Origin: Neoechinorhynchus agilis
Taxonomy: Eukaryota; Animalia; Acanthocephala
Assembly: GCA_051530055.1 (NCBI GenBank)
Contig: CM121341.1
Coordinates: forward strand, 16,718,784-16,782,783
Length of the DNA stretch: 64,000 nt
Reading direction: 5' to 3'
Under the pieces are notes generated by a model. That model did no database searches. It worked only from the letters and a program-made list of their open reading frames with translations, and was not told the origin of the DNA. Positions 1 to 64,000 of the stretch are shown here, in pieces (within the stretch, counting starts at the first letter, position 1; each line of letters begins with the position of its first letter). The translations under genes and the position numbers were made by a program.

Positions 1-117
1 ATGACTAAAGTAAGCGAGGACATGGCTAAGGAAGGGGCATTTACACGAGTAGATCTGTGCATCCGAAATTTCCAGTGGATTAGATCCAGGAGTAAATTTT
101 TTACAAAAAACCCAACG

Positions 118-199
118 CTATTGGCCGTTTATGACAATGGTTACCAATCACGACGGCGTATCCTTGTTTTATAAAAATTTTACTTTTGCAAAAGCTCAT
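118..199 (-). pseudogene. TRMT61A: 5' remnant of tRNA m1A58 methyltransferase catalytic subunit
   Basis: Translates MSFCKSKIFIKQGYAVVIGNHCHKRPI, matching MSFCRSENFIKEGDVVVISTHCHKRQF at 25319; similarity then stops. Confidence 0.75.
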
Positions 200-630
200 C
201 TAGAGCGTGGCAAAATGATACGAGTGTTGGATTCCTTGCAATCATTGAATTTTAGCTGGGACTCGGAAATAGTCGGTCGTTCCGCTGTTTTTTCTTTAGA
301 AAAAAGATGAGTAGAAGAATTGCGCTATATAATAAATAAGCAACACATTTTTAAAAGGGCAGAGCGTTTCCATCATAAATTTCGAAGTTAACAAATTTGG
401 GTAAAATTATTGAGACATTCGAGCGGCAAACCATTCAAAAATTTGAATGTTCATAATGTTAGCTATTTTCTTAGGGTAAAATTGAAAGTTTTGTTCACAG
501 CTGAAATCCACAAAAAAACTTCGGAACAACGTAAATGCTTGATCTTAAAAGTTCATTAACTATCAAAGGTATATACACTCGCAATTACATTTAAGAATAA
601 TCTGAATAACCGTTTAAACTTTGATTTTGC

Positions 631-1170
631 TTATTTTAGACGACGTATAAGACCGAAAATGTTTGGTAAATAATCCGATAGCCATCGGTCCGTGATGATC
701 ATCCATTCAACCATCGAAATGTTTGAGTCGTTGAGAAATATGGAAATGCTTGCCGGTAGAGATGCCACCGATGGTTGTTTGATTGCAGTCCACAAAATTG
801 CGGCAGATATTATGAGCCAAATTACAATCAGGAATTTAAGCACAAGATTCGAAATCGCTGTAATTTTATTTTCATCTTGCTTTTTGAGTTCATCGTTGAC
901 ATATTGAGTTATTTTGTTTATTTGCCGACCAATTTGGAAATAACGGAGCATATCTCGTTCCTGGTTTAATTGGCTACGCTCTTTTATCAATCGCTTCACT
1001 TCCGCTGTCTGTTTTTCGAACTGTTTCAATCGGAGGCGTTTTAGAAGGCTTAAATAACATTCGTAGATGAATATAAGGAATACTGGTAAAAAGCGAAGGC
1101 TAAGAACGAGACAGACGCCCAAAATGAGCAAGTGAAGATTTGGTCGTCGTTGAGATGACGGCTGTTTCAT
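631..1170 (-). CDS. GET1: GET1/WRB (CHD5-like) tail-anchored protein insertase subunit, copy 1
   Basis: 179 aa: N-terminal TM, coiled coil LNQERDMLRYFQIGRQINKI (cf. WRB DEFARYARLERKINK), second TM, then LP and IxxxxW motifs. Confidence 0.75.
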   Translation of the reverse strand: MKQPSSQRRPNLHLLILGVCLVLSLRFLPVFLIFIYECYLSLLKRLRLKQFEKQTAEVKRLIKERSQLNQERDMLRYFQIGRQINKITQYVNDELKKQDENKITAISNLVLKFLIVIWLIISAAILWTAIKQPSVASLPASISIFLNDSNISMVEWMIITDRWLSDYLPNIFGLIRRLK

Positions 1171-1318
1171 AGATTTGCCCTTTGTTAGAAATGTCTAGAA
1201 ATGCAGAAGGAATCTAAATGCGTCAAGGAAAAGAAATGAATAAAAGAGTCATTTAGGTCTTCATGCGATAAATAACACTTCTGATCACCTGGCAACTCAC
1301 ATATAAAAGAAATGGAGA

Positions 1319-1790
1319 ATGTCTAATGAATTAACAAATGGTGGTCGAACTGACTCAAGTACCGAGGATTTGACTGACTTCAAAAGATGGGTAGAATCTC
1401 AATTAACTCGGTTCGTATCCGAATATGTAAAAAACCAACTAGTTCAGATAATACCGACCCAAAAGTTATTCTTGAAGTTGCTCCTTGTACGTAGAAAGTA
1501 TTATCGCAAAAATTCGTCAATGACATTGAATTAATGGGCCCACAAGTCAGAAGAAAATGCGTTTCGGTCGGAGATGATCTTTATTTTAAATTTGCTAAGC
1601 ATTGAATCAAGCGTTTACATTGCGTACAGACTAGTTTTTACCGCAATCTTCCAAGGTTTTTGTGCATTCTTTGAGCGAAAGATACCCGATTCTCGCTTAA
1701 TGTGGTGTCCGTTTGTGATATCTCTGCCCCATTGAAATCCCCTAAGAAAACCTATAGCCGAAATTTTTGTCACTAATCTCAATTAAAAAT
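1319..1790 (+). pseudogene. Frameshifted ORF, possibly death-fold (CARD-like)
   Basis: Joining frames gives FVSEYVKNQLVQII...VLSQKFVNDIELMGPQVRRKCVSVGDDLY..., loosely CARD-patterned; contains a frameshift and stops. Family call is weak. Confidence 0.25.
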
Positions 1791-1815
1791 TTCGGCGTTA
1801 ATGTTCGCCTTCAAT

Positions 1816-2710
1816 CTAAGAAAAGTTCACAGCTTCTAGGATCTTATCAGCTACATAAGACGATCTTAAAAACTTCCCGCTCGCAACACCGACAAAGCCA
1901 AGCTTCTCAGCCTCCAGTTTCCAGTATTCGAATTTCTCATCACTTATGAACTCTTTGACCTTTAGATGATTCTTGATCGGTTGAAGGTACTGACCAAGTG
2001 TGACGCTATCCACTCCAGCATTTCAAACTTAGCTTCTTTAGCCGTCCTAAGAACATTTAGTGATTGATCAAACGAAGCACGGCGATCCCTCATCAATCTC
2101 TGCAACTCCCTAACAGTCTCCACATTATGAGAATAAAAATCAAGACCACTTTCAATAACAATCTTCTTCACCAAATCCAAATTTCCCTCAAAATTCGATG
2201 TTAGGCATTCCACTTTCACGTTTGGATACCGCTTTTTAAGTTCCTTAACACATTGAACGAAATGATCACATCCGTGATCCACAAGATCGTCTCTTGTGAC
2301 AGTCGTAATGACAATGTACCGAAGTGCTCGCTTGCCTAATAGATTGGAATTAGCAACAGCTTTGGCTACTTTTTGAGGTTCGTAGCTTTGGTCTTGACTG
2401 AACAAAACCGGCACGCTCGGGTACATACATCGCCCATTATCATGATTGTAGCTGTTCCATGAGACCAGCATTCAGCACGGTTTGGACATTTGGCCTCCTC
2501 GCAAACAGTGCTCAGGTTTCCGAAGTCATTTAGAGCTTTACCAAGATTTCTAGATGGTGAAAGCGGTACTTTCGGTAAGCATCCACGTCCTCCTGATTTT
2601 TGAACAAAGTAGGAGAGTCCCGGAGAACCCGGCTTGTTCCATTTATACATCGGAGCTACGGATGACGAGAAACGGACGGACTGAAATCGTCGAAAAACCA
2701 ATAACGACAT
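1816..2710 (-). pseudogene. LIAS: Lipoyl synthase pseudogene, copy 1
   Basis: [12 protein letters not shown] (CX4CX5C), CTRACRFC (radical SAM), HNVETV, TLGQYLQP and RSSY motifs, split over three frames by two frameshifting internal deletions. Confidence 0.93.
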
Positions 2711-2779
2711 CTTCTCAAGTAGTCATGTGAAATTAAGAAATGATGTCTATAAGAATTATTAGCGACGACCTTCAAAGGT

Positions 2780-3587
2780 TTTCTGTATCGTGCCTACAAT
2801 ATCTGCAGCGAGGAGTGCTACACATATGAAATCCAACAGCCAAAGCGAATTTTCAGCTAGTTGAGTACCCAAAAGATATTCTTACTTCAGCGCGAGAGCA
2901 AGTGGACCGTGCGAGGAACACCCTGGGACGGAATCGAATGGACCTAAGCATTAGAGTTCCGGACAGCGAACCACGAACCAACTGTTGGCGTTGCAAAATC
3001 TAGAGGATAATTAAGAACAGCGATCTGCCGAAAAAATGCCCATTTTATTTTCGGCCTTCACTACTGATACGAAACCTCATTTCCAGGAAATACCAAGAGA
3101 TAAAAAAAGAGGGTTGTTGCCTACAAATTTTCTTGTAGAAAAAAAATGCAACAGCAATTAAATCGGACAAACAGGTCGGAATTTTAAGACGAAATTGGCA
3201 GAAAATAAGCGGTTCAGAACGTTATTGCGTTGAACGAGGTGCAAACTGGCCACTTCGTTGCCAATTACAACCAAATAATGGTTTTAGACAGTGAACGAAA
3301 TAACTTTTGACGCTTTATTAAGAAAGTTTTCTTAATCAAAGAACAGAAACCGGACCTGAATGACCAACGAGGCTACAAACTCTGTCTTCAAAGCTAACAA
3401 AAAGGAAACTACAAAATCAAAAATAAGTCCGTTTGAGAGTGGAATAACCATTTAACAACTTGTATTTTAGAACTGATGATGAACCCCAAGAAGTTCGAAA
3501 CGTTCTTAAAAAGAGTTATTTACCGTGTGAAGACTTCTAGACAATAATTCAAATCATTAAATCGCGTAAACTCCTCACATATCGATA
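2780..3587 (+). mobile_element. Penelope-like element 3' fragment (RT C-terminal region, GIY-YIG endonuclease, 3' terminus)
   Basis: RAYNICSEE...EYPKDIL; IGQTGRNFKTKLAENKR (GIY-YIG YIGxT motif); FLIKEQKPDLNDQRG; then a hammerhead and the family 3' end CCTCACATATCGATA. Confidence 0.8.
3473..3504 (+). ncRNA. Minimal type I hammerhead ribozyme, family A, PLE-linked
   Basis: CTGATGA-T-GAAC(cccaagaa)GTTC-GAAACGTT; palindromic ACGT helix III; stem I pairing imperfect. Confidence 0.75.
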
Positions 3588-3791
3588 TCTTGAATGTGAC
3601 GGATAAAAAGAAATCTCTAGTAAGCAAAACGATGCTCTGGATGGATGAAAGAATTGCACTTTGTTGAGGGTTCTTTATTAAGTCGAACAAAAATTTCAAT
3701 GTGGTGATTATTCAGTCATATATGTTAAGATTGAAGTTTTAATTCGGGATTTATTTCTAATGAAATGTAATATTCTGATTTAGGACATCTC

Positions 3792-4085
3792 TTACTCGAC
3801 TTTTCCTTTAGACAAACAGTCACATCGATATCTTGCATCAGAGAAGTGATTGAATCCCTTAAAACAATGAAACTTAGGGTAAAGAGTTTGTACATCCATC
3901 CAGATCCTCAGATACCTCTCAAGGAGGCGAGACTCATCAGTGAATTTCCTAAATTCAGCAGTAATTCGTTCCCTATGGCCGTGAGTCATCGGCAGTCGTG
4001 GATTGTAACTCTTTTGACCCTGAAAGGAACTCGATAATATTTTAAGGCCTGTTAATTTAGCCATTTTGTGTATGAAAGTACTCAT
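3792..4085 (-). CDS. 97-codon ORF, unknown; possibly the distal cytoplasmic tail of the upstream membrane-protein gene
   Basis: Open in both duplicate copies; in copy B it is in frame with the upstream ORF across a single TAA. Confidence 0.35.
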   Translation of the reverse strand: MSTFIHKMAKLTGLKILSSSFQGQKSYNPRLPMTHGHRERITAEFRKFTDESRLLERYLRIWMDVQTLYPKFHCFKGFNHFSDARYRCDCLSKGKVE

Positions 4086-4119
4086 TTTTGAAGGAAATTA
4101 ATCACTTTTTATTTCGAGA

Positions 4120-4760
4120 CTAAAAATCTTCAACAGTTGTCCCCGCTAACGAATCCTCTTTTCCTGAAGTGCGGTTCATTATTCGTTTTCGAACTGGTCT
4201 TCTATGTTGTTCTTTGGTTAGCCAATAATTCGAACTTAGATAGACAACGACAACGAATGCGAGAACACCCAAAAGTCCTGTTACTAGAACGACAGTAACT
4301 TGTTTTCTAGAATTCAAAATAGCATTTAAATCATTTGCTAGATCTTTAGGAATCCTAATCGAAATCAACTGACTGCTTGCACTTTCTCGACTGCCAAAGC
4401 TTTATTACTGCTTCCTAAAATCACCTGAACTGTACAAAGATCATCGCTTAGAATTTCCTCAACATCCACGTTAACTTGGATTTGATGAACACCCATGGCG
4501 AGGGTCTTAATTGTTCGAGAACGATGTGACGCAAATAATAAATTTGGAAAGCCTTCAACTGTGTTCCCGTAGACAGTGACACAACAAATGATTGTGGATA
4601 GGAAGCGATTCACGGCATTCAGTTGGAACTCTTCTCTGTAGTGAGTCAAGAAAAATGGCTTTCCTACAATAACCAATTCAACTGATATCTCATAGACCCA
4701 AGTCATTGACGATAGAAATCTCTTTTCCTCTTGACTGTCTTGTAGGCGACGGAAGGACAA
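4120..4760 (-). pseudogene. Truncated, frameshifted copy of the Ig-like single-pass membrane protein gene
   Basis: Homologous to 29363-30019 but split by deletions (RPVLDLVES segment lost) and missing the signal-peptide/Ig exon. Confidence 0.75.
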
Positions 4761-5177
4761 AGGTTCGGTTCTTCTAATCGATCACCTAAAGTCCAGTTGC
4801 ACGGCACAAATGGGAGCAAGAAGTAAAGATGTGCGTTAACATCAAAGACATTTTCTTGGATCCTTAAGGGGCCATTGCAAAACACTGATTGATTTTTGAG
4901 AATTAACACTGCAAGAGTAATTTATGAACTTATTGTAATCAATAACTTTTTATTAATCATCGAGAGAAAATCCATCGGGATGGTAGAATTTTTAGTTCCG
5001 GTGATCATAACCCCGATTAGATCACATTTTATTGAATTGATCGCCTCATCTGCCAGTGCTTCTTAGTATTCAAGACAATGGCAATTGACGCTTGGAAAAA
5101 ACCAAGACAACAATAGGCATTTAGTGTAAACTTCAGCCTATTGCCTCCATTGGAACCGCGAAATAGCAATGCCGCCG

Positions 5178-5290
5178 TGCGAGGAACTGAAGGATGGAAA
5201 ATGTTGGGGCGACGTGAGTGTTGTAAGTGTGAGTAAAAGGAAAAATGCGTGCTAGAAATTTAGGCTCAATAGCTATAGCACGAATTACGT
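5178..5290 (-). mobile_element. CR1-group LINE 3' fragment
   Basis: gtgcgaggaactgaaggatggaaaatgttggggcgac... is nearly identical to 36578-36650, in the LINE 3' region; sits at the duplication breakpoint. Confidence 0.7.
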
Positions 5291-5399
5291 TAATGTGATG
5301 CATTTTTATGTTGAATCGAGTCCCGAGGACGGGAGAGGATTGTGTCCACAAACGTTTTCATGACATTAAATGCTTTCTTTTACCATTAAATTAAAATCG

Positions 5400-6350
5400 T
5401 CGCCTTTGAGCCGCACCGATAACCGAGAATCCGTTCCCGGACTGTCTTCGTTTTTGAAAGTGTTCATAGCGGAGATGGGAGAAGCGGCTGAGGCGGGAGT
5501 GGAAGAGGCATGCAGTGGGGATCAAGGACAGTGGGAAAAGAGCTACTTTCCATTGCCAGTTGGAGATTTTTTCTCCTTTCACAGTCCTGCGATGGCAGTA
5601 CCTTCCTGGTAGATATTTTTAAAGAGATATCGGTCAGCTACGAGAAGAACCCAGTTTCTGATGGCGATGTGAAATTCGTCCATTGTTTGCTTAAACTGAT
5701 CATTGAAATGTTTTTCCTTCGGTTAGCACAGAATGCAGTGTCTGCTTGAGCGTCATTAGGTTTGCAAAATCGGAGTGGACTTACTCTGCTGATGACCGTG
5801 GATTCTGATTGCTGCAGCCACGGATGGATTAGTCTTCTTGATGTTGACTTAAAACCAAATAATTCATGCGCTTCGGCGGAACGATCAGTGATGTTCTGAA
5901 GACTTGTCCGAATTCTCATTAACATAATGCAATTCAATGATTGCATTAGTGGAGGTTTTCGTCTTGGACTTCAGCCGGCGCAGTCCGTCTTCATACCGAA
6001 AGCGTACTATAACCTTGAAATCGAGTGATATGTGATTTCTTGGACTAGACGGGGCAAATGCATCGAGAAAAGTGTTGCCACATAATCTATAGGAGAGTAG
6101 CGGCACCGTTCTTGTAAAGCTCTGCAGAAATTAAATTGGGACCAGCAGCTCGGTTGTTACGCGGTCGGCTAAGGATTTGGTGAACTCCTTGTAAGTTTAG
6201 GACATTAGTTATTGTTCGGGCATGTGAGCGATTTCCTCTGGACAGTTGAACAAAATGTCTCTTCTAGCGGTGGCCGATAGCTCGTTCTTCTGTCAGAATA
6301 AATCCTTCGCTCACATAAAAGTGGATATTGTTCTTGTTGGGTCGTAAATG
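5400..6350 (-). mobile_element. Heavily decayed non-LTR RT fragment (RTE-like)
   Basis: RPRNNRAAGPNLISAELYKNG (cf. KAAGPDGIPAELYK) and ELFGFKS (cf. QxGFR); many stops and frameshifts. Confidence 0.5.
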
Positions 6351-6351
6351 A

Positions 6352-6485
6352 TGTCGTGCTCATATCCTTTGATTCTTCAACTATTTTATGTGTCAACCAA
6401 CAAATCAAAAAACTAACTAAAACCCACACACACATATCAACGTTGCACAAGTGTGCGTCACACGTTATGCCGTCATGTCACTACA
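6352..6485 (-). repeat. 3' LTR (134 bp, TG...CA)
   Basis: Direct repeat of 9429-9559; reads TGTAGTGAC...GCACGACA on the minus strand. Confidence 0.92.
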
Positions 6486-8367
6486 TTTCTCCCCCTCGGG
6501 GATTTCAGTACTCATCATACGGCAGTATTGGCTTTCTCCTTATTCTTGTACTCCGCCTCTGTTTGCTTGGTCATTTGCCGTTCTAAAAGTTTCTTCGCTC
6601 ATGCTTCTTTCAACTTCGCTGGGTTCCCAGATCGATCCTCGTTCTGTTTCCTGCCGAGTGGTGTCTTCTACAACTTGTTGATCCCGTCCCACACTTCGTT
6701 CTTCATTATCCTGGTGTTTGTTATTTTGATCATCACCATCCTTCAAATCTGCAGCTACGTCTTCATCAATGATTCCTTCCGGATTTTCCTGCTCTTGTTT
6801 TCCTATTGCTCTCTTTCTTATGTGGTCGGCATGCATTCTCTTCTCACCCATATTTGTCCCTTCCATTCCTTTTTTACCGTGTCCTCCATGTAGCTTTTGC
6901 AATACCGTCTTTCTGAACACGGAATCACCATCCGATCCAGACACAATAGTACATCGTTCTTCGTTGATAGCTCGTCATTACGTTTTTTAAAATCGATATC
7001 TTCAGTTGTAGCCTTTCCAGGCCATCCGGATATGAGATAACGCTTAATTCGAGCTATCTGGGTATCTTTGATTGATTCGCTTTTTAGACTTGACAGTGAT
7101 AAATTAAGAATTGTCGATGTTTCTTGCAAACAATACTGGTTGCAGCTCACCTTTTTCACTTGTGTAGAATAACACTGCGCCAAGTCCTGATTCACTAGCA
7201 TCACAGGTTAAGGCTATGTTCCTTTTTTGATCGTAAGGAACCAATCCTTGTGGTCTCCTCAGTGCTTCTTTAACCTTTTCGAATGCGAGCGAATTGCAGG
7301 AACGATGAAAATCGGCGCGGAACCGTGCATGGAAATTGACGAAACCCAAAAACGCTCTCAGGTGTTTAGCTTTCTTCGGTTCAGCAGCTTCTGACAGCGC
7401 CAGTCTTTTGTCATCCGAATGTTTTATCTGCCCATGTTTGATGATATGACCCAGATACTCCACTTCGTCCTTCAAAAACTGACATTTTTCTTCCTTTACT
7501 TTGACTCCTGATTAAGTTAGTTTTTCAAATACTTATGTGTTCTTCTTCTGAACTTCCCGAAATTACGATATCATCAAAATAAGCTCCTACCCCATCTATT
7601 CCTCGCAGCGTCTCTGAAATATATTTCTGAAAAATTGCCGGCGCGGCTGAAACTCCAAATGCTAGTCGATTGTACCTAAAGAATCCGTATGGTGTTGCGA
7701 TCGTTAGTATTTTACTCGTCTAATCGTCCACCGGAATTTGTAGGTAGGCATCTCTCAGACCTATCGCGTTATATTGCGTGGCATCCGCCAACTTGTGTGT
7801 TAATTCTTCGAAGATTGATAGTTGCGCGGAAATCTCCACAAATTCGTACCTTTCCGCCGGTCCTTCGAACAACTACAATTGGTGTGGCCCATTCGATTTT
7901 ATCTTGATTCGCATCTACTGATCTAGTTCCGCTTCTAGTGGATCCTGTAGTGCAAACGGAATCCTTCTCGCACCACATACGCATTGTTCGGCGTCCTCCT
8001 TCAGAACCAAGCTTGCTTGGAAATTCTTTATCGGATCTGATTCATTGTTGAACACTGAAAGGAACGATTTCTTCAATTTTGCGCATATTGCTTCGCTTTT
8101 ATCACTTCCTTCCGTATTAATCCTGTGAACCCCTACGAGCTCCGCTGGAATTTTTAATCCAAACTGCAAAATCCATGGTAGTCCAAACAATGATTTACTT
8201 GATTCTGGTACTACAACGGCTTCAACTCTTCTCCATTTCCTGCCTAGCTTCACATTCATTGAACATCTTCTAAGGCTCTTGATCTCTGTTCCTCCAAAAG
8301 CTCTCAGTGCATTTGTTGCGCTTAATTTAGATTTTCCGATTCGATGCCACAACGCTCTTGTTATAAT

Positions 8368-9400
8368 TTACTTCGCGGCTCTCGTATCAAACTCCATTTT
8401 TGTCTTCACACCTTCTATGAATGCCGAAATCTCCGCTCTCTTCCTACCCGGAATAGTATAAATATGTCTTTCAAGTTCATCATCCTCTTCATGATCTCCT
8501 GATACATCGCATCTCACTGATTCGCCATCTTTTACATCTTTAATTTGATTAACACCGGTAGCCGACAAACAGCATCGAGCGAAATGTCCACTCTTCCCAC
8601 ATTTGAAGCATTTAGCATTTCTGGCCCAGCAAGTCTTTCCCTCCAAAGGTTTTCCTGTACAATATTTGCATTTTGCTATAAAGTCGTTCCGATTACGCTC
8701 TCGGTTGAACTTGTTTTGATAACTCTTATGCACAAAGGACTCCCCACTGTCCATTTTTGGTGCTATCTCCAATGCTTGCTTCGAGACTTCGTAACTGTTG
8801 ATGATGGTTCGCAGCTTTTCGAGTGTCAAGTTTTTGTGCTGAAAAGCCGATCTTCGTATTTCCTCATATGGACTATTTAATATCACCCTGTCTCCAATCT
8901 GGATCTCTGTAGCTTTTTGTTCATCTTGCACTTCTGATTTGAAGAAGTTGCAACCTTTCGAAACGTCCCATAACTCCGCCATCCAAACATCGTAGCTTTG
9001 CCCTGGTTTCATTCGGATATTACTGAAACGGTATCGTGCCGCTACTTCGTGTATTTCTTGGGTATATAACTTCGATATGGCATCTTTCAATTCCGCAAAA
9101 GAGCAGTCACTGGGTTTCTTCGTACCCAAGCTTTTCCGGACTTTTGCGTAAATCTGCGGGCTTATCCACGCCAACAAACAAGCTTGTATCAATTCTTGAG
9201 TCTCTACTCCACAATACTCCAAATGTTTTTCCAACTGTGCCTCATAATCTTCCCACGTCTCGCTACCATGATCGAAAGATCGAAACACTTGGATATCACA
9301 CCATCATTCTGTTGCCGTTTGTCCTCGCTCCCCTTCGTTTGTCCCATTTGCTTTATCATTAGTTCCAATAACTCATGTTGCTTCTCGATGAGAGACTGCA
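8368..9400 (-). pseudogene. gag: Gypsy gag and start of protease (frameshifted near the N-terminus)
   Basis: ORF 8368-9288 ETWEDYEAQLE...CCHC knuckle; the N-terminal part lies in another frame (9204-9506). Confidence 0.85.
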
Positions 9401-9428
9401 TCATCAAACTCCCACCCTCGTCGCCAAA

Positions 9429-9559
9429 TGTCGTGCTCATATCCTTTGATTCTTCAGCTATTTTATGTGTCAAGCAACAAATTAAAAAACTAAAACCCAC
9501 ACACACTTACATATCAACGTTGCACAAGTGTGCGTCACACGTTATGCCGTCATGTCACT
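9429..9559 (-). repeat. 5' LTR (outer TGT missing)
   Basis: Differs from the 3' LTR by 3 substitutions and two 4-bp indels; followed by the PBS. Confidence 0.9.
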
Positions 9560-10399
9560 GTTCCGGAGCTGCGATTTGCTATTCCGGGGAAATTGGGCTT
9601 CATTTTTCTAATTGATATGACGGAAGATATCCCCGTTGTTGCTGTTAAATCCGCCTTCGGTATGCCTCTTGAGAAATCCGATTACCGTCTCTGCGGCTGC
9701 AGGAACATTGGCCTTGAAAAATTAATGGCAGTTAATCGACATAAATAAATAAGATTTTTCTTCATTATCGACCTTCTGTTTCGCGAGAAAGATCCGATAC
9801 CAAGTACAATCATTTGGCTTGCCCGGGAATGTTGGACAAGAAATGATTGCATTCCATCGGCTGCAAGGCCTCCAGCGCCAAGCATTCCTCGTCCACATTC
9901 GGCCTACATTCGTAACATTCGGCTTCAAGAAAGTGTGAGCGAAAACATTTTTGGTGCAAATAAAGGGTAAAGCAGTAGGAAACTTGCAGAGAACAGGGAG
10001 ATGTGGATTTAGCTCGTGCAATGGAGCCCTTTAGAGTTTCAGTAACTCGTTCAAAGCACTTCTTTAGTGCAACATCGATAAGAGTAGAATACTTGAATAC
10101 TTATACTTGGCAGATTCTCGCTCACTGTTCATTGATTTGTTGAGAGAGACGTTGGCGAGAGAAAGGAGTAGACGAGAGTAGTCTGAATCGGTATTTATGA
10201 TTTTCCACAAATATCATTGATCACCACTGGATTGCCCCGATGATTGAATACATCAACAATTCTATGTCATAAGCAACTTAATTTACTGAACAGGGACCCG
10301 ACTACATTATGAAGCACCAGATATGAGGCACTAAGTTCAAATTATCCAGGTCTGATGAGCCCCATAGTGTCCTATGATAAGTAAAACTCGGATCCACGA

Positions 10400-11100
10400 T
10401 GAGATGGCAATCACGATTTCCCCGATGGAAGTCTCAGCAAAAAGGACGTGCTTTAATAACAGTGGGCATGGAAGATTAATAGAACAAGGCTTACTAACTT
10501 CTGAACTCCGAAAATTTTGAGAGGCTGGCCAAAGATTCCACCCGAAGTAAGCTTTAAATTTAATAGTTTCCTTGGGAATTTGTTGAACCGATCTCTTATA
10601 AGTCAACAATTCTATAATATGACGATATCGTCATCGACCAATACTGTGTTTTGCTATCTCGTTTCGAAGATTCACAAATCCATCCTTCAATAGTGTATAA
10701 TTATAGCCAGCTATATATGCTTGAATCATCGTTTAGCTCCAAAGATCAATGCATTATTAAGAAAGATCTATCAATCACCGGTTTGCACATTAAGGACCGC
10801 CCAACTGTTGTGATTGAGATCATGAAACTAAACGTCGAAAAATACAAAATGTTTACGGCCGATGTGAACGTTCTCTTCACCTCTAAAACGATTGAATAAT
10901 CGGCTCACTTACCAAGCATTGCAACGAATCCTGTTTTGACCTTGCCAAGTGCTACTTGCTAATCCAATGGTTCACGAGTATGACTACATTTGAATTTGAA
11001 GGTACGTTCTTCGATCAAAAAGATGATCTCGCCACTAGCTGCGACCTTAGCTGACATTTACATGCATGAGGAACGGTATAGTGATATGACTAAGTTTTGG
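10400..11100 (+). mobile_element. Penelope-like element RT fragment
   Basis: KGRALITV...LLNSENFERLAKD (cf. DKG...DPT), MFTADVNVLFT (cf. SFDVxSLFT), FEFEGTFFDQKD and LADIYMHEE; many stops. Confidence 0.75.
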
Positions 11101-12149
11101 CGGCTGCAAAAATAACTCACTAAACGCATTGTTTAATTGGTGATGGTAAAAATTTTTTTCTAGACGTACTGGTTAAACGCTCCAACGACAATATTTCGTA
11201 AGCCGAACGTGCCATGGAAATCTCCACATTGGTATAGTCATAGACTTACAGGGTATGAAATTTTTGCAGCCACTTCTTATTTCCCGAAAGCTTTTATAAT
11301 CTCATCCACTCGACTTGTGTGGATTCGGGAAAGAGAAAAGATCGTGGAGGAATTGAAAGTAAGGGATATTCTCGCTTGATAATAAGCTGTGGAATCAAAA
11401 TATGCAATTAACGACAAGGCAACATAAATAAATTTGCGGAGTCCGTTACCTTCGAAAGAGTGAACTTTGTCAACAATGAAACTAATAAAATGATCCACTC
11501 GACTATAAGGACGAAGATAGGAGCACGGTAATGCAACAATAAAGGAATCACTCTCGGAAACGCTGTAAAGGAAGAGGAGATATGACGATTCAACTAGCAA
11601 GGTTCACTGAATACATTGGACTTCCTCGCGAAATATTTCAATTCCCACATCGCAAATATATGAGAAAGTACAATCAATTCAAACAGTTTTCGTTTTCTGT
11701 TGTTTCCGTCGCAGTTCAATTTTTTATGGTTTGTGGTGGTTGTGAAATGGAAAAGTTTGTTATTAATGCTGAAACCTTTGACGGGTACAAAGTCGAAAGG
11801 TAGAAAACTGTTGACATCAATTATCCTTGATGCTTTCTGGTAAAATGAATCGAAGGCTTTAATGGGAATTTAAAGTAAAAGACTCTTATGTTCGAAATGG
11901 ATACATCGAGTAAAACTTGGCTATAGAGCTGTGTTTTTGTCGAAAGATAAAAAGCCAAAAAAGTTTTCACGTTGGGTTTTCATTGAGTTTTTTCCATTTG
12001 GGATTTCTACGGGAACGTTGAAGACCAACCAATTTACACGCGGCAATTCCTTCGACAAGGTTCAGCCTTGCTCAACTTAATAACAAGACAGTGTTTATGG
12101 CCAGTGAACCTGGGAATTTAAAATGTCGGTTGATATGGAGGTAATAAAT

Positions 12150-14010
12150 AGTATTAAAGCGCCTTGACGAAATCCAAATATCCTTAAGATCTTACGCAGG
12201 TCTTTTGCTTAGACAGTTCGTCTACAATATTTTACGCCTAGTCAACCAATTTGCAGGAGGAGAGTTGATTCCGAAAGCAAATGAGGTATTTTTCGGCGCA
12301 TCTTTGTGTGCCCTCGCAATAATGGAAGGGGGGATTCGTCCCATTGAAATTGGAAAAACTCTGCGCCGCTTGACAGCAAAAATTTTAAATAAAAGGATCG
12401 CGGAAAAAGTAGGGATGCTGCTTCGCCCTACTCAGTTAGGTTGCTGCACACCTGGCGGCGCAGAGGCGATTGTTCACTAACTCCGCACGTTCATCACCGG
12501 AAACTCAAAGCCGTGCGTGATCTTGAAATGTGATTTCCAAAATGCATTCAACACAGTTCACGGAGAAGATTTGCTCGAAGTACTTATTGATCACGCACCA
12601 GAAGCATTTCGCTATTTCGTTGATGGCTATGGGACTCCAACACCCTTTTTGTTCGATAACCACGTTTTGTGGTCAGAAAGAGCAGTTCAACAAGGGATCC
12701 TTTGGGCCCAGTAACCTTCTCACTCGCAGTTATCCAGCTTTAACGGCTGGTACCTGGACGATGCCACGATCAGAGGTAACCCCTCTGTAGTACTGCGCGA
12801 TTTGGAGACACTCGTGAAGGAGATGGCGAAAATTGGCATTGAATTGAATGCTGCGAAATGCGAGATTTTAGTGATGAACGTGGAAGATGAGGCATCCAGG
12901 CAAACTATCGTGAAAGATTTTCAGAACCTTGCCCACGGGATAGAATTGATCACTCTAGACCGGTTGAGTTTTATAGGAAGCTGCATTTTTGGTTCTAATG
13001 TTAAAGCAGAGATTGTCAATCTTCAACCACAACTTTCGGTAATGTGCGAACGATTTGATGAGTTATCTTCACATGAATGCTCTGTTCCCGATCAAAAACA
13101 CCCTCTTCATTCTAAAATTTCTGTATAAGCTGTGCTCAGCACCTTTTTTTGTACATAAGGATAAGCTGGCAAAATTAGACGAGACGGAGAAAGCCTCTCT
13201 TGAGAAAATTTTAAATACTCAACTGACGGACGAGGCCTGGCGTCAAGCGTCCTTGCTTGTGTCGCCCGTATGAAGCAAGCCGCAAAATAGTTCAGTTTGT
13301 TCTTGGCGAGAATTGCACTTTGGATGAAGATTTCGTGGAGGCGCTTAATCTCTACCGTGGAGATTCAGGCAGCGAGCAGGTCGAGACTCACCACTGGAAG
13401 CGAAAATTCATAACACTTTAATTTCAGATTCTCGTGACCTGGTGAACCGACTCGATTGGCGGCAGCTTCTATAAGAGAATCGGGTGCTTGGTTCAACGCT
13501 ATCCCAATCGCTTCTGTGTGTACCCTTCTCTCCGACTAGACAGTGTGGATTGCAGTGTTCCCATCGCCGCCGTTGCGGAGCGACCGTGGAACCATCTCGA
13601 CGCCCTGGTCTTGTCTGTCGGCAATGTGAGTGCGCCCAACATCTTAGAGCCGAGCAATCTTTGCCGACTCGATGGCCGTGGACCTGCTGGTTTCACAGTA
13701 TTCCCGTGGCGAGAAGGCAAATGCGTTCTCTGGGACGCCACGTCCGTGGACACGCTCGCAGTCAGCAACATAAAATTCACCGCTATTAAACCAGGGGGAG
13801 CAGCAACCGCCGCAGGACCGCAAAAGGACAAAATACAGGGACCTGAGTCGAAATCATTATTTTGTTCCCTTTGGCGTCGAGACGCTCGGGTCGTTTGGTA
13901 CCGCGGCGCAGGACCTGGTCAAGCAATTGTCTAGGAGATTGAGACGAATCACTCGCGATCCGTTATTTCGACCGTTACACCAGGACGGCAGCTGAGTTAT
14001 CCAAAGCGGT
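12150..14010 (+). mobile_element. CRE-clade non-LTR retrotransposon, decayed
   Basis: GGIRPIEIGKTLRRL, QLGCCTPGGAEAIVH, ILKCDFQNAF, AVQQG, WYLDD; RLE region EPSNLCRLDGRGPAG...WREGKCVLWDATSVDT. Confidence 0.88.
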
Positions 14011-15029
14011 GGTGTGAATGATTTCATGGCATTTATGATATAGATTTTTCAATATGTAAAGCGTTGGATAGTTTCACGAGCAATATTGCAATATTTCCAA
14101 TCTTTTATACTGTGGTCAACCTAAAAAACTTCGTGCACATACTATTTGCTTTTTGTTGGAAAATCATTTCATATCATTTTTTTTAAGACGACTGGATCGT
14201 TTTGTGGCCCTCAATCTTTAAATCACTTTAAGGATATCCAGTAAATAAGGATGCAACGATGGTTGAAACCCAATTTTATAACGGAACGACACCAACTGCG
14301 AATTATAATGTGAATCGGATTATTTGTCAAATGCAGTTTAAAGAAGGGCTTTGTATTGCTCATCATTGATTGTTTTTCAAAGATGTCGCTATTTATTTTA
14401 ATACGCAATTCAAAAAACAAATTTTTCGAGCACTTGTGTATCTAAATGAAATATTATTATGTTTTTGCAAAAGCGATCTTGTTGTTTTATTAGAAATACT
14501 ATAAAACCAAAATGATCGGCAGAAAATGATTAACCCTTTTTATTGTCTCGAAAACGCGTACACGTTGTAAACTAAGCAGAGCTGTCGTTGAAATTTTTTT
14601 TGACTTAATCTCAATTAAGTTAATCTTTGACAAAACGATTTATTTTAACGATTTTTAAGTTTCACTCGCTTTGCTTTATAGTGAAAATTCAAAAGGACTT
14701 GCATTGGGCTGTAAAAGGTAAGTAGGGCACTGGAGGTTTTCCGTTGTGAGTTGAGGTAGGACTCACTTTTCAAAGAACATCAAAAGAGCATCGATTTTCG
14801 CTAACGATCTCTCGCTGCGGCAAACAGCTTTTCAACTTTCAGTTTGATTTCGAAACAACTTACGGTAAGATTCGGCCGCGGGCCAAAGCCCAATGACGAG
14901 TACAGTGTCCATTTGGACGCTTCCGAGGGCATAGGAAAAATAAAGAAAATTTATATGTAATTTTTTTACACAAATGAGAAATTTAATATGCAATAATCCT
15001 TCGCAGTCATATCAAATCCGCATTACCCA

Positions 15030-15120
15030 TACGTTATGATTGTTGGGCAGCTTCCTTGATGGCCGCGGCATTGCCGCGTTGGATCGCCGCGCTGATTCGC
15101 TGCAGCAGAAAGCTGTACGC
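15030..15120 (-). mobile_element. CRE/RLE-type LINE extreme 3' ORF fragment
   Basis: FLLQRISAAIQRGNAAAIKE, cf. FLRQNISLAVQRGNAASV at 55370-55410. Confidence 0.65.
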
Positions 15121-15404
15121 CGAGACGGCAGCTGAGTGATACAGATCGGTGGGATGAATATTTGCAAAAACAAGGCTGATTGTTTGAAAAAATTACCACT
15201 CTTGACTTACAAAAGAGCACAATATCGGTTACACATTATCTTGAAGGGTGTCCCCTGCCAAATAACTTTAACAAACTTATGAATTTTCTGAGTTTCATTT
15301 TTTGCAAAAAATAAATCCCATGATTAAGATTGAATAGCCTGTTGCGAACTTTTTCAAAGCGTATTCGTCTAATAGATAAGCCGAAAATCAAAAATGTGCT
15401 ATTT

Positions 15405-15610
15405 GGGTTATTGATTGTTTTCTGGCGGAGAAATTAAGATGATTTTGTTTTCTAATCCGATATTTCGGCACAATCTTGTGTCTTTATCAAGGTTGTTTGG
15501 AAGTAAATGAAAGGCCCTTTTAACTTTGACAAAGGCGTACAAGATTGTCCCGAAATATCGGATTCGAAAATAAAATCATTTTAATTTCTCCGCCAGAAAC
15601 TAACCAATAT
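15405..15610. mobile_element. MITE family M (long terminal inverted repeats)
   Basis: ~75-bp arms TTTCTGGCGGAGAAATTAAG...ATCCGATATTTCGG / CCGAAATATCGGAT...TTAATTTCTCCGCCAGAAA; relatives at 32893, 35810, 36140 and 38783. Confidence 0.8.
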
Positions 15611-16487
15611 GAACAAATTAATCTTCAAACAAACTATTTATGCTAGAAAATTGGCGTTGAATATCTTTTGTAGCATGAAATAAAAAATGTGTGAAGCAAT
15701 AGAAACCTTCAGAGATGATGGACGGTTGGAATACTGCGTTTCACTTGCTGACCATCGATCCGAAACAGTAGATCTCTTGTTCATTGAGTGGAATATTCTA
15801 ATATTCGCGTAAGATATTTGTTTGCACCTGTTTGGTGTTGTGAGTACAGTAGTCTTGATATGCCACAGAATAGGAGTTTCTTCGTTCGGTGGAAAACAAG
15901 TAACACATCATAGCATGAATGTGAATCACGGAGAAAAAGGTACTTTTGATGATCTATCTTCCAATGACTCGCTCAGGTGGAAACTGAATTTAATAATGCT
16001 TGACAAAGCACCGAAAAATTGTTAGATCAACCGTAAATGCGGGTTTCTTGTACAAGGTCGAAGTATCTGCAATTTTTTATTTTATTGTGCCGTTGACTGT
16101 GAAACTATTTCCACGCTTGTTAAAATGTTGCACGACAGGATTGTAAGATAAAAAATGTCGGTTATTACCGTAAAGATGAAGGTTCAAAATAGCGTAACGC
16201 GTAATACCGATAAAACTCACAATTTTCATCACACTGAGACAAATGCATATTCTTCATGGTCAAAAAATATGCGATAAAGTACTTTTTCGACTGTCATCGC
16301 AATTTTATGGATAAAATCGCGGTTAAAAATATGAAACCCGCAAATTACAGTTTAAGCAAAATGAATGCATGGAAAACATTTGAAAATGAACTTATTATCA
16401 ATATTGGAAACCAAAATCACAAATTTGGTTACTTTTCATCCTACAAAAATAACATTTGTAGATAAAAGTGAAAATTTCCTTTTAATT

Positions 16488-16652
16488 AGAATTATTGTTT
16501 AGGTCTACACCCGGTAAATCAGTAGCGTCTATTACTATCAAACTGATGATGAAACCGACGAGGTTCGAAACGTCTTTAATAAATACTCATTTACCGGGTG
16601 TAGACCTAAAAAATAATTCCAATCACATTCCCCGGTACCTCAAATATCGACA
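16488..16652 (+). mobile_element. 165-bp fold-back hammerhead element, family A, with 12-bp TSD
   Basis: Arms AATTATTGTTTAGGTCTACACCCGGTAAAT / ATTTACCGGGTGTAGACCTAAAAAATAATT enclose the HHR; ends ATCGACA; flanked by TTCCTTTTAATT (16476-16487) and TTCCTTGTAATT (16653-16664). Confidence 0.85.
16543..16574 (+). ncRNA. Minimal type I hammerhead ribozyme, family A
   Basis: CTGATGA-T-GAAACC(gacga)GGTTC-GAAACGTC; GUC cleavage triplet; stem I TATCAAA/TTTAATA. Confidence 0.88.
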
Positions 16653-16833
16653 TTCCTTGTAATTCGAGTTTGGCGATAAACTCGGAGTTTCGATAATGTT
16701 TGAGAAATATGGAGTACGCGCTCAATTTTACAAATTGCTCCAAATTGGCTTGAATATCGCGTTTTTGAGCAATTTAACCTCGGAACAATCTACTGTTTTT
16801 ATAACTTCATTCTATTGTCGTTAATTTAGCAAT

Positions 16834-17040
16834 TTATGCGGTTGAAACAAATTTATGTTTGACCGACACTTCGGAGTCAGCGTCCTCAAAGAAAATCCAC
16901 AAATTTAGAGTTAGAACAAAGTTCATTGATGAGGCAAGCTCATCCCTTTGGTTAAGCACAATAACGCCTCGCACTTTGGCCTCCTTAAGACCACCACTTT
17001 TTACCTCTTGCGAGATGAACAATACTTCCAAAAACAAACG
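16834..17040 (-). mobile_element. Penelope-like element 3' ORF fragment
   Basis: ...VIVLNQRDELASSM matches ...VLLNKRDELSVSM at 63732-63914, the end of the GIY-YIG domain in the 46-47.7 kb PLE family. Confidence 0.5.
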
Positions 17041-17115
17041 TTCTAATGAGTGTTAAAAAGATAATTCATTGTTATTTGTTGATAGGAGAGATAAATGAAA
17101 TTAAGATTTTTATTG

Positions 17116-17149
17116 GATATTTCGATCCACTATCTCGGATCTTCTTCAG
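17116..17149 (-). ncRNA. Minimal hammerhead ribozyme, family B
   Basis: CTGAAGA-A-GATCC(gagatagt)GGATC-GAAATATC; palindromic ATAT helix III; flanks homologous to 49140-49210. Confidence 0.78.
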
Positions 17150-17770
17150 CGATTGTTTGCAAGTTTTTTCAACTGTGAATGCGAAATCAGTTTGAAAAAA
17201 ATATTGATTTATAAAAAAACATAAGTTAACGAAAAATTTCCCTTTGAATGTATCTTATTAAATTTAAACTTTATTCCTTAATGTTACCCATTCTGAAAAT
17301 GGGCCGGTTTATTTAACTGAATTGAACGCTGAAAAGGTATGGAATTTAGGATATCCTGGTGAAGAAACTAATTTGGAGCACTTGATCAAAGTATAGACGA
17401 AAACCTTCCGCAGTTACCGGATAATGTATTCTCAAATCAAATGACTAGAGACCAAGTTCGTGTTTCAGACAACTCACACTGAAATTCATTTGCTTAAATC
17501 ATTACTGAAGTCCCTTTTCCTTTACGCAATATCGTTAGGTTAATGATAATGTTCAAATAATAAATTTAATAGTCTGTTGGATATCTAATTTGAACATCTT
17601 ATATCGTAAAGCTGGAGGGAAAGATATTAATCAAATATCTAACGAAAAACAGTTGACCAATCGACAATTTTATTCCCCAGAATACACTTTATTTAAATGG
17701 TTTCGACCCAAATCATAATGGCAAGCCTCTTGTCAACCAGGAAAATAGATCCTATTTTATTCAAAAACAT

Positions 17771-18766
17771 TTAACTTATATCCTTAATAAGAAACTTGCA
17801 GAAATTATCCCTTATGGCTGCAGCGCTCTCAAGTGCAAATCTTTCTTGGAAACGAAACTCCTTCTGCAAATAAGCGGCGAAAGTTTTGGCACAGCCACCT
17901 CCCCTCTCAATATCCTGATAGATCTTCAAAAAGTCGTTTGGTGTTAAAATTCCTTTATCATTCAGTCGTTTAATCGTCGAGCGGCCAACTCCCGGAATAT
18001 CGGTCAAGTGTTGATCCAACAGGCTCCTTTCCATCAATCGTCTGTATTTTGGACTTCGAAGCATCATTGACGACGATTGTTTATCAAGAGAACTGTACAA
18101 TCTTTTTACATACGGAGATTTTCTTGTTGGCTTAGAGAGTTTTGTTGATTTTGGATGTTCTTTTGCTGCGCTCGCCAAATCAAGATTGTGAATACGATAA
18201 ATTTGTCCTCCTTTGTTCGTTGGTTCAACTGAAGGATCGATCTGACCTTTATTAGATAAATCCTGGATCGGTTTGTACGTTGCCATACTCTTTATACATT
18301 CTTCAGAAAGATTGAGCTTCGATAAATGTTCTGAAGTCAACTGAGCTGGTTGTACTTTTTCAGAGGACTCACTGTCGACATTTTCAACGCTTATCTTCAT
18401 GAGTTCATTAGTGAAAGCAACTGAACTTTCGAGATCCAAAGTCTGAGAGCTTCGTTCAATAAATTGTTCAACGTCAATCAAATTAATCCTATCGGTTTTC
18501 TTTGTCAAATCTTTCTCTTGACTAACAAACGGTAAAGCAATTACGCTGTCTATTATTTGGGAAATCGAATCAGAAGGCCGCGATGAAGAAGGCGACGAAG
18601 ACGGATGTTCAAGAATTACGTGGTCGTCGATTTCGTCTTTATTGATGAAATCTGTGCATAAACTTGGTTTCAGATCACCAATGACCGTACGGTCCCTTTC
18701 CATTGATGGGCGATCGTAAAATGAACTCTTTTTGACAATTGTGAATGTCAGCGAAAACGGACCCAT
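17771..18766 (-). CDS. 331-aa protein: long S/D/E/K-rich N-terminal region plus C-terminal barrier-to-autointegration factor (BAF)-like domain
   Basis: C-terminal SPKYRRLMERSLLDQHLTDIPGVGRSTIKRLNDKG...TFAAYLQ...IRDNFCKFL parallels BAF [35 protein letters not shown]...LFREWLK...LREWCDAFL. Confidence 0.7.
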   Translation of the reverse strand: MGPFSLTFTIVKKSSFYDRPSMERDRTVIGDLKPSLCTDFINKDEIDDHVILEHPSSSPSSSRPSDSISQIIDSVIALPFVSQEKDLTKKTDRINLIDVEQFIERSSQTLDLESSVAFTNELMKISVENVDSESSEKVQPAQLTSEHLSKLNLSEECIKSMATYKPIQDLSNKGQIDPSVEPTNKGGQIYRIHNLDLASAAKEHPKSTKLSKPTRKSPYVKRLYSSLDKQSSSMMLRSPKYRRLMERSLLDQHLTDIPGVGRSTIKRLNDKGILTPNDFLKIYQDIERGGGCAKTFAAYLQKEFRFQERFALESAAAIRDNFCKFLIKDIS

Positions 18767-19523
18767 GCAGTCGATTCTCTGTAAACCTCGAATTGGTAAG
18801 CATTCGATTTTCTCGTTGCTAAGGCAATCTTTGCAAATATTTATCGGTTTTTAGGATTCCTTTTCAATTTAAACCAGTTAAATGTTTGGAAAAACGTCAT
18901 TAAAGATTTGAGACCAACATTTCCATGTTTGATCGGCACTATAATAAATCAATTCTGTAAACAAGAAAAGTTTCGGTCCTAACATAAAATAACCGGTTCA
19001 GAATATTTCTGCAATTTTAAATACGTAAAAAGCAAGATCTCAAAAAAGCGAAATTTATTTTAAACTGTTTCAGACTTATTTTCGAAGTAATTAAAGTAAA
19101 CTAAGAACTAAGCTTTGGATAATTTCCAAATTCGCAATTTCATTTTTAGCGCAATTTTTTCTAATCTTCAAATAAGTCTTGCAAACCTTACAAATATTAT
19201 TTTGGTTGCTGTATTTTTTATGCGGTTCAGCGAAGGAATAAACAGAAGGAGATTCGCATCCACCACCATCCCTCACGTCTGGGAGGCTCGTAGATACATG
19301 AGACTTGATTTGCTGAGAGCTTAGTTTTTGTATGATAAAGAAAAAAGAAAATCTTCCCTCACATTAAAAGAAAATAAGGCGAAAGCTTTCCCATTAAAAA
19401 TATTTCACAAAGAACGCTTAGGGAAGAAAAGGCGCCATTTCGGCGTCCTTGAAAGCCATAAATTAAAATGTGCAAAATGAAAAACATTAATACAAAGTCT
19501 CTATAAAAATTCTATTTAATTCA

Positions 19524-20963
19524 ATGTCAATTTTAAAGAGATTTTTTGATCTTCACGAGAGAATCTCCCGATTTACATGGATCGGCAGAGTATTTTTCTA
19601 TCGGGTGGCACTTATGCTTTTATCGAGTCGTCTTTTAGATTCCATTCGAAAGCAGCAATTTATGACATTGCAGAAATTGATTGTTATCATCGGCCCGACT
19701 GCCGTAGGAAAGACCGATCTTTCTCTTGCTCTTGCACAAGAATTCGAAAGCGAAATTTTGAACACGGATGCTCTTCAGGTGTACCGAGGATTACCGATAG
19801 CTACCAATAAGCCATCAGAAGATCAACTTAGGAAGCATAAACATCATATGATATCCATTATTGAACCGTCGAATAATTTTTCAGTCCGACAGTACAGAGA
19901 TGCAAGTCTTGAAGTTCTAAGGGAAATGAAGACGAAATGCAAAATGCCGATTCTCGTTGGCGGAACAAATTATTATCTTGAATCAATTCTATGGGAGAAT
20001 TTGGTCGACGATGAAAGCGTTCCTCAAACGGACGCAAATCTAAGTTGCCAATGTGAATCATGGAAAACATTGTTCGCTTTAGATCCAGAAACTGCTCAAC
20101 GGATACACCAATCGGATAAACGGCGAATTAGTCGATCTCTTCAGGTGATTAATCAATACGGCCGAAAGTTGTCTGAGATCCTCGATGAACAACACCAGAA
20201 AAGTCAGTGCAGTTTTCGTGGACAACAAAGATTTGAGGGGAAAAACGTTATTTTGATTTGGCTTGATTCTGAGCATGACGTTTTAGTTGAACGTATACGG
20301 AACCGGATTGAAGAGATGTTGAACAGAGGTCTTTTAAATGAAGTGGAAGATTTCTGGTTCAAATATGGCGACGCAATTAAAGACGGGAAAGGAATTATGA
20401 AATGTATTGGTCTAAAGGAATTTTTACCCTTTCTTAAATGTGAAGACTTTCAAAAGAAAAAGCTTCTTTTACCAAAATGCATTCGCTCTCTAACGGGCGC
20501 AACGATTCGGTATTCAAATCAACAACGCAAATGGATCAAGAACAGACTTTTAAGAGACGAAGGAGAGACCTTCGATGTTCATCGAATTGATTGTACTTCT
20601 GTTTTGATGGAAACAAATTCTTTTTACAGTCAAATAATTCAGCCTTGCATTCAACTAATTCGGAACAAATTCCATGGAGAAAATATAGAATTGGATAATG
20701 TTAAATTGGTGCCGAAATGGAAGCTTGATTCGAGCACTGAAAAACGATATCGATTTGGACATTTTGTGTGCAACGTTTGCAATGGGAAAACGTTTAATAA
20801 TGAACAGCAATACGAAGAACATATCTTATCCCGATCTCACAAGAAGCGCTCCCAAAACCTAAAAGCCATAGAAAAGATTGCTTGGATGCAGGGCCAGCGA
20901 CGAAGCAGAAAAAGTCTTAGTACAGATGTAAAAATTTCTTCTTTATGTAAGTTGAGTGAATAA
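19524..20963 (+). CDS. TRIT1: tRNA dimethylallyltransferase (TRIT1/Mod5 type), intronless
   Basis: IGPTAVGKTDLS P-loop, DALQVYRGLPIATNK, PILVGGTNYY, D.RRI.RSL and C-terminal zinc finger CNVCNGKTF...HILSRSH; second in-frame ATG at 19662. Confidence 0.95.
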   Translation: MSILKRFFDLHERISRFTWIGRVFFYRVALMLLSSRLLDSIRKQQFMTLQKLIVIIGPTAVGKTDLSLALAQEFESEILNTDALQVYRGLPIATNKPSEDQLRKHKHHMISIIEPSNNFSVRQYRDASLEVLREMKTKCKMPILVGGTNYYLESILWENLVDDESVPQTDANLSCQCESWKTLFALDPETAQRIHQSDKRRISRSLQVINQYGRKLSEILDEQHQKSQCSFRGQQRFEGKNVILIWLDSEHDVLVERIRNRIEEMLNRGLLNEVEDFWFKYGDAIKDGKGIMKCIGLKEFLPFLKCEDFQKKKLLLPKCIRSLTGATIRYSNQQRKWIKNRLLRDEGETFDVHRIDCTSVLMETNSFYSQIIQPCIQLIRNKFHGENIELDNVKLVPKWKLDSSTEKRYRFGHFVCNVCNGKTFNNEQQYEEHILSRSHKKRSQNLKAIEKIAWMQGQRRSRKSLSTDVKISSLCKLSE

Positions 20964-21189
20964 ATTATTTCCGGGTTGATGTTGGCACGAATGCAAAAGA
21001 CGTTTCTGGAATGTAATTCTCTTTCGGCGATAATGTCATCCGATTTTTGATGGAAATCAAGAAAGGTCCCTTAGTTTTAAAAGGAGCTAAAATAAACATT
21101 ATTTTACTTGCCATTAAATCGGGAAGTTCTAACATTGATTTTTGTGCGATAAAATGCGAATTCGAGCATTCCCGAGTTTAAGCATTTTA

Positions 21190-23030
21190 ATTCGAATAAT
21201 AAAACGTTTATTGTTAAAAAAATACAAAGGATAGGACTCATGTACATTTGAATCTCATAATCACTCGAGTTCTGACTAAATAAATGAATCTGGCTATTGA
21301 TTTTGGAGTGGATTACGAGTCCGGTCTGGTTGAAAGGTCGATTCTGGTGTGAATTGGTGGTTATTGTTTGCAGGGGCGGTCTTTCCTCAGGTTCATTTCA
21401 AGTTATAATATCCGAGAAGATTGGGCAGCATGGAATAACGAGCGTAGATATAAGGAGGTGCGAGGTATAGGAGGATGAAACGAATTAGGATTATGAGTGT
21501 TGTGCTCGTGCGAAAAATGGTGATATATGGTAAAAATTGAGTTGGTAGTGTTGATAGGCGTTTTTTGTTTTATGAAAATAGTATCAAGGCATTGGGGTAG
21601 AGGGGCAAAGTAAGTTGTGAAAATTTTAGATGCTGTTCTATAAATAACTTCAAGACGACGTATTTGAGATTTGCATAAGTTGCAAAAGACGGGATAAGGG
21701 TAAAATAAAGCTGTAGTAAAATGTGTAGAGATCGGTTGAAGGGATCTCTAAATGTCGGAGGCGTTTGAGGAGATAAATTTTAAAGGTGAGCTCGAGGGAG
21801 AGAGTGATGTGCGAGTCCCATTTCAAATTTGATTGAAATTGGAGACTCAGAATTCTTAGAGAGATTACTCGTAGGATGTCATTTAGAAGCTCAGGGGAGA
21901 ATGTGGGGTTACTGGAGAATGAGGAGATCATTTCGAAGCATTTAGAGAAATTCAGGTGGAGTCTGTGATTGGTGCAGAAATCTTTTATGTGTGTGATTTC
22001 GTTAGAGGTTAAGGAGAGGGAGAGGTGGATGGGTGATGAGGGTAAGATCGTCGGCGTATAAGAAAAGTTTAGAGTGAGAGGAGAGAAGTTTGAGGTCGTT
22101 CAGGAAAATATTAAAGAGAAGTGGTGACAGCACAGCACTTTGAGGGTAAGATGCCATATAAAAAGCCGAGGTTTATAATGTGGGTAAGAGGGTCTATGAG
22201 TTCGGGATGGTGAAGCGAAGAGCCCAGTTTGGCATTTCGGATTGAGAGGACGAATTTCGAGTTTTTTTTAATGAGATGTTGGATTAATCTGAGGTAAGAC
22301 AATGATTTCAATTTTAGTCAAGGCAGAGGTTCTGATTGACGGATTCCAGAACCTGCGTCAGTTCATAAGAGGACAAGTTTGGGAAGGGATAAGGGTTGCG
22401 CATTGCGATGGGCCTTGGGTGCTTGCTGTTGAAGAAGCTTGAAGATGGGGTTATCCATGGTGGGTCGCGGTTGGTAATCCTAGTGAATTTCTTGGGTATT
22501 GTCGAAGTGAGGGAATTTTTTGTGATTGAGGTTAGGGAGGACATGCCCAAGGAACGAACATTTGTGTTGTCAGAGTGGAGGGTGCGAATCAAAGAATTGA
22601 ACCATTTTATAAAATTGTAGATGTGATGATTATGTTTATCCCAAACGGGTTAACAGGAGATTGTATACGCTGAGTTGGGGTGGTAGGAGTAATAAGGGCA
22701 GAAGAGTGGTCAGAGTTCGTGGGGGGAGTATGTTTAAAGCCGGATGAGTAGGTGTCGACATTTGTAAACACTTTGTCGATGTGAGCGTCAAGACGAGTTG
22801 GGTATTCAATAAGTTGACGAAACACGGGGAAGGGTGCGAGAGGAAATAGTTTATTGAAGACCCCTGCAATTAAGAAATGGTGTGAATTTGTGGAGCTTAT
22901 GCGCTCCATCATCGAATTAAGTTGGTGCAAAGAGGACTCAGGACGAGAGGTAGGAGGGCGATAGACGCCAGCAATGGTTAATTCCCTAAGGCCATTTCCT
23001 AGAGGAGCTGAGAAATGGACTGCCATGAAT
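21190..23030 (-). mobile_element. CR1-group (L2/Crack/Daphne-like) LINE, internally deleted
   Basis: APE fragment IAGVYRPP...LIAGVFN...SDH; RT LSPLLFNIFLNDL and LFLYADDL; LQFQSNLKWDSHI; 3' end AATAAAcgt(t)TTATT. Confidence 0.88.
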
Positions 23031-23089
23031 TCTAGATCGAGTTTTGAAGATAACCTACGAGAGATATTAAGGTAGCGATTGTCGTACGA

Positions 23090-23460
23090 TTCGCTGGTTC
23101 TCTGGACGAACGGGCTCTTTCGATCAGTAATCTAAGGTAGACGTCATGCTATTATTTTTTAGCAAAAATCTGGACGAGCGGGCTCCTCCAGGCAGTTTTT
23201 GAAATCGGGAGTAACTATGTTGTCTATTTCGCTGGTTCTCTGGACGAACGAGCTCTTTCTATCAGTAATCTAGAATTAATGCTATTGTTGTTTAGCTTAC
23301 AATGGGGTTCCTTCACGCAGTTTTTGAAGGCAGGAGTAACTCTGCTGTTTATTTCGCTGATGCTCGGTACGTAGCGGCCCTTTTCATTAGTAATCTAAGG
23401 TTGAAGTCATGTTATTATTGTTTAGCTGAAACTCGGGACGACCGGGCTCAAACGCTGTTG
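23090..23460. repeat. Diverged tandem repeat, ~3 x ~135 bp, each made of two ~68-bp subunits
   Basis: GGACGA.CGGGCTC-like core recurs at ~23102, 23170, 23240, 23365 and 23434; CAGTAATCTA marks every second subunit. Confidence 0.75.
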
Positions 23461-24006
23461 TTGATGGCGCGAAATATCTTATTAGGTTTGTAATATCCTG
23501 ATAGTTTTCACGGGATGAGCATCGACCGGTACTCCTTAGGTATTTATCGGAATCGTTTGATGGTTATCATATTTAAGTCCTTCACTCGAAGATATCTGCA
23601 ATTATTTTAGTAGTTGAAGAGTCCCAAAAAGTGAAGAACCAATTAGTTCTTGAAGTTGCATAAAGTAGCACATAAATTTTAAAGCACGGCCGCTTGCGAT
23701 CAAAATAAATTCCTATTTTCTTCTGTTCACTTCGTTCAAAAAATCAAGGACACATGGAAACCATCGAGAAAATCATGCATTGCACCAGTCAAATTTGCTG
23801 AAATTATTTTTTTACTCTGATTTCATTGGAAACAATTTAGATTTCCTTTCGAAGTTTTTGCTGGTTCTAGGCAATAGGATTAATTTTATAAAACATTAGT
23901 GCCCGCAGTATTAGCAACCTCGAATATCCGCATGGCAGCTATAATTGTTTTCCAGAAGCGTCAGGAACATTTTTACGGATTTTTTTTAAAACACAAAATC
24001 ATCTTC

Positions 24007-25319
24007 TTATTTACCAACAAAAGTCGCAAAGACCATGTATCCACGATGGCCAACTGCTTCTGGGTTTCTCATTAGTGAATATGTTACTGTTTTTTCAGTC
24101 TTAGCGTTTTTGCTACTGTCCTCTGTGAAACATTGAAACTGTTCAACTCGCTTTAATTCCATTGAATGATTCAACAACTCGCTCGTTGATACATCGGTGA
24201 ATAAAATTCCATCGTCTCTACTGTCATAAAGTCGACCTACAAATTCTTGGCATTGTTCGATGCACGGACAAAAGGCACCCAATCGGCCACCATTAGGATT
24301 TAAAACCTTCTGCACTTGATCTTTACTAATTGAGACGGGGCATGAGATATAAAAATCGAATTTTAGAAAATTAGAAATTAAGAAAGACGTTTTATGGTTA
24401 ATTACATTTTTTTCTGAAATAATGAATCCTTGAATTTTTGGATATAGATGACTGGGAAAGTAATGATAATTTTAAACCACTTTTATAATGGAAGTCACCG
24501 TTGCAACTAAAACTAAGCGAGTTCGTCTTTTTATAACTAACGAAATGATAATAAACCCGACGAGTTTCGAAACGTTTTTAATAAAAAATTATTTACCTGG
24601 TAAAGTGCGTGCATCGCATTCTTGACTTTTCTTCGAAAAAATCAAAGAACGTGGCAAACTAAACCCGAGATTGAAAGTATCACAATTAGTCTATAGCGTC
24701 CGCTGGACGTGGCATATCCAGAAAAACAGCATCTACATAATCAGGCATCCCATCTAGTCGAAATCCGTCTTCGATTACATCCCGGCATATCGCCGTAACA
24801 AAATCAGACACTTTATGCTGTTTAAAATCTCTAATAGCTCGATCGCATCGGTCTATGTGAAAATCGAAAGTGTATAAATGTCCCGTCGGATACTAAAAAA
24901 GATTGTTTCTTAAGACCGTTCCTTTTCAAAGACAACCTTTTCTCGCTTTAAATCGCTTTGATTAGAGCATGGGACAGCGATGCCGATCCGATACCTGCTT
25001 CGACAACGACCTTTCCTGGCTCCAAGTCCAGTTCCGTGAGAATCTGGGATATTTGGCCGTGATAAAGAGTCTGAGTCCGGTGATCAACTAGATCAGTAAA
25101 TCTCAAAGAGTCACCCTGCATCACGACTAGATTCCCGGTACCCAAAGCGTATCGCCGATTATATTGCCTTCCAATAATATCGCTATGCTTCAACATTCCA
25201 AATTGAGTGTTCGTTGATCCATTGGCGCTAATTGTAACGAACTGCCGTTTATGGCAATGGGTACTAATTACAACGACGTCCCCTTCTTTTATAAAATTTT
25301 CACTTCTGCAAAAGCTCAT
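24007..25319 (-). pseudogene. TRMT61A: tRNA m1A58 methyltransferase catalytic subunit, disrupted
   Basis: VEAGIGSASLSHAL, PTGHLYTFDFH, DAVFLDMP, FCPCIEQ and HRGYMVFA motifs. The intron 24893-24950 lacks the G of the GT donor, and a 366-bp insertion splits a coding exon. Confidence 0.9.
24325..24690. mobile_element. 366-bp TIR insertion in TRM61 coding sequence
   Basis: Ends ACTAATTGAGAC / ATCACAATTAGT (10/12 inverted match) with flanks CTTT/CTAT. Removing it restores ...ADAIDQVQKV. Contains a degenerate family-A hammerhead at ~24540-24605. Confidence 0.75.
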
Positions 25320-25499
25320 CTAAAACGTGGCTAAATGATACGAATGTCGGATTCTTTGCAATCATTGAATTTTAGCTGGTGTTTAGAAAAATTTTCTTTA
25401 GGAAAAAAGATGAGTAGAACAATTGTTCTATATAATAAATAAACAACACATTTTCAAAAGAACAGAGGTTTTCCATTGTAAATTTCGAAGTTAATAAAT

Positions 25500-25649
25500 C
25501 TGTGTCGATGTGTGAGGTAATGGTTTATATGATCAGAATTATTGTTTAGGTCTTTACCCGGCAAAAAATGTTTTATTAAAGAAGTTTCGAACCACGTCGG
25601 GTTCATCATCAGTTTGTTTCCAAACTTATGAAGACCTAAACAACAAATC
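25500..25649 (-). mobile_element. 150-bp fold-back hammerhead element, family A, with 8-bp TSD
   Basis: Arms TTGTTGTTTAGGTCTT / AAGACCTAAACAATAA; ends ATCGACACAG; TAATAAAT on both sides (25492-25499, 25650-25657). Copy A of the duplication has an empty site (TAACAAAT, ~378-385). Confidence 0.85.
25581..25612 (-). ncRNA. Minimal hammerhead ribozyme, family A (ACGT mutated to ACTT)
   Basis: CTGATGA-T-GAACC(cgacgt)GGTTC-GAAACTTC. Confidence 0.78.
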
Positions 25650-25879
25650 TAATAAATTTATGTGTTTAGTCGCGGCAAATCATTAAAAAATTTGAATGTT
25701 CATAATGTTAGCTATTTTCTTAGGGTAAAATTGAAAGTTTTGTTCACAGCTGAAATCCACAAAAAAACTTCGGAACAACGTAAATGCTTGATCTTAAAAG
25801 TTCATTAACTATCAAAGGTATATACACTCGCAATTACATTTAAGAATAATCTGAATAACCGTTTAAACTTTGATTTTGC

Positions 25880-26419
25880 TTATTTTAGACGACGTATAAG
25901 ACCGAAAATGTTTGGTAAATAATCCGATAGCCATCGGTCCGTGATGATCATCCATTCAACCATCGAAATGTTTGAGTCGTTGAGAAATATGGAAATGCTT
26001 GCCGGTAGAGATGCCACCGATGGTTGTTTGATTGCAGTCCACAAAATTGCGGCAGATATTATGAGCCAAATTACAATCAGGAATTTAAGCACAAGATTCG
26101 AAATCGCTGTAATTTTATTTTCATCTTGCTTTTTGAGTTCATCGTTGACATATTGAGTTATTTTGTTTATTTGCCGACCAATTTGGAAATAACGGAGCAT
26201 ATCTCGTTCCTGGTTTAATTGGCTACGCTCTTTTATCAATCGCTTCACTTCCGCTGTCTGTTTTTCGAACTGTTTCAATCGGAGGCGTTTTAGAATGCTT
26301 AAATAACATTCGTAGATAAATATAAGGATTACTGGTAAAAAGCGTAGGCTAAGAACGAGACAGACGCCCAAAATGAGCAAGTGAAGATTTGGTCGTCGTT
26401 GAGATGACGGCTGTTTCAT
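25880..26419 (-). CDS. GET1: GET1/WRB, copy 2
   Basis: 179 aa, differs from copy 1 at two residues (F/I, L/I). Confidence 0.75.
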   Translation of the reverse strand: MKQPSSQRRPNLHLLILGVCLVLSLRFLPVILIFIYECYLSILKRLRLKQFEKQTAEVKRLIKERSQLNQERDMLRYFQIGRQINKITQYVNDELKKQDENKITAISNLVLKFLIVIWLIISAAILWTAIKQPSVASLPASISIFLNDSNISMVEWMIITDRWLSDYLPNIFGLIRRLK

Positions 26420-26571
26420 AGATTTGCCCTTTGTTAGAAATGTCTAAAAATGCAGAAGGAATCTAAATGCGTCAAGGAAAAGAAATGAATAGAAGAGTCA
26501 TTTAGGTCTTCACGCGATAAATAACACTTCTGATCACCTGTCAACTCACATACCGATAAACGAAATGGAGA

Positions 26572-27040
26572 ATGTCTAATGAATTGAAAAATGGTGGTCA
26601 AACTGAATCAAGTACCGAGGATTTGACTGACTTCAAAAGATGGGTAAAATCTCAATTAACTCGGTTCGTATCCGAATATGTAAAAAACCAACTAGTTCAG
26701 ATAATACCGACCCAATAGTTATTCTTGAAGTTGTTCCTTGTCCGTAGAAAGTATTATCGCAAAAAATTCGTCAATGACATTGAATTAATGGGCCCACAAG
26801 TCAGAAGAAAATGCGTTTCGGTCGGAGATGATCTTTATTTTAAATTTGCTAAGCATTGAATCAAGCGTTTACATTGCGTACAGACTAGTTTTTACCGCAA
26901 TCTTCCAAGGTTTTTGTGCATTCTTTGAGCGAAAGATACCCGATTCTCGCTTAATGTGGTGTCCGTTTGTGATATCTCTGCCCCATTGAAATCCCCTAAG
27001 AAAACCTATAGCCGAAATTTTTGTCACTAATCTCAATTAA
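26572..27040 (+). pseudogene. Second copy of the frameshifted CARD-like remnant
   Basis: Duplicate of 1319-1790 with an extra stop and indel. Confidence 0.25.
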
Positions 27041-27069
27041 AAATTTCGGCGTTAATGTTCGCCTTCAAT

Positions 27070-27964
27070 CTAAGAAAAGTTCACAGCTTCTAGGATCTTA
27101 TCAGCTCTATAAGACGATCTTAAAAACTTCCCGCTCGCAACACCGACAAAGCCAAGCTTCTCAGCCTCCAGTTTCCAGTATTCGAATTTCTCATCACTTA
27201 TGAACTCTTTGACCTTTAGATGATTCTTGATCGGTTGAAGGTACTGACCAAGTGTAACGCTATCCACTCCAGCATTTCAAACTTAGCTTCTTTAGCCGTC
27301 CTAAGAACATTTAGTGATTGATCAAACGAAGCACGGCGATCCCTCATCAATCTCTGCAACTCCCTAACAGTCTCCACATTATGAGAATAAAAATCAAGAC
27401 CACTTTCAATGGCCATCTTCTTCACCAAATCCAAATTTCCTCCAAAATCCGATGTTAGGCATTCCACTTTCACGTTTGGATACCGCTTTTTAAGTTCCTT
27501 AACACATTGAACGAAATGATCACATTCGTGATCCACAAGATCGTCTCTTGTGACAGTCGTAATGACAATGTACCGAAGTGCTCGCTTGCCTAATAGATTG
27601 GAATTAGCAACAGCTTTGGCTACTTTTTGAGGTTCGTAGCTTTGGTCTTGACTGAACAAAACCGGCACGCTCGGGTACATACATCGCCCATTATCATGAT
27701 TGCAGCTGTTCCATGAGACCAGTATTCAGCACGATTTGGACATTTGGCCTCCTCGCAAACAGTGCTCAGGTTTCCGAAGTCATTTAGAGCTTTACCAAGA
27801 TTTCGAGATGGTGAAAGCGGTACTTTCGGTAAGCATCCACGTCCTCCTGATTTTTGAACAAAGTAGGAGAGTCCCGGAGAACCCGGCTTGTTCCATTTAT
27901 ACATCGGAGCTACGGATGACGAGAAACGGACGGACTGAAATCGTCGAAAAACCAATAACGACAT
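27070..27964 (-). pseudogene. LIAS: Lipoyl synthase pseudogene, copy 2
   Basis: Same two frameshifting deletions as copy 1, plus loss of the third Cys of CX4CX5C (AEYW). Confidence 0.93.
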
Positions 27965-28034
27965 CTTCTCAAGTAGTCATGTGAAATTAAGAAATGATGT
28001 CTATAAGAATTATTAGCGACGACCTTCAAAGGTT

Positions 28035-28850
28035 TTCTATATCGTGCCTACAATATCTGCAGCGAGGAGTGCGTCACATATGAAATCCAACAGCCAAAGC
28101 GAATTTTCAGCTAGTTGAGTACCCAAAAGATATTCTTACTTCAGCGCGAGAGCAAGTGGACCGTGCGAGGAACACCCTGGGACGGAATCGAATGGACCTA
28201 AGCATTAGAGTTCCGGACAGCGAACCACGAACCAACTGTTGGCGTTGCAAAATCTAGAGGATAATTAAGAACAGCGATCTGCCGAAAAAATACCCATTTT
28301 ATTTTCGGCCTTCACTACTGATACGAAACCTCATTTCCAGGAAATAGCAAGAGGTAAAAAAAGAGGGTTGTTGCCTACAAATTTTCTTGTAGAAAAAAAT
28401 GCAACAGCAATTAAATCGGACAAACAGGTCGGAATTTTAAGACGAAATTGGCAGAAAATAAGCGGTTCAGGACGTTATTGCGTTGAACGAGGTGCAAACT
28501 GGCCACTTCGTTGCCAATTACAACCAAATAATGGTTTTAGACAGTGAACGAAATAACTTTTGACGCTTTATTAAGAAAGTTTTCTTAATCAAAGAACAGA
28601 AACCGGACCTGAATGACCAACGAGGCTACAAACTCTGTCTTCAAAGCTAACAAAAAGGAAACTACAAAATCAAAAATAAGTCCGTTTGAGAGTGGAATAA
28701 CCATTTAACAACTTGTATTTTAGAACTGATGATGAACCCCAAGAAGTTCGAAACGTTCTTAAAAATGGGTTATTTACCGTGTGAAGACTTCTAGACAATA
28801 ATTCAAATCATTAAATCGCGTAAACTCCTCACATATCGATATCTTGAATG
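28035..28850 (+). mobile_element. Penelope-like element 3' fragment, duplicate of 2780-3587
   Basis: Near-identical to copy A. Confidence 0.8.
28726..28757 (+). ncRNA. Minimal hammerhead ribozyme, family A, duplicate of 3473
   Basis: CTGATGA-T-GAAC(cccaagaa)GTTC-GAAACGTT. Confidence 0.75.
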
Positions 28851-29362
28851 TGACGGATAAAAAGAAATCTCTAGTAAGCAAAGCGATGCTCTGGATGGAT
28901 GAAAGAATTGCACTTTGTTGAGGGTTCTTTATTAAGTCGAACAAAAATCCAATGTAATGGTCGTTCAAAGTCTTATTTGTTAAGATCAATAGTTTATGAA
29001 GGTTTAATTCGGGATTTATTTCTAATGAAATGTAATATTCTGATTTAGGACATCTCTTACTCGACTTTTCCTTTAGACAAACAGCCACATCGATATCTTG
29101 CATCGGAGAAGTGATTGAATCCCTTAAAACAATGAAACTTACGGTAAAGAGTTTGTACATCCATCCAGATCCTCAGATACCTCTCAAGGAGGCGAGACTC
29201 ATCAGTGAATTTCCTAAATTCAGCAGTAATTCGTTCCCTATGGCTGTGAGTTATCGGCAGTCGTGGATTGTAACTCTTTTGACCCTGAAAGGAACTCGAT
29301 AATATTTTTAGGCCTGATAATTTTGCCATTTTGTGTATGAAAATACTCATTTTTGAAGGAAA

Positions 29363-30613
29363 TTAATCATTTTTTATTTCGTGACTGTAAAAATCTTCAA
29401 TAGTTGTCCCCGCTAACGAATCCTCTTTTCTTGAAGACACTTTGCTCATTAACATTTCAATGCGGTTCATTATTCGTTTTCGAACTGGTCTTCTATGTTG
29501 TTCTTCGGTTAGCCAATAATTCGAACTTAGATAGACAACGACAACGAATGCGAGAACACCCAAAAGTCCTGTTACTAGAACGACAGTAACTTGTTTTCTA
29601 GAATTCGAAACAGCATTTAAATCATTTGCTAGATCTTTAGGAATCCTAATCGAAATCAACTGACTGCTTGCACTTTCCACGAGATCAAGAACAGGGCGCT
29701 CGACTGCCAAAGCTTTATTACTGCTTCCTAAAATCACCTGAACTGTACAAAGATCATCGCTTAGAATTTCCTCAACATCCACGTTAACTTGGATTTGATG
29801 AACACCCATGGCGAGGGTCTTAATTGTTCGAGGACGATGTAACGCAAATAATAAATTTGGAAAGCCTTCAACTGTGTTCCCGTAGACAGTGACACAACAA
29901 ATGATTGTGGATAGGAAACGATTCACGGCATTCAGTTGGAACTCTTCTCTGTAGTTAGTCAAGAAAAATGGCTTTCCTACAATAACCAATTCAACTGATA
30001 TCTCATAGACCCAAGTCATTGACGATAGAAATCTCTTTTCCTCTTGACTGTCTTGTAGGCGACGGAGGAAGGAGAAAAGATTCGGTTCTTATAATCGATC
30101 AATTTCTTGCCTAAAACCAATTATAAAATTCAGGCTCTATCGCGAAAACAAATAAACAGTTGGAAATTTTGTTAAAATTTAGACCAGGCGAATTTGCTTT
30201 ATTCTTTTTGAAATTAATCTCCCGCCGCCTTCATACTGAATTGCGTTTGAGAATTCTGCAATATCTTCAAATCCGGGAAGATAAAATTCTGTTATGACTC
30301 CAATTTTATACGTTCCAGCGTGTACAAATCCTACGTTCTCGATTCGTAGTCCAGCTCTGCAATCAGCTGGCATTGAAACCTTCCTGAGTAAACGTTCGTG
30401 ATGCTGAGGATCCGGAATAGTATTGTACGCTGGATAGAAGATCCAATTGCAGTGCAAAGCTGGATACTTTACTTCATTTCGCAAAAACTCAGAACCCAGC
30501 TCGACTTCCAAGCTACCTTCAAAACGAGTCATCCTTGAAGAAAACAATGTGGACCTCCCATCAACTGTTGCGCCAATGACCACCGCAACCAAAATGTAGT
30601 GTCTTATAAACAT
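29363..30613 (-). CDS. Type I membrane protein with Ig-like ectodomain (at least 2 exons; junction not resolved)
   Basis: Exon 30613-~30186: signal peptide, CNWIFY and LRIENVGFVHAGTYKIGV (cf. Ig V-set LxIxNVxxxDSGxY). Exon ~30050-29363: beta-rich segment, TM VTVVLVTGLLGVLAFVVVVYL, basic stop-transfer. Confidence 0.6.
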
Positions 30614-30746
30614 GGATCGTTGATTTCTAAGGCGGTGTTGGTAAAAACTGGCGTTACCATATCAACTGGTAATTTATGCTAAATTAAAATCATTGGGAAT
30701 GCTAAAATTCGATTTTCATGAACTTTAGAAACAATATATTTTTTAG

Positions 30747-31208
<462 letters not shown>

Positions 31209-32029
31209 TGACGCTAGTAAAGTTCAACGATTAAGTACGAAAAATACATTGCGTCGTAACGAATATTTAACGTTTTCAGGGAAACATTGAGGCACGAGAA
31301 TCCCTTCGCTTCTTACATCGTATTTTTTACGCAGATTCCATATCGTTAATATGAGCTTTGCTAGGCGAAAATATTAGTGTATGGCACAAATGGGAGCAAG
31401 AAGTAAAGATGCGCGTTAACATCAAAGACATTTTCTTGGATCCAGTGGCAAAACACTGATTGATTTTTGAGAATTAACACTGCAAGAGTAATTTATGAAC
31501 TTATTGTAATCAATAACTTTTTATTAATCATCGAGAGAAAATCCATCGGGATGGTAGAATTTTTAGTTCCGGTGATCATAATCCCGATTAGATCACATTT
31601 TATTGAATTAATCGCCTCATCTATCAGTGGTTCTTAGTATTCAAGACAATGGCAATTGACGCTTGGAAAAAACCAAGACAACAATAGGCATTTAGTGTAA
31701 ACTTCAGCCTATTGCCTCCATTGGAACCGCGAAATAGCAATGCCGCCGACGTTTAGTACGATAACAAGGAAAGTTAAATCGAAACATGGAACCACTCTGT
31801 TCAAAAATTTAACAATAAAGACAAGTTCCTCGTTATTAATCCATTGAGTTCAGTATTTTCTTTTTAAACAAAAAGATCCGTTGTGAAACTTCGTAAGTGA
31901 GAGTGCAAAATAAATAGCGATGATAAACATTGAAAAAGAATAGATAACGCCACATGCTAATAATCGAAAAAATATGATAAACATTGGAAGCAAAAGATTA
32001 ATGGTAAACTCTGCGATCAGTGCGATTCA

Positions 32030-32731
32030 CTAAGCCACCGATCAGCGCGAAGTACCTGAGGATTTTGATTTTCTGCGAAGAATCATTAGTTTGCGATTTG
32101 ATCGTAATAAATATTGATTTGTGTGGCGATATCTATTATCGATTCGGTGAAGCTTATTTAATGCCTTTGCTGGAACGCAAATTAGGAGTTATTTACAAAA
32201 GCAATTCAAACGCCAATGCAAATATTGGTGTTTGCCAAAAATTGTTTGATGTTTGTTTGAAGGTACCTCCACCCAATCGCATTGTTGCTTGCCTCCATTT
32301 TAGCGAAATAGTCGACACTTTCGATCAGCCATTGATATACTTCGAATTTTTCCACCATCTTCTTTGGACTTGTAGTGATCGCCAATCAAATAAATTGACG
32401 AAATGATAAGTCGATGTCTACTTGTTCAAAATCTGCAATTATTTTTATTAGGATTCGGATCAATTTTTGAATTCAACGATTGTGCCAAGTTGGGTATTGT
32501 CGTTGTTAGGAGAATTGGAATCCGTTTCTAAAACTCGAGTTGAAGCGAATTTTTGCTGGATGAAGTATTTCCACTGCCGTTGTTGAGCTCTCCTCTTTCG
32601 TATTAACCTTGGTGACTAAATTGGAATTGTAGCATTTTCTAATTAGCAACTTTCAATAACTCACAAGTAACAGTTTCGTTTGATCGATCCGGCAATTCGC
32701 CTTTGCTTGAACAATCCGCTTTGTTTTCCAT
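32030..32731 (-). pseudogene. FoxO-like forkhead pseudogene
   Basis: LSFRQFI*LAITTSPKKMVEKFEVYQWLIESVDYFAKMEASNNAIGWR (32265-32410) parallels ELIQLAITTSAEQRLTLQEIYNWMISNVEYF of the intact gene at 62.6 kb; in-frame TGA at 32386-32388 plus frameshifts. Confidence 0.75.
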
Positions 32732-32892
32732 TTAATTGTATTGAGTCTTGAAAAAATAATATTTTCATTGTGCTCGTCGCCTTTTATCGATGAAAAATTC
32801 TATTGTGTAAAGGTATTGAAAATTGGATCACCAATTTTGATTTGTTAAAAAAAATCGTGTCTGAAATTCATGAAATAAACTGGGTCATGTTA

Positions 32893-33060
32893 AATAAAAA
32901 CAATATTATTTGTATCTGGCGCAAAAATTAAAAGAAATATATTGATTCAAATATGTTGTGCCTTTATCAAGGTTGTTTGCAAGTGTTTACGACGACCTTG
33001 ATAAAGGCGAATCAATAAATTTCTTTTAATTTTTACACCAGATACAAACATGAACAATTC
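32893..33060. mobile_element. MITE family M copy
   Basis: TGTATCTGGCGCAAAAATTAAAAGAAAT...CCTTTATCAAGGT / ACCTTGATAAAGG...ATTTCTTTTAATTTTTACACCAGATACA. Confidence 0.75.
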
Positions 33061-33095
33061 AATTTTCAAAAACAACAACAACATTACGAAATCTA

Positions 33096-33650
33096 ATGGC
33101 GACCAGTTCATCGAAGAAGTCATTTAAGACGAATTTAGTACTCATGAATGGAAACCATGCACACTTCAACGAATTCGAATGCATACGGATGACTGAGAAA
33201 TGGACAGACATTTCAATGGTTTGTTTTTCCGATGAATACCTTAAAGGGAAATTGGCAAATATGGACATGATACTGAATTAAAAGATGCTAACCTAAAAGT
33301 AGATTGTGTTATAACTGGTTGCGTTGCAGTTGATCCTAGAAATGGAAACCGAATCGGGAAAGGCCTTAGATACGGCGATCTTGAACATGCAATTCTCAGT
33401 GAATGTGCCATTTTATCAACTGCGATTCCAATAATTGCTGTGTGCCATTCTTGCCAACTTGTTGATTTTCCACCACAATTAATAAGATCTCATGATGTCG
33501 CCGTGGACATAATCGCAACCGAAAAAAATGTTATCAAGACTAATTTTGAAGTCTGAAATAGAACCCGAACTCAATGGAGATTATTGACTAGTACGCAAAT
33601 CAATCAAATAACTTTGCCAAAGGACTTAAAACGCGATCAGTCAACAGAAG
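33096..33650 (+). pseudogene. MTHFSD: Methenyltetrahydrofolate synthetase domain-containing protein pseudogene
   Basis: KVDCVITGCVAVD...RIGKGLRYGDLEHAIL...VCHSCQLVD...HDVAVDIIAT; N-terminus shortened by deletions, with stops and frameshifts; premature TGA at 33554-33556. Confidence 0.85.
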
Positions 33651-33769
33651 TACCAATATCCTGAGCAAAAAATAATAATGAAGAATCGGACTTAAAAAAT
33701 ATTTTCAAATTTTATTATTATTGTGGGCCAGGATAAAAAACATTATTTATTAGATCACTACCCCGCATA

Positions 33770-34801
33770 TCACTTTTTAAGATGTGCTTCCAATCTCTGA
33801 AGCTTCACCAGTGCACCCTTAATGTAGCATGATAAATGTTCATTAGCCTGATTAAGTTCATGTGATGCTACAAGAGATTGCAGACGAGATGGTACTTGCA
33901 AAGGAGGAAGTAATTGGGTTATATCTTCAGGAAGTAAAGCTTCGCCCTTCGCCCTTCGCTGTTCATTTTCCCGACGACGTTCAATCGTTAGGTTATGACG
34001 CTGTTGATTGAATCGCTGTAATTGCCTGGCATAGGTAGAAATTCCATAGCTTTCTGTAATTAGGTTGTCTAATCGAACAGCAAGGCCATCGAGAGCAGAC
34101 TCGAGTACGGACGAAGAATCGATATCTAGAACCTTTTCATCACTGGGATGGCTAGCTGCGATATCCATCATAAGAAGTGATGTCAATGGAGGTGATTTGA
34201 CTGCGATTGGGATTTCTTGAAGAAGCGACTTATAGGTTATTCCTCTTCGACTTATAAGTTCAGGAGGGACATCAGCCAGGTTCGCGGTAAGAGAAAGAGC
34301 ACTTTTGCTAAGCCGAAAAGCCTTGAGATTTATAGCACCAGCATCTGATCTAATAGGATCGTAAATCAAGGCTACATTTACACCCGTTCGACGATTATAG
34401 TCCTGCAATGAAACAGCGAGGTTCATTCCTTCGGCGACTAAGTTTGTAGATCGACTTGCGGTTGGAGGTACAGTTTGATAGAATCCGAGTTGAAGATAGT
34501 CGCATCCCGATTCACGGAGGAAATTGATCATTTCTGATTGGTATTGTTCCGGATCATTGGGAGATGGAGCTGGGATGGCTGCTTCGCTCTGATGACGAGG
34601 TGCATAAGTGTTTGGCAAGGCAAAGCAATTGGTGATCTCAAGGACGTTTTCCATAAAGAGACCAACCAAACTGCCACTGGCCATTTCCTCACCTTCATCA
34701 GCCGCATGCTCGACTATTTTGGACACAACAACTGGGTCAATGTGGATCAAATCGTAATTAATCGATTCGGATTCTGTTCCGTTGATAGTGCTTGGTTCCA
34801 T
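33770..34801 (-). CDS. EIF3H: Translation initiation factor 3 subunit H, intronless CDS
   Basis: MPN domain IDPVVVSKIVEH...LVGL...LEITNCFALP, QYQSEM...GFYQ, LIYDP...LKAFRLS; RRRENEQRRAKGEALLPED. ATG at 34801, preceded by a TTTTCAG acceptor. Confidence 0.93.
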   Translation of the reverse strand: MEPSTINGTESESINYDLIHIDPVVVSKIVEHAADEGEEMASGSLVGLFMENVLEITNCFALPNTYAPRHQSEAAIPAPSPNDPEQYQSEMINFLRESGCDYLQLGFYQTVPPTASRSTNLVAEGMNLAVSLQDYNRRTGVNVALIYDPIRSDAGAINLKAFRLSKSALSLTANLADVPPELISRRGITYKSLLQEIPIAVKSPPLTSLLMMDIAASHPSDEKVLDIDSSSVLESALDGLAVRLDNLITESYGISTYARQLQRFNQQRHNLTIERRRENEQRRAKGEALLPEDITQLLPPLQVPSRLQSLVASHELNQANEHLSCYIKGALVKLQRLEAHLKK

Positions 34802-35672
34802 TGAGCTGGTTAACGACAATCTCTGAAAAAATAAGCTACAAACCCGGAATTTTCGACGTTGGGCTGAATGGGGAGGGTGTGGATCGCTATTAATTAAAAA
34901 TGCTTTTATTTACGATCAATTTTCGAGTTTAAATTAACCACGTGCATCTAAGCAGATAAAATAGTAACAATTTAAACCAATAATCGATTTATTAGAAAAA
35001 TTACTTTTGAATATATGATACTTTAACTATAGATTTTTGAGAGTACATGCTCTAAAGAACAACCTGCAATAATAATTGTCATCGAATATCATTTCTCCAG
35101 ATTTAATTTTCTACAATTTTTTATTTTAAAAACATCTTGTTTCATTTAGCTTTCAAATTTTCTTTTTTAACCTAATAAAATGATCATCATTGTGAGTAAA
35201 TTACTTATGCAAAACGAGTCATTTCGAGTTTTAAATAAATCTAAATTAAGTCAAAAAAAGAAGTCATGCTTTACCAAAACCATTTTATGTAATAAAACTC
35301 TCGAATATGTACCTTTTAAGTTTATTTTCCACTAATCGAAACCAATTCATTTTTGAACTAAATTCAAAAAACCATCAAACGAACTCAATTCCGGCGCAAA
35401 AACCCGGCCGCGTGTGCAATTCTTCAACTGCATCCAATCTTTCGCAATCTTAGCGGTTTATTTAGAACGTTGTCGTTTTAATAGCTAATTTCACCTTCTT
35501 GTCGAAAAATGGGAATAATTGCTGGCTGTTCATTTTTAGGATTTCACTTATGAGATCGATGCTGGATGGCGAAATTTTGAATCTTAAATGTAGTGTCGGA
35601 ATATGGATGACAGAGTTTTCACTGTTAAAAAAAACCTGGAGCACATATTAAAGAATCTGATTTAAGTTTTAA

Positions 35673-35792
35673 TGGCGAATTTTAATACACTCGAGCTTTA
35701 GCTTCCATTTTTAGATGCTTGAGAAGGAGGCTGAGGCCTTGAAAATTCGCAATGAAGATTTCAATAAAACTCGAGTGTGTTACAATTCGCCA
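35673..35792. mobile_element. Small MITE-like inverted repeat
   Basis: TGGCGAATTTTAATACACTCGAG / CTCGAGTGTGTTACAATTCGCCA. Confidence 0.6.
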
Positions 35793-35809
35793 CTGAGTAT
35801 ACAATGTTT

Positions 35810-36005
35810 TTAGATTGAATTATTCATGCTTATCTATGGCGGAAAACTTAAGAAATTTATTAATTCCGATATTTTACAGGTACAATATCGTACCTTTAGC
35901 TCACGTATTTAAAAACTTACGAGCAACCTCGATATAGGTATGAGATTGTGCCTTAGAAATACCGAATTTAATAAATTCCTTAAATTTCCGCCATAAACAA
36001 GCAGT
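35810..36005. mobile_element. MITE family M copy (a half copy also lies at 36140-36215)
   Basis: ATGGCGGAAAACTTAAGAAATTTATTAATTCCGATATTT / AAATACCGAATTTAATAAATTCCTTAAATTTCCGCCAT. Confidence 0.72.
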
Positions 36006-36349
36006 GTGATTTATGTATTAAAGGTGTAAGACGGCTTCGAACAAAGTGCGGTTTCTCAATTTAGGGTATTTTTTAACATTTCAAAAAAGAGGGTTAGTAA
36101 GCTTTTGAGCCAAACATTAATCTCTTTTGATATGTCGCCTCCGAAATACCGTAATCAATAAATTTCTTTTAATTTTCCGCCATATAAAAACATGAACAAT
36201 TCAATCTTCAAACAAGCGGACAAAGTCCCAAATCAAGAGGAGCCAAGACATTTCTTAGATTACGGAATGACGGTTCAAATTGAGCGATTAGTTGCTTAAT
36301 TTCAACAAGTACAAAAACCGTTTACTCTGCGGCTCCAAAATCATAAGAA

Positions 36350-37200
36350 CAACGTTAATAATAACACGTTTTATTTCAGGGAAAATACAAACCACCGAAC
36401 CATGCACTTTAGGTATCTGGCGAAAATTGCTAAAGTTTTGTACGGATTTTTTCTGTTATTCAACCTTTGCAGGGGAAAACGTTAAGTTGTTAGTTAATGT
36501 TGTTTTCCGTCCTTTTCCGAATCAATTCGCACTTGGACAATTGAGCGGTGGAGAAGAAAGAGCGGGGGTAGAGATTTGTGCGAGGAACTGAAGGATGGAA
36601 AATGTTGGGGCGACGCGAGTGTTGTAAGTGTGAGTAAAAGGAGAAATCTGTGGTAGAAAATGAAGAGGAGGAAGATAATGAAGGTGCTTTGAGTGCTTTT
36701 TAAAGATTGGATAGAGGTGTTTTTCTAAGGGTATGAATTTGGAGGAGCAGAGTAGAGCGCACCCCTTGTGAAATGTATTAAGTTTTTTGAATAGATTAAA
36801 AGAAAAATTGCAAAAGGTTGGATATGCGTTGGTAGGATGGCCGATGTATAATAGTACTTAAGATCTGTGGATGACATTCCAAGGACTTGGAATTGTTTAA
36901 GAAGATAAAGTTTAATGGACCCTTTGTGCGACAAGATTGATGTGTGCTTGTCCCATTTTAGATTTTGCTGAAAACGAAGACCCAGTATACGAATAGAGAA
37001 GACACGATTGATAGGGAAAGGAAGAAGTGGCTGAAAGGAAGGGCTATTTGAGATTGAGGGGACGATTTCGACGCACTTTGTTAAGTTAAGGCGTAGAGAT
37101 TTGGATGAATGAAATTTGTTTAAATCGGCATCTAATTGCACGAGGTCGGCAGCTGAATGGTCCGAAGTGGTGGTGTGAATAATATATTGTTGCCTTTTCA
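36350..37200 (-). mobile_element. CR1-group LINE 3' fragment
   Basis: LQLDADLNKF...LRLNLTKC, ILGLRFQQNLKWDKH, IKLYLLKQ; 3' end AATAAAACGTGTTATTATT. Confidence 0.85.
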
Positions 37201-37484
37201 TATTAATCTACCTTTAATAATTAAGTAATGTCCCTATTTGTTCAATTTGAACGACGATCCTCTGCTGTTTGACTTATGAGTTTAATGTGAAAAATGAACT
37301 AAATAATAGGAAAACTGTGTTCATTGACTCCAATTGGATTTCGGTATTCGCACCACCGCAACTCCCCAGCCGTAGAACGAGCAACAAACTATTAGATTCA
37401 ACAATTCCATTTGATCTTCCCTGAGGCGCACGCACACATACGATAATCAAGCTAAGCCATTATATCCTCTACTATTTTCGAACC

Positions 37485-38637
37485 TCACCATTCAGCTTCT
37501 CCGTAAGCCTTAGAGAAAACGTACTCTCTGCCATCCACATGCATAACAGCATCTTTGATAGCAAACTTCCATTTCGCTTTTGCGCGGCTAATTTTGTCAT
37601 ATTTGCAAATAATAATGTTACTCGTAGAATGAACTCCAGATTGTTCTTCATCTGTGAGATCATCATCAGAGTTCAAAGGATCCACATCTTCAACTGGTTC
37701 TGCGGTCGCTTCTTGCTCAGTAGCTGTAGCTGTCAAATCTATGCCGGACACATGACTAAACTCATCACTATCAGATAAACCAGTCTCGTCTTCCTCAATA
37801 TCAGATTCATCTCCATTATCTTCGTCACTTGAGTCATCGGGATCATCCGATTGATCGTCGGATGAAGAATGATCACGTTTACCATCCATTTGGCTAATGT
37901 CACTACGCTTTTTGACCGAATCAATCACCGTCGGTCCTGTCGATGATTGAACTGTTTGTGGGACAAATCCAAGGGATGAAACTGGATGCGCGGTTGGCCA
38001 TTGTCTCGCCCGTATGTCCGAACAAACCATTGGCTCCTTTTTTATCTCCGACCAACTGTCTCTAAAGAAGTTTAAACCTGCCTCTGAGATTGCGGGTTTT
38101 GTAGTCGTTAAAGGATTGGTGATAGGAATTGCAGGCGAGTTCCTATTTGAATTATTGCCAGCATATCGATTTACCATCGGTAGAGCTGATCTTCTGTTGT
38201 TACTTTGTACATTTCCAACTAACTGTACGAACGGTTGTTGCATTGGAACCACGTGAATATCTCTTGGCTCAGTTTTGACAACGTGTGGATGATGAATCGA
38301 TTGTCCGATATACATTGTTTGCTTTGAATGTCTTTGAGTATTGGTTTGTGATCGAAGATCTGATATTTGACCCAACACACCGGACTGAATCAACCGCTGC
38401 TCCCAGCCCTATTTTAGGAGAAAAGTAAAGCCGGTAATTTTTTAAATAGGTGAAATGTATACTTTACGTATCAAGTCCACTCTGTCCTGCCCAATACCTT
38501 TATCCTTAAACAACTTCGATACCCGGTCCAATGATTCATCGATTACTTCACAATACAACTTTTGCTACGATATTAGAGTAAGCAATGAAAATGAGGACGA
38601 GTTCAACGAATACCGTTTGATTCGGATGATGTTGCAT
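37485..38637 (-). CDS. GTF2A1: Transcription factor IIA alpha/beta; 3 exons (38637-38614, 38564-38463, 38408-37485), 349 aa
   Basis: Splicing of 49- and 54-nt GT-AG introns gives MQHHPNQT|QKLYCEVIDE...LIRK|GWEQRLIQSG. QMDG taspase-type site, acidic linker, DPLNSDDD...CKYDKISRAKAKWKF...GREYVFSKAYGEAEW. Confidence 0.95.
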
Positions 38638-38782
38638 GTAATCTGGGTATGAATATGAGTTCGGTATCATATCTGAAACTTTTGGTAGCGCTATCAATGA
38701 ACCAAAATTAGAACTGCTAAATGTGCCAGAAACGACTTTAAAAAAGACAAATATAGCATTGTGTGAAGAGTGAATCGTTTAG

Positions 38783-38960
38783 GTTTTTATATAGCGGAAA
38801 AATTGAAGTAATTTATTTATTGAATCCGATATTTCGGCACCATCAGGTTGTTTAAGTGTTTTATTGGCCTTAAACCAATTCGATAAAGGTACACGATTGC
38901 GCCGAAATATCGGATTTAACAATAAATTACTTCAATTTTTCCGCCACATTAAAAATATAA
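38783..38960. mobile_element. MITE family M copy
   Basis: GCGGAAAAATTGAAGTAATTTATT...ATCCGATATTTCGGC / GCCGAAATATCGGAT...AATAAATTACTTCAATTTTTCCGC. Confidence 0.8.
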
Positions 38961-39910
38961 CATTGTTTTTAAATAACACTTTCATTTGTTCGAAGTTTGC
39001 AGATAAACGTCAGCGATTAATCATCTTATCTGTGATGAATTAAGCTTTTTTAAGTCACATTCATCAATGATGACCTTTCTTCGAATCTTATACTACAAAA
39101 CTGATTATTGCTTGCTCCAATTCGTAAGCCGAACTTAGCGCCTTTCGTCCAGTGAGCCATTCTCACTACACGAGTCCGTAACTATCAGAACCATAATCGT
39201 GTGTTCGCTACACAAATTAGTTGGAGTGCAATGAGCTTAAATCAACACTTTGTTTACAAGAAGTTCTTAATAAATACAAGGATAAACGCGTTTTACTTGA
39301 ACTTATCAATTACTTTTAAGTAGTGAATCTAAGATTCTAAGAAAGAGAGCCGGGCTATTGTGGGCATGATTTTTTCAAAATTAATTGAGGATTATATTTG
39401 ATGGAATTTATACGAAGGATCGGTGCTAATTGCTTGATCGCATAGGTATCGCATAAATCGACAAAATAGGGAAGATGTCAAAATGGAAACATATAATGAA
39501 CGAACTTAGATGGCTTTATGTTCTACAAAGGCACACATCGACAATCGAACAATGGATTCGACAGTTTCTTTTCAATGCAACAAATAATTGAATTGTTCGC
39601 CGCGTTGCATTTAACTGCAATTGTATTTTTGACGCTTCTAAACCCGATCCGAGTCACTGGTTTCTTTTTAATGGAAAAACCAGTTACGCCAAATAAAACT
39701 CGCGTACTTCTCGTTTATACAGATCATAGCACAGATTTGAGCAGTATAACGAATATATTTTGTCAGCTATAGAAAAAAGGTCTCAGAAATTGATCGTTAC
39801 AATATTGCGATTGATAATGTCTAACAAAGATGAACAAGAATTATGAAATTGATACACGGGTCCTTTTCTTTGTTAATTAAAAAATAAACGTGTTATATTA
39901 AGTTTTGTAT

Positions 39911-40128
39911 TTTCGAAAATGGACACTTGACAGGGAAAAGAAGCTTTTGCTGTCCAGGAACCTACAAAGTGGCGTGGAGATGTAAAGTGGGTTTTAACAT
40001 AGCGATAAGCCGTAAGACTGCGAAAGCTTTTTAAGTGTCAATTTGAGAAACAAAACTTGGTAAATATAACTTGTGCCAAAAGCCGTAATCTTTATTCTTA
40101 CCGTTCCGCCCAAGTGTCCATTTCGAGA
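39911..40128. mobile_element. MITE-like element with short TIRs
   Basis: CGAAAATGGACACTTG / CAAGTGTCCATTTCG. Confidence 0.45.
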
Positions 40129-40713
40129 AAAAAACTTGATCAATCATGCGACTGGAAAATCAAGTATTATTTCGTACGTTATGAAGTGATAATTTGAGAA
40201 GAAAATTAAAAAGCCTCGACAAAATAGAGTTTTGTTATGTGTGTGCGCTCGTTTATTGGTGGATTCGATATTTCACAATTTTATACAAAAGTCCACGAAC
40301 TCAAAGCTCATTTCTTAGATTTATTGATTTCATTTTAATCGCGTATAGCCGTTTCAAATTACTAGGTTTAATATTTTTGAGGGTCCTTTTATGAAACACC
40401 TCAGTTCGAGAGGTGACGCTCGGCAAATAAAGCGAGAGCGATTTTTCAACAGTACATGAATAAAAAACCGAAACTAGAATTCAGAGGTCCATGTGAAAAC
40501 TTGTTTGAAACTATTTTATGCTACAAACGAAAGAGTAACAAGCTAGCTCGACAATGGACATAAAATGAGACCTCATCAAACGAGCATTCAGCGGGTAAAC
40601 ATTATTGAGTTCTTTCGTAAGTTGAGTTTTATTGCAATTATGTAGATGGCTAGAACAAAGTCGCGTCCTAGGTTCTTCGTTTGTTAAAATGGCGTTTTTT
40701 TGGTCGCAGCAAT

Positions 40714-41682
40714 TTACGATGCAGTTGTGGTGTTTCGACGGCGTAAGCTATTCCCTAGATTGAATGGAACAAAATTACAACAATACGTTTTATTTTGTTT
40801 AAGAAGTGGAACCATGTACCTCTGGGTACTCTTGATCACCTTAGAGTTGATGACGTATCCGGAAATTGGAATGGATGACGGCCGACGACAGAGAGAAAGC
40901 AAAAACATTTTATTATAGACCAAATCAGCGATCGAATCACACGCGCTGCTGCATTTGAAGTTGTCAAAATCTGCTTGCATTGACCTATTAAACGGTATTC
41001 GTCCCACATACGCGACTCCTGTCTTTTTGGATAAATCGGTAACGGTTTGAAAACTATTATTTTCGAACAAAGAAACCATGGTATGACATTCAGAGCATTC
41101 GAGTTCACCATCTTCACCTGCCATGTTCTCCACAATTCCGATGATTTCTACTTGCATCTTTGTGCAAAACGTCACTTGTCTTCGGACGTCACAAATGGAC
41201 AATAGATGATTCGTGGATACTAACAAAGCAGCGACATTTGCTCCTATCTTCTTTATGGCATCGATGATGGCTATGTGTTCATCAGATGTTCCCGGCGGTG
41301 TGTCAATAATCGTCAGAACGTTCGACTCAGCGTCTGGCCATTTGACAGAATCCATTAGCTTATCGATAAAGGCGCATTTCTTAGGTCCGCGCCAAATAAC
41401 TGCATCCGAATCGGATTTAAGAAGGCACGAAATTGACATAAGATGTATTGGAGAACCTTTGTTGTTCTTGATTTCTATTGGAATCCACTTGTCGTTATCA
41501 ACAATAACTTTTTCTACCTTGACACCCATCAGTCTAGCCATCGAAGGTCCACTCAAATCAACGTCCAGAATTCGGATCGACGATACTTTGGTTGATAGGC
41601 GCATGGCAAGTGCACGGGCAATGCTGCTCTTTCCGACGCCACCCTTTCCGGATATTACCAACAAAAAGCACTGTCGTTGCAT
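40714..41682 (-). CDS. NUBP2: Cytosolic Fe-S assembly factor NUBP2/Cfd1, intronless, with extended C-terminus
   Basis: SGKGGVGKSS, DVDLSGPS, AVIWRGPKK, IDTPPGTSDEH, GIVENM and CSEC; no N-terminal 4-Cys extension (which NUBP1 has). Confidence 0.9.
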   Translation of the reverse strand: MQRQCFLLVISGKGGVGKSSIARALAMRLSTKVSSIRILDVDLSGPSMARLMGVKVEKVIVDNDKWIPIEIKNNKGSPIHLMSISCLLKSDSDAVIWRGPKKCAFIDKLMDSVKWPDAESNVLTIIDTPPGTSDEHIAIIDAIKKIGANVAALLVSTNHLLSICDVRRQVTFCTKMQVEIIGIVENMAGEDGELECSECHTMVSLFENNSFQTVTDLSKKTGVAYVGRIPFNRSMQADFDNFKCSSACDSIADLVYNKMFLLSLCRRPSSIPISGYVINSKVIKSTQRYMVPLLKQNKTYCCNFVPFNLGNSLRRRNTTTAS

Positions 41683-41850
41683 TTTTATAATATCTAAATT
41701 CAAAGGTTTTCCTGGGGGTTTTCAGCTGTAAACTAGTCATAAAATTTTGTTTCCGCAAAATTAAAGGGATTTATCAGAACTTCTTAGTTTTCCCCACCTC
41801 TAGGATTCAAAAATTCCCTGATTTATTTTCCCCCGATATTTCACCTCTCG

Positions 41851-41980
41851 GAAAATTCGGACATTTCCCCGGTTTGCCACATCTAAAATACGTTTGTAAG
41901 CTTTTAAATAAAGGAACACGAGCTTAAATACTTAAAGGCATATTATAGATGTGGCATACCGGGGAAATGTCGGAATTATC
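41851..41980. mobile_element. MITE-like inverted repeat
   Basis: AATTCGGACATTTCCCCGGTTTGCCACATCTA / TAGATGTGGCATACCGGGGAAATGTCGGAATT. Confidence 0.7.
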
Positions 41981-42293
41981 CTAGATGTTAAATTTATGGC
42001 CGCATTCAACATCTAACTACCAAAGAAAGATCTGATTCAGTGGAGATTCTTTTAATGTTCCGCCGCCCCAAAAACACTGACGTCACTCATCGCTTCCCCC
42101 TTCCCCGAGCGAATTATGCTTCTTCAAACGATAAACAAACCAGTTACGCGGTTTAAAATACGTCACACCCGTCTCCTACTCTAATTGGCTGTTTCATTTC
42201 TATTCTGGAAGAACACAAAATGCGCCTTTGACTTCTTCGCCGCAAGGCCGCACACTCCGGCGTACCACACACACTCGCCTCTTCCTTTTCAAG

Positions 42294-44489
42294 ATGACGG
42301 ATTTCGTGAAAGACAACTCAATTCAAAAACGTCAGGACAGCTCGTCAACTCTTTCAAAGTCCCCAACTTCTCCTCCTACGTCGACAACGACAGATACGCG
42401 CGCTGAGCCACCGCTGGATGCTAGAATTGTACGCGATGCAATTGACGAGGTAACCCAGAGGCTACTTCGTTTTTCGTATAGAATCGAGAACCAGGTCGCC
42501 AGTGCCATCGCTAGCATTACGCCAATGATAAACTCAATGACGTCAGCGATCGATGAAATGCGAATGGAATGCGCTATGAATAGACGGCGGATGCAGATGA
42601 TCATTGAGATGCAACAGACGAACGATGGAGATGCCAATAGGAAAGTGACGAACTTTAACTCTATTTGTGAAGGAATGACTCAGAAAGTTAGCGATTTAGA
42701 ACAAGCATTGTCCCGATTGACCCTCAAAGCAGACCAAACGCGACCTGCCATGGTACAACAATTCCCAATGTATGGTCCTCCTCCAATGTATCGATCACTT
42801 CCTCCTCATCAGCAGCCACTGAATCCAAATGCCTACGCTCAAATGATGGTCCGTCCACAGCTTCATCCCCAAGGAATGCAAAGCACTTTTGGGTCCACTG
42901 GTCCATCGTGGCAGTCAATGCCACCTCAACAACCACCACCGCCACCAACAATGTTCTCACCGCAACAACCTCAGATGTTCCCTCCACCGCCACAACCGGA
43001 ACGAGGTATACCCGATATCAGAGGAGAGAAACTACCACGTCGCGCTGCTCAAGTCTTTTGCTCGAAACCAGAATCAGATGATGATGATGAAGATTCCGAG
43101 TATGACGAAGAAGAAGCGGGCGAAGAAGATGAGGAAAGTGACGGTTTAAGCGAACCGGAACAGAAACAAATGAACTTTAAGCCAGCTTCAATGTTCGAAA
43201 AACCCCTTGCGAAACCGGAGTTTATCTTCGGTCAGGGGAAGAAAGCTTGTCAACAGTCTTTCGACAAGAATCAGAAAGGAATTCTAAAGGAATCTTTAAA
43301 AAAAGATACTCCTGTTATCAGTGAGTCCAAATCAATATTTGGAAATTCAAAACCCGTAAATATCTTCGGTGCTCCAATACAAGTCAAACCAGCGGACAAA
43401 CCAACCTTTCAGTTCAATAAGGAACCTAGTGTTTCGGCCATTCCAAAATCTCCTTCAATCTTTGATACCAACCAAGACAAGGCTGCTAAACCATTTTCTG
43501 CTCCTCAATTAGCAAAAGCACCCGAATCCAAGTTCGCGTTTTCATTTAAACCAGCTACGGATCCGAAGGAACCAAAATCTACGGTGCAACAACAGACGTC
43601 GTCCAATGACAAACAACCAACTAGCTGTTTTGGATCTCTTAAATTTGGAGACCTTCCTCCTGCGTCACCTAAGGATAAGCAGACCACGACGCCTTCACTT
43701 TTCGCTGGATTTGCTTCTCAACCATCTTCAAAATCCTTAAATACTCCTGTGTTTGGTAGTGGTAGTACTACAGCTGGATCAACAGGCAATCCGTTTTTGG
43801 ATGCTCAAAAACAAGTTTCCAACTTTGTAGGCACGGATAAAGGCACCAAGGACACTGGTATTGTGTTTGGATCAAGTTTAAAACAGGGTGACTCGAAGAT
43901 CGGATCAAGTAATTTGTTCGCTTCTGCAACTTCGCGATCTGCTGAGAAAGTTACACCGTTATTCGGCAATGCGCCACGAGGAGCAGCAAATGCGGATAAT
44001 GGTCGAGATTCCACGGAACCTGCCAACGATGCTTTTAGTTCAAGTGACTACAAACCTATTCTTTCCTTACCAGAGAAAGTAGATTTGTCAACGGGGGAGG
44101 AGAAACACGAGATTCTTTTTAAAAGTGATCCGTGTATTCTGTACAAGTTCGAGAGTGCGGATAAAGCTGAATGGAAGGAATGCGGGCGTGGATCGGTTAG
44201 TATTGGTCGAGATGACAAGAACAGATATCGATTGATATTTCGACGTGATCAAGTTTTAAAGTTGGCTGCTAATCACATTCTCGATTCTTCAATCAAGTTC
44301 ATTCCTCGCTCTAATAAGCCGAATTGTCTTTGTTGGTACGCAAATGACTTCGCGATCGATCCAGAGGGTCAAATGGCAACATTCTGTATTCGATTCAAGA
44401 CGGCAACGGATCCGCACAAGTTTGTCAACGCTTGTGCCTCAGCTGGTGCTGAAGTGCCTACTGTGCCTGAGGTTTGCGACATGAAGTAA
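42294..44489 (+). CDS. FG-repeat nucleoporin with a single C-terminal Ran-binding domain (RanBP2/Nup358-like)
   Basis: Predicted coiled coil, P/Q-rich and acidic tracts, many FG/FxFG motifs, RanBD LPEKVDLSTGEE...EWKECGRG...RRDQVLKLAANH. First ATG at 42294, directly after a TTTTCAAG acceptor. Confidence 0.82.
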   Translation: MTDFVKDNSIQKRQDSSSTLSKSPTSPPTSTTTDTRAEPPLDARIVRDAIDEVTQRLLRFSYRIENQVASAIASITPMINSMTSAIDEMRMECAMNRRRMQMIIEMQQTNDGDANRKVTNFNSICEGMTQKVSDLEQALSRLTLKADQTRPAMVQQFPMYGPPPMYRSLPPHQQPLNPNAYAQMMVRPQLHPQGMQSTFGSTGPSWQSMPPQQPPPPPTMFSPQQPQMFPPPPQPERGIPDIRGEKLPRRAAQVFCSKPESDDDDEDSEYDEEEAGEEDEESDGLSEPEQKQMNFKPASMFEKPLAKPEFIFGQGKKACQQSFDKNQKGILKESLKKDTPVISESKSIFGNSKPVNIFGAPIQVKPADKPTFQFNKEPSVSAIPKSPSIFDTNQDKAAKPFSAPQLAKAPESKFAFSFKPATDPKEPKSTVQQQTSSNDKQPTSCFGSLKFGDLPPASPKDKQTTTPSLFAGFASQPSSKSLNTPVFGSGSTTAGSTGNPFLDAQKQVSNFVGTDKGTKDTGIVFGSSLKQGDSKIGSSNLFASATSRSAEKVTPLFGNAPRGAANADNGRDSTEPANDAFSSSDYKPILSLPEKVDLSTGEEKHEILFKSDPCILYKFESADKAEWKECGRGSVSIGRDDKNRYRLIFRRDQVLKLAANHILDSSIKFIPRSNKPNCLCWYANDFAIDPEGQMATFCIRFKTATDPHKFVNACASAGAEVPTVPEVCDMK

Positions 44490-44819
44490 TCATGAACGGA
44501 AAAAAGATTGGTGTTCGCTTCATTAAATGCTCCTCGCTAATCAGTTTAATTTTTTGACGATTCGCTTTAGAATACGCTGAAGAAATTTTTATCCGTTCTT
44601 TTCCACCGATTTTCTAGACATGTCTGCTGTTTTCCGCTTCAACGATTATTTCAATTCATCAATTTAAAACTAATCGTTATAATACGAGAAGTATCTCTTG
44701 TCTTTTAGAACTACATGTTTGAAATTTCTCCACTCCTACAATGACATGGATCTTTACAACAAAATAAAAATCATATAGTAACCATAATACCAGATAAGGA
44801 GATTGAAATATTTTACAAG

Positions 44820-45730
44820 GAATAATAATAACACGTTTATTGTTAACAAAAATATAAAGAATATGAGGACTCATGTACCTTTGGGTCCTCATAAGCATTC
44901 GCTCGGGTGGAAATATCTAGTCGGAGGGACGTCCAATCGGGTGAGACTTCGGTAGGGGGGATGTCCGTTCGGGTGAAAATATCCTGTCGGGTTGGATGAC
45001 CCGTTCTGTTGTGAATTAGTGGTTATTGTGTGCAGGAGCGCTTGTAAGGTTGGTCTTTCCTCGGGTTCATTTCAAGTTCTTATATCCGAGAAGATTAAGC
45101 ACCATGGAAAAAGGATAGAGTTTAAGGAGAGGGAGAGGTGGATGGGTGATGAGGGTAAGATCGTCGGCGTATAAGAAAATTTTTAGTGAGAGGCGAGAGG
45201 TTTGAAGTCGTTTAGGAAAATATTAAAGAGAAGTGGTGACAGCACCTTGAGGTACGCCTTTGGTGAGGGATTTGATGATTGACGAGGTAGATCGGCAGTG
45301 AATGTATTGTTTGCGATTGTGAAGATAAGATTCGAACCCGGCGGATCTGCCACAATTTGAGACGAAAATCGGAGCAAGCTTGGATAAGGAGTGTTGTCGA
45401 AGAGGGCATCGGATGCAAAAAATCTGGGTCGGAAGCCAAATTGTAGAGGCGATAACTTTTCGTTGAGAAGCGAAAGAAGGCGAGATTTAAAACATTTCGA
45501 TGATTTTTGAAAGTGGGTAGAATGGATATTGGACGGAATGATTCGGCCGAAATAGGATGCCTTTTTTTGGAACAAGAATAACTTTAGCAGTTTTCAGGCA
45601 TGAGGGGTGGATGCCATATAAAAAGCTGAGGTTTACAATGTTGATAAAAGGGTCGACGAGTTCGGGGATGATGTAGCGAAGAGCCCAGTTGGGGATTTCG
45701 GATCGAGAGGACGAATTTCGAGGTAATTTC
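44820..45730 (-). mobile_element. CR1-group LINE fragment
   Basis: LSPLQFGFRP, LSPLLFNIFLNDF, YADDL; the 3' end matches 21190-21420. Confidence 0.82.
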
Positions 45731-46029
45731 GCCTTCGCAATATATTACAATTCGATAAACTATGTTTTATCAGGGATTATGATCACTAGAACACCAAATA
45801 GAAAATGAAGATTTATTGAATTTAATTTTTTACAGGTTTTACAACATGAACAGTCAAGTTTTTTAGTTCATAATTGGTTATTGCAGTGTCTCTGTCGACT
45901 ACGATGGATTTGATTCAATTCGTTCGAATAAATTCTTGTAGCAAACTTCATGACCTCCATTAACATTTATTTTACCGAAGAATAGTTTTATTAAGTTCTT
46001 AGAGGAATTGCGCAGATTACTTTCGGGCA

Positions 46030-47757
46030 ATCATGTTTTGTTTTTAATGGACACTTGAGCGGGCTGCTGTAACGATTTGAGCTTCCGTCGTCTTACAGCT
46101 TTCTCAGGAATCAACAAATGCGCGTGGAGATGTGAAGTGAGTGAAAGCTGCGACAACGAAACGGCAAAGTGTCGAGCTAATGCCCAGAACTCTCTCGCAT
46201 TGTCTACGGAAACACAATCCCCTTCCAACCGCTCGGGATATAAATAGTGCCTCGTCAATAGATAGTTCCTACGGGTCCTTGGCCAAAAACCTAACTTACG
46301 TCGAGAGTATTATTTCTCCGGCACTGAGTGGTGTTTTGCCCATGCGTCAGGATTCAGTGTGTTGCGAGTGCTTTTCATCAAACGTTGAAGCATAGGATGT
46401 TCATTTTTGCCTATCTATAGATGATCCTGTGATTGTCATGGGGCGAACATCGTTCGCTGATAATCTCGTAGACCACGAAGCTTCGAGTGCAAATCGAATC
46501 TTGTCGCCCATTTTTGTCCAAGGACTTCCCTGGTCCATGAGTACACATCAATGACCGATGCTAGTCATCTTTCCGGCGTTTCATGATGCCCGGTTCTCGT
46601 CAGGATTCGCCGAATTGCAGGCGCACTTCTGTGGACAATCCGAAAATCCATTCCCGGCAGTCGCAGCAGCTTTCGAACGTCACTAGTGAACTTTTCACTG
46701 ATATATGGGGCCTTGAGAATCGGGTTTCCTCCATATAGATTCTGGGAAAGATCATCTTTCCGTTTCTCTTCTCTTGAATGACACCGTTGCTGGGACCGCA
46801 TGATCTCGTTACGTTTGTATCCATCATCTGCGAAAATTGCGTTCAATATCTCTATCGCCAATCGTTTCTCCGTTAATGACGATGAGCAAACCAGTGTTGT
46901 CCTGTCCATCTCAGCATTATATTGCTTGTTTCATTAAACAAGGATAATGCGAATTTCGATGCATGGCTGTCCTTTTACGGTTTGCGATATTAACTGAAAT
47001 CAGTGATATTATTAATTTGTAAGCACAAATTGAGGAACGGTAGATAATCCGATTTTTGTCTCGCGTCGGCTTAATTCTACCTGATCCCACAATCACATTA
47101 TTCACATTGTGGAGATAAATTTTGCTCAACGTTATATGCGGGAATTCGCACTGCATCTCCAAATCATCGAGGAAAATCAATGCCAAGACGGTAGCAAGGC
47201 TGTTTCCCATTTACAGTCCATGGATTTGTCTGTAACATCGGTCGTTATATCGAAAGTGAGTCCAGTCACGTCCGTCGGTAGCATTCCCAATATATTTAAG
47301 TCCTCTTCGTCCTCATTCAACCACTTCTCGCGTACGCTTCCTCACTGTCGACGTTCTTCCCCTAATTTGTCATAAGCGACGGAATAATACCGTTTCGGAG
47401 ACATCGCTTGAGGAATAGAATTCGCTGCTTTTGACCCTTTAACGCCCTCAAAATCGTCATGTAGTTTGTGACAGTAGTAAAATCGAACCTAACTCGAGCT
47501 GAAGACATACTTGCACAGTCGATTCGTAATTCATTGAGTGATAAAGGCGAAGACCTAATTTCTATCGATAAAGGTGTAGAAAAGATCATGATGGAGCGAT
47601 TACTGCGAGATGGGAAGGACGATTGTGAATTGAAGTGCACGACGTTGAACAGCATCTTTCGTGAAGTGATAGCCACAAGAGACGTGAAAGATTTTATAAA
47701 ACTTCCATGTTGATGCTGCATTATTATTATTTCATGACAGAAAATCAACAGGTCCAC
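46030..47757 (-). mobile_element. Penelope-like element, internally deleted
   Basis: N-terminal ILFLKRCLRNGIIP, RT MGNSLATVLALIFLDDLE, KAPYISEK, GIY-YIG VVYEI...IGK...QRL. Confidence 0.78.
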
Positions 47758-49114
47758 ACGATGTAGCAGCCGAGTTTTGGAAGTCTTAATGCTGGAACAC
47801 AGCCACGTGGCTTGCAGCCTTTTTCAATAAAGTGATAGAAGTCGAAAGATCTCCGAGTGAGTGGCAAATTAGCACAACAGTACCTATATGGAAAAAGAAC
47901 GGAAATCCAGCCGAATGCAAAAATTACCGATCGATCCGACTAATATCCCACACTATGAAAATCTATGAACGAATTATCTAAGCGCGCATCCATAATATTG
48001 TCGAAATCAGCGCCAATCAAACAGATTTCGTGAAAGGCTATATAGCACAGTCGATGCGATTCATGCTGTGCGACTTTTCTTTGAGAAATATTGTGAGAGA
48101 AACCTACCGATCCACGCAGCCTTCCTCGACCTCGAAAAAGCGTTCGACCGTGTACCGCGTGAATTCATCTGGCACGCGTTACGTAACCATAGAGTCCCAG
48201 AGGGGTTCGTAAAGTGCGTGAAACTGCTATATACAGATCCTAGGAGCAGAGTACGAAGCGCGACGGGGATATGCTTTCAAAATCTCGATTGGCGTTCATC
48301 AGGGAAGCGCGCTTTCCCCCGTATTATTTATACTTGTCATGGAAACAATCAGCCAAGTCATACAGCGCGTCCTACCCCATTCACAATCCTTTATACCGAC
48401 GACGTCTTTCTGTCTTCCGGGGACAAAGATTATCTCGAAAAATTGGTAGAGGCATGGCATGATAAACTTTCAAAACACGGACTGCGTCTAAATCTTGGCA
48501 AGTCAATGTATTTAACAACCAAGGCAAACGAAACCGGCACTGACTTGCCACGTTGCGAAAAATTCCGCTACCTCGGATAAAAGATCTCGTCCGACGTTGA
48601 GTTTAAAACAGAAATCAATGAACGAATCAATGCAACGTGGCTAAAGTGGAGGAGGACGGCAACGGGTGTCCAATGTGATCGAAAATTAAAGGACGCATCC
48701 AAGTCAGTGATCTACAGAACAGTAGTCCGACCAGTTGCGCTGTACGGCTCCGAATGTTGGCCCATTACGAAGGCTGCTAAAAAAGATTAGCCAGCATGGA
48801 ATCGAATATGTTACGTTGGACTAGTGGACACACTCGCCTGGATCATGTCCGAAATGACGACATCAGACTTCGTTGTGATGTTGCGCCGATCGTCGACAAG
48901 CTCAGAGAAAGCCGCCTCGGCTGTATGGTCATGTGATGCGCTCGAGCGAGGGTGCCCTAGAGAGGGCTAAGCTGGAAATCGAGATGAAAGGCAAACGAGC
49001 CCGAGGTCAACCAAAACAACGCTGGCTCGATATTAATCGAAGCGATCTTCGAACAACTAAACTTATCCCGAACGAAGCCACTAATCGAATAAAATGGCGG
49101 ACACTATCAAAAGT

Positions 49115-49341
49115 TTCAATTGGCGATGTTTTATTCCGAAAAAATAGATTTATCTTGATATTTTCGGCCTTTGCGTTGGCCTTCTTCAGTCAATTGCTTG
49201 TAAGTTTTTAAATATTGGAATTTAAAAACTTACAAGCAATTGACTGAAGAAGGCCAACGCAAAGGCCGAAAATATCAAGATAAATCTTTTTTTTCGGAAT
49301 AAAACATCGCTAATTGAAACTGAAACTATAATTTTTTTACA
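49115..49341. mobile_element. 227-bp palindromic double-hammerhead element, family B, with 12-bp TSD
   Basis: 102-bp arms (49112-49213 / 49220-49321, 2 mismatches, 6-nt loop); flanked by ACTATCAAAAGT (49103-49114) and ACTATTAAAAGT (49342-49353). Confidence 0.88.
49244..49276 (+). ncRNA. Minimal hammerhead ribozyme, family B (mirror copy at 49157-49189, minus strand)
   Basis: CTGAAGA-A-GGCC(aacgcaaa)GGCC-GAAAATATC; one extra A relative to the 17116 copy. Confidence 0.72.
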
Positions 49342-50248
49342 ACTATTAAAAGTAGCCGATCCCGCATCCAAATAGGACAAAGGCTGAAGAGGAGGAGGAA
49401 GAAGAAGAAGAATTGAACGACGGCTCTTGAAAATTCAAATGATTAGCAAAATGGCATTAATGCCATAATCTTGTGAAAGAACTTCCTTAATTCGTTCTGA
49501 GTCAATTAAAATTCGGGGGAAAAATATTTACGAAATAGATACACTTCGTGAAATTTAGGATAAACAAAATTGATAAAACTGGCGACGTTTCGATGACCAA
49601 GTCAAATTTTTGAGAGTTTAACCGAATAAATGCAAAATGCACAAAGGTATTTTAAAACATGTTTTTTATGATCTTGTACAGTAAATAAGTTCAATTGGTA
49701 CGACGCGGTTTCATTGTATATTTAGTTCAAGGGGTGCAAAATAATTTGAGCTATGCATCTTAGATTATTAGTTCATCGGCGATTTAAAGTCTAGGAAGGA
49801 AACAACTGTTGATAGACGTTAATCGAAGATATTTGAAAAGAACATCATCGACTTGAGTTTTGATTATTTTCGTCTAAATTTTTTTGTTTCTAATGACACA
49901 ACCTAAAGTAATGCCGCAACCAAAGTCGCTTTGATCATGCTAAACTTCAGCCAATTTAAAATTACGATCCTTATGCAGATCGGAATTCAAATCATGGTTT
50001 CAAAAATTTTAAATAAAATGTCAAAAATCTTGAGCCTGTAAGAGATGTATTGAATCTATATAAACAGCGTGATACTTCTAAATGCAAATTTATACCAAAT
50101 TATGCGTATCTTGAAGTCTTGAAAAAATTATTCCGGAATTTCGTTTATAACGTGCGCTGATTGCAAAGTATGATCGGGTTCATTGAACGCTTTCTCCTTC
50201 AACCTCCTACTCCCGAATTAAAGTAAACAAAAAGTTATTTGAAGTACG

Positions 50249-50857
50249 TTACGGACTAGAAGCTGCATACCTCCACCACCAATGTGATTGTGGTAGACAT
50301 TCAAAGTCTTGATCGCTCAACAACTCTCCCTCACTTGTTTTCGTGAATATGAAATGTTTTATAATTGCATCGAAAACTTCTACAGTTTGTGGTTTTATGA
50401 GAATATCGGTATATTCCTTTAATTTTACACAGTTTGACCAATCTTTTTCTTTATCGGGTACTCGGAGATCGCCAATATACACATTGATCGATTCAGCGAA
50501 TTCCATTCGGAAAAATTCAAACGCTGAACGCAACATGCAACCATCGTCAAGACTGTAATACTCCGCATGTGATGCCAGTCTCTCTCCCATCATGGCGACT
50601 GCAGTGAAACATCGTGGATTCTTTAAAAGTTCCGATGTCAGCGATGCAATCAGCGGTCGACATTCGAGCTTGGTTGAAATGATGACACCGATGTCTTGTT
50701 TGTTCTTCATTGCATCTCTAACGAAATTGTAAATAAGTTCAAGTAAATCGAATGTCATTGACCAATCGAATTGCGATTCTCGACCAATCGTCTCAGTGTA
50801 TTCTAAAATCCGTGAAAGTACGCGCAGAACGTTGTCCGAATCACCAGCAAACGACAT
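50249..50857 (-). CDS. 202-aa protein of unknown function with C-terminal PQSHWWW motif
   Basis: Clean ATG-initiated ORF preceded by a TTGTAG acceptor; predicted helical; family not recognised. Confidence 0.65.
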   Translation of the reverse strand: MSFAGDSDNVLRVLSRILEYTETIGRESQFDWSMTFDLLELIYNFVRDAMKNKQDIGVIISTKLECRPLIASLTSELLKNPRCFTAVAMMGERLASHAEYYSLDDGCMLRSAFEFFRMEFAESINVYIGDLRVPDKEKDWSNCVKLKEYTDILIKPQTVEVFDAIIKHFIFTKTSEGELLSDQDFECLPQSHWWWRYAASSP

Positions 50858-51269
50858 TTACGATAATCTCGTGCTTTTAATTCTACAAGAAAATGGTTGT
50901 TAAGGCAACAAAATTCGTTTTAATCATAAAATGCCAATAATCATTTCGCAATGACAAAATGGTGGCCTTAGAGCTCATATCACACTGGTGACAAACTAAA
51001 AATATCGTCTCTGGCATTATTGTTCATTGCATTGTTCATAACAAGGGTATCTGAGCTAGCGTTATATCCAAAGTTCTTTATTATAAGTCAAATGTTTACT
51101 TAGCAACAATTCAGGATAACATCAATGAAAATGAGTTTAGTAACCGTCTTTTACAATGTAGGATGTGCTTTAGCCAGTATACGCTAGCAAATATTCTAAA
51201 ACAAAAACTTATTGCAGTTCTGATGAGCAATCCCGGATAAAAAATATATTATTGAAATATTTTGCGATG

Positions 51270-52023
51270 TAGTTTTTATGTATATAAACACGTTTTATTT
51301 AAAAGAGGAAGAAGAATAGGTCACCGAACCTTGTAACTTAGGTAAGTTGACTATGGTTTGTAAATGATTTATTATGATATTGTTTGTTGCTGTAGGCTTG
51401 CTGCGGTGTTTGTTAAGCAAGATTGGACTGGCGGTAAGTATGAGTGGTAGAGGTGGAAGGATGTTTTCGAAGTAAAGGTCTTGTGGTAGAAGGTTTTTGC
51501 GTTTGAGAGTTTTGGGAGAGTTAGATGGGGAGTTTTAGGAGAGATGGGAATTCCGGGACGCGGTGGAGAATTTCAGGAGTACAGATTTTTCAAAGTTTAT
51601 TGATTCGAGGGGTTGCTTTCTATTGATTTTTGGACAATTTTGCGACTCGAGGGTGTTGATTATGATAATGAAATTGGTCATTTGGAAGTCGCAAGCGTCT
51701 GAGCAAAAGAGACGGTTTTGGAATTGAATTATGAGGCGGTTGTCTTTACGGCCTGGCCGAAACCTCAAACGAAAGGACGGGATGTGAAGTCTTTTTTGAG
51801 CCTCTTAGGCAACTTGACTAACGTTGATACGGGCAGTCTTCTTCTGAGCATTCGAAGAAGCGTTGGCTTACCCGTCTTTTTTGTCATTGTCAAGAGGAGA
51901 AATAGGATGAGCGTTGAGATGTATTAGACTTGCGGAGAGCGAGACGCTCAAGAGAAATCGATGTTGAAAGAGAGTATAGAAGTCATCGTTGGAAAGTTTT
52001 TAAGACGAAAGATGTCTTGAAAA
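51270..52023 (-). mobile_element. CR1-group LINE fragment, decayed
   Basis: Same purine/pyrimidine strand bias and AATAAAACGTGTT 3' end as the other copies; degenerate RT motif FCSDACDFQ. Confidence 0.55.
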
Positions 52024-52520
52024 CTAAGAAGCACTGGCAGATGAGGCGATCAATTCAATAAAGTGTGATCTAATCGGGGTTATGATCACCGGAACTAAAA
52101 ATTCTACCATCCCGATGGATTTTCTCTCGATGATTAATAAAAAGTTATTGATTACAATAAGTTCATAAATTACTCTTGCAGTGTTAATTCTCAAAAATCA
52201 ATCAGTGTTTTGCAATGGCCCCTTAAGGATCCAAGAAAATGTCTTTGGTGTTAACGCACATCTTTACTTCTTGCTCCCATTTGTGCCATACACTAATATT
52301 TTCGCCTAGCAAAGCTCATATTAACGATATGGAATAAACGCAACTGCCTAAAAAATACGATAGGCGCAGTGCTAAAAAAGGAGTAAGAAGCGAAGGGATT
52401 CTCGTGACAACTCTTTTGTGCTATGAGTGCCAAATTGTCGTCGATATTCTTTTTTTGCCTCAATGCTTCTCTGAAAACGTTCAATATTCGCCACGAAGCT
52501 ATGTATTTATTTAAATAAGT
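52024..52520 (-). repeat. Inverted third partial copy of the duplication's distal end
   Basis: Reverse complement of ~31230-31640 / 4803-5065. Confidence 0.88.
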
Positions 52521-52886
52521 ATGCATACAATCCGGTCTCATTGAGCATCTTTGACCATTTACAGAATTTTGAGCTGATTTTTGTCGACTATTACCATTGT
52601 TTACTTCCTCCTGATATCTACCAAAGGCTGATCTCTGAGTCGAGGAGATCTGGAATAAATAACAACAACGGACAAGAAGGGGCAAACTAAAATTTAATGA
52701 TGATGAAAACAAACCCGGCTTGCCAGTAAAACTTAAAACATAATTAGTTAAGATATAAAACAAAATCAATCATTTCGTTAGGAACAATTTTTTGCAACAA
52801 ACCACAGACAATCAAAAAAGATATACAAAATGAGTCATACATACAATTAAGACTAATAATCACAGCCATTTTGTTATTTCAATTTT

Positions 52887-55464
52887 TTGTTAGGCGTGAT
52901 CTGTATAATCCGTTTTTATAGGCTTCTAAGCATGCCGAATTATCCCGCAGGGGACTGCGGGATAATTCTTTTGTTATTTCAACATTATTTTCGTTATTCC
53001 CTTCTGATCTCGAGGCTCGTAGATCAGTCAAATGGAAATGAGGAGGGGAATCTCCGCGAGGTTCGTAAGGGGCGCACGAAGGAAGAGTTTCGCTGCCGTT
53101 TTTCAAAGCGATCACTGACTGAACGTGTCTCTTCGAAGCTTGAGGACGGAGATGTTCGGGGGGCTGTTCGGTTATTGTCATCCTCCAACAGTTTCGCAAA
53201 AGGAGACAGCGATACGCTACAAATACTCCGGTCGAAGCACCCATGTAGTAGCGGAAGTTTTGAAATTCCGTCTCCTCCCTTACAAGACATTTCAGAGTTA
53301 CAAAAGGCCATCTCAGCTTTTGCAAATGGTTCGGGTCACGGGCTTGACGGACTAAGGCCTCAGCACCTAAAGGACACGATGTCCTTTACAACTGGTGAAG
53401 CAGCTCTCTCTCTAGGAAGTGCGCTTTCTCGAATAGTCGACCGCCTGACTGGAGAGGACCTGAACCCCGTTGCAAAGGACCTATTTTTCGGAGCCTCATT
53501 GTGTGCGCTCACAAAAAAAGAAGGTGGGATCCGTCCCATTGCCGTACTTTCGATGATACGTCGACTCGCAGGAAAAATTCTCTGCAAACGTATTACAGAG
53601 AAAACCGGACAGCAACTTCGTCCAGTCCAACTGGGCTGCTGCACATCCTGCGGGGCGGAAGCTATTGTCCGCTCGCTCCGAAACTTTGCTACGAGAAGCT
53701 CAGAGCCGTGCGTGATTCTTAAGTGTGATTTTCAGAACACCTTTAATTCTCTCAATAGAGAAACCATGTTCTGCGCAATTAGGGATCACGCACCAGAAGC
53801 CTTCCAGTATTTTCTCAATGCCTACGGAACCGCGACTCCTTTGCTTTTCGAAGACCTACTCATTTGGTCCGAAAGAGGAGTGCAGCAAGGAGATCCCCTT
53901 GGTCCAATCGCATTCTCCCTAACAATAAATCCAATAGCACATTCTCTCCATTCTAGCTTCAACGCTTGGTACTTTGATGACGCTACGCTCGGAGGTGATT
54001 CCTCCGTTGCACTGCGCGATTTGGAGACGCTGATTAGGGAGACCTCGAAGATGGGCATTGAGCACAATGCTGGAAAATGTGAGCTCCTTGTATTGAATAT
54101 TGGAGACGCCACCAAAGTCGAAGAACTAATGGCTGGGTTCGAGGCCGTAGCTCCAGGTCTGAAACTCGTGACATGGGAGCAACTCAGCCTCCTGGGCAGT
54201 TGCGTCTTCGATTCAAATGTGGAAGATGAAATCGGTCATATCATACCGAAACTTTCGTTGCTGTGCGATAGAGTGAGCGCTCTCTTGGCTCATGAAACCT
54301 TCTTTCTCATAAAGAACGCGCTCTTCATCCCCAAATTATTGTACAAGGTTCACACAGCAACATTTTTCAAACACAAAAAAGGATTGGCAAAGCTGGTCGG
54401 CAAGTTGAGGGCTTGCCTCGAGCGTATTTTAAATGTCCAGCTCTCAGATGAGGCGTGGCGACAAGCTTTTTTGCCTGTGTCATCTGGGGGATTGGGAATT
54501 CGGGCACTAGTGGACCTTGCTTTGCCGGCCTTTCTTGGATCGTTTGAGGGGAGCCAAGAAAATTTTGAAGGAAAAGTTCTGTCTTGGCCGGGATTTTGTG
54601 GTGGCGGTTGAGGAATGGTGCCAGCAGACAGGCGCTAACCATGTTCCCGTGAATGGCCTCAGACAGTCGATCTGGGACGCACCTCTTGTCGCGAGAGCTC
54701 ACAGCTCTCTACTTTCCGGTTCTCGCGATGGGGTCGTCCGAGCTAGACTGTTGGCAGTTTCAACACGAGAATCTGGGGCGTGGTTGGAGGCTGTTCCTCT
54801 GGCATCAGTGGGAACTCTTCTTACTGATGAGGTAACGAGGATCGCAGTATCCTTAAGACTTGGTCTCCCGATATGCACGCCCCATCGCTGTCGATGTGGG
54901 TCTTTGGTTGATGCTTTCGGGCGAAACGGTCTCGTCTGCAGAAGGTCAGGAGGAAGGTTCTCACGCCATTCTGAAATCAATAACGCAATTTCTCGGGCGT
55001 TGAGAATGGCGAACTTCCCGAGCATCCTGGAACCCGCCCACCTTTGTCGACTAGACGGCCGTAGGCCCGATGGAATTTCGGTCTTCGTGTGGCGGGAGGG
55101 CAAATGCCTTCTCTAGGACGCCACGTGCGTGGACACCCTCGCAGCCAGCAACATCCCCTACTCCCTCGAAATCGCCGGTGGTGCCGCCAGTGCAGCGGAA
55201 GGGATGAAAATACGGAAATATATTCAGTTATCGAGGGCTCACTATTTTGTCCCCTTTGGGGTAGAGACGCATGGAGCGCTCGGCAGCTCGGCACTCTTTC
55301 TGCTCCAGGATCTCTCGAAGAACTTGAGAGAGGCAGCCGGAGACTCAAGAGCAGGCTTATTCCTTCGACAAAATATCTCGCTGGCAGTACAACGAGGCAA
55401 TGCTGCCAGCGTGATGGCGACGGTCGAGGAAGGACAAAAGCTGGAATTTTGCGGGAGGTGGTGA
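52887..55464 (+). mobile_element. CRE-clade non-LTR retrotransposon, 5'-truncated, with one frameshift and one nonsense codon
   Basis: KLEDGDVRGAVRLLSS, GLDGLRPQHLKD, GVQQGDPLGP, WYFDD; zinc knuckle CRCG...C...RH; RLE RPDG...GKCLL*DATCVDT...FGVETHG...LAVQRGNA. Confidence 0.93.
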
Positions 55465-55599
55465 GTGTGCTTCAAACAGATTGTTTGAATTGTTAAAAAT
55501 ATTTATCTCAAAAAGATAACTGTAAAGAAATTTGCGTTTCTAATAATTATTATTGTATTAACGTGTTTAACAATGCTTTATTATAAACTGAAATAACTT

Positions 55600-56105
55600 A
55601 GATGCCAGAGGAGCAGTTCGTCTTTTATCATCAATGGACAGTCGCCAAAGATGACGAAACTTTACGAACTCTTCGTTTGAAACATCCCAGTGGCGGCGGT
55701 CAGCAGAATTTCGAAGTATCCTCGTCCTTCGATAAGATCCCTTATGTTTTATCATCGAAATCAGAATTGAAGATGGCAATCTCCTCTTTTGCTAACGGAT
55801 CAGTTCACGGGCTTGACGGGCTGCGGCCTCAACACCTGAAGGATATGACTTCCTTTTCAGTAGATGACGCTGCCCAGTCCCTTGAAGATGCATTGACACA
55901 CCCAGTCAACCAATTTACAGGCGGAAAGTTTATTCCAAAAGCAATTGAGTTATTTTTCGGCGCATCATTGTGCGCCCGCCCAAAAAATGAAGGTGGGATT
56001 CGTCCCATTGCAGTTGGAACAACTCTGCGCCGCTTAACAACAAAAATTTTAAATAAAAGGATCTCGGAAAAAGTGGGGATGCTGCTTCACCTTACTCAGT
56101 TAGGC
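55600..56105 (+). mobile_element. Second CRE copy (N-terminal RT fragment), in tandem
   Basis: DARGAVRLLSS, ANGSVHGLDGLRPQHLKD, GGIRPIAVGTTLRRL. Confidence 0.88.
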
Positions 56106-56756
56106 TATCGCCATCGCGTCTTCAAAAAGCGTTCCCGCATAAAGATGTTCGAAGATCGTGAAATCGTTAGTTTCATTAAAAGATCACAATAATTGAACGA
56201 GGTTCATGGAATTTCGATCAAGCATGACGACCAACTTTATTACACTTGAAGAGATTCCGTAGTAAATAAATTAGACCGATAACCAGTCGACAAGAAACTA
56301 ACTTTATACAGCGATCCAATCGTCGAAATGGAGCTCTTAAAAGTTCGGGTAAGTAGACAAAATCAAATGTGAGATCTACGGGGATAGTAAATTTGCATAA
56401 ATTCAGAAAACATACCGAGAATCGTAACGGTATTCGTTTCTAGAAGGGTGACGGCCAGTAGCATACAGCCGAGTATCACACTTAAATGAAAGATGAGTTT
56501 AGGGATTTTGTGTCCACGTTTTTGTACCAAGAATCGACAAAGGTAGACTTAGGCATGCTCCATAAGTCAATAGAACCGTTGGAGAATTTCGGTCAACTTT
56601 TTCATATCATTTTAAGGTTAGGGGTATTTGTAGCATTCGATTAGAATTCATGGCATTCAAAGGTTGCCTAGGTATAATGTTTTACTGTAGCTTAATTGGG
56701 CCAAAGCGTGTTTCAAAAATCGACTGATTAACAAAGTATGACAATGGTTTATTTAG

Positions 56757-58190
56757 AGACATATCGTACAACAAAATCAAAAGCATATTAACCGGAATGA
56801 CAACCCGTCTGAGAAATTTACGGAATATGTAGGTCCATACTTTCAGCACTCGTTTTAATAAAAAGAAATTTAAAGTAATTTGAATGGAAACGATATTTGG
56901 TTCGTAGAATTCAATGCGTTTCACTCTTGTAATCAAATTGAAGAAATGTAAGTATACGACGTACAATGCAAAGCAATCGTGTTCAGACATTTAGCTGACA
57001 ATCGATTACCTTACGTCCCGCATCTTTACGGAATTCCGTTTCTAAAATTACTGTAAGAATAACCTTTTCTTTAACACAAAAGCCCAACTTTCGCAGAGAT
57101 CTAAATGGCAATCGAATCCACCAAATTACTCATACTGTTTTACTGTACCAATCTTATATTGTCGAACTGTAAGTCTAGACCTTCACATTTTTTAATTTTA
57201 TTCCCAATTAGTCGACTGAGCCGTAATGAGTTCAAAACAGTAGATTCAAATGGATTCGGGGCGAATATAATCGTTATGTGAGTACTTCTACTGTGCATCT
57301 CTATTTTTTTTACCCTTGCAATTCCATTTCCGATAGAGATTTCTCCAACAACCAACTCGATTCAGATGTGCAGCGATCATTGGCAACAATGTCCAAACTT
57401 ATTTATCTGTAAGTTTACCCATCCACAAGAGTGTTAACCGAAATTCCGATATTTCCCTTCCTTTTTTAGGTATCGACGATTTAGCTTTATATTAATCGAA
57501 ATGCCCTATTTAAGAAATGATATCGAATTTCAAAGGTTACAATGATGTTGTTTATTAAATTTCGGAATTCATAACCTCCGTTTTGTTTCGATTTCGAGCC
57601 ATTAATTGTTAACGTAGAAAAGCTATAGTTTTAAACAATAGCCGGAGAAATTATTGTTGTTGCATGTATTGTGTTACAATAAAGGATAACAACCTTAAAT
57701 CTTATAGAAACTTATCTCACAACAATCTAACGCATCTTGATTTCGATCTTTTTAATAATCAAAAAATCTTACAACTTTAGACCTTTCCAATAATCTCATC
57801 AAGTATGTATTGGATAGCGACGTTTATCTACCATCTTTAAAATTATTGTGAGTCCTCTCAACTAATTAGCATTCGATTAAACTAAATGAATTTAGAAATC
57901 TTACAAGTAATAACATAAAATATTTCATGCTCAGTGTACTTTTCAAATTCTGTAATAGACCGATAATGTAAGTGTTTGAATACATTTTTTACAATTTACA
58001 AAATAGAGATTTACGATGCCATAATTTTATTATATTTACAGGATGTTGTAATGCCCTAGCATTGTCTCGCGAGTAAAAGATGTCACATTTGTTTAAGCAT
58101 CCTTTAAAGGTTTCCTTGAAGTTTATTTGTCTTAAACAAGGGAAATTAGAATATCTCAGTGATGAAGTGCGACAACGAGTCAATCGAAAA
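56757..58190 (+). pseudogene. Micro-exon extracellular-type LRR gene with lesions (extends further upstream, less clearly)
   Basis: Phase-2/2 exons 56757-56828 (72 nt), 56876-56947 (72), 56987-57052 (66), 57097-57168 (72), 57212-57277 (66), 57337-57408 (72), 57470-57535 (66, weak), 57708-57847 (140, needs +1), 57896-57967 (72). Mostly separated by 39-61 nt GT-AG introns. Repeats such as DISYNKIKSI, NLNGNDI, DLNGNRI, DFSNNQL, NLSHNNL and DLSNNLI. Confidence 0.85.
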
Positions 58191-58859
58191 GTAAGGAAAC
58201 CTCCTTACTTCTATGTTCACAATGAATTTTAAAGAACTAACAATTACAAATCGTATTTAAAAACAACGAATCTAAATCGAACTATTTACTCTCAGCCGAA
58301 TTATCAATACTATATCACATGTTAAAAGAAACAGTAAAAAATTTTAATGAAGAATTTTTCTGTGATGACATTTTTTATGCCTGGAAGCACCAAATCATTT
58401 CTGATCTTTAAGAATTTTGTGACTCTTCCAAAAACCTTCGAAAAGCGGAGAGATTAAAGTAGTAGAAAGAAAGATCGCATTTATATTTGACCAATAAGCA
58501 ATTGCATTGAATTTCAAAGAATCATGACTGATTAAATGATGGTCAGTTGGTCGTCGTGACCACATTAATCAATTAAAACACATTTGACGAAACTAAGATT
58601 TTTGCCGGTGATGCCAAAATACCATATTCCTTAACGGAAGCCTTTTTCCTTTGAAAATCGTCGGGCTTTTTTTTCATGATCGACGGTGCCCTTATTTCTA
58701 ACTCTTTACGTTTTGTGTTCAAGGTATTTTGTAAGCATTTTCGGTTGTAAATTTGAAATGCAAAGTTCACGATTTCATGTAATTTGCAATGAATTTTAAA
58801 GTTTTTTGTGAGTTAAATTTATTAAATTTTGCAAGTTTTGGAAGATAATGTTCTGTCGG

Positions 58860-59900
58860 CCGCGGTTTTCCTCAAGCTGGCAGCATTCCCTCATTGTACT
58901 GCGAGGGAGATGTTCTGTTTAAGGAATGCTGTCGTACGCGGGTCCCTTTTCATCGCCATCGACCTCCTTGCTATATGGGATACAAGCTGAAGTGCGGAAG
59001 TATGTGCAAAAACTTTGCGATGTAGAGGCAATTTTTAATAAAAAACGGTCTCGTGAGACGTTAGGTCTGAACATCTCTCACGCAGCAAACTCAGGACGCC
59101 AAATATATTTGTTACGTCCTTCGGAACATTCTCCTTGAAAACGCATGAACCCCGGAGACTTGAGTCGCAAATATTGATTCGTTTGATGCTCGGAGCGACA
59201 CTTTTGAATTGCTCGTAAACCTGCGAGCTTTCTGTGTCGTCCATGTTCAGGAGTAGCAATCCACACTTTGAGCTGTTCAACTCGAGGCATATCTTGGAGC
59301 TGATCTCGATGATACGGTAAATATCACCCAGAACAGAGAGTATCGTATCCAAGGGTGCCGTCCTCCATGTACCACGCGTTGAAGTTCGATTTTGGTGGCC
59401 TCACCAATGGATTGATTGCATCGAACCGAAGGAGTCACCCTGTTGCACTTCCCGTTGGGACCAGATAATGTTTCGATTATAAATCAGGGGTGAAGGGGCG
59501 CCGTAGGCTGTGAAGAAATATTGTAGTCTGCGGGATGTGCATTTTAACCTCGTCAAGTAGGACATTCCGTTCCAGAGAACAGAAAGCATTCTTGAAGTCC
59601 GCCTTCAAGACTATGCATCGATCCGTCGACGTTTCAACGAAGTTCCTTAAGGCGTGAACGATTGCTTCGGCTACACAAGGAGAGCAACAGCCGAGTTGCG
59701 CTGGGAGCAGCAGGCAGCCAACAGTCGAAGAAACCCTTTTCGAAACGATTTTGGCCACTAAACGCCTGAGTGTATTGCCAACAGCGATGGGACGGGTGCC
59801 ACGGTTGGCAGAGAATAGAAGCTCAGTAGGAAACGATCCTAGATTGTGGTTAAGCAAGCGATCGAACAACTTTCGCAAGGCAAGTTTGACTGAGATGCCA
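58860..59900 (-). mobile_element. CRE-clade RT fragment, decayed
   Basis: GTRPIAVGNTLRRLVAK, QLGCCSPCVAEAIVHALR, LKADFKNAF, EVQQGD. Confidence 0.85.
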
Positions 59901-60039
59901 CTCCCAGCTGAAGTGAAGGATACCATATCTATTTTTAAGTTTGTTTTCCTTTCATATTCAATTAAGAGAAAAAGTATGCAATGACAATGTTTTAACAAAT
60001 ATAGGTCTATAAAGGTGAATGCAGCAAGAAACTCATTTA

Positions 60040-60620
60040 AGCAGTGGAAACCAACGGTCTTAAGGTAAACAGGTTGAAGACGATATGCATGGAACCGGAA
60101 GCGTTGAAGTTAGGTGTGGATTTGACGATGAGAAGAACAGTGAAATATCTTGGCAGCGAAGTAAATAGGACAAATTACCTCGAACCCGAAATAACTGCTC
60201 CTATACAAAGCGAGTAGCTCAACTGGAGGAAGATGTCTAGTGTATTATGCGACAAAAGGATCTTACCGAAACTGAAAGGCGGCTGTTCGAGACGGTGGTG
60301 CGACCAGCCATGTCATATGGCGCCGAAATTTGGACGAGCGAGCAAAGCGACCTCAGAAGATTAGAAACGAACGAGATGGGGAGGGAGCTGTTCGGCACTT
60401 GCCGCTGTTCAGAGTTGATCGTCCAAAGAAGGTTATGCCGGCACGATAAAGTTTCGAAGTGCGAAGCATATCACATACTGCGCAGCACGGAGAGACTGGA
60501 AATCGCTGACGAGGAAGGACGAGGAAACGATGGGTGGGTTGCATTAAACAGGATAAATGGCTTGTCGATGGAACCACAACTTCTCGAGAGAGAAAAAAAT
60601 ACGTGAGTGAAAAAGAGAAG
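60040..60620 (+). mobile_element. RTE-clade LINE 3' fragment
   Basis: GLKVNRLKT, YLGSEV, FETVVRPAMSYGAEIW...RRLETNEM. Confidence 0.8.
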
Positions 60621-60749
60621 AACGTGATCAATTTTGATAACACGGCGTTAACAGTTCGAATACACCGATGGATTTATGTTTGCCAATAATCAACGTGAAA
60701 GTTAATTAGGTGTACACAATCGTAGGAACCAGCAGGCTTCATTGTCAAT

Positions 60750-62728
60750 CTATTGCGTACGATTATTTTGATTTCTGCTTTTAATTATTCCATCCAAGAG
60801 TCTCAGGATATCCGTATTCTTTACAAATATACTCGGATTTTCATGCTGCTGGTCAATAAATGAAGAATTTTCGCTCTGCTGTGTCAACCAGTCGTTATTT
60901 AAGGAATCCCGGAATCCATCACGATTATCGGCCTCAAACGAATTCCCTTCTTGTGCTTCTGCTGCACTATCGCCCTCTGAAATCGCATTCAACTGAATTT
61001 GTCGGATATACTCGTCATATTCGGTCGGCTCATTCCACCACTCATAAATCTCAGCTTGAGCGTTGACGAACATACCTTCACCTTCCATAGGGTCACTTTT
61101 TATTGTCCTGGAACCTTGCTTGGCTAGGGGCGGCAACAAATCTTCTTGAATTCCAGCATCTAACGCCCTTTTATGCGAATGCGAGACTTCCTCTTTCAAA
61201 GGTGGTTCTTTTGAATTTCTATTACGCAATTGTGCGCTAGCAGCAGTTTGATCGTAGAAACTAATTGAGCCCTGTTCGTTAATACTTTCGAGCATTTGCC
61301 CAGCGTGAACCATTCGCGAGTCGTTTTTTTTGTCACATGATTTTCTCCCGAACTCCTTGGTAGAATACTCAGCCCCTGGTTCTTTTAGTTCGCTAATGGC
61401 GCCCTCGGATGGTTCCATTTTCTGTTTCTTCGCATCGGCAATTATTTGATCAATGAATGCTCCAACTTCATCTGGGTTAGTACTAGTGTTTGGCGCCGTA
61501 TTCATCCTCCGAATTGTGCATTGGTTTCTAGAAAATGGATTCGTACGGACTATCCCAGTGCCCTGATATCTCGTTGGAACACTTTCTCCGAGTGTCATTT
61601 GATTTGAGTTTGTTTGTCCAATTGTTTCGTTATTAATATTAACAAATCCTTCTTGGTTCGAGCTGTTAACATGACCTTGAAAAGTATTTCCGACTGGATT
61701 CAATACCGTAGCCGTGGATTGGTTTGCAGAATTTGGATCCGCCGGCATAGTCATAGGACCTTGCAATCCCATTGGACCACTTGCTCCGATACCCATTTGT
61801 TGTAGGCCGAAATTTGTAATATAATTTCCATTGTATGTGTGTACCGTTGGAGTATTCAGATTTGCTTGAAGGTAAGTATTATTTATTCCAATTCCATTAT
61901 TCATTTGTTGATTTGTGCCATCATAACCCCATTGTGTGTTCATGGTATTTTGAGTTATAATATTGTTTTGGTGCTGGAATTCAAATTGTTGTCCAAGAGC
62001 ATTTGGTTGAAAATTTCCGTTATATATTTGTGCTGGCTGATACCACGGATTATAGTTCATGGCAAATGTATTAGGTGGGATATTATTATAAGTTTGAGAT
62101 CTGAATTGTGGCAGCTGATTGTATCCATTGGGTGGATACAAATTTGGAGCTAATTGCTCCTGGGTACCATGGCTTTCGGTCGAAAACGGGTTGGGGAAGT
62201 CTCCAGTTCTTGTCCGTGTAGGTCGCCGTCCTCTTCCCGGTCTACGTCCGTCACGCGCTCCATTCATATTTTCCTGTCCAACCCGAGGTCGCTTTGCTGG
62301 ACGTTCCTTTATGTTGTTTGGATCGTACGTCCAATAGGATTCTCTGCAACCTGTGGCGCTTACCACCCTTACAAATTGATCATGGTGTGATAAATTGTGT
62401 CTTATCGAGTTCTAAAATTGAGATATTATTGAAGTTTTAAAAAATGAATCATGGCGATGCTCACCTTCATTTGATCGATATCTCTTTTGACGGTCATTGA
62501 TGCGAAATATTCAACATTACTAATCATCCAATTGTAGATTTCTTGTAGCGTTAGTCGCTGCTCTGCTGAGGTTGTAATCGCCAGCTGAATAAGTTCAGCA
62601 TAAGTGGCGAATCCCCAAGGATTTTGTCGTCTCCCAGGTTTCCTTACAGTCTCAGTGGCCGCCTGTTCATGTGGATTTATTGTCGCTGAGGCATTCTCGT
62701 AATTGTTTAATCGATTTAGATTGTTCAT
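60750..62728 (-). CDS. FoxO-like forkhead transcription factor; 2 coding exons (62728-62465, 62411-60750), 641 aa
   Basis: RRQNPWGFATYAELIQLAITTS...LTLQEIYNWM|NSIRHNLSHHDQFVRV...SYWTYDP. The 53-nt GTGAGC...TTTTAG intron sits at the K|NSIR position typical of FoxO genes. N/Q-rich and acidic C-terminal region. Confidence 0.85.
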
Positions 62729-63699
62729 TGAAGTTGTTTGATCCTTGAAATTTGACGTTGTTACAAAGTTTAAGAATCAACGTGAATAGACGATCTTCAA
62801 GTGTTAAGCGCAGCTTATATACTCCTGGATGTTTCTTGAAAACATTGACACCTAATCCAAGTGAAAAATATTGTATTTTTGAGTTCAAGTACACTTATAA
62901 TTCGTAGTTAGAATTTTGAAACAGTTCGCCTCAGAATAAGCAGATAAATTTAAAATTACCAGACATTAATTAGTACTCACCGAAGATCGGCGTTTTTTAG
63001 CAATTAATAAATACACACGTTGATCCTCATCAGATTTAAACACTTACACGTCTGAATGTTCTGAAGGACGGGTTGTTCCTCATCGTTTGTGAGTTTATTT
63101 GGTATAAAATTCAATAAATGAGCTGTTCGAAAGTTAAAAAGCTGTTTACTTTAAAATGGGCCTTTTTTTGATCATAGATCAAAACATTTTTGCCTCTGTC
63201 AAATTGATGATCTCGTCAATAAACACTTTGCCTTGAAAGTTGTGATGAAATCAGAAGGAAACTATAATGCTACTTTATATGGGTTTTGGCTACAATCAGT
63301 AGTCTTCAAGAAAACCAAACAATCTGCTAATCATTTTTTTAATTTTTGTTGGCGACCAGCTTAACCGCTTTAAATCAAAAATTAAGCAATTTGAAAATCA
63401 CCAACATGGAACACGGTTTGTTGCTGGAATTTCACTTTGATTAACATACTTAAATTGCACTGTTCTGAAATACTTAGAAACGCCTCTGGTTTGAACGAAG
63501 CTTTTAAACACCCAGGAATGTATAAAACTGTATTTCAATTTCACATATTTCACTTTATTAATTTATAAAGTTTACTTCCAGGTAGACATTTAAAAAATAA
63601 AGTACTATCGCACTATATTTTCCATCCGCATGATCGATCAGGTTTTTTATTGGCACTTGGACGGGCAGTTGTAGATATGAAGAAAAATCAATATTTTTG

Positions 63700-64000
63700 A
63701 GCATTCGACGTCTTACGGCTTCTTCAGAAATCTACAAAGGCACGTGGAGTTGTGAAGTGTGTTGAAGTAGCGACATCGAAACGGAAAGTTCGTCCCGCTT
63801 GTTGAGCAGTACTGTAGCTTTGCCTAGCTGATGTCCAGAACTCGCCCGCGCATTGTCCGCTAAAACGCTCGTTGCGAGGACAATCGGGACATCATTTCTC
63901 GGTCGTCGTAGCATTTTTCGAACGTGGCTAGTGAATTTTCACTCAGCGAAAATTGCGTTCACTAGCTCTATCGCCAATGATTTCTCCGTTAATGACGATG
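63700..64000 (-). mobile_element. Penelope-like element fragment, same family as 46030-47757
   Basis: Matches 46080-46200 and 46670-46890, with internal deletions. Confidence 0.75.

Follow-up and report, generated by a model that had tools for sequence, protein, structure and literature searches.

How did a nearly perfect palindrome, with a hammerhead motif in each arm, come to interrupt a retrotransposon in the acanthocephalan Neoechinorhynchus agilis, and is that motif likely to act as a ribozyme there? With its flanking repeats, the structure occupies positions 49103–49353 of the window (the whole stretch of 64,000 nucleotides that was analysed). Its parts are given below in order along the forward strand, with the sense strand indicated for the arms; the prefix L002 marks positions in the DNA directly upstream of the window.

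47560–49102 (+; 5' limit approximate): decayed RTE-like LINE ORF on the 5' side of the insert, with several frameshifts and stops
48068–48580 (+): RVT_1 domain of this ORF, from a domain search
49103–49114 (no strand): left copy of the 12-bp target-site duplication, ACTATCAAAAGT
49112–49213 (−, sense): left arm, a 5'-truncated hammerhead-bearing unit whose 3' terminus touches the left flank; tail absent
49157–49189 (−): minimal hammerhead motif of the left arm (CUGAAGA-A-GGCC/loop/GGCC-GAAAAUAUC), from a motif scan with a descriptor
49214–49219 (no strand): 6-nt spacer ATTGGA at the head-to-head junction, from the repeat search
49220–49321 (+, sense): right arm, a 5'-truncated copy of the left arm's unit, with proximal terminus ...AATTGAAACT
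49244–49276 (+): minimal hammerhead motif of the right arm, from the same descriptor scan
49322–49341 (+): one-sided 3' tail of 20 nt, GAAACTATAATTTTTTTACA, resembling the tails of the copies at 17036–17175 (−) and L002:20175–20463
49342–49353 (no strand): right copy of the target-site duplication, ACTATTAAAAGT
49354–49375 (+): final codons and stop of the RTE-like ORF, (...V)ADPASK*, from the conceptual join and the alignment of relatives

An inverted-repeat search of the window recovers the two arms much as the first-pass annotation had described them: 102 nt each, 98% complementary, six nucleotides apart and mismatched at two positions, a C/T in ...CATCGC(C/T)AATTG and an A/T in ...AAATCT(A/T)TTTT. 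The "227-bp palindrome" of that annotation is the length of the full insert, of which 210 bp are palindromic; the 20 nt at the right end have no counterpart on the left and stay unpaired. The arms are oriented (−,+), with their 3' ends pointing outward, i.e. head-to-head. At the left junction, the last three nucleotides of the duplication (AGT) are also the first three of the arm, a microhomology, and the spacer probably consists of a few additional 5' nucleotides of one of the two unit copies. The proposed 12-bp duplication is indeed present at the insert edges. In a control with 398 random site pairs from the window, the chance of a comparable direct repeat (at least 12 nt, at most one mismatch, within ±45 nt) is 2.5%.

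Joining the flanks with a single copy of the repeat gives ...NRIKWRTLSKVADPASK (also given as ...GQPKQRWLDINRSDLRTTKLIPNEATNRIKWRTLSKVADPASK), confirming that excision of the insert and one repeat rebuilds the C-terminus of the RTE. The resulting conceptual C-terminus of 171 residues matches 103 RTE-type proteins, the best with 61% identity across 100% of the query. In all eight of these 103 that were aligned (46–61% identity), the site is unbroken; their consensus is KWRxxxRRADPATK, and the spacing of five residues between KWR and ADP is the same as in the restored RTE. The 12 nucleotides thus qualify as a genuine target-site duplication, and the insert must have arrived later than the RTE. 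Arrival as one unit, also part of the first-pass annotation, is borne out by the duplication together with the restored C-terminus. The segment might have been native to other RTE copies, and this was checked in the same eight relatives, which do not contain it. The host element itself has a reverse transcriptase followed by a conserved RTE-type C-terminus, the arrangement expected of the RTE clade. Searches with the RTE and with SLACS/CRE-like reverse transcriptases had no proteins from the same genome among their results.

When the window was searched by BLAST with the insert, no further copy of exactly this family came up, and a metagenome scan gave no matches to the exact hammerhead sequence; relatives of the insert were detected only via the motif scan and self-comparison of the sequence. 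A census was then made by BLAST with all arms over 72 kb, comprising the window and the 8 kb directly upstream (L002). It contains 14 independent insertions of short hammerhead-bearing units, which belong to three related families and cover about 3.6% of the 72 kb. Family A comprises the locus described here, a solo copy at 17036–17175 (−) and a palindrome at L002:20175–20454. Family B has the core CUGAUGA, the ATG of which opens 36 conserved codons up to the distal terminus, and family C is of the U3-A8 type. Eight of the 14 insertions are inverted pairs, all eight in the order minus-then-plus (head-to-head), and the junction points differ among them; solo, non-inverted copies also occur, and tandem (+,+) or (−,−) arrays of intact units are absent from the 72 kb. 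The search for further palindromic copies with target-site duplications, which the first-pass annotation had suggested, thus yields eight pairs, five of them with readable ends and duplications of 10–15 bp (coordinates include the flanking repeats):

49103–49353: duplication of 12 nt; tail of 20 nt on the right arm
L002:20172–20478: duplication of 13–15 nt; tail of 21 nt on one arm; arms of 134 nt (95%) and a 12-nt spacer
16476–16664: duplication of 12 nt; tail of 29 nt on the long copy; inverted arm of just 40 nt
25492–25659: duplication of 10 nt; tail of about 27 nt on the long copy; inverted arm of 26 nt
38749–38966: duplication of 14 nt; tail of about 25 nt on the left arm

All five readable pairs have a conserved, family-specific tail of 20–30 nt at one end only. 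Because the tails are conserved among family members inserted at unrelated places, the element itself encodes them. At tail-less junctions, 3–4 nt are common to unit and target. In the family B pairs at 16485–16652 and 25502–25654, the outermost 40 and 26 nt are duplicated, respectively, while the interior is present once. Near-equal arms are seen in four or five of the eight pairs; here they measure 102 and about 108 nt, and in the L002 palindrome 134 nt by repeat search, or about 122 nt when the stretch overlapping the flank is subtracted. Elsewhere in the window lies an intronless tRNA isopentenyltransferase ORF.

The census also bears on whether the palindrome is real. A chimeric or mis-polished product of the hybrid Illumina/ONT assembly is conceivable, as MaSuRCA was used in hybrid mode with little HiFi data (PMC12690905) and assemblers are known to have difficulty with the structures of PLEs (PMC8557442). 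However, the 210 bp are shorter than the paired-end insert size of 500 bp set in the assembly, the arms differ at two positions, and asymmetric ends combined with an exact duplication that restores an ORF are hard to reconcile with a misassembly. Seven more structures of the same kind lie nearby in the 72 kb; they are of differing ages, some being older and diverged. We consider an artefact extremely improbable.

The motif in each arm reads CTGAAGA-A-GGCC-AACGCAAA-GGCC-GAAAATATC, or CUGAAGA-A-GGCC-AACGCAAA-GGCC-GAAAAUAUC in RNA form. Both arms contain the core boxes C3-U4-G5-A6-N7-G8-A9 (CUGAAGA) and G12-A13-A14 (GAA). One unpaired A is placed between A9 and G10.1, and helix II is formed by GGCC, an 8-nt loop and GGCC, closed by the G10.1-C11.1 pair; this layout of unpaired nucleotide and helix II is the same in all sister copies. 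The minimal PLE hammerhead of Cervera and De la Pena shares the core boxes, the unpaired base between A9 and G10.1, the G10.1-C11.1 closing pair and the absence of a helix III loop (PMC4209133). In that motif positions 15.2-16.2 are palindromic and two copies must pair for activity; the published examples cleave poorly, and as dimers only (PMC4209133). When the minimal-hammerhead descriptor is applied to the window, six matches are observed, against 0.06 expected from 200 first-order random sequences.

The copy studied here departs from this type at the junction of the core and helix III. The regular succession of A15.1-U16.1 with a palindromic 15.2-16.2 and then H17 is disturbed by one extra A in GAAAAUAUC: the copy reads GAA-A-AUAU-C, compared with GAA-AUAU-C at 17149 (−), in L002 and in family C, and GAA-ACGU-C in family B, and thus has one A beyond the palindromic A-U-A-U of its relatives. 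It satisfies a relaxed descriptor only and fails the strict helix III rule. The extra A is common to both arms, so it was already in the template, and it keeps the dimeric helix III from forming in register. Helix I (UUGA/UCAA, 4 bp) can pair but, by direct reading, is one position out of register with C17.

Five versions of helix II are found among the sister copies, all of them pairing (GGCC/GGCC, GAUCCG/UGGAUC, GAACC/GGUUC, GGCAC/GUGCC and GGUAC/GUACC), and in family C the C3-G8 pair is replaced by U3-A8 (TTGATAA in four of six arms). At the level of the families, this covariation identifies the motif as a real RNA element under selection. The U3-A8 variant of this sister family has been reported before in schistosome PLEs, and the opposite-strand arrangement also has a precedent, as pairs of minimal hammerheads on opposite strands, 100–700 bp apart, were noted in 2014 (PMC4209133). 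Searches of the whole locus or of a single arm against Rfam (clan CL00010) gave no hammerhead match, either at gathering or at E ≤ 10, and returned merely generic long-hairpin microRNA models below threshold. Nor does Rfam recognise two cleaner relatives, those at 16546 and 17149; its models therefore leave the minimal type uncovered, and the null result is uninformative.

The covariation also bears on a reading of the insert as a MITE or foldback DNA transposon, with hammerhead-like boxes in its terminal inverted repeats by chance. The small size, the long inverted arms, the flanking duplication and the several palindromic relatives close by would all suit such an element, but selection at the RNA level, to which helix II and C3-G8 point, would not be expected of chance boxes. 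A DNA transposon of this kind should also have a duplication of fixed length and equivalent termini, whereas the duplications here vary (10, 12, 12, 13–15 and 14 nt) and the tail makes the ends non-equivalent. Junction points vary between copies, and the units occur as solo, non-inverted copies. We therefore judge this explanation very improbable.

It had been proposed that a transcript from either strand would contain a hammerhead. The motif is present in both arms, but its occurrence on each strand is an automatic consequence of the palindrome, which gives every transcript one sense copy and one antisense copy; and what is contained is a minimal, dimer-dependent motif with an extra A, a motif rather than a demonstrated activity. 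Folding predictions point the same way. RNA of the full insert is predicted to form a hairpin of 102 bp (−164.4 kcal/mol, z = −31), whereas a single arm reaches only −12 kcal/mol (z = 0.6), no better than shuffled sequence. The suggestion that the full hairpin would sequester the ribozyme thus agrees with the predicted energies. Self-cleavage at this locus appears very unlikely, because the motif is of the dimer-dependent type, has an insertion in its core and would pair with its own antisense. Paired in this way, and with the extra A between core and helix III, the hammerhead motif is most likely a passenger of the template that does nothing in this context. Read-through transcription would give a hairpin of 102 bp, and the locus is a possible, putative source of double-stranded RNA or small RNAs.

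As to origin, the sequence gives direct evidence for a single insertion event in which two copies start at the 3' region of the unit, have their 5' ends joined, and one of them is tailed. In our view, the insert is likely to be a product of endonuclease-containing PLE machinery, either non-autonomous or truncated to an extreme degree at its 5' end, with the bottom and top strands primed separately. The RTE target would have been cut with a 12-nt stagger, and each 3' end would have served as a primer for reverse transcribing the 3'-terminal part of a template RNA that contained a hammerhead. Bottom-strand synthesis would begin at a distal start site, giving the right arm and its 20-nt tail; top-strand synthesis would begin at a proximal start site, helped by the 3-nt AGT match, giving the tail-less left arm. 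Both cDNAs would halt about 102–108 nt in, and joining of their ends head-to-head, followed by filling in, would leave the 210-bp palindrome, the one-sided tail and the 12-bp duplication.

Alternatively, a single cDNA from the right-hand nick could fold back or switch onto itself close to its 3' end, copy itself as far as the proximal terminus and join the left overhang via AGT. Self-priming has been proposed for rotifer Penelope given the palindromes at its inverted junctions (PMC3846280), and copy-back would account for the near-equal arms and short spacers both here and in the L002 palindrome, where the absolute lengths differ, as well as for the microhomologies where junctions are tail-less. 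It is unable, however, to produce the asymmetric family B pairs. With only the outer 26–40 nt doubled, a second initiation at the 3' terminus is required and fold-back is impossible there. The one-sided tail could not have been copied from a tail-less arm either, and pure self-priming, one of the routes named in the first-pass annotation, leaves both observations unexplained. For these two reasons, separate priming at both ends is preferred. A single mechanism for all eight pairs is also more economical; the two differences between the arms count against copy-back as well, though later mutation would also account for them. We regard copy-back as unlikely, if less so than the transposon or artefact readings.

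Near-equal arms are the observation that independent priming leaves unpredicted, unless one further assumes, for instance, a 5' end common to the templates or a dimeric complex that couples the two syntheses. Here and in the L002 palindrome, they may reflect a shared template 5' end, a complex copying two templates in step, or copy-back. A single fixed 5' end of a 110–130-nt template for all families was considered and dropped, the L002 arms being longer; a shared template 5' end within one insertion event is possible.

The insert has the marks of PLE insertions: a 5'-truncated terminal region repeated head-to-head, a tail at one end and a short duplication of variable length. In rotifer Penelope, inverted pLTRs have been described with a 31-bp tail on one of them and duplications of 8–10 bp (PMC3846280), and PLEs in general have an inverted, 5'-truncated copy and a tail of 30–40 bp, often at one end only (PMC8557442). 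Among the points against the PLE reading, the tail of 20 nt is shorter than the published 30–40, and Rfam finds no hammerhead at the locus, though it misses cleaner relatives too. Another is that no PLE reverse transcriptase or GIY-YIG gene is present among the ten largest ORFs of the window, which are host genes or other LINEs, and the putative ORF start of family B (a 42-residue alignment) found nothing as a protein query. The link to PLEs thus rests on the architecture and the ribozyme motif. These support the part of the first-pass annotation that derived the insert from a PLE terminal repeat. The other part, an independently mobile fold-back element of a special kind, does not stand, since the pattern is the ordinary head-to-head one of PLEs, is found in eight of 14 nearby insertions and has differing junctions.

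The insertion pattern is already known for endonuclease-containing PLEs, and the insert is real but ordinary; it reveals neither a new kind of element nor a working ribozyme. The locus is the smallest form of the inverted pattern, consisting of two inverted partial repeats and nothing else. It thereby provides a clean, minimal case of a PLE insertion pattern that is still unexplained, and a conserved ORF allows the empty site to be deduced exactly. The minimal events here and nearby constrain the mechanism, as a tail on one side only, together with the asymmetric pairs, suggests that synthesis starts on both target strands, in agreement with recent in vitro work. They also flag an unannotated and apparently abundant repeat class in acanthocephalan genomes; the literature searched contained no description of PLEs in acanthocephalans. 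More speculatively, and with considerable doubt, PLE-mobilised hammerhead units in the N. agilis genome might integrate mostly as head-to-head dimers, about half of them near-equal-armed whatever their length, which would imply that the two cDNAs are coupled. If so, a dimeric complex would copy two templates in step, or one cDNA would be copied from the other, and thousands of loci with perfect hairpins of roughly 100 bp would exist genome-wide as ready substrates for RNA interference.

Comparison with known systems places the proposed insertion more precisely. In L1 twin priming, as reportedly described by Ostertag and Kazazian in 2001, the second strand also primes, which results in an inverted segment and one duplication. 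The second primer anneals internally, and the two segments represent different parts of the RNA; here, in contrast, both segments begin in the same 3' region and form a true palindrome. Non-LTR retrozymes are also short, non-coding hammerhead units thought to be mobilised by PLEs (PMC7229834, bioRxiv 10.64898/2026.07.22.740005). They have head-to-tail tandem arrays, fuller type I hammerheads and circular RNAs, whereas the N. agilis insert is inverted and of the minimal type. An identity with retrozymes was rejected, as the 72 kb contain inverted pairs and no head-to-tail tandem units.

The acanthocephalan host is a relative of rotifers. With the inverted-pLTR insertions of Pen2a_Av from the rotifer Adineta vaga, and of PLEs in general, the insert shares head-to-head copies of a terminal repeat, heavy truncation at the 5' end, an optional tail at one end, a short duplication whose length varies, and landing in other retroelements (PMC3846280; PMC8557442). 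It differs by the absence of an ORF or direct pLTR between the inverted partial repeats, by a tail of 20 nt instead of about 31–40, and by a duplication of 12 bp instead of 8–10. For the Anolis Poseidon protein, in vitro assays show cleavage and extension of both strands of the target, and reverse transcription starts from two adjacent internal sites, the spacing of which equals the tail (Frangieh et al. 2024; PMC11167929). Extension of both strands and two start sites separated by the length of the tail would match the insertion mechanism we infer for N. agilis. In both systems the hammerhead is just upstream of the start sites, at about 85–90 nt in Poseidon, while the putative cleavage site is about 45 nt from the proximal terminus here. 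Poseidon prefers ATT; the cut sites at the present locus end in AGT, and the family B copies at 16485 and 25654 start at ATT.

Four palindromic insertions of the U3-A8 sister family (family C of the hammerhead-bearing units), with arms 73–78% alike, lie in the window:

15409–15632, palindromic insertion
32909–33072, palindromic insertion
35805–36216, palindromic insertion with an interruption of about 120–190 bp
38759–38962, palindromic insertion

Their hammerhead core reads UUGAUAA, with U3-A8 as a covariant of C3-G8, and they carry one-sided tails, the conserved 3' extensions, of the form ATGAACAATTCAATCTTCAAAC. These four are older insertions. The palindrome at L002:20172–20478, which lies some 8 kb upstream of the window start and belongs to the 17149 subfamily, is younger. 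There, the target adjoining the tail-less arm resembles the tail of the element in reverse-complement form (11 of 15 nt agree), as though the site had been selected, or priming had occurred, through similarity to the tail.

Two further inverted structures were noted. The palindrome at 41838–41993 (156 bp, arms 74% alike) is without hammerhead boxes, and an element of about 700 bp at L002:16790–17490, about 4.3–5.0 kb upstream of the window, has terminal inverted repeats of 234 bp, 88% alike, and shows no relation to the hammerhead units. Within the ORF 30718–31290, a 51-bp unit is repeated in a perfect tandem array (30747–31208; about nine copies, 100% identical). A repeat of about 375 bp, lacking an ORF, is dispersed over the window in copies 88–99% identical:

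4803–5177, dispersed repeat copy
31383–31748, dispersed repeat copy
52013–52287, (-), dispersed repeat copy

Host genes, most of them reading as single long ORFs, occupy 17771–20963, 33770–34819, 37485–38393, 40714–41703, 42228–44489 and 60750–62728. They are the genes for tRNA isopentenyltransferase, eIF3h, TFIIA, a NUBP-type ATPase and a RanBP1-domain protein, plus a forkhead gene whose single short intron lies at 62412–62464. A SLACS/CRE-like non-LTR reverse transcriptase is present as fragments, with top database identity of about 40% (moths, barnacle, octopus, tardigrade):

12234–12864, reverse transcriptase fragment
52860–54608, reverse transcriptase fragment
55602–56189, reverse transcriptase fragment
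59480–60109, (-), reverse transcriptase fragment

A 4.4-kb direct duplication (423–4784 and 25672–30101; 96.7% identical, spaced about 25 kb) contains a family B hammerhead copy together with a fragment of a radical-SAM-domain gene. In family B, an ATG within the hammerhead core starts 36 conserved codons (MMNPTRFETSL...) that reach the distal terminus:

16546–16653, copy with the core ATG frame
25502–25612, (-), copy with the core ATG frame
about 620–700 nt upstream of the window, copy with the core ATG frame

A peptide search with a 42-aa alignment of this putative ORF start returned no matching protein. The frame, running from core to terminus, resembles the arrangement in the Anolis PLE, in which the start of reverse transcription falls 111–118 nt inside the ORF (PMC11167929).
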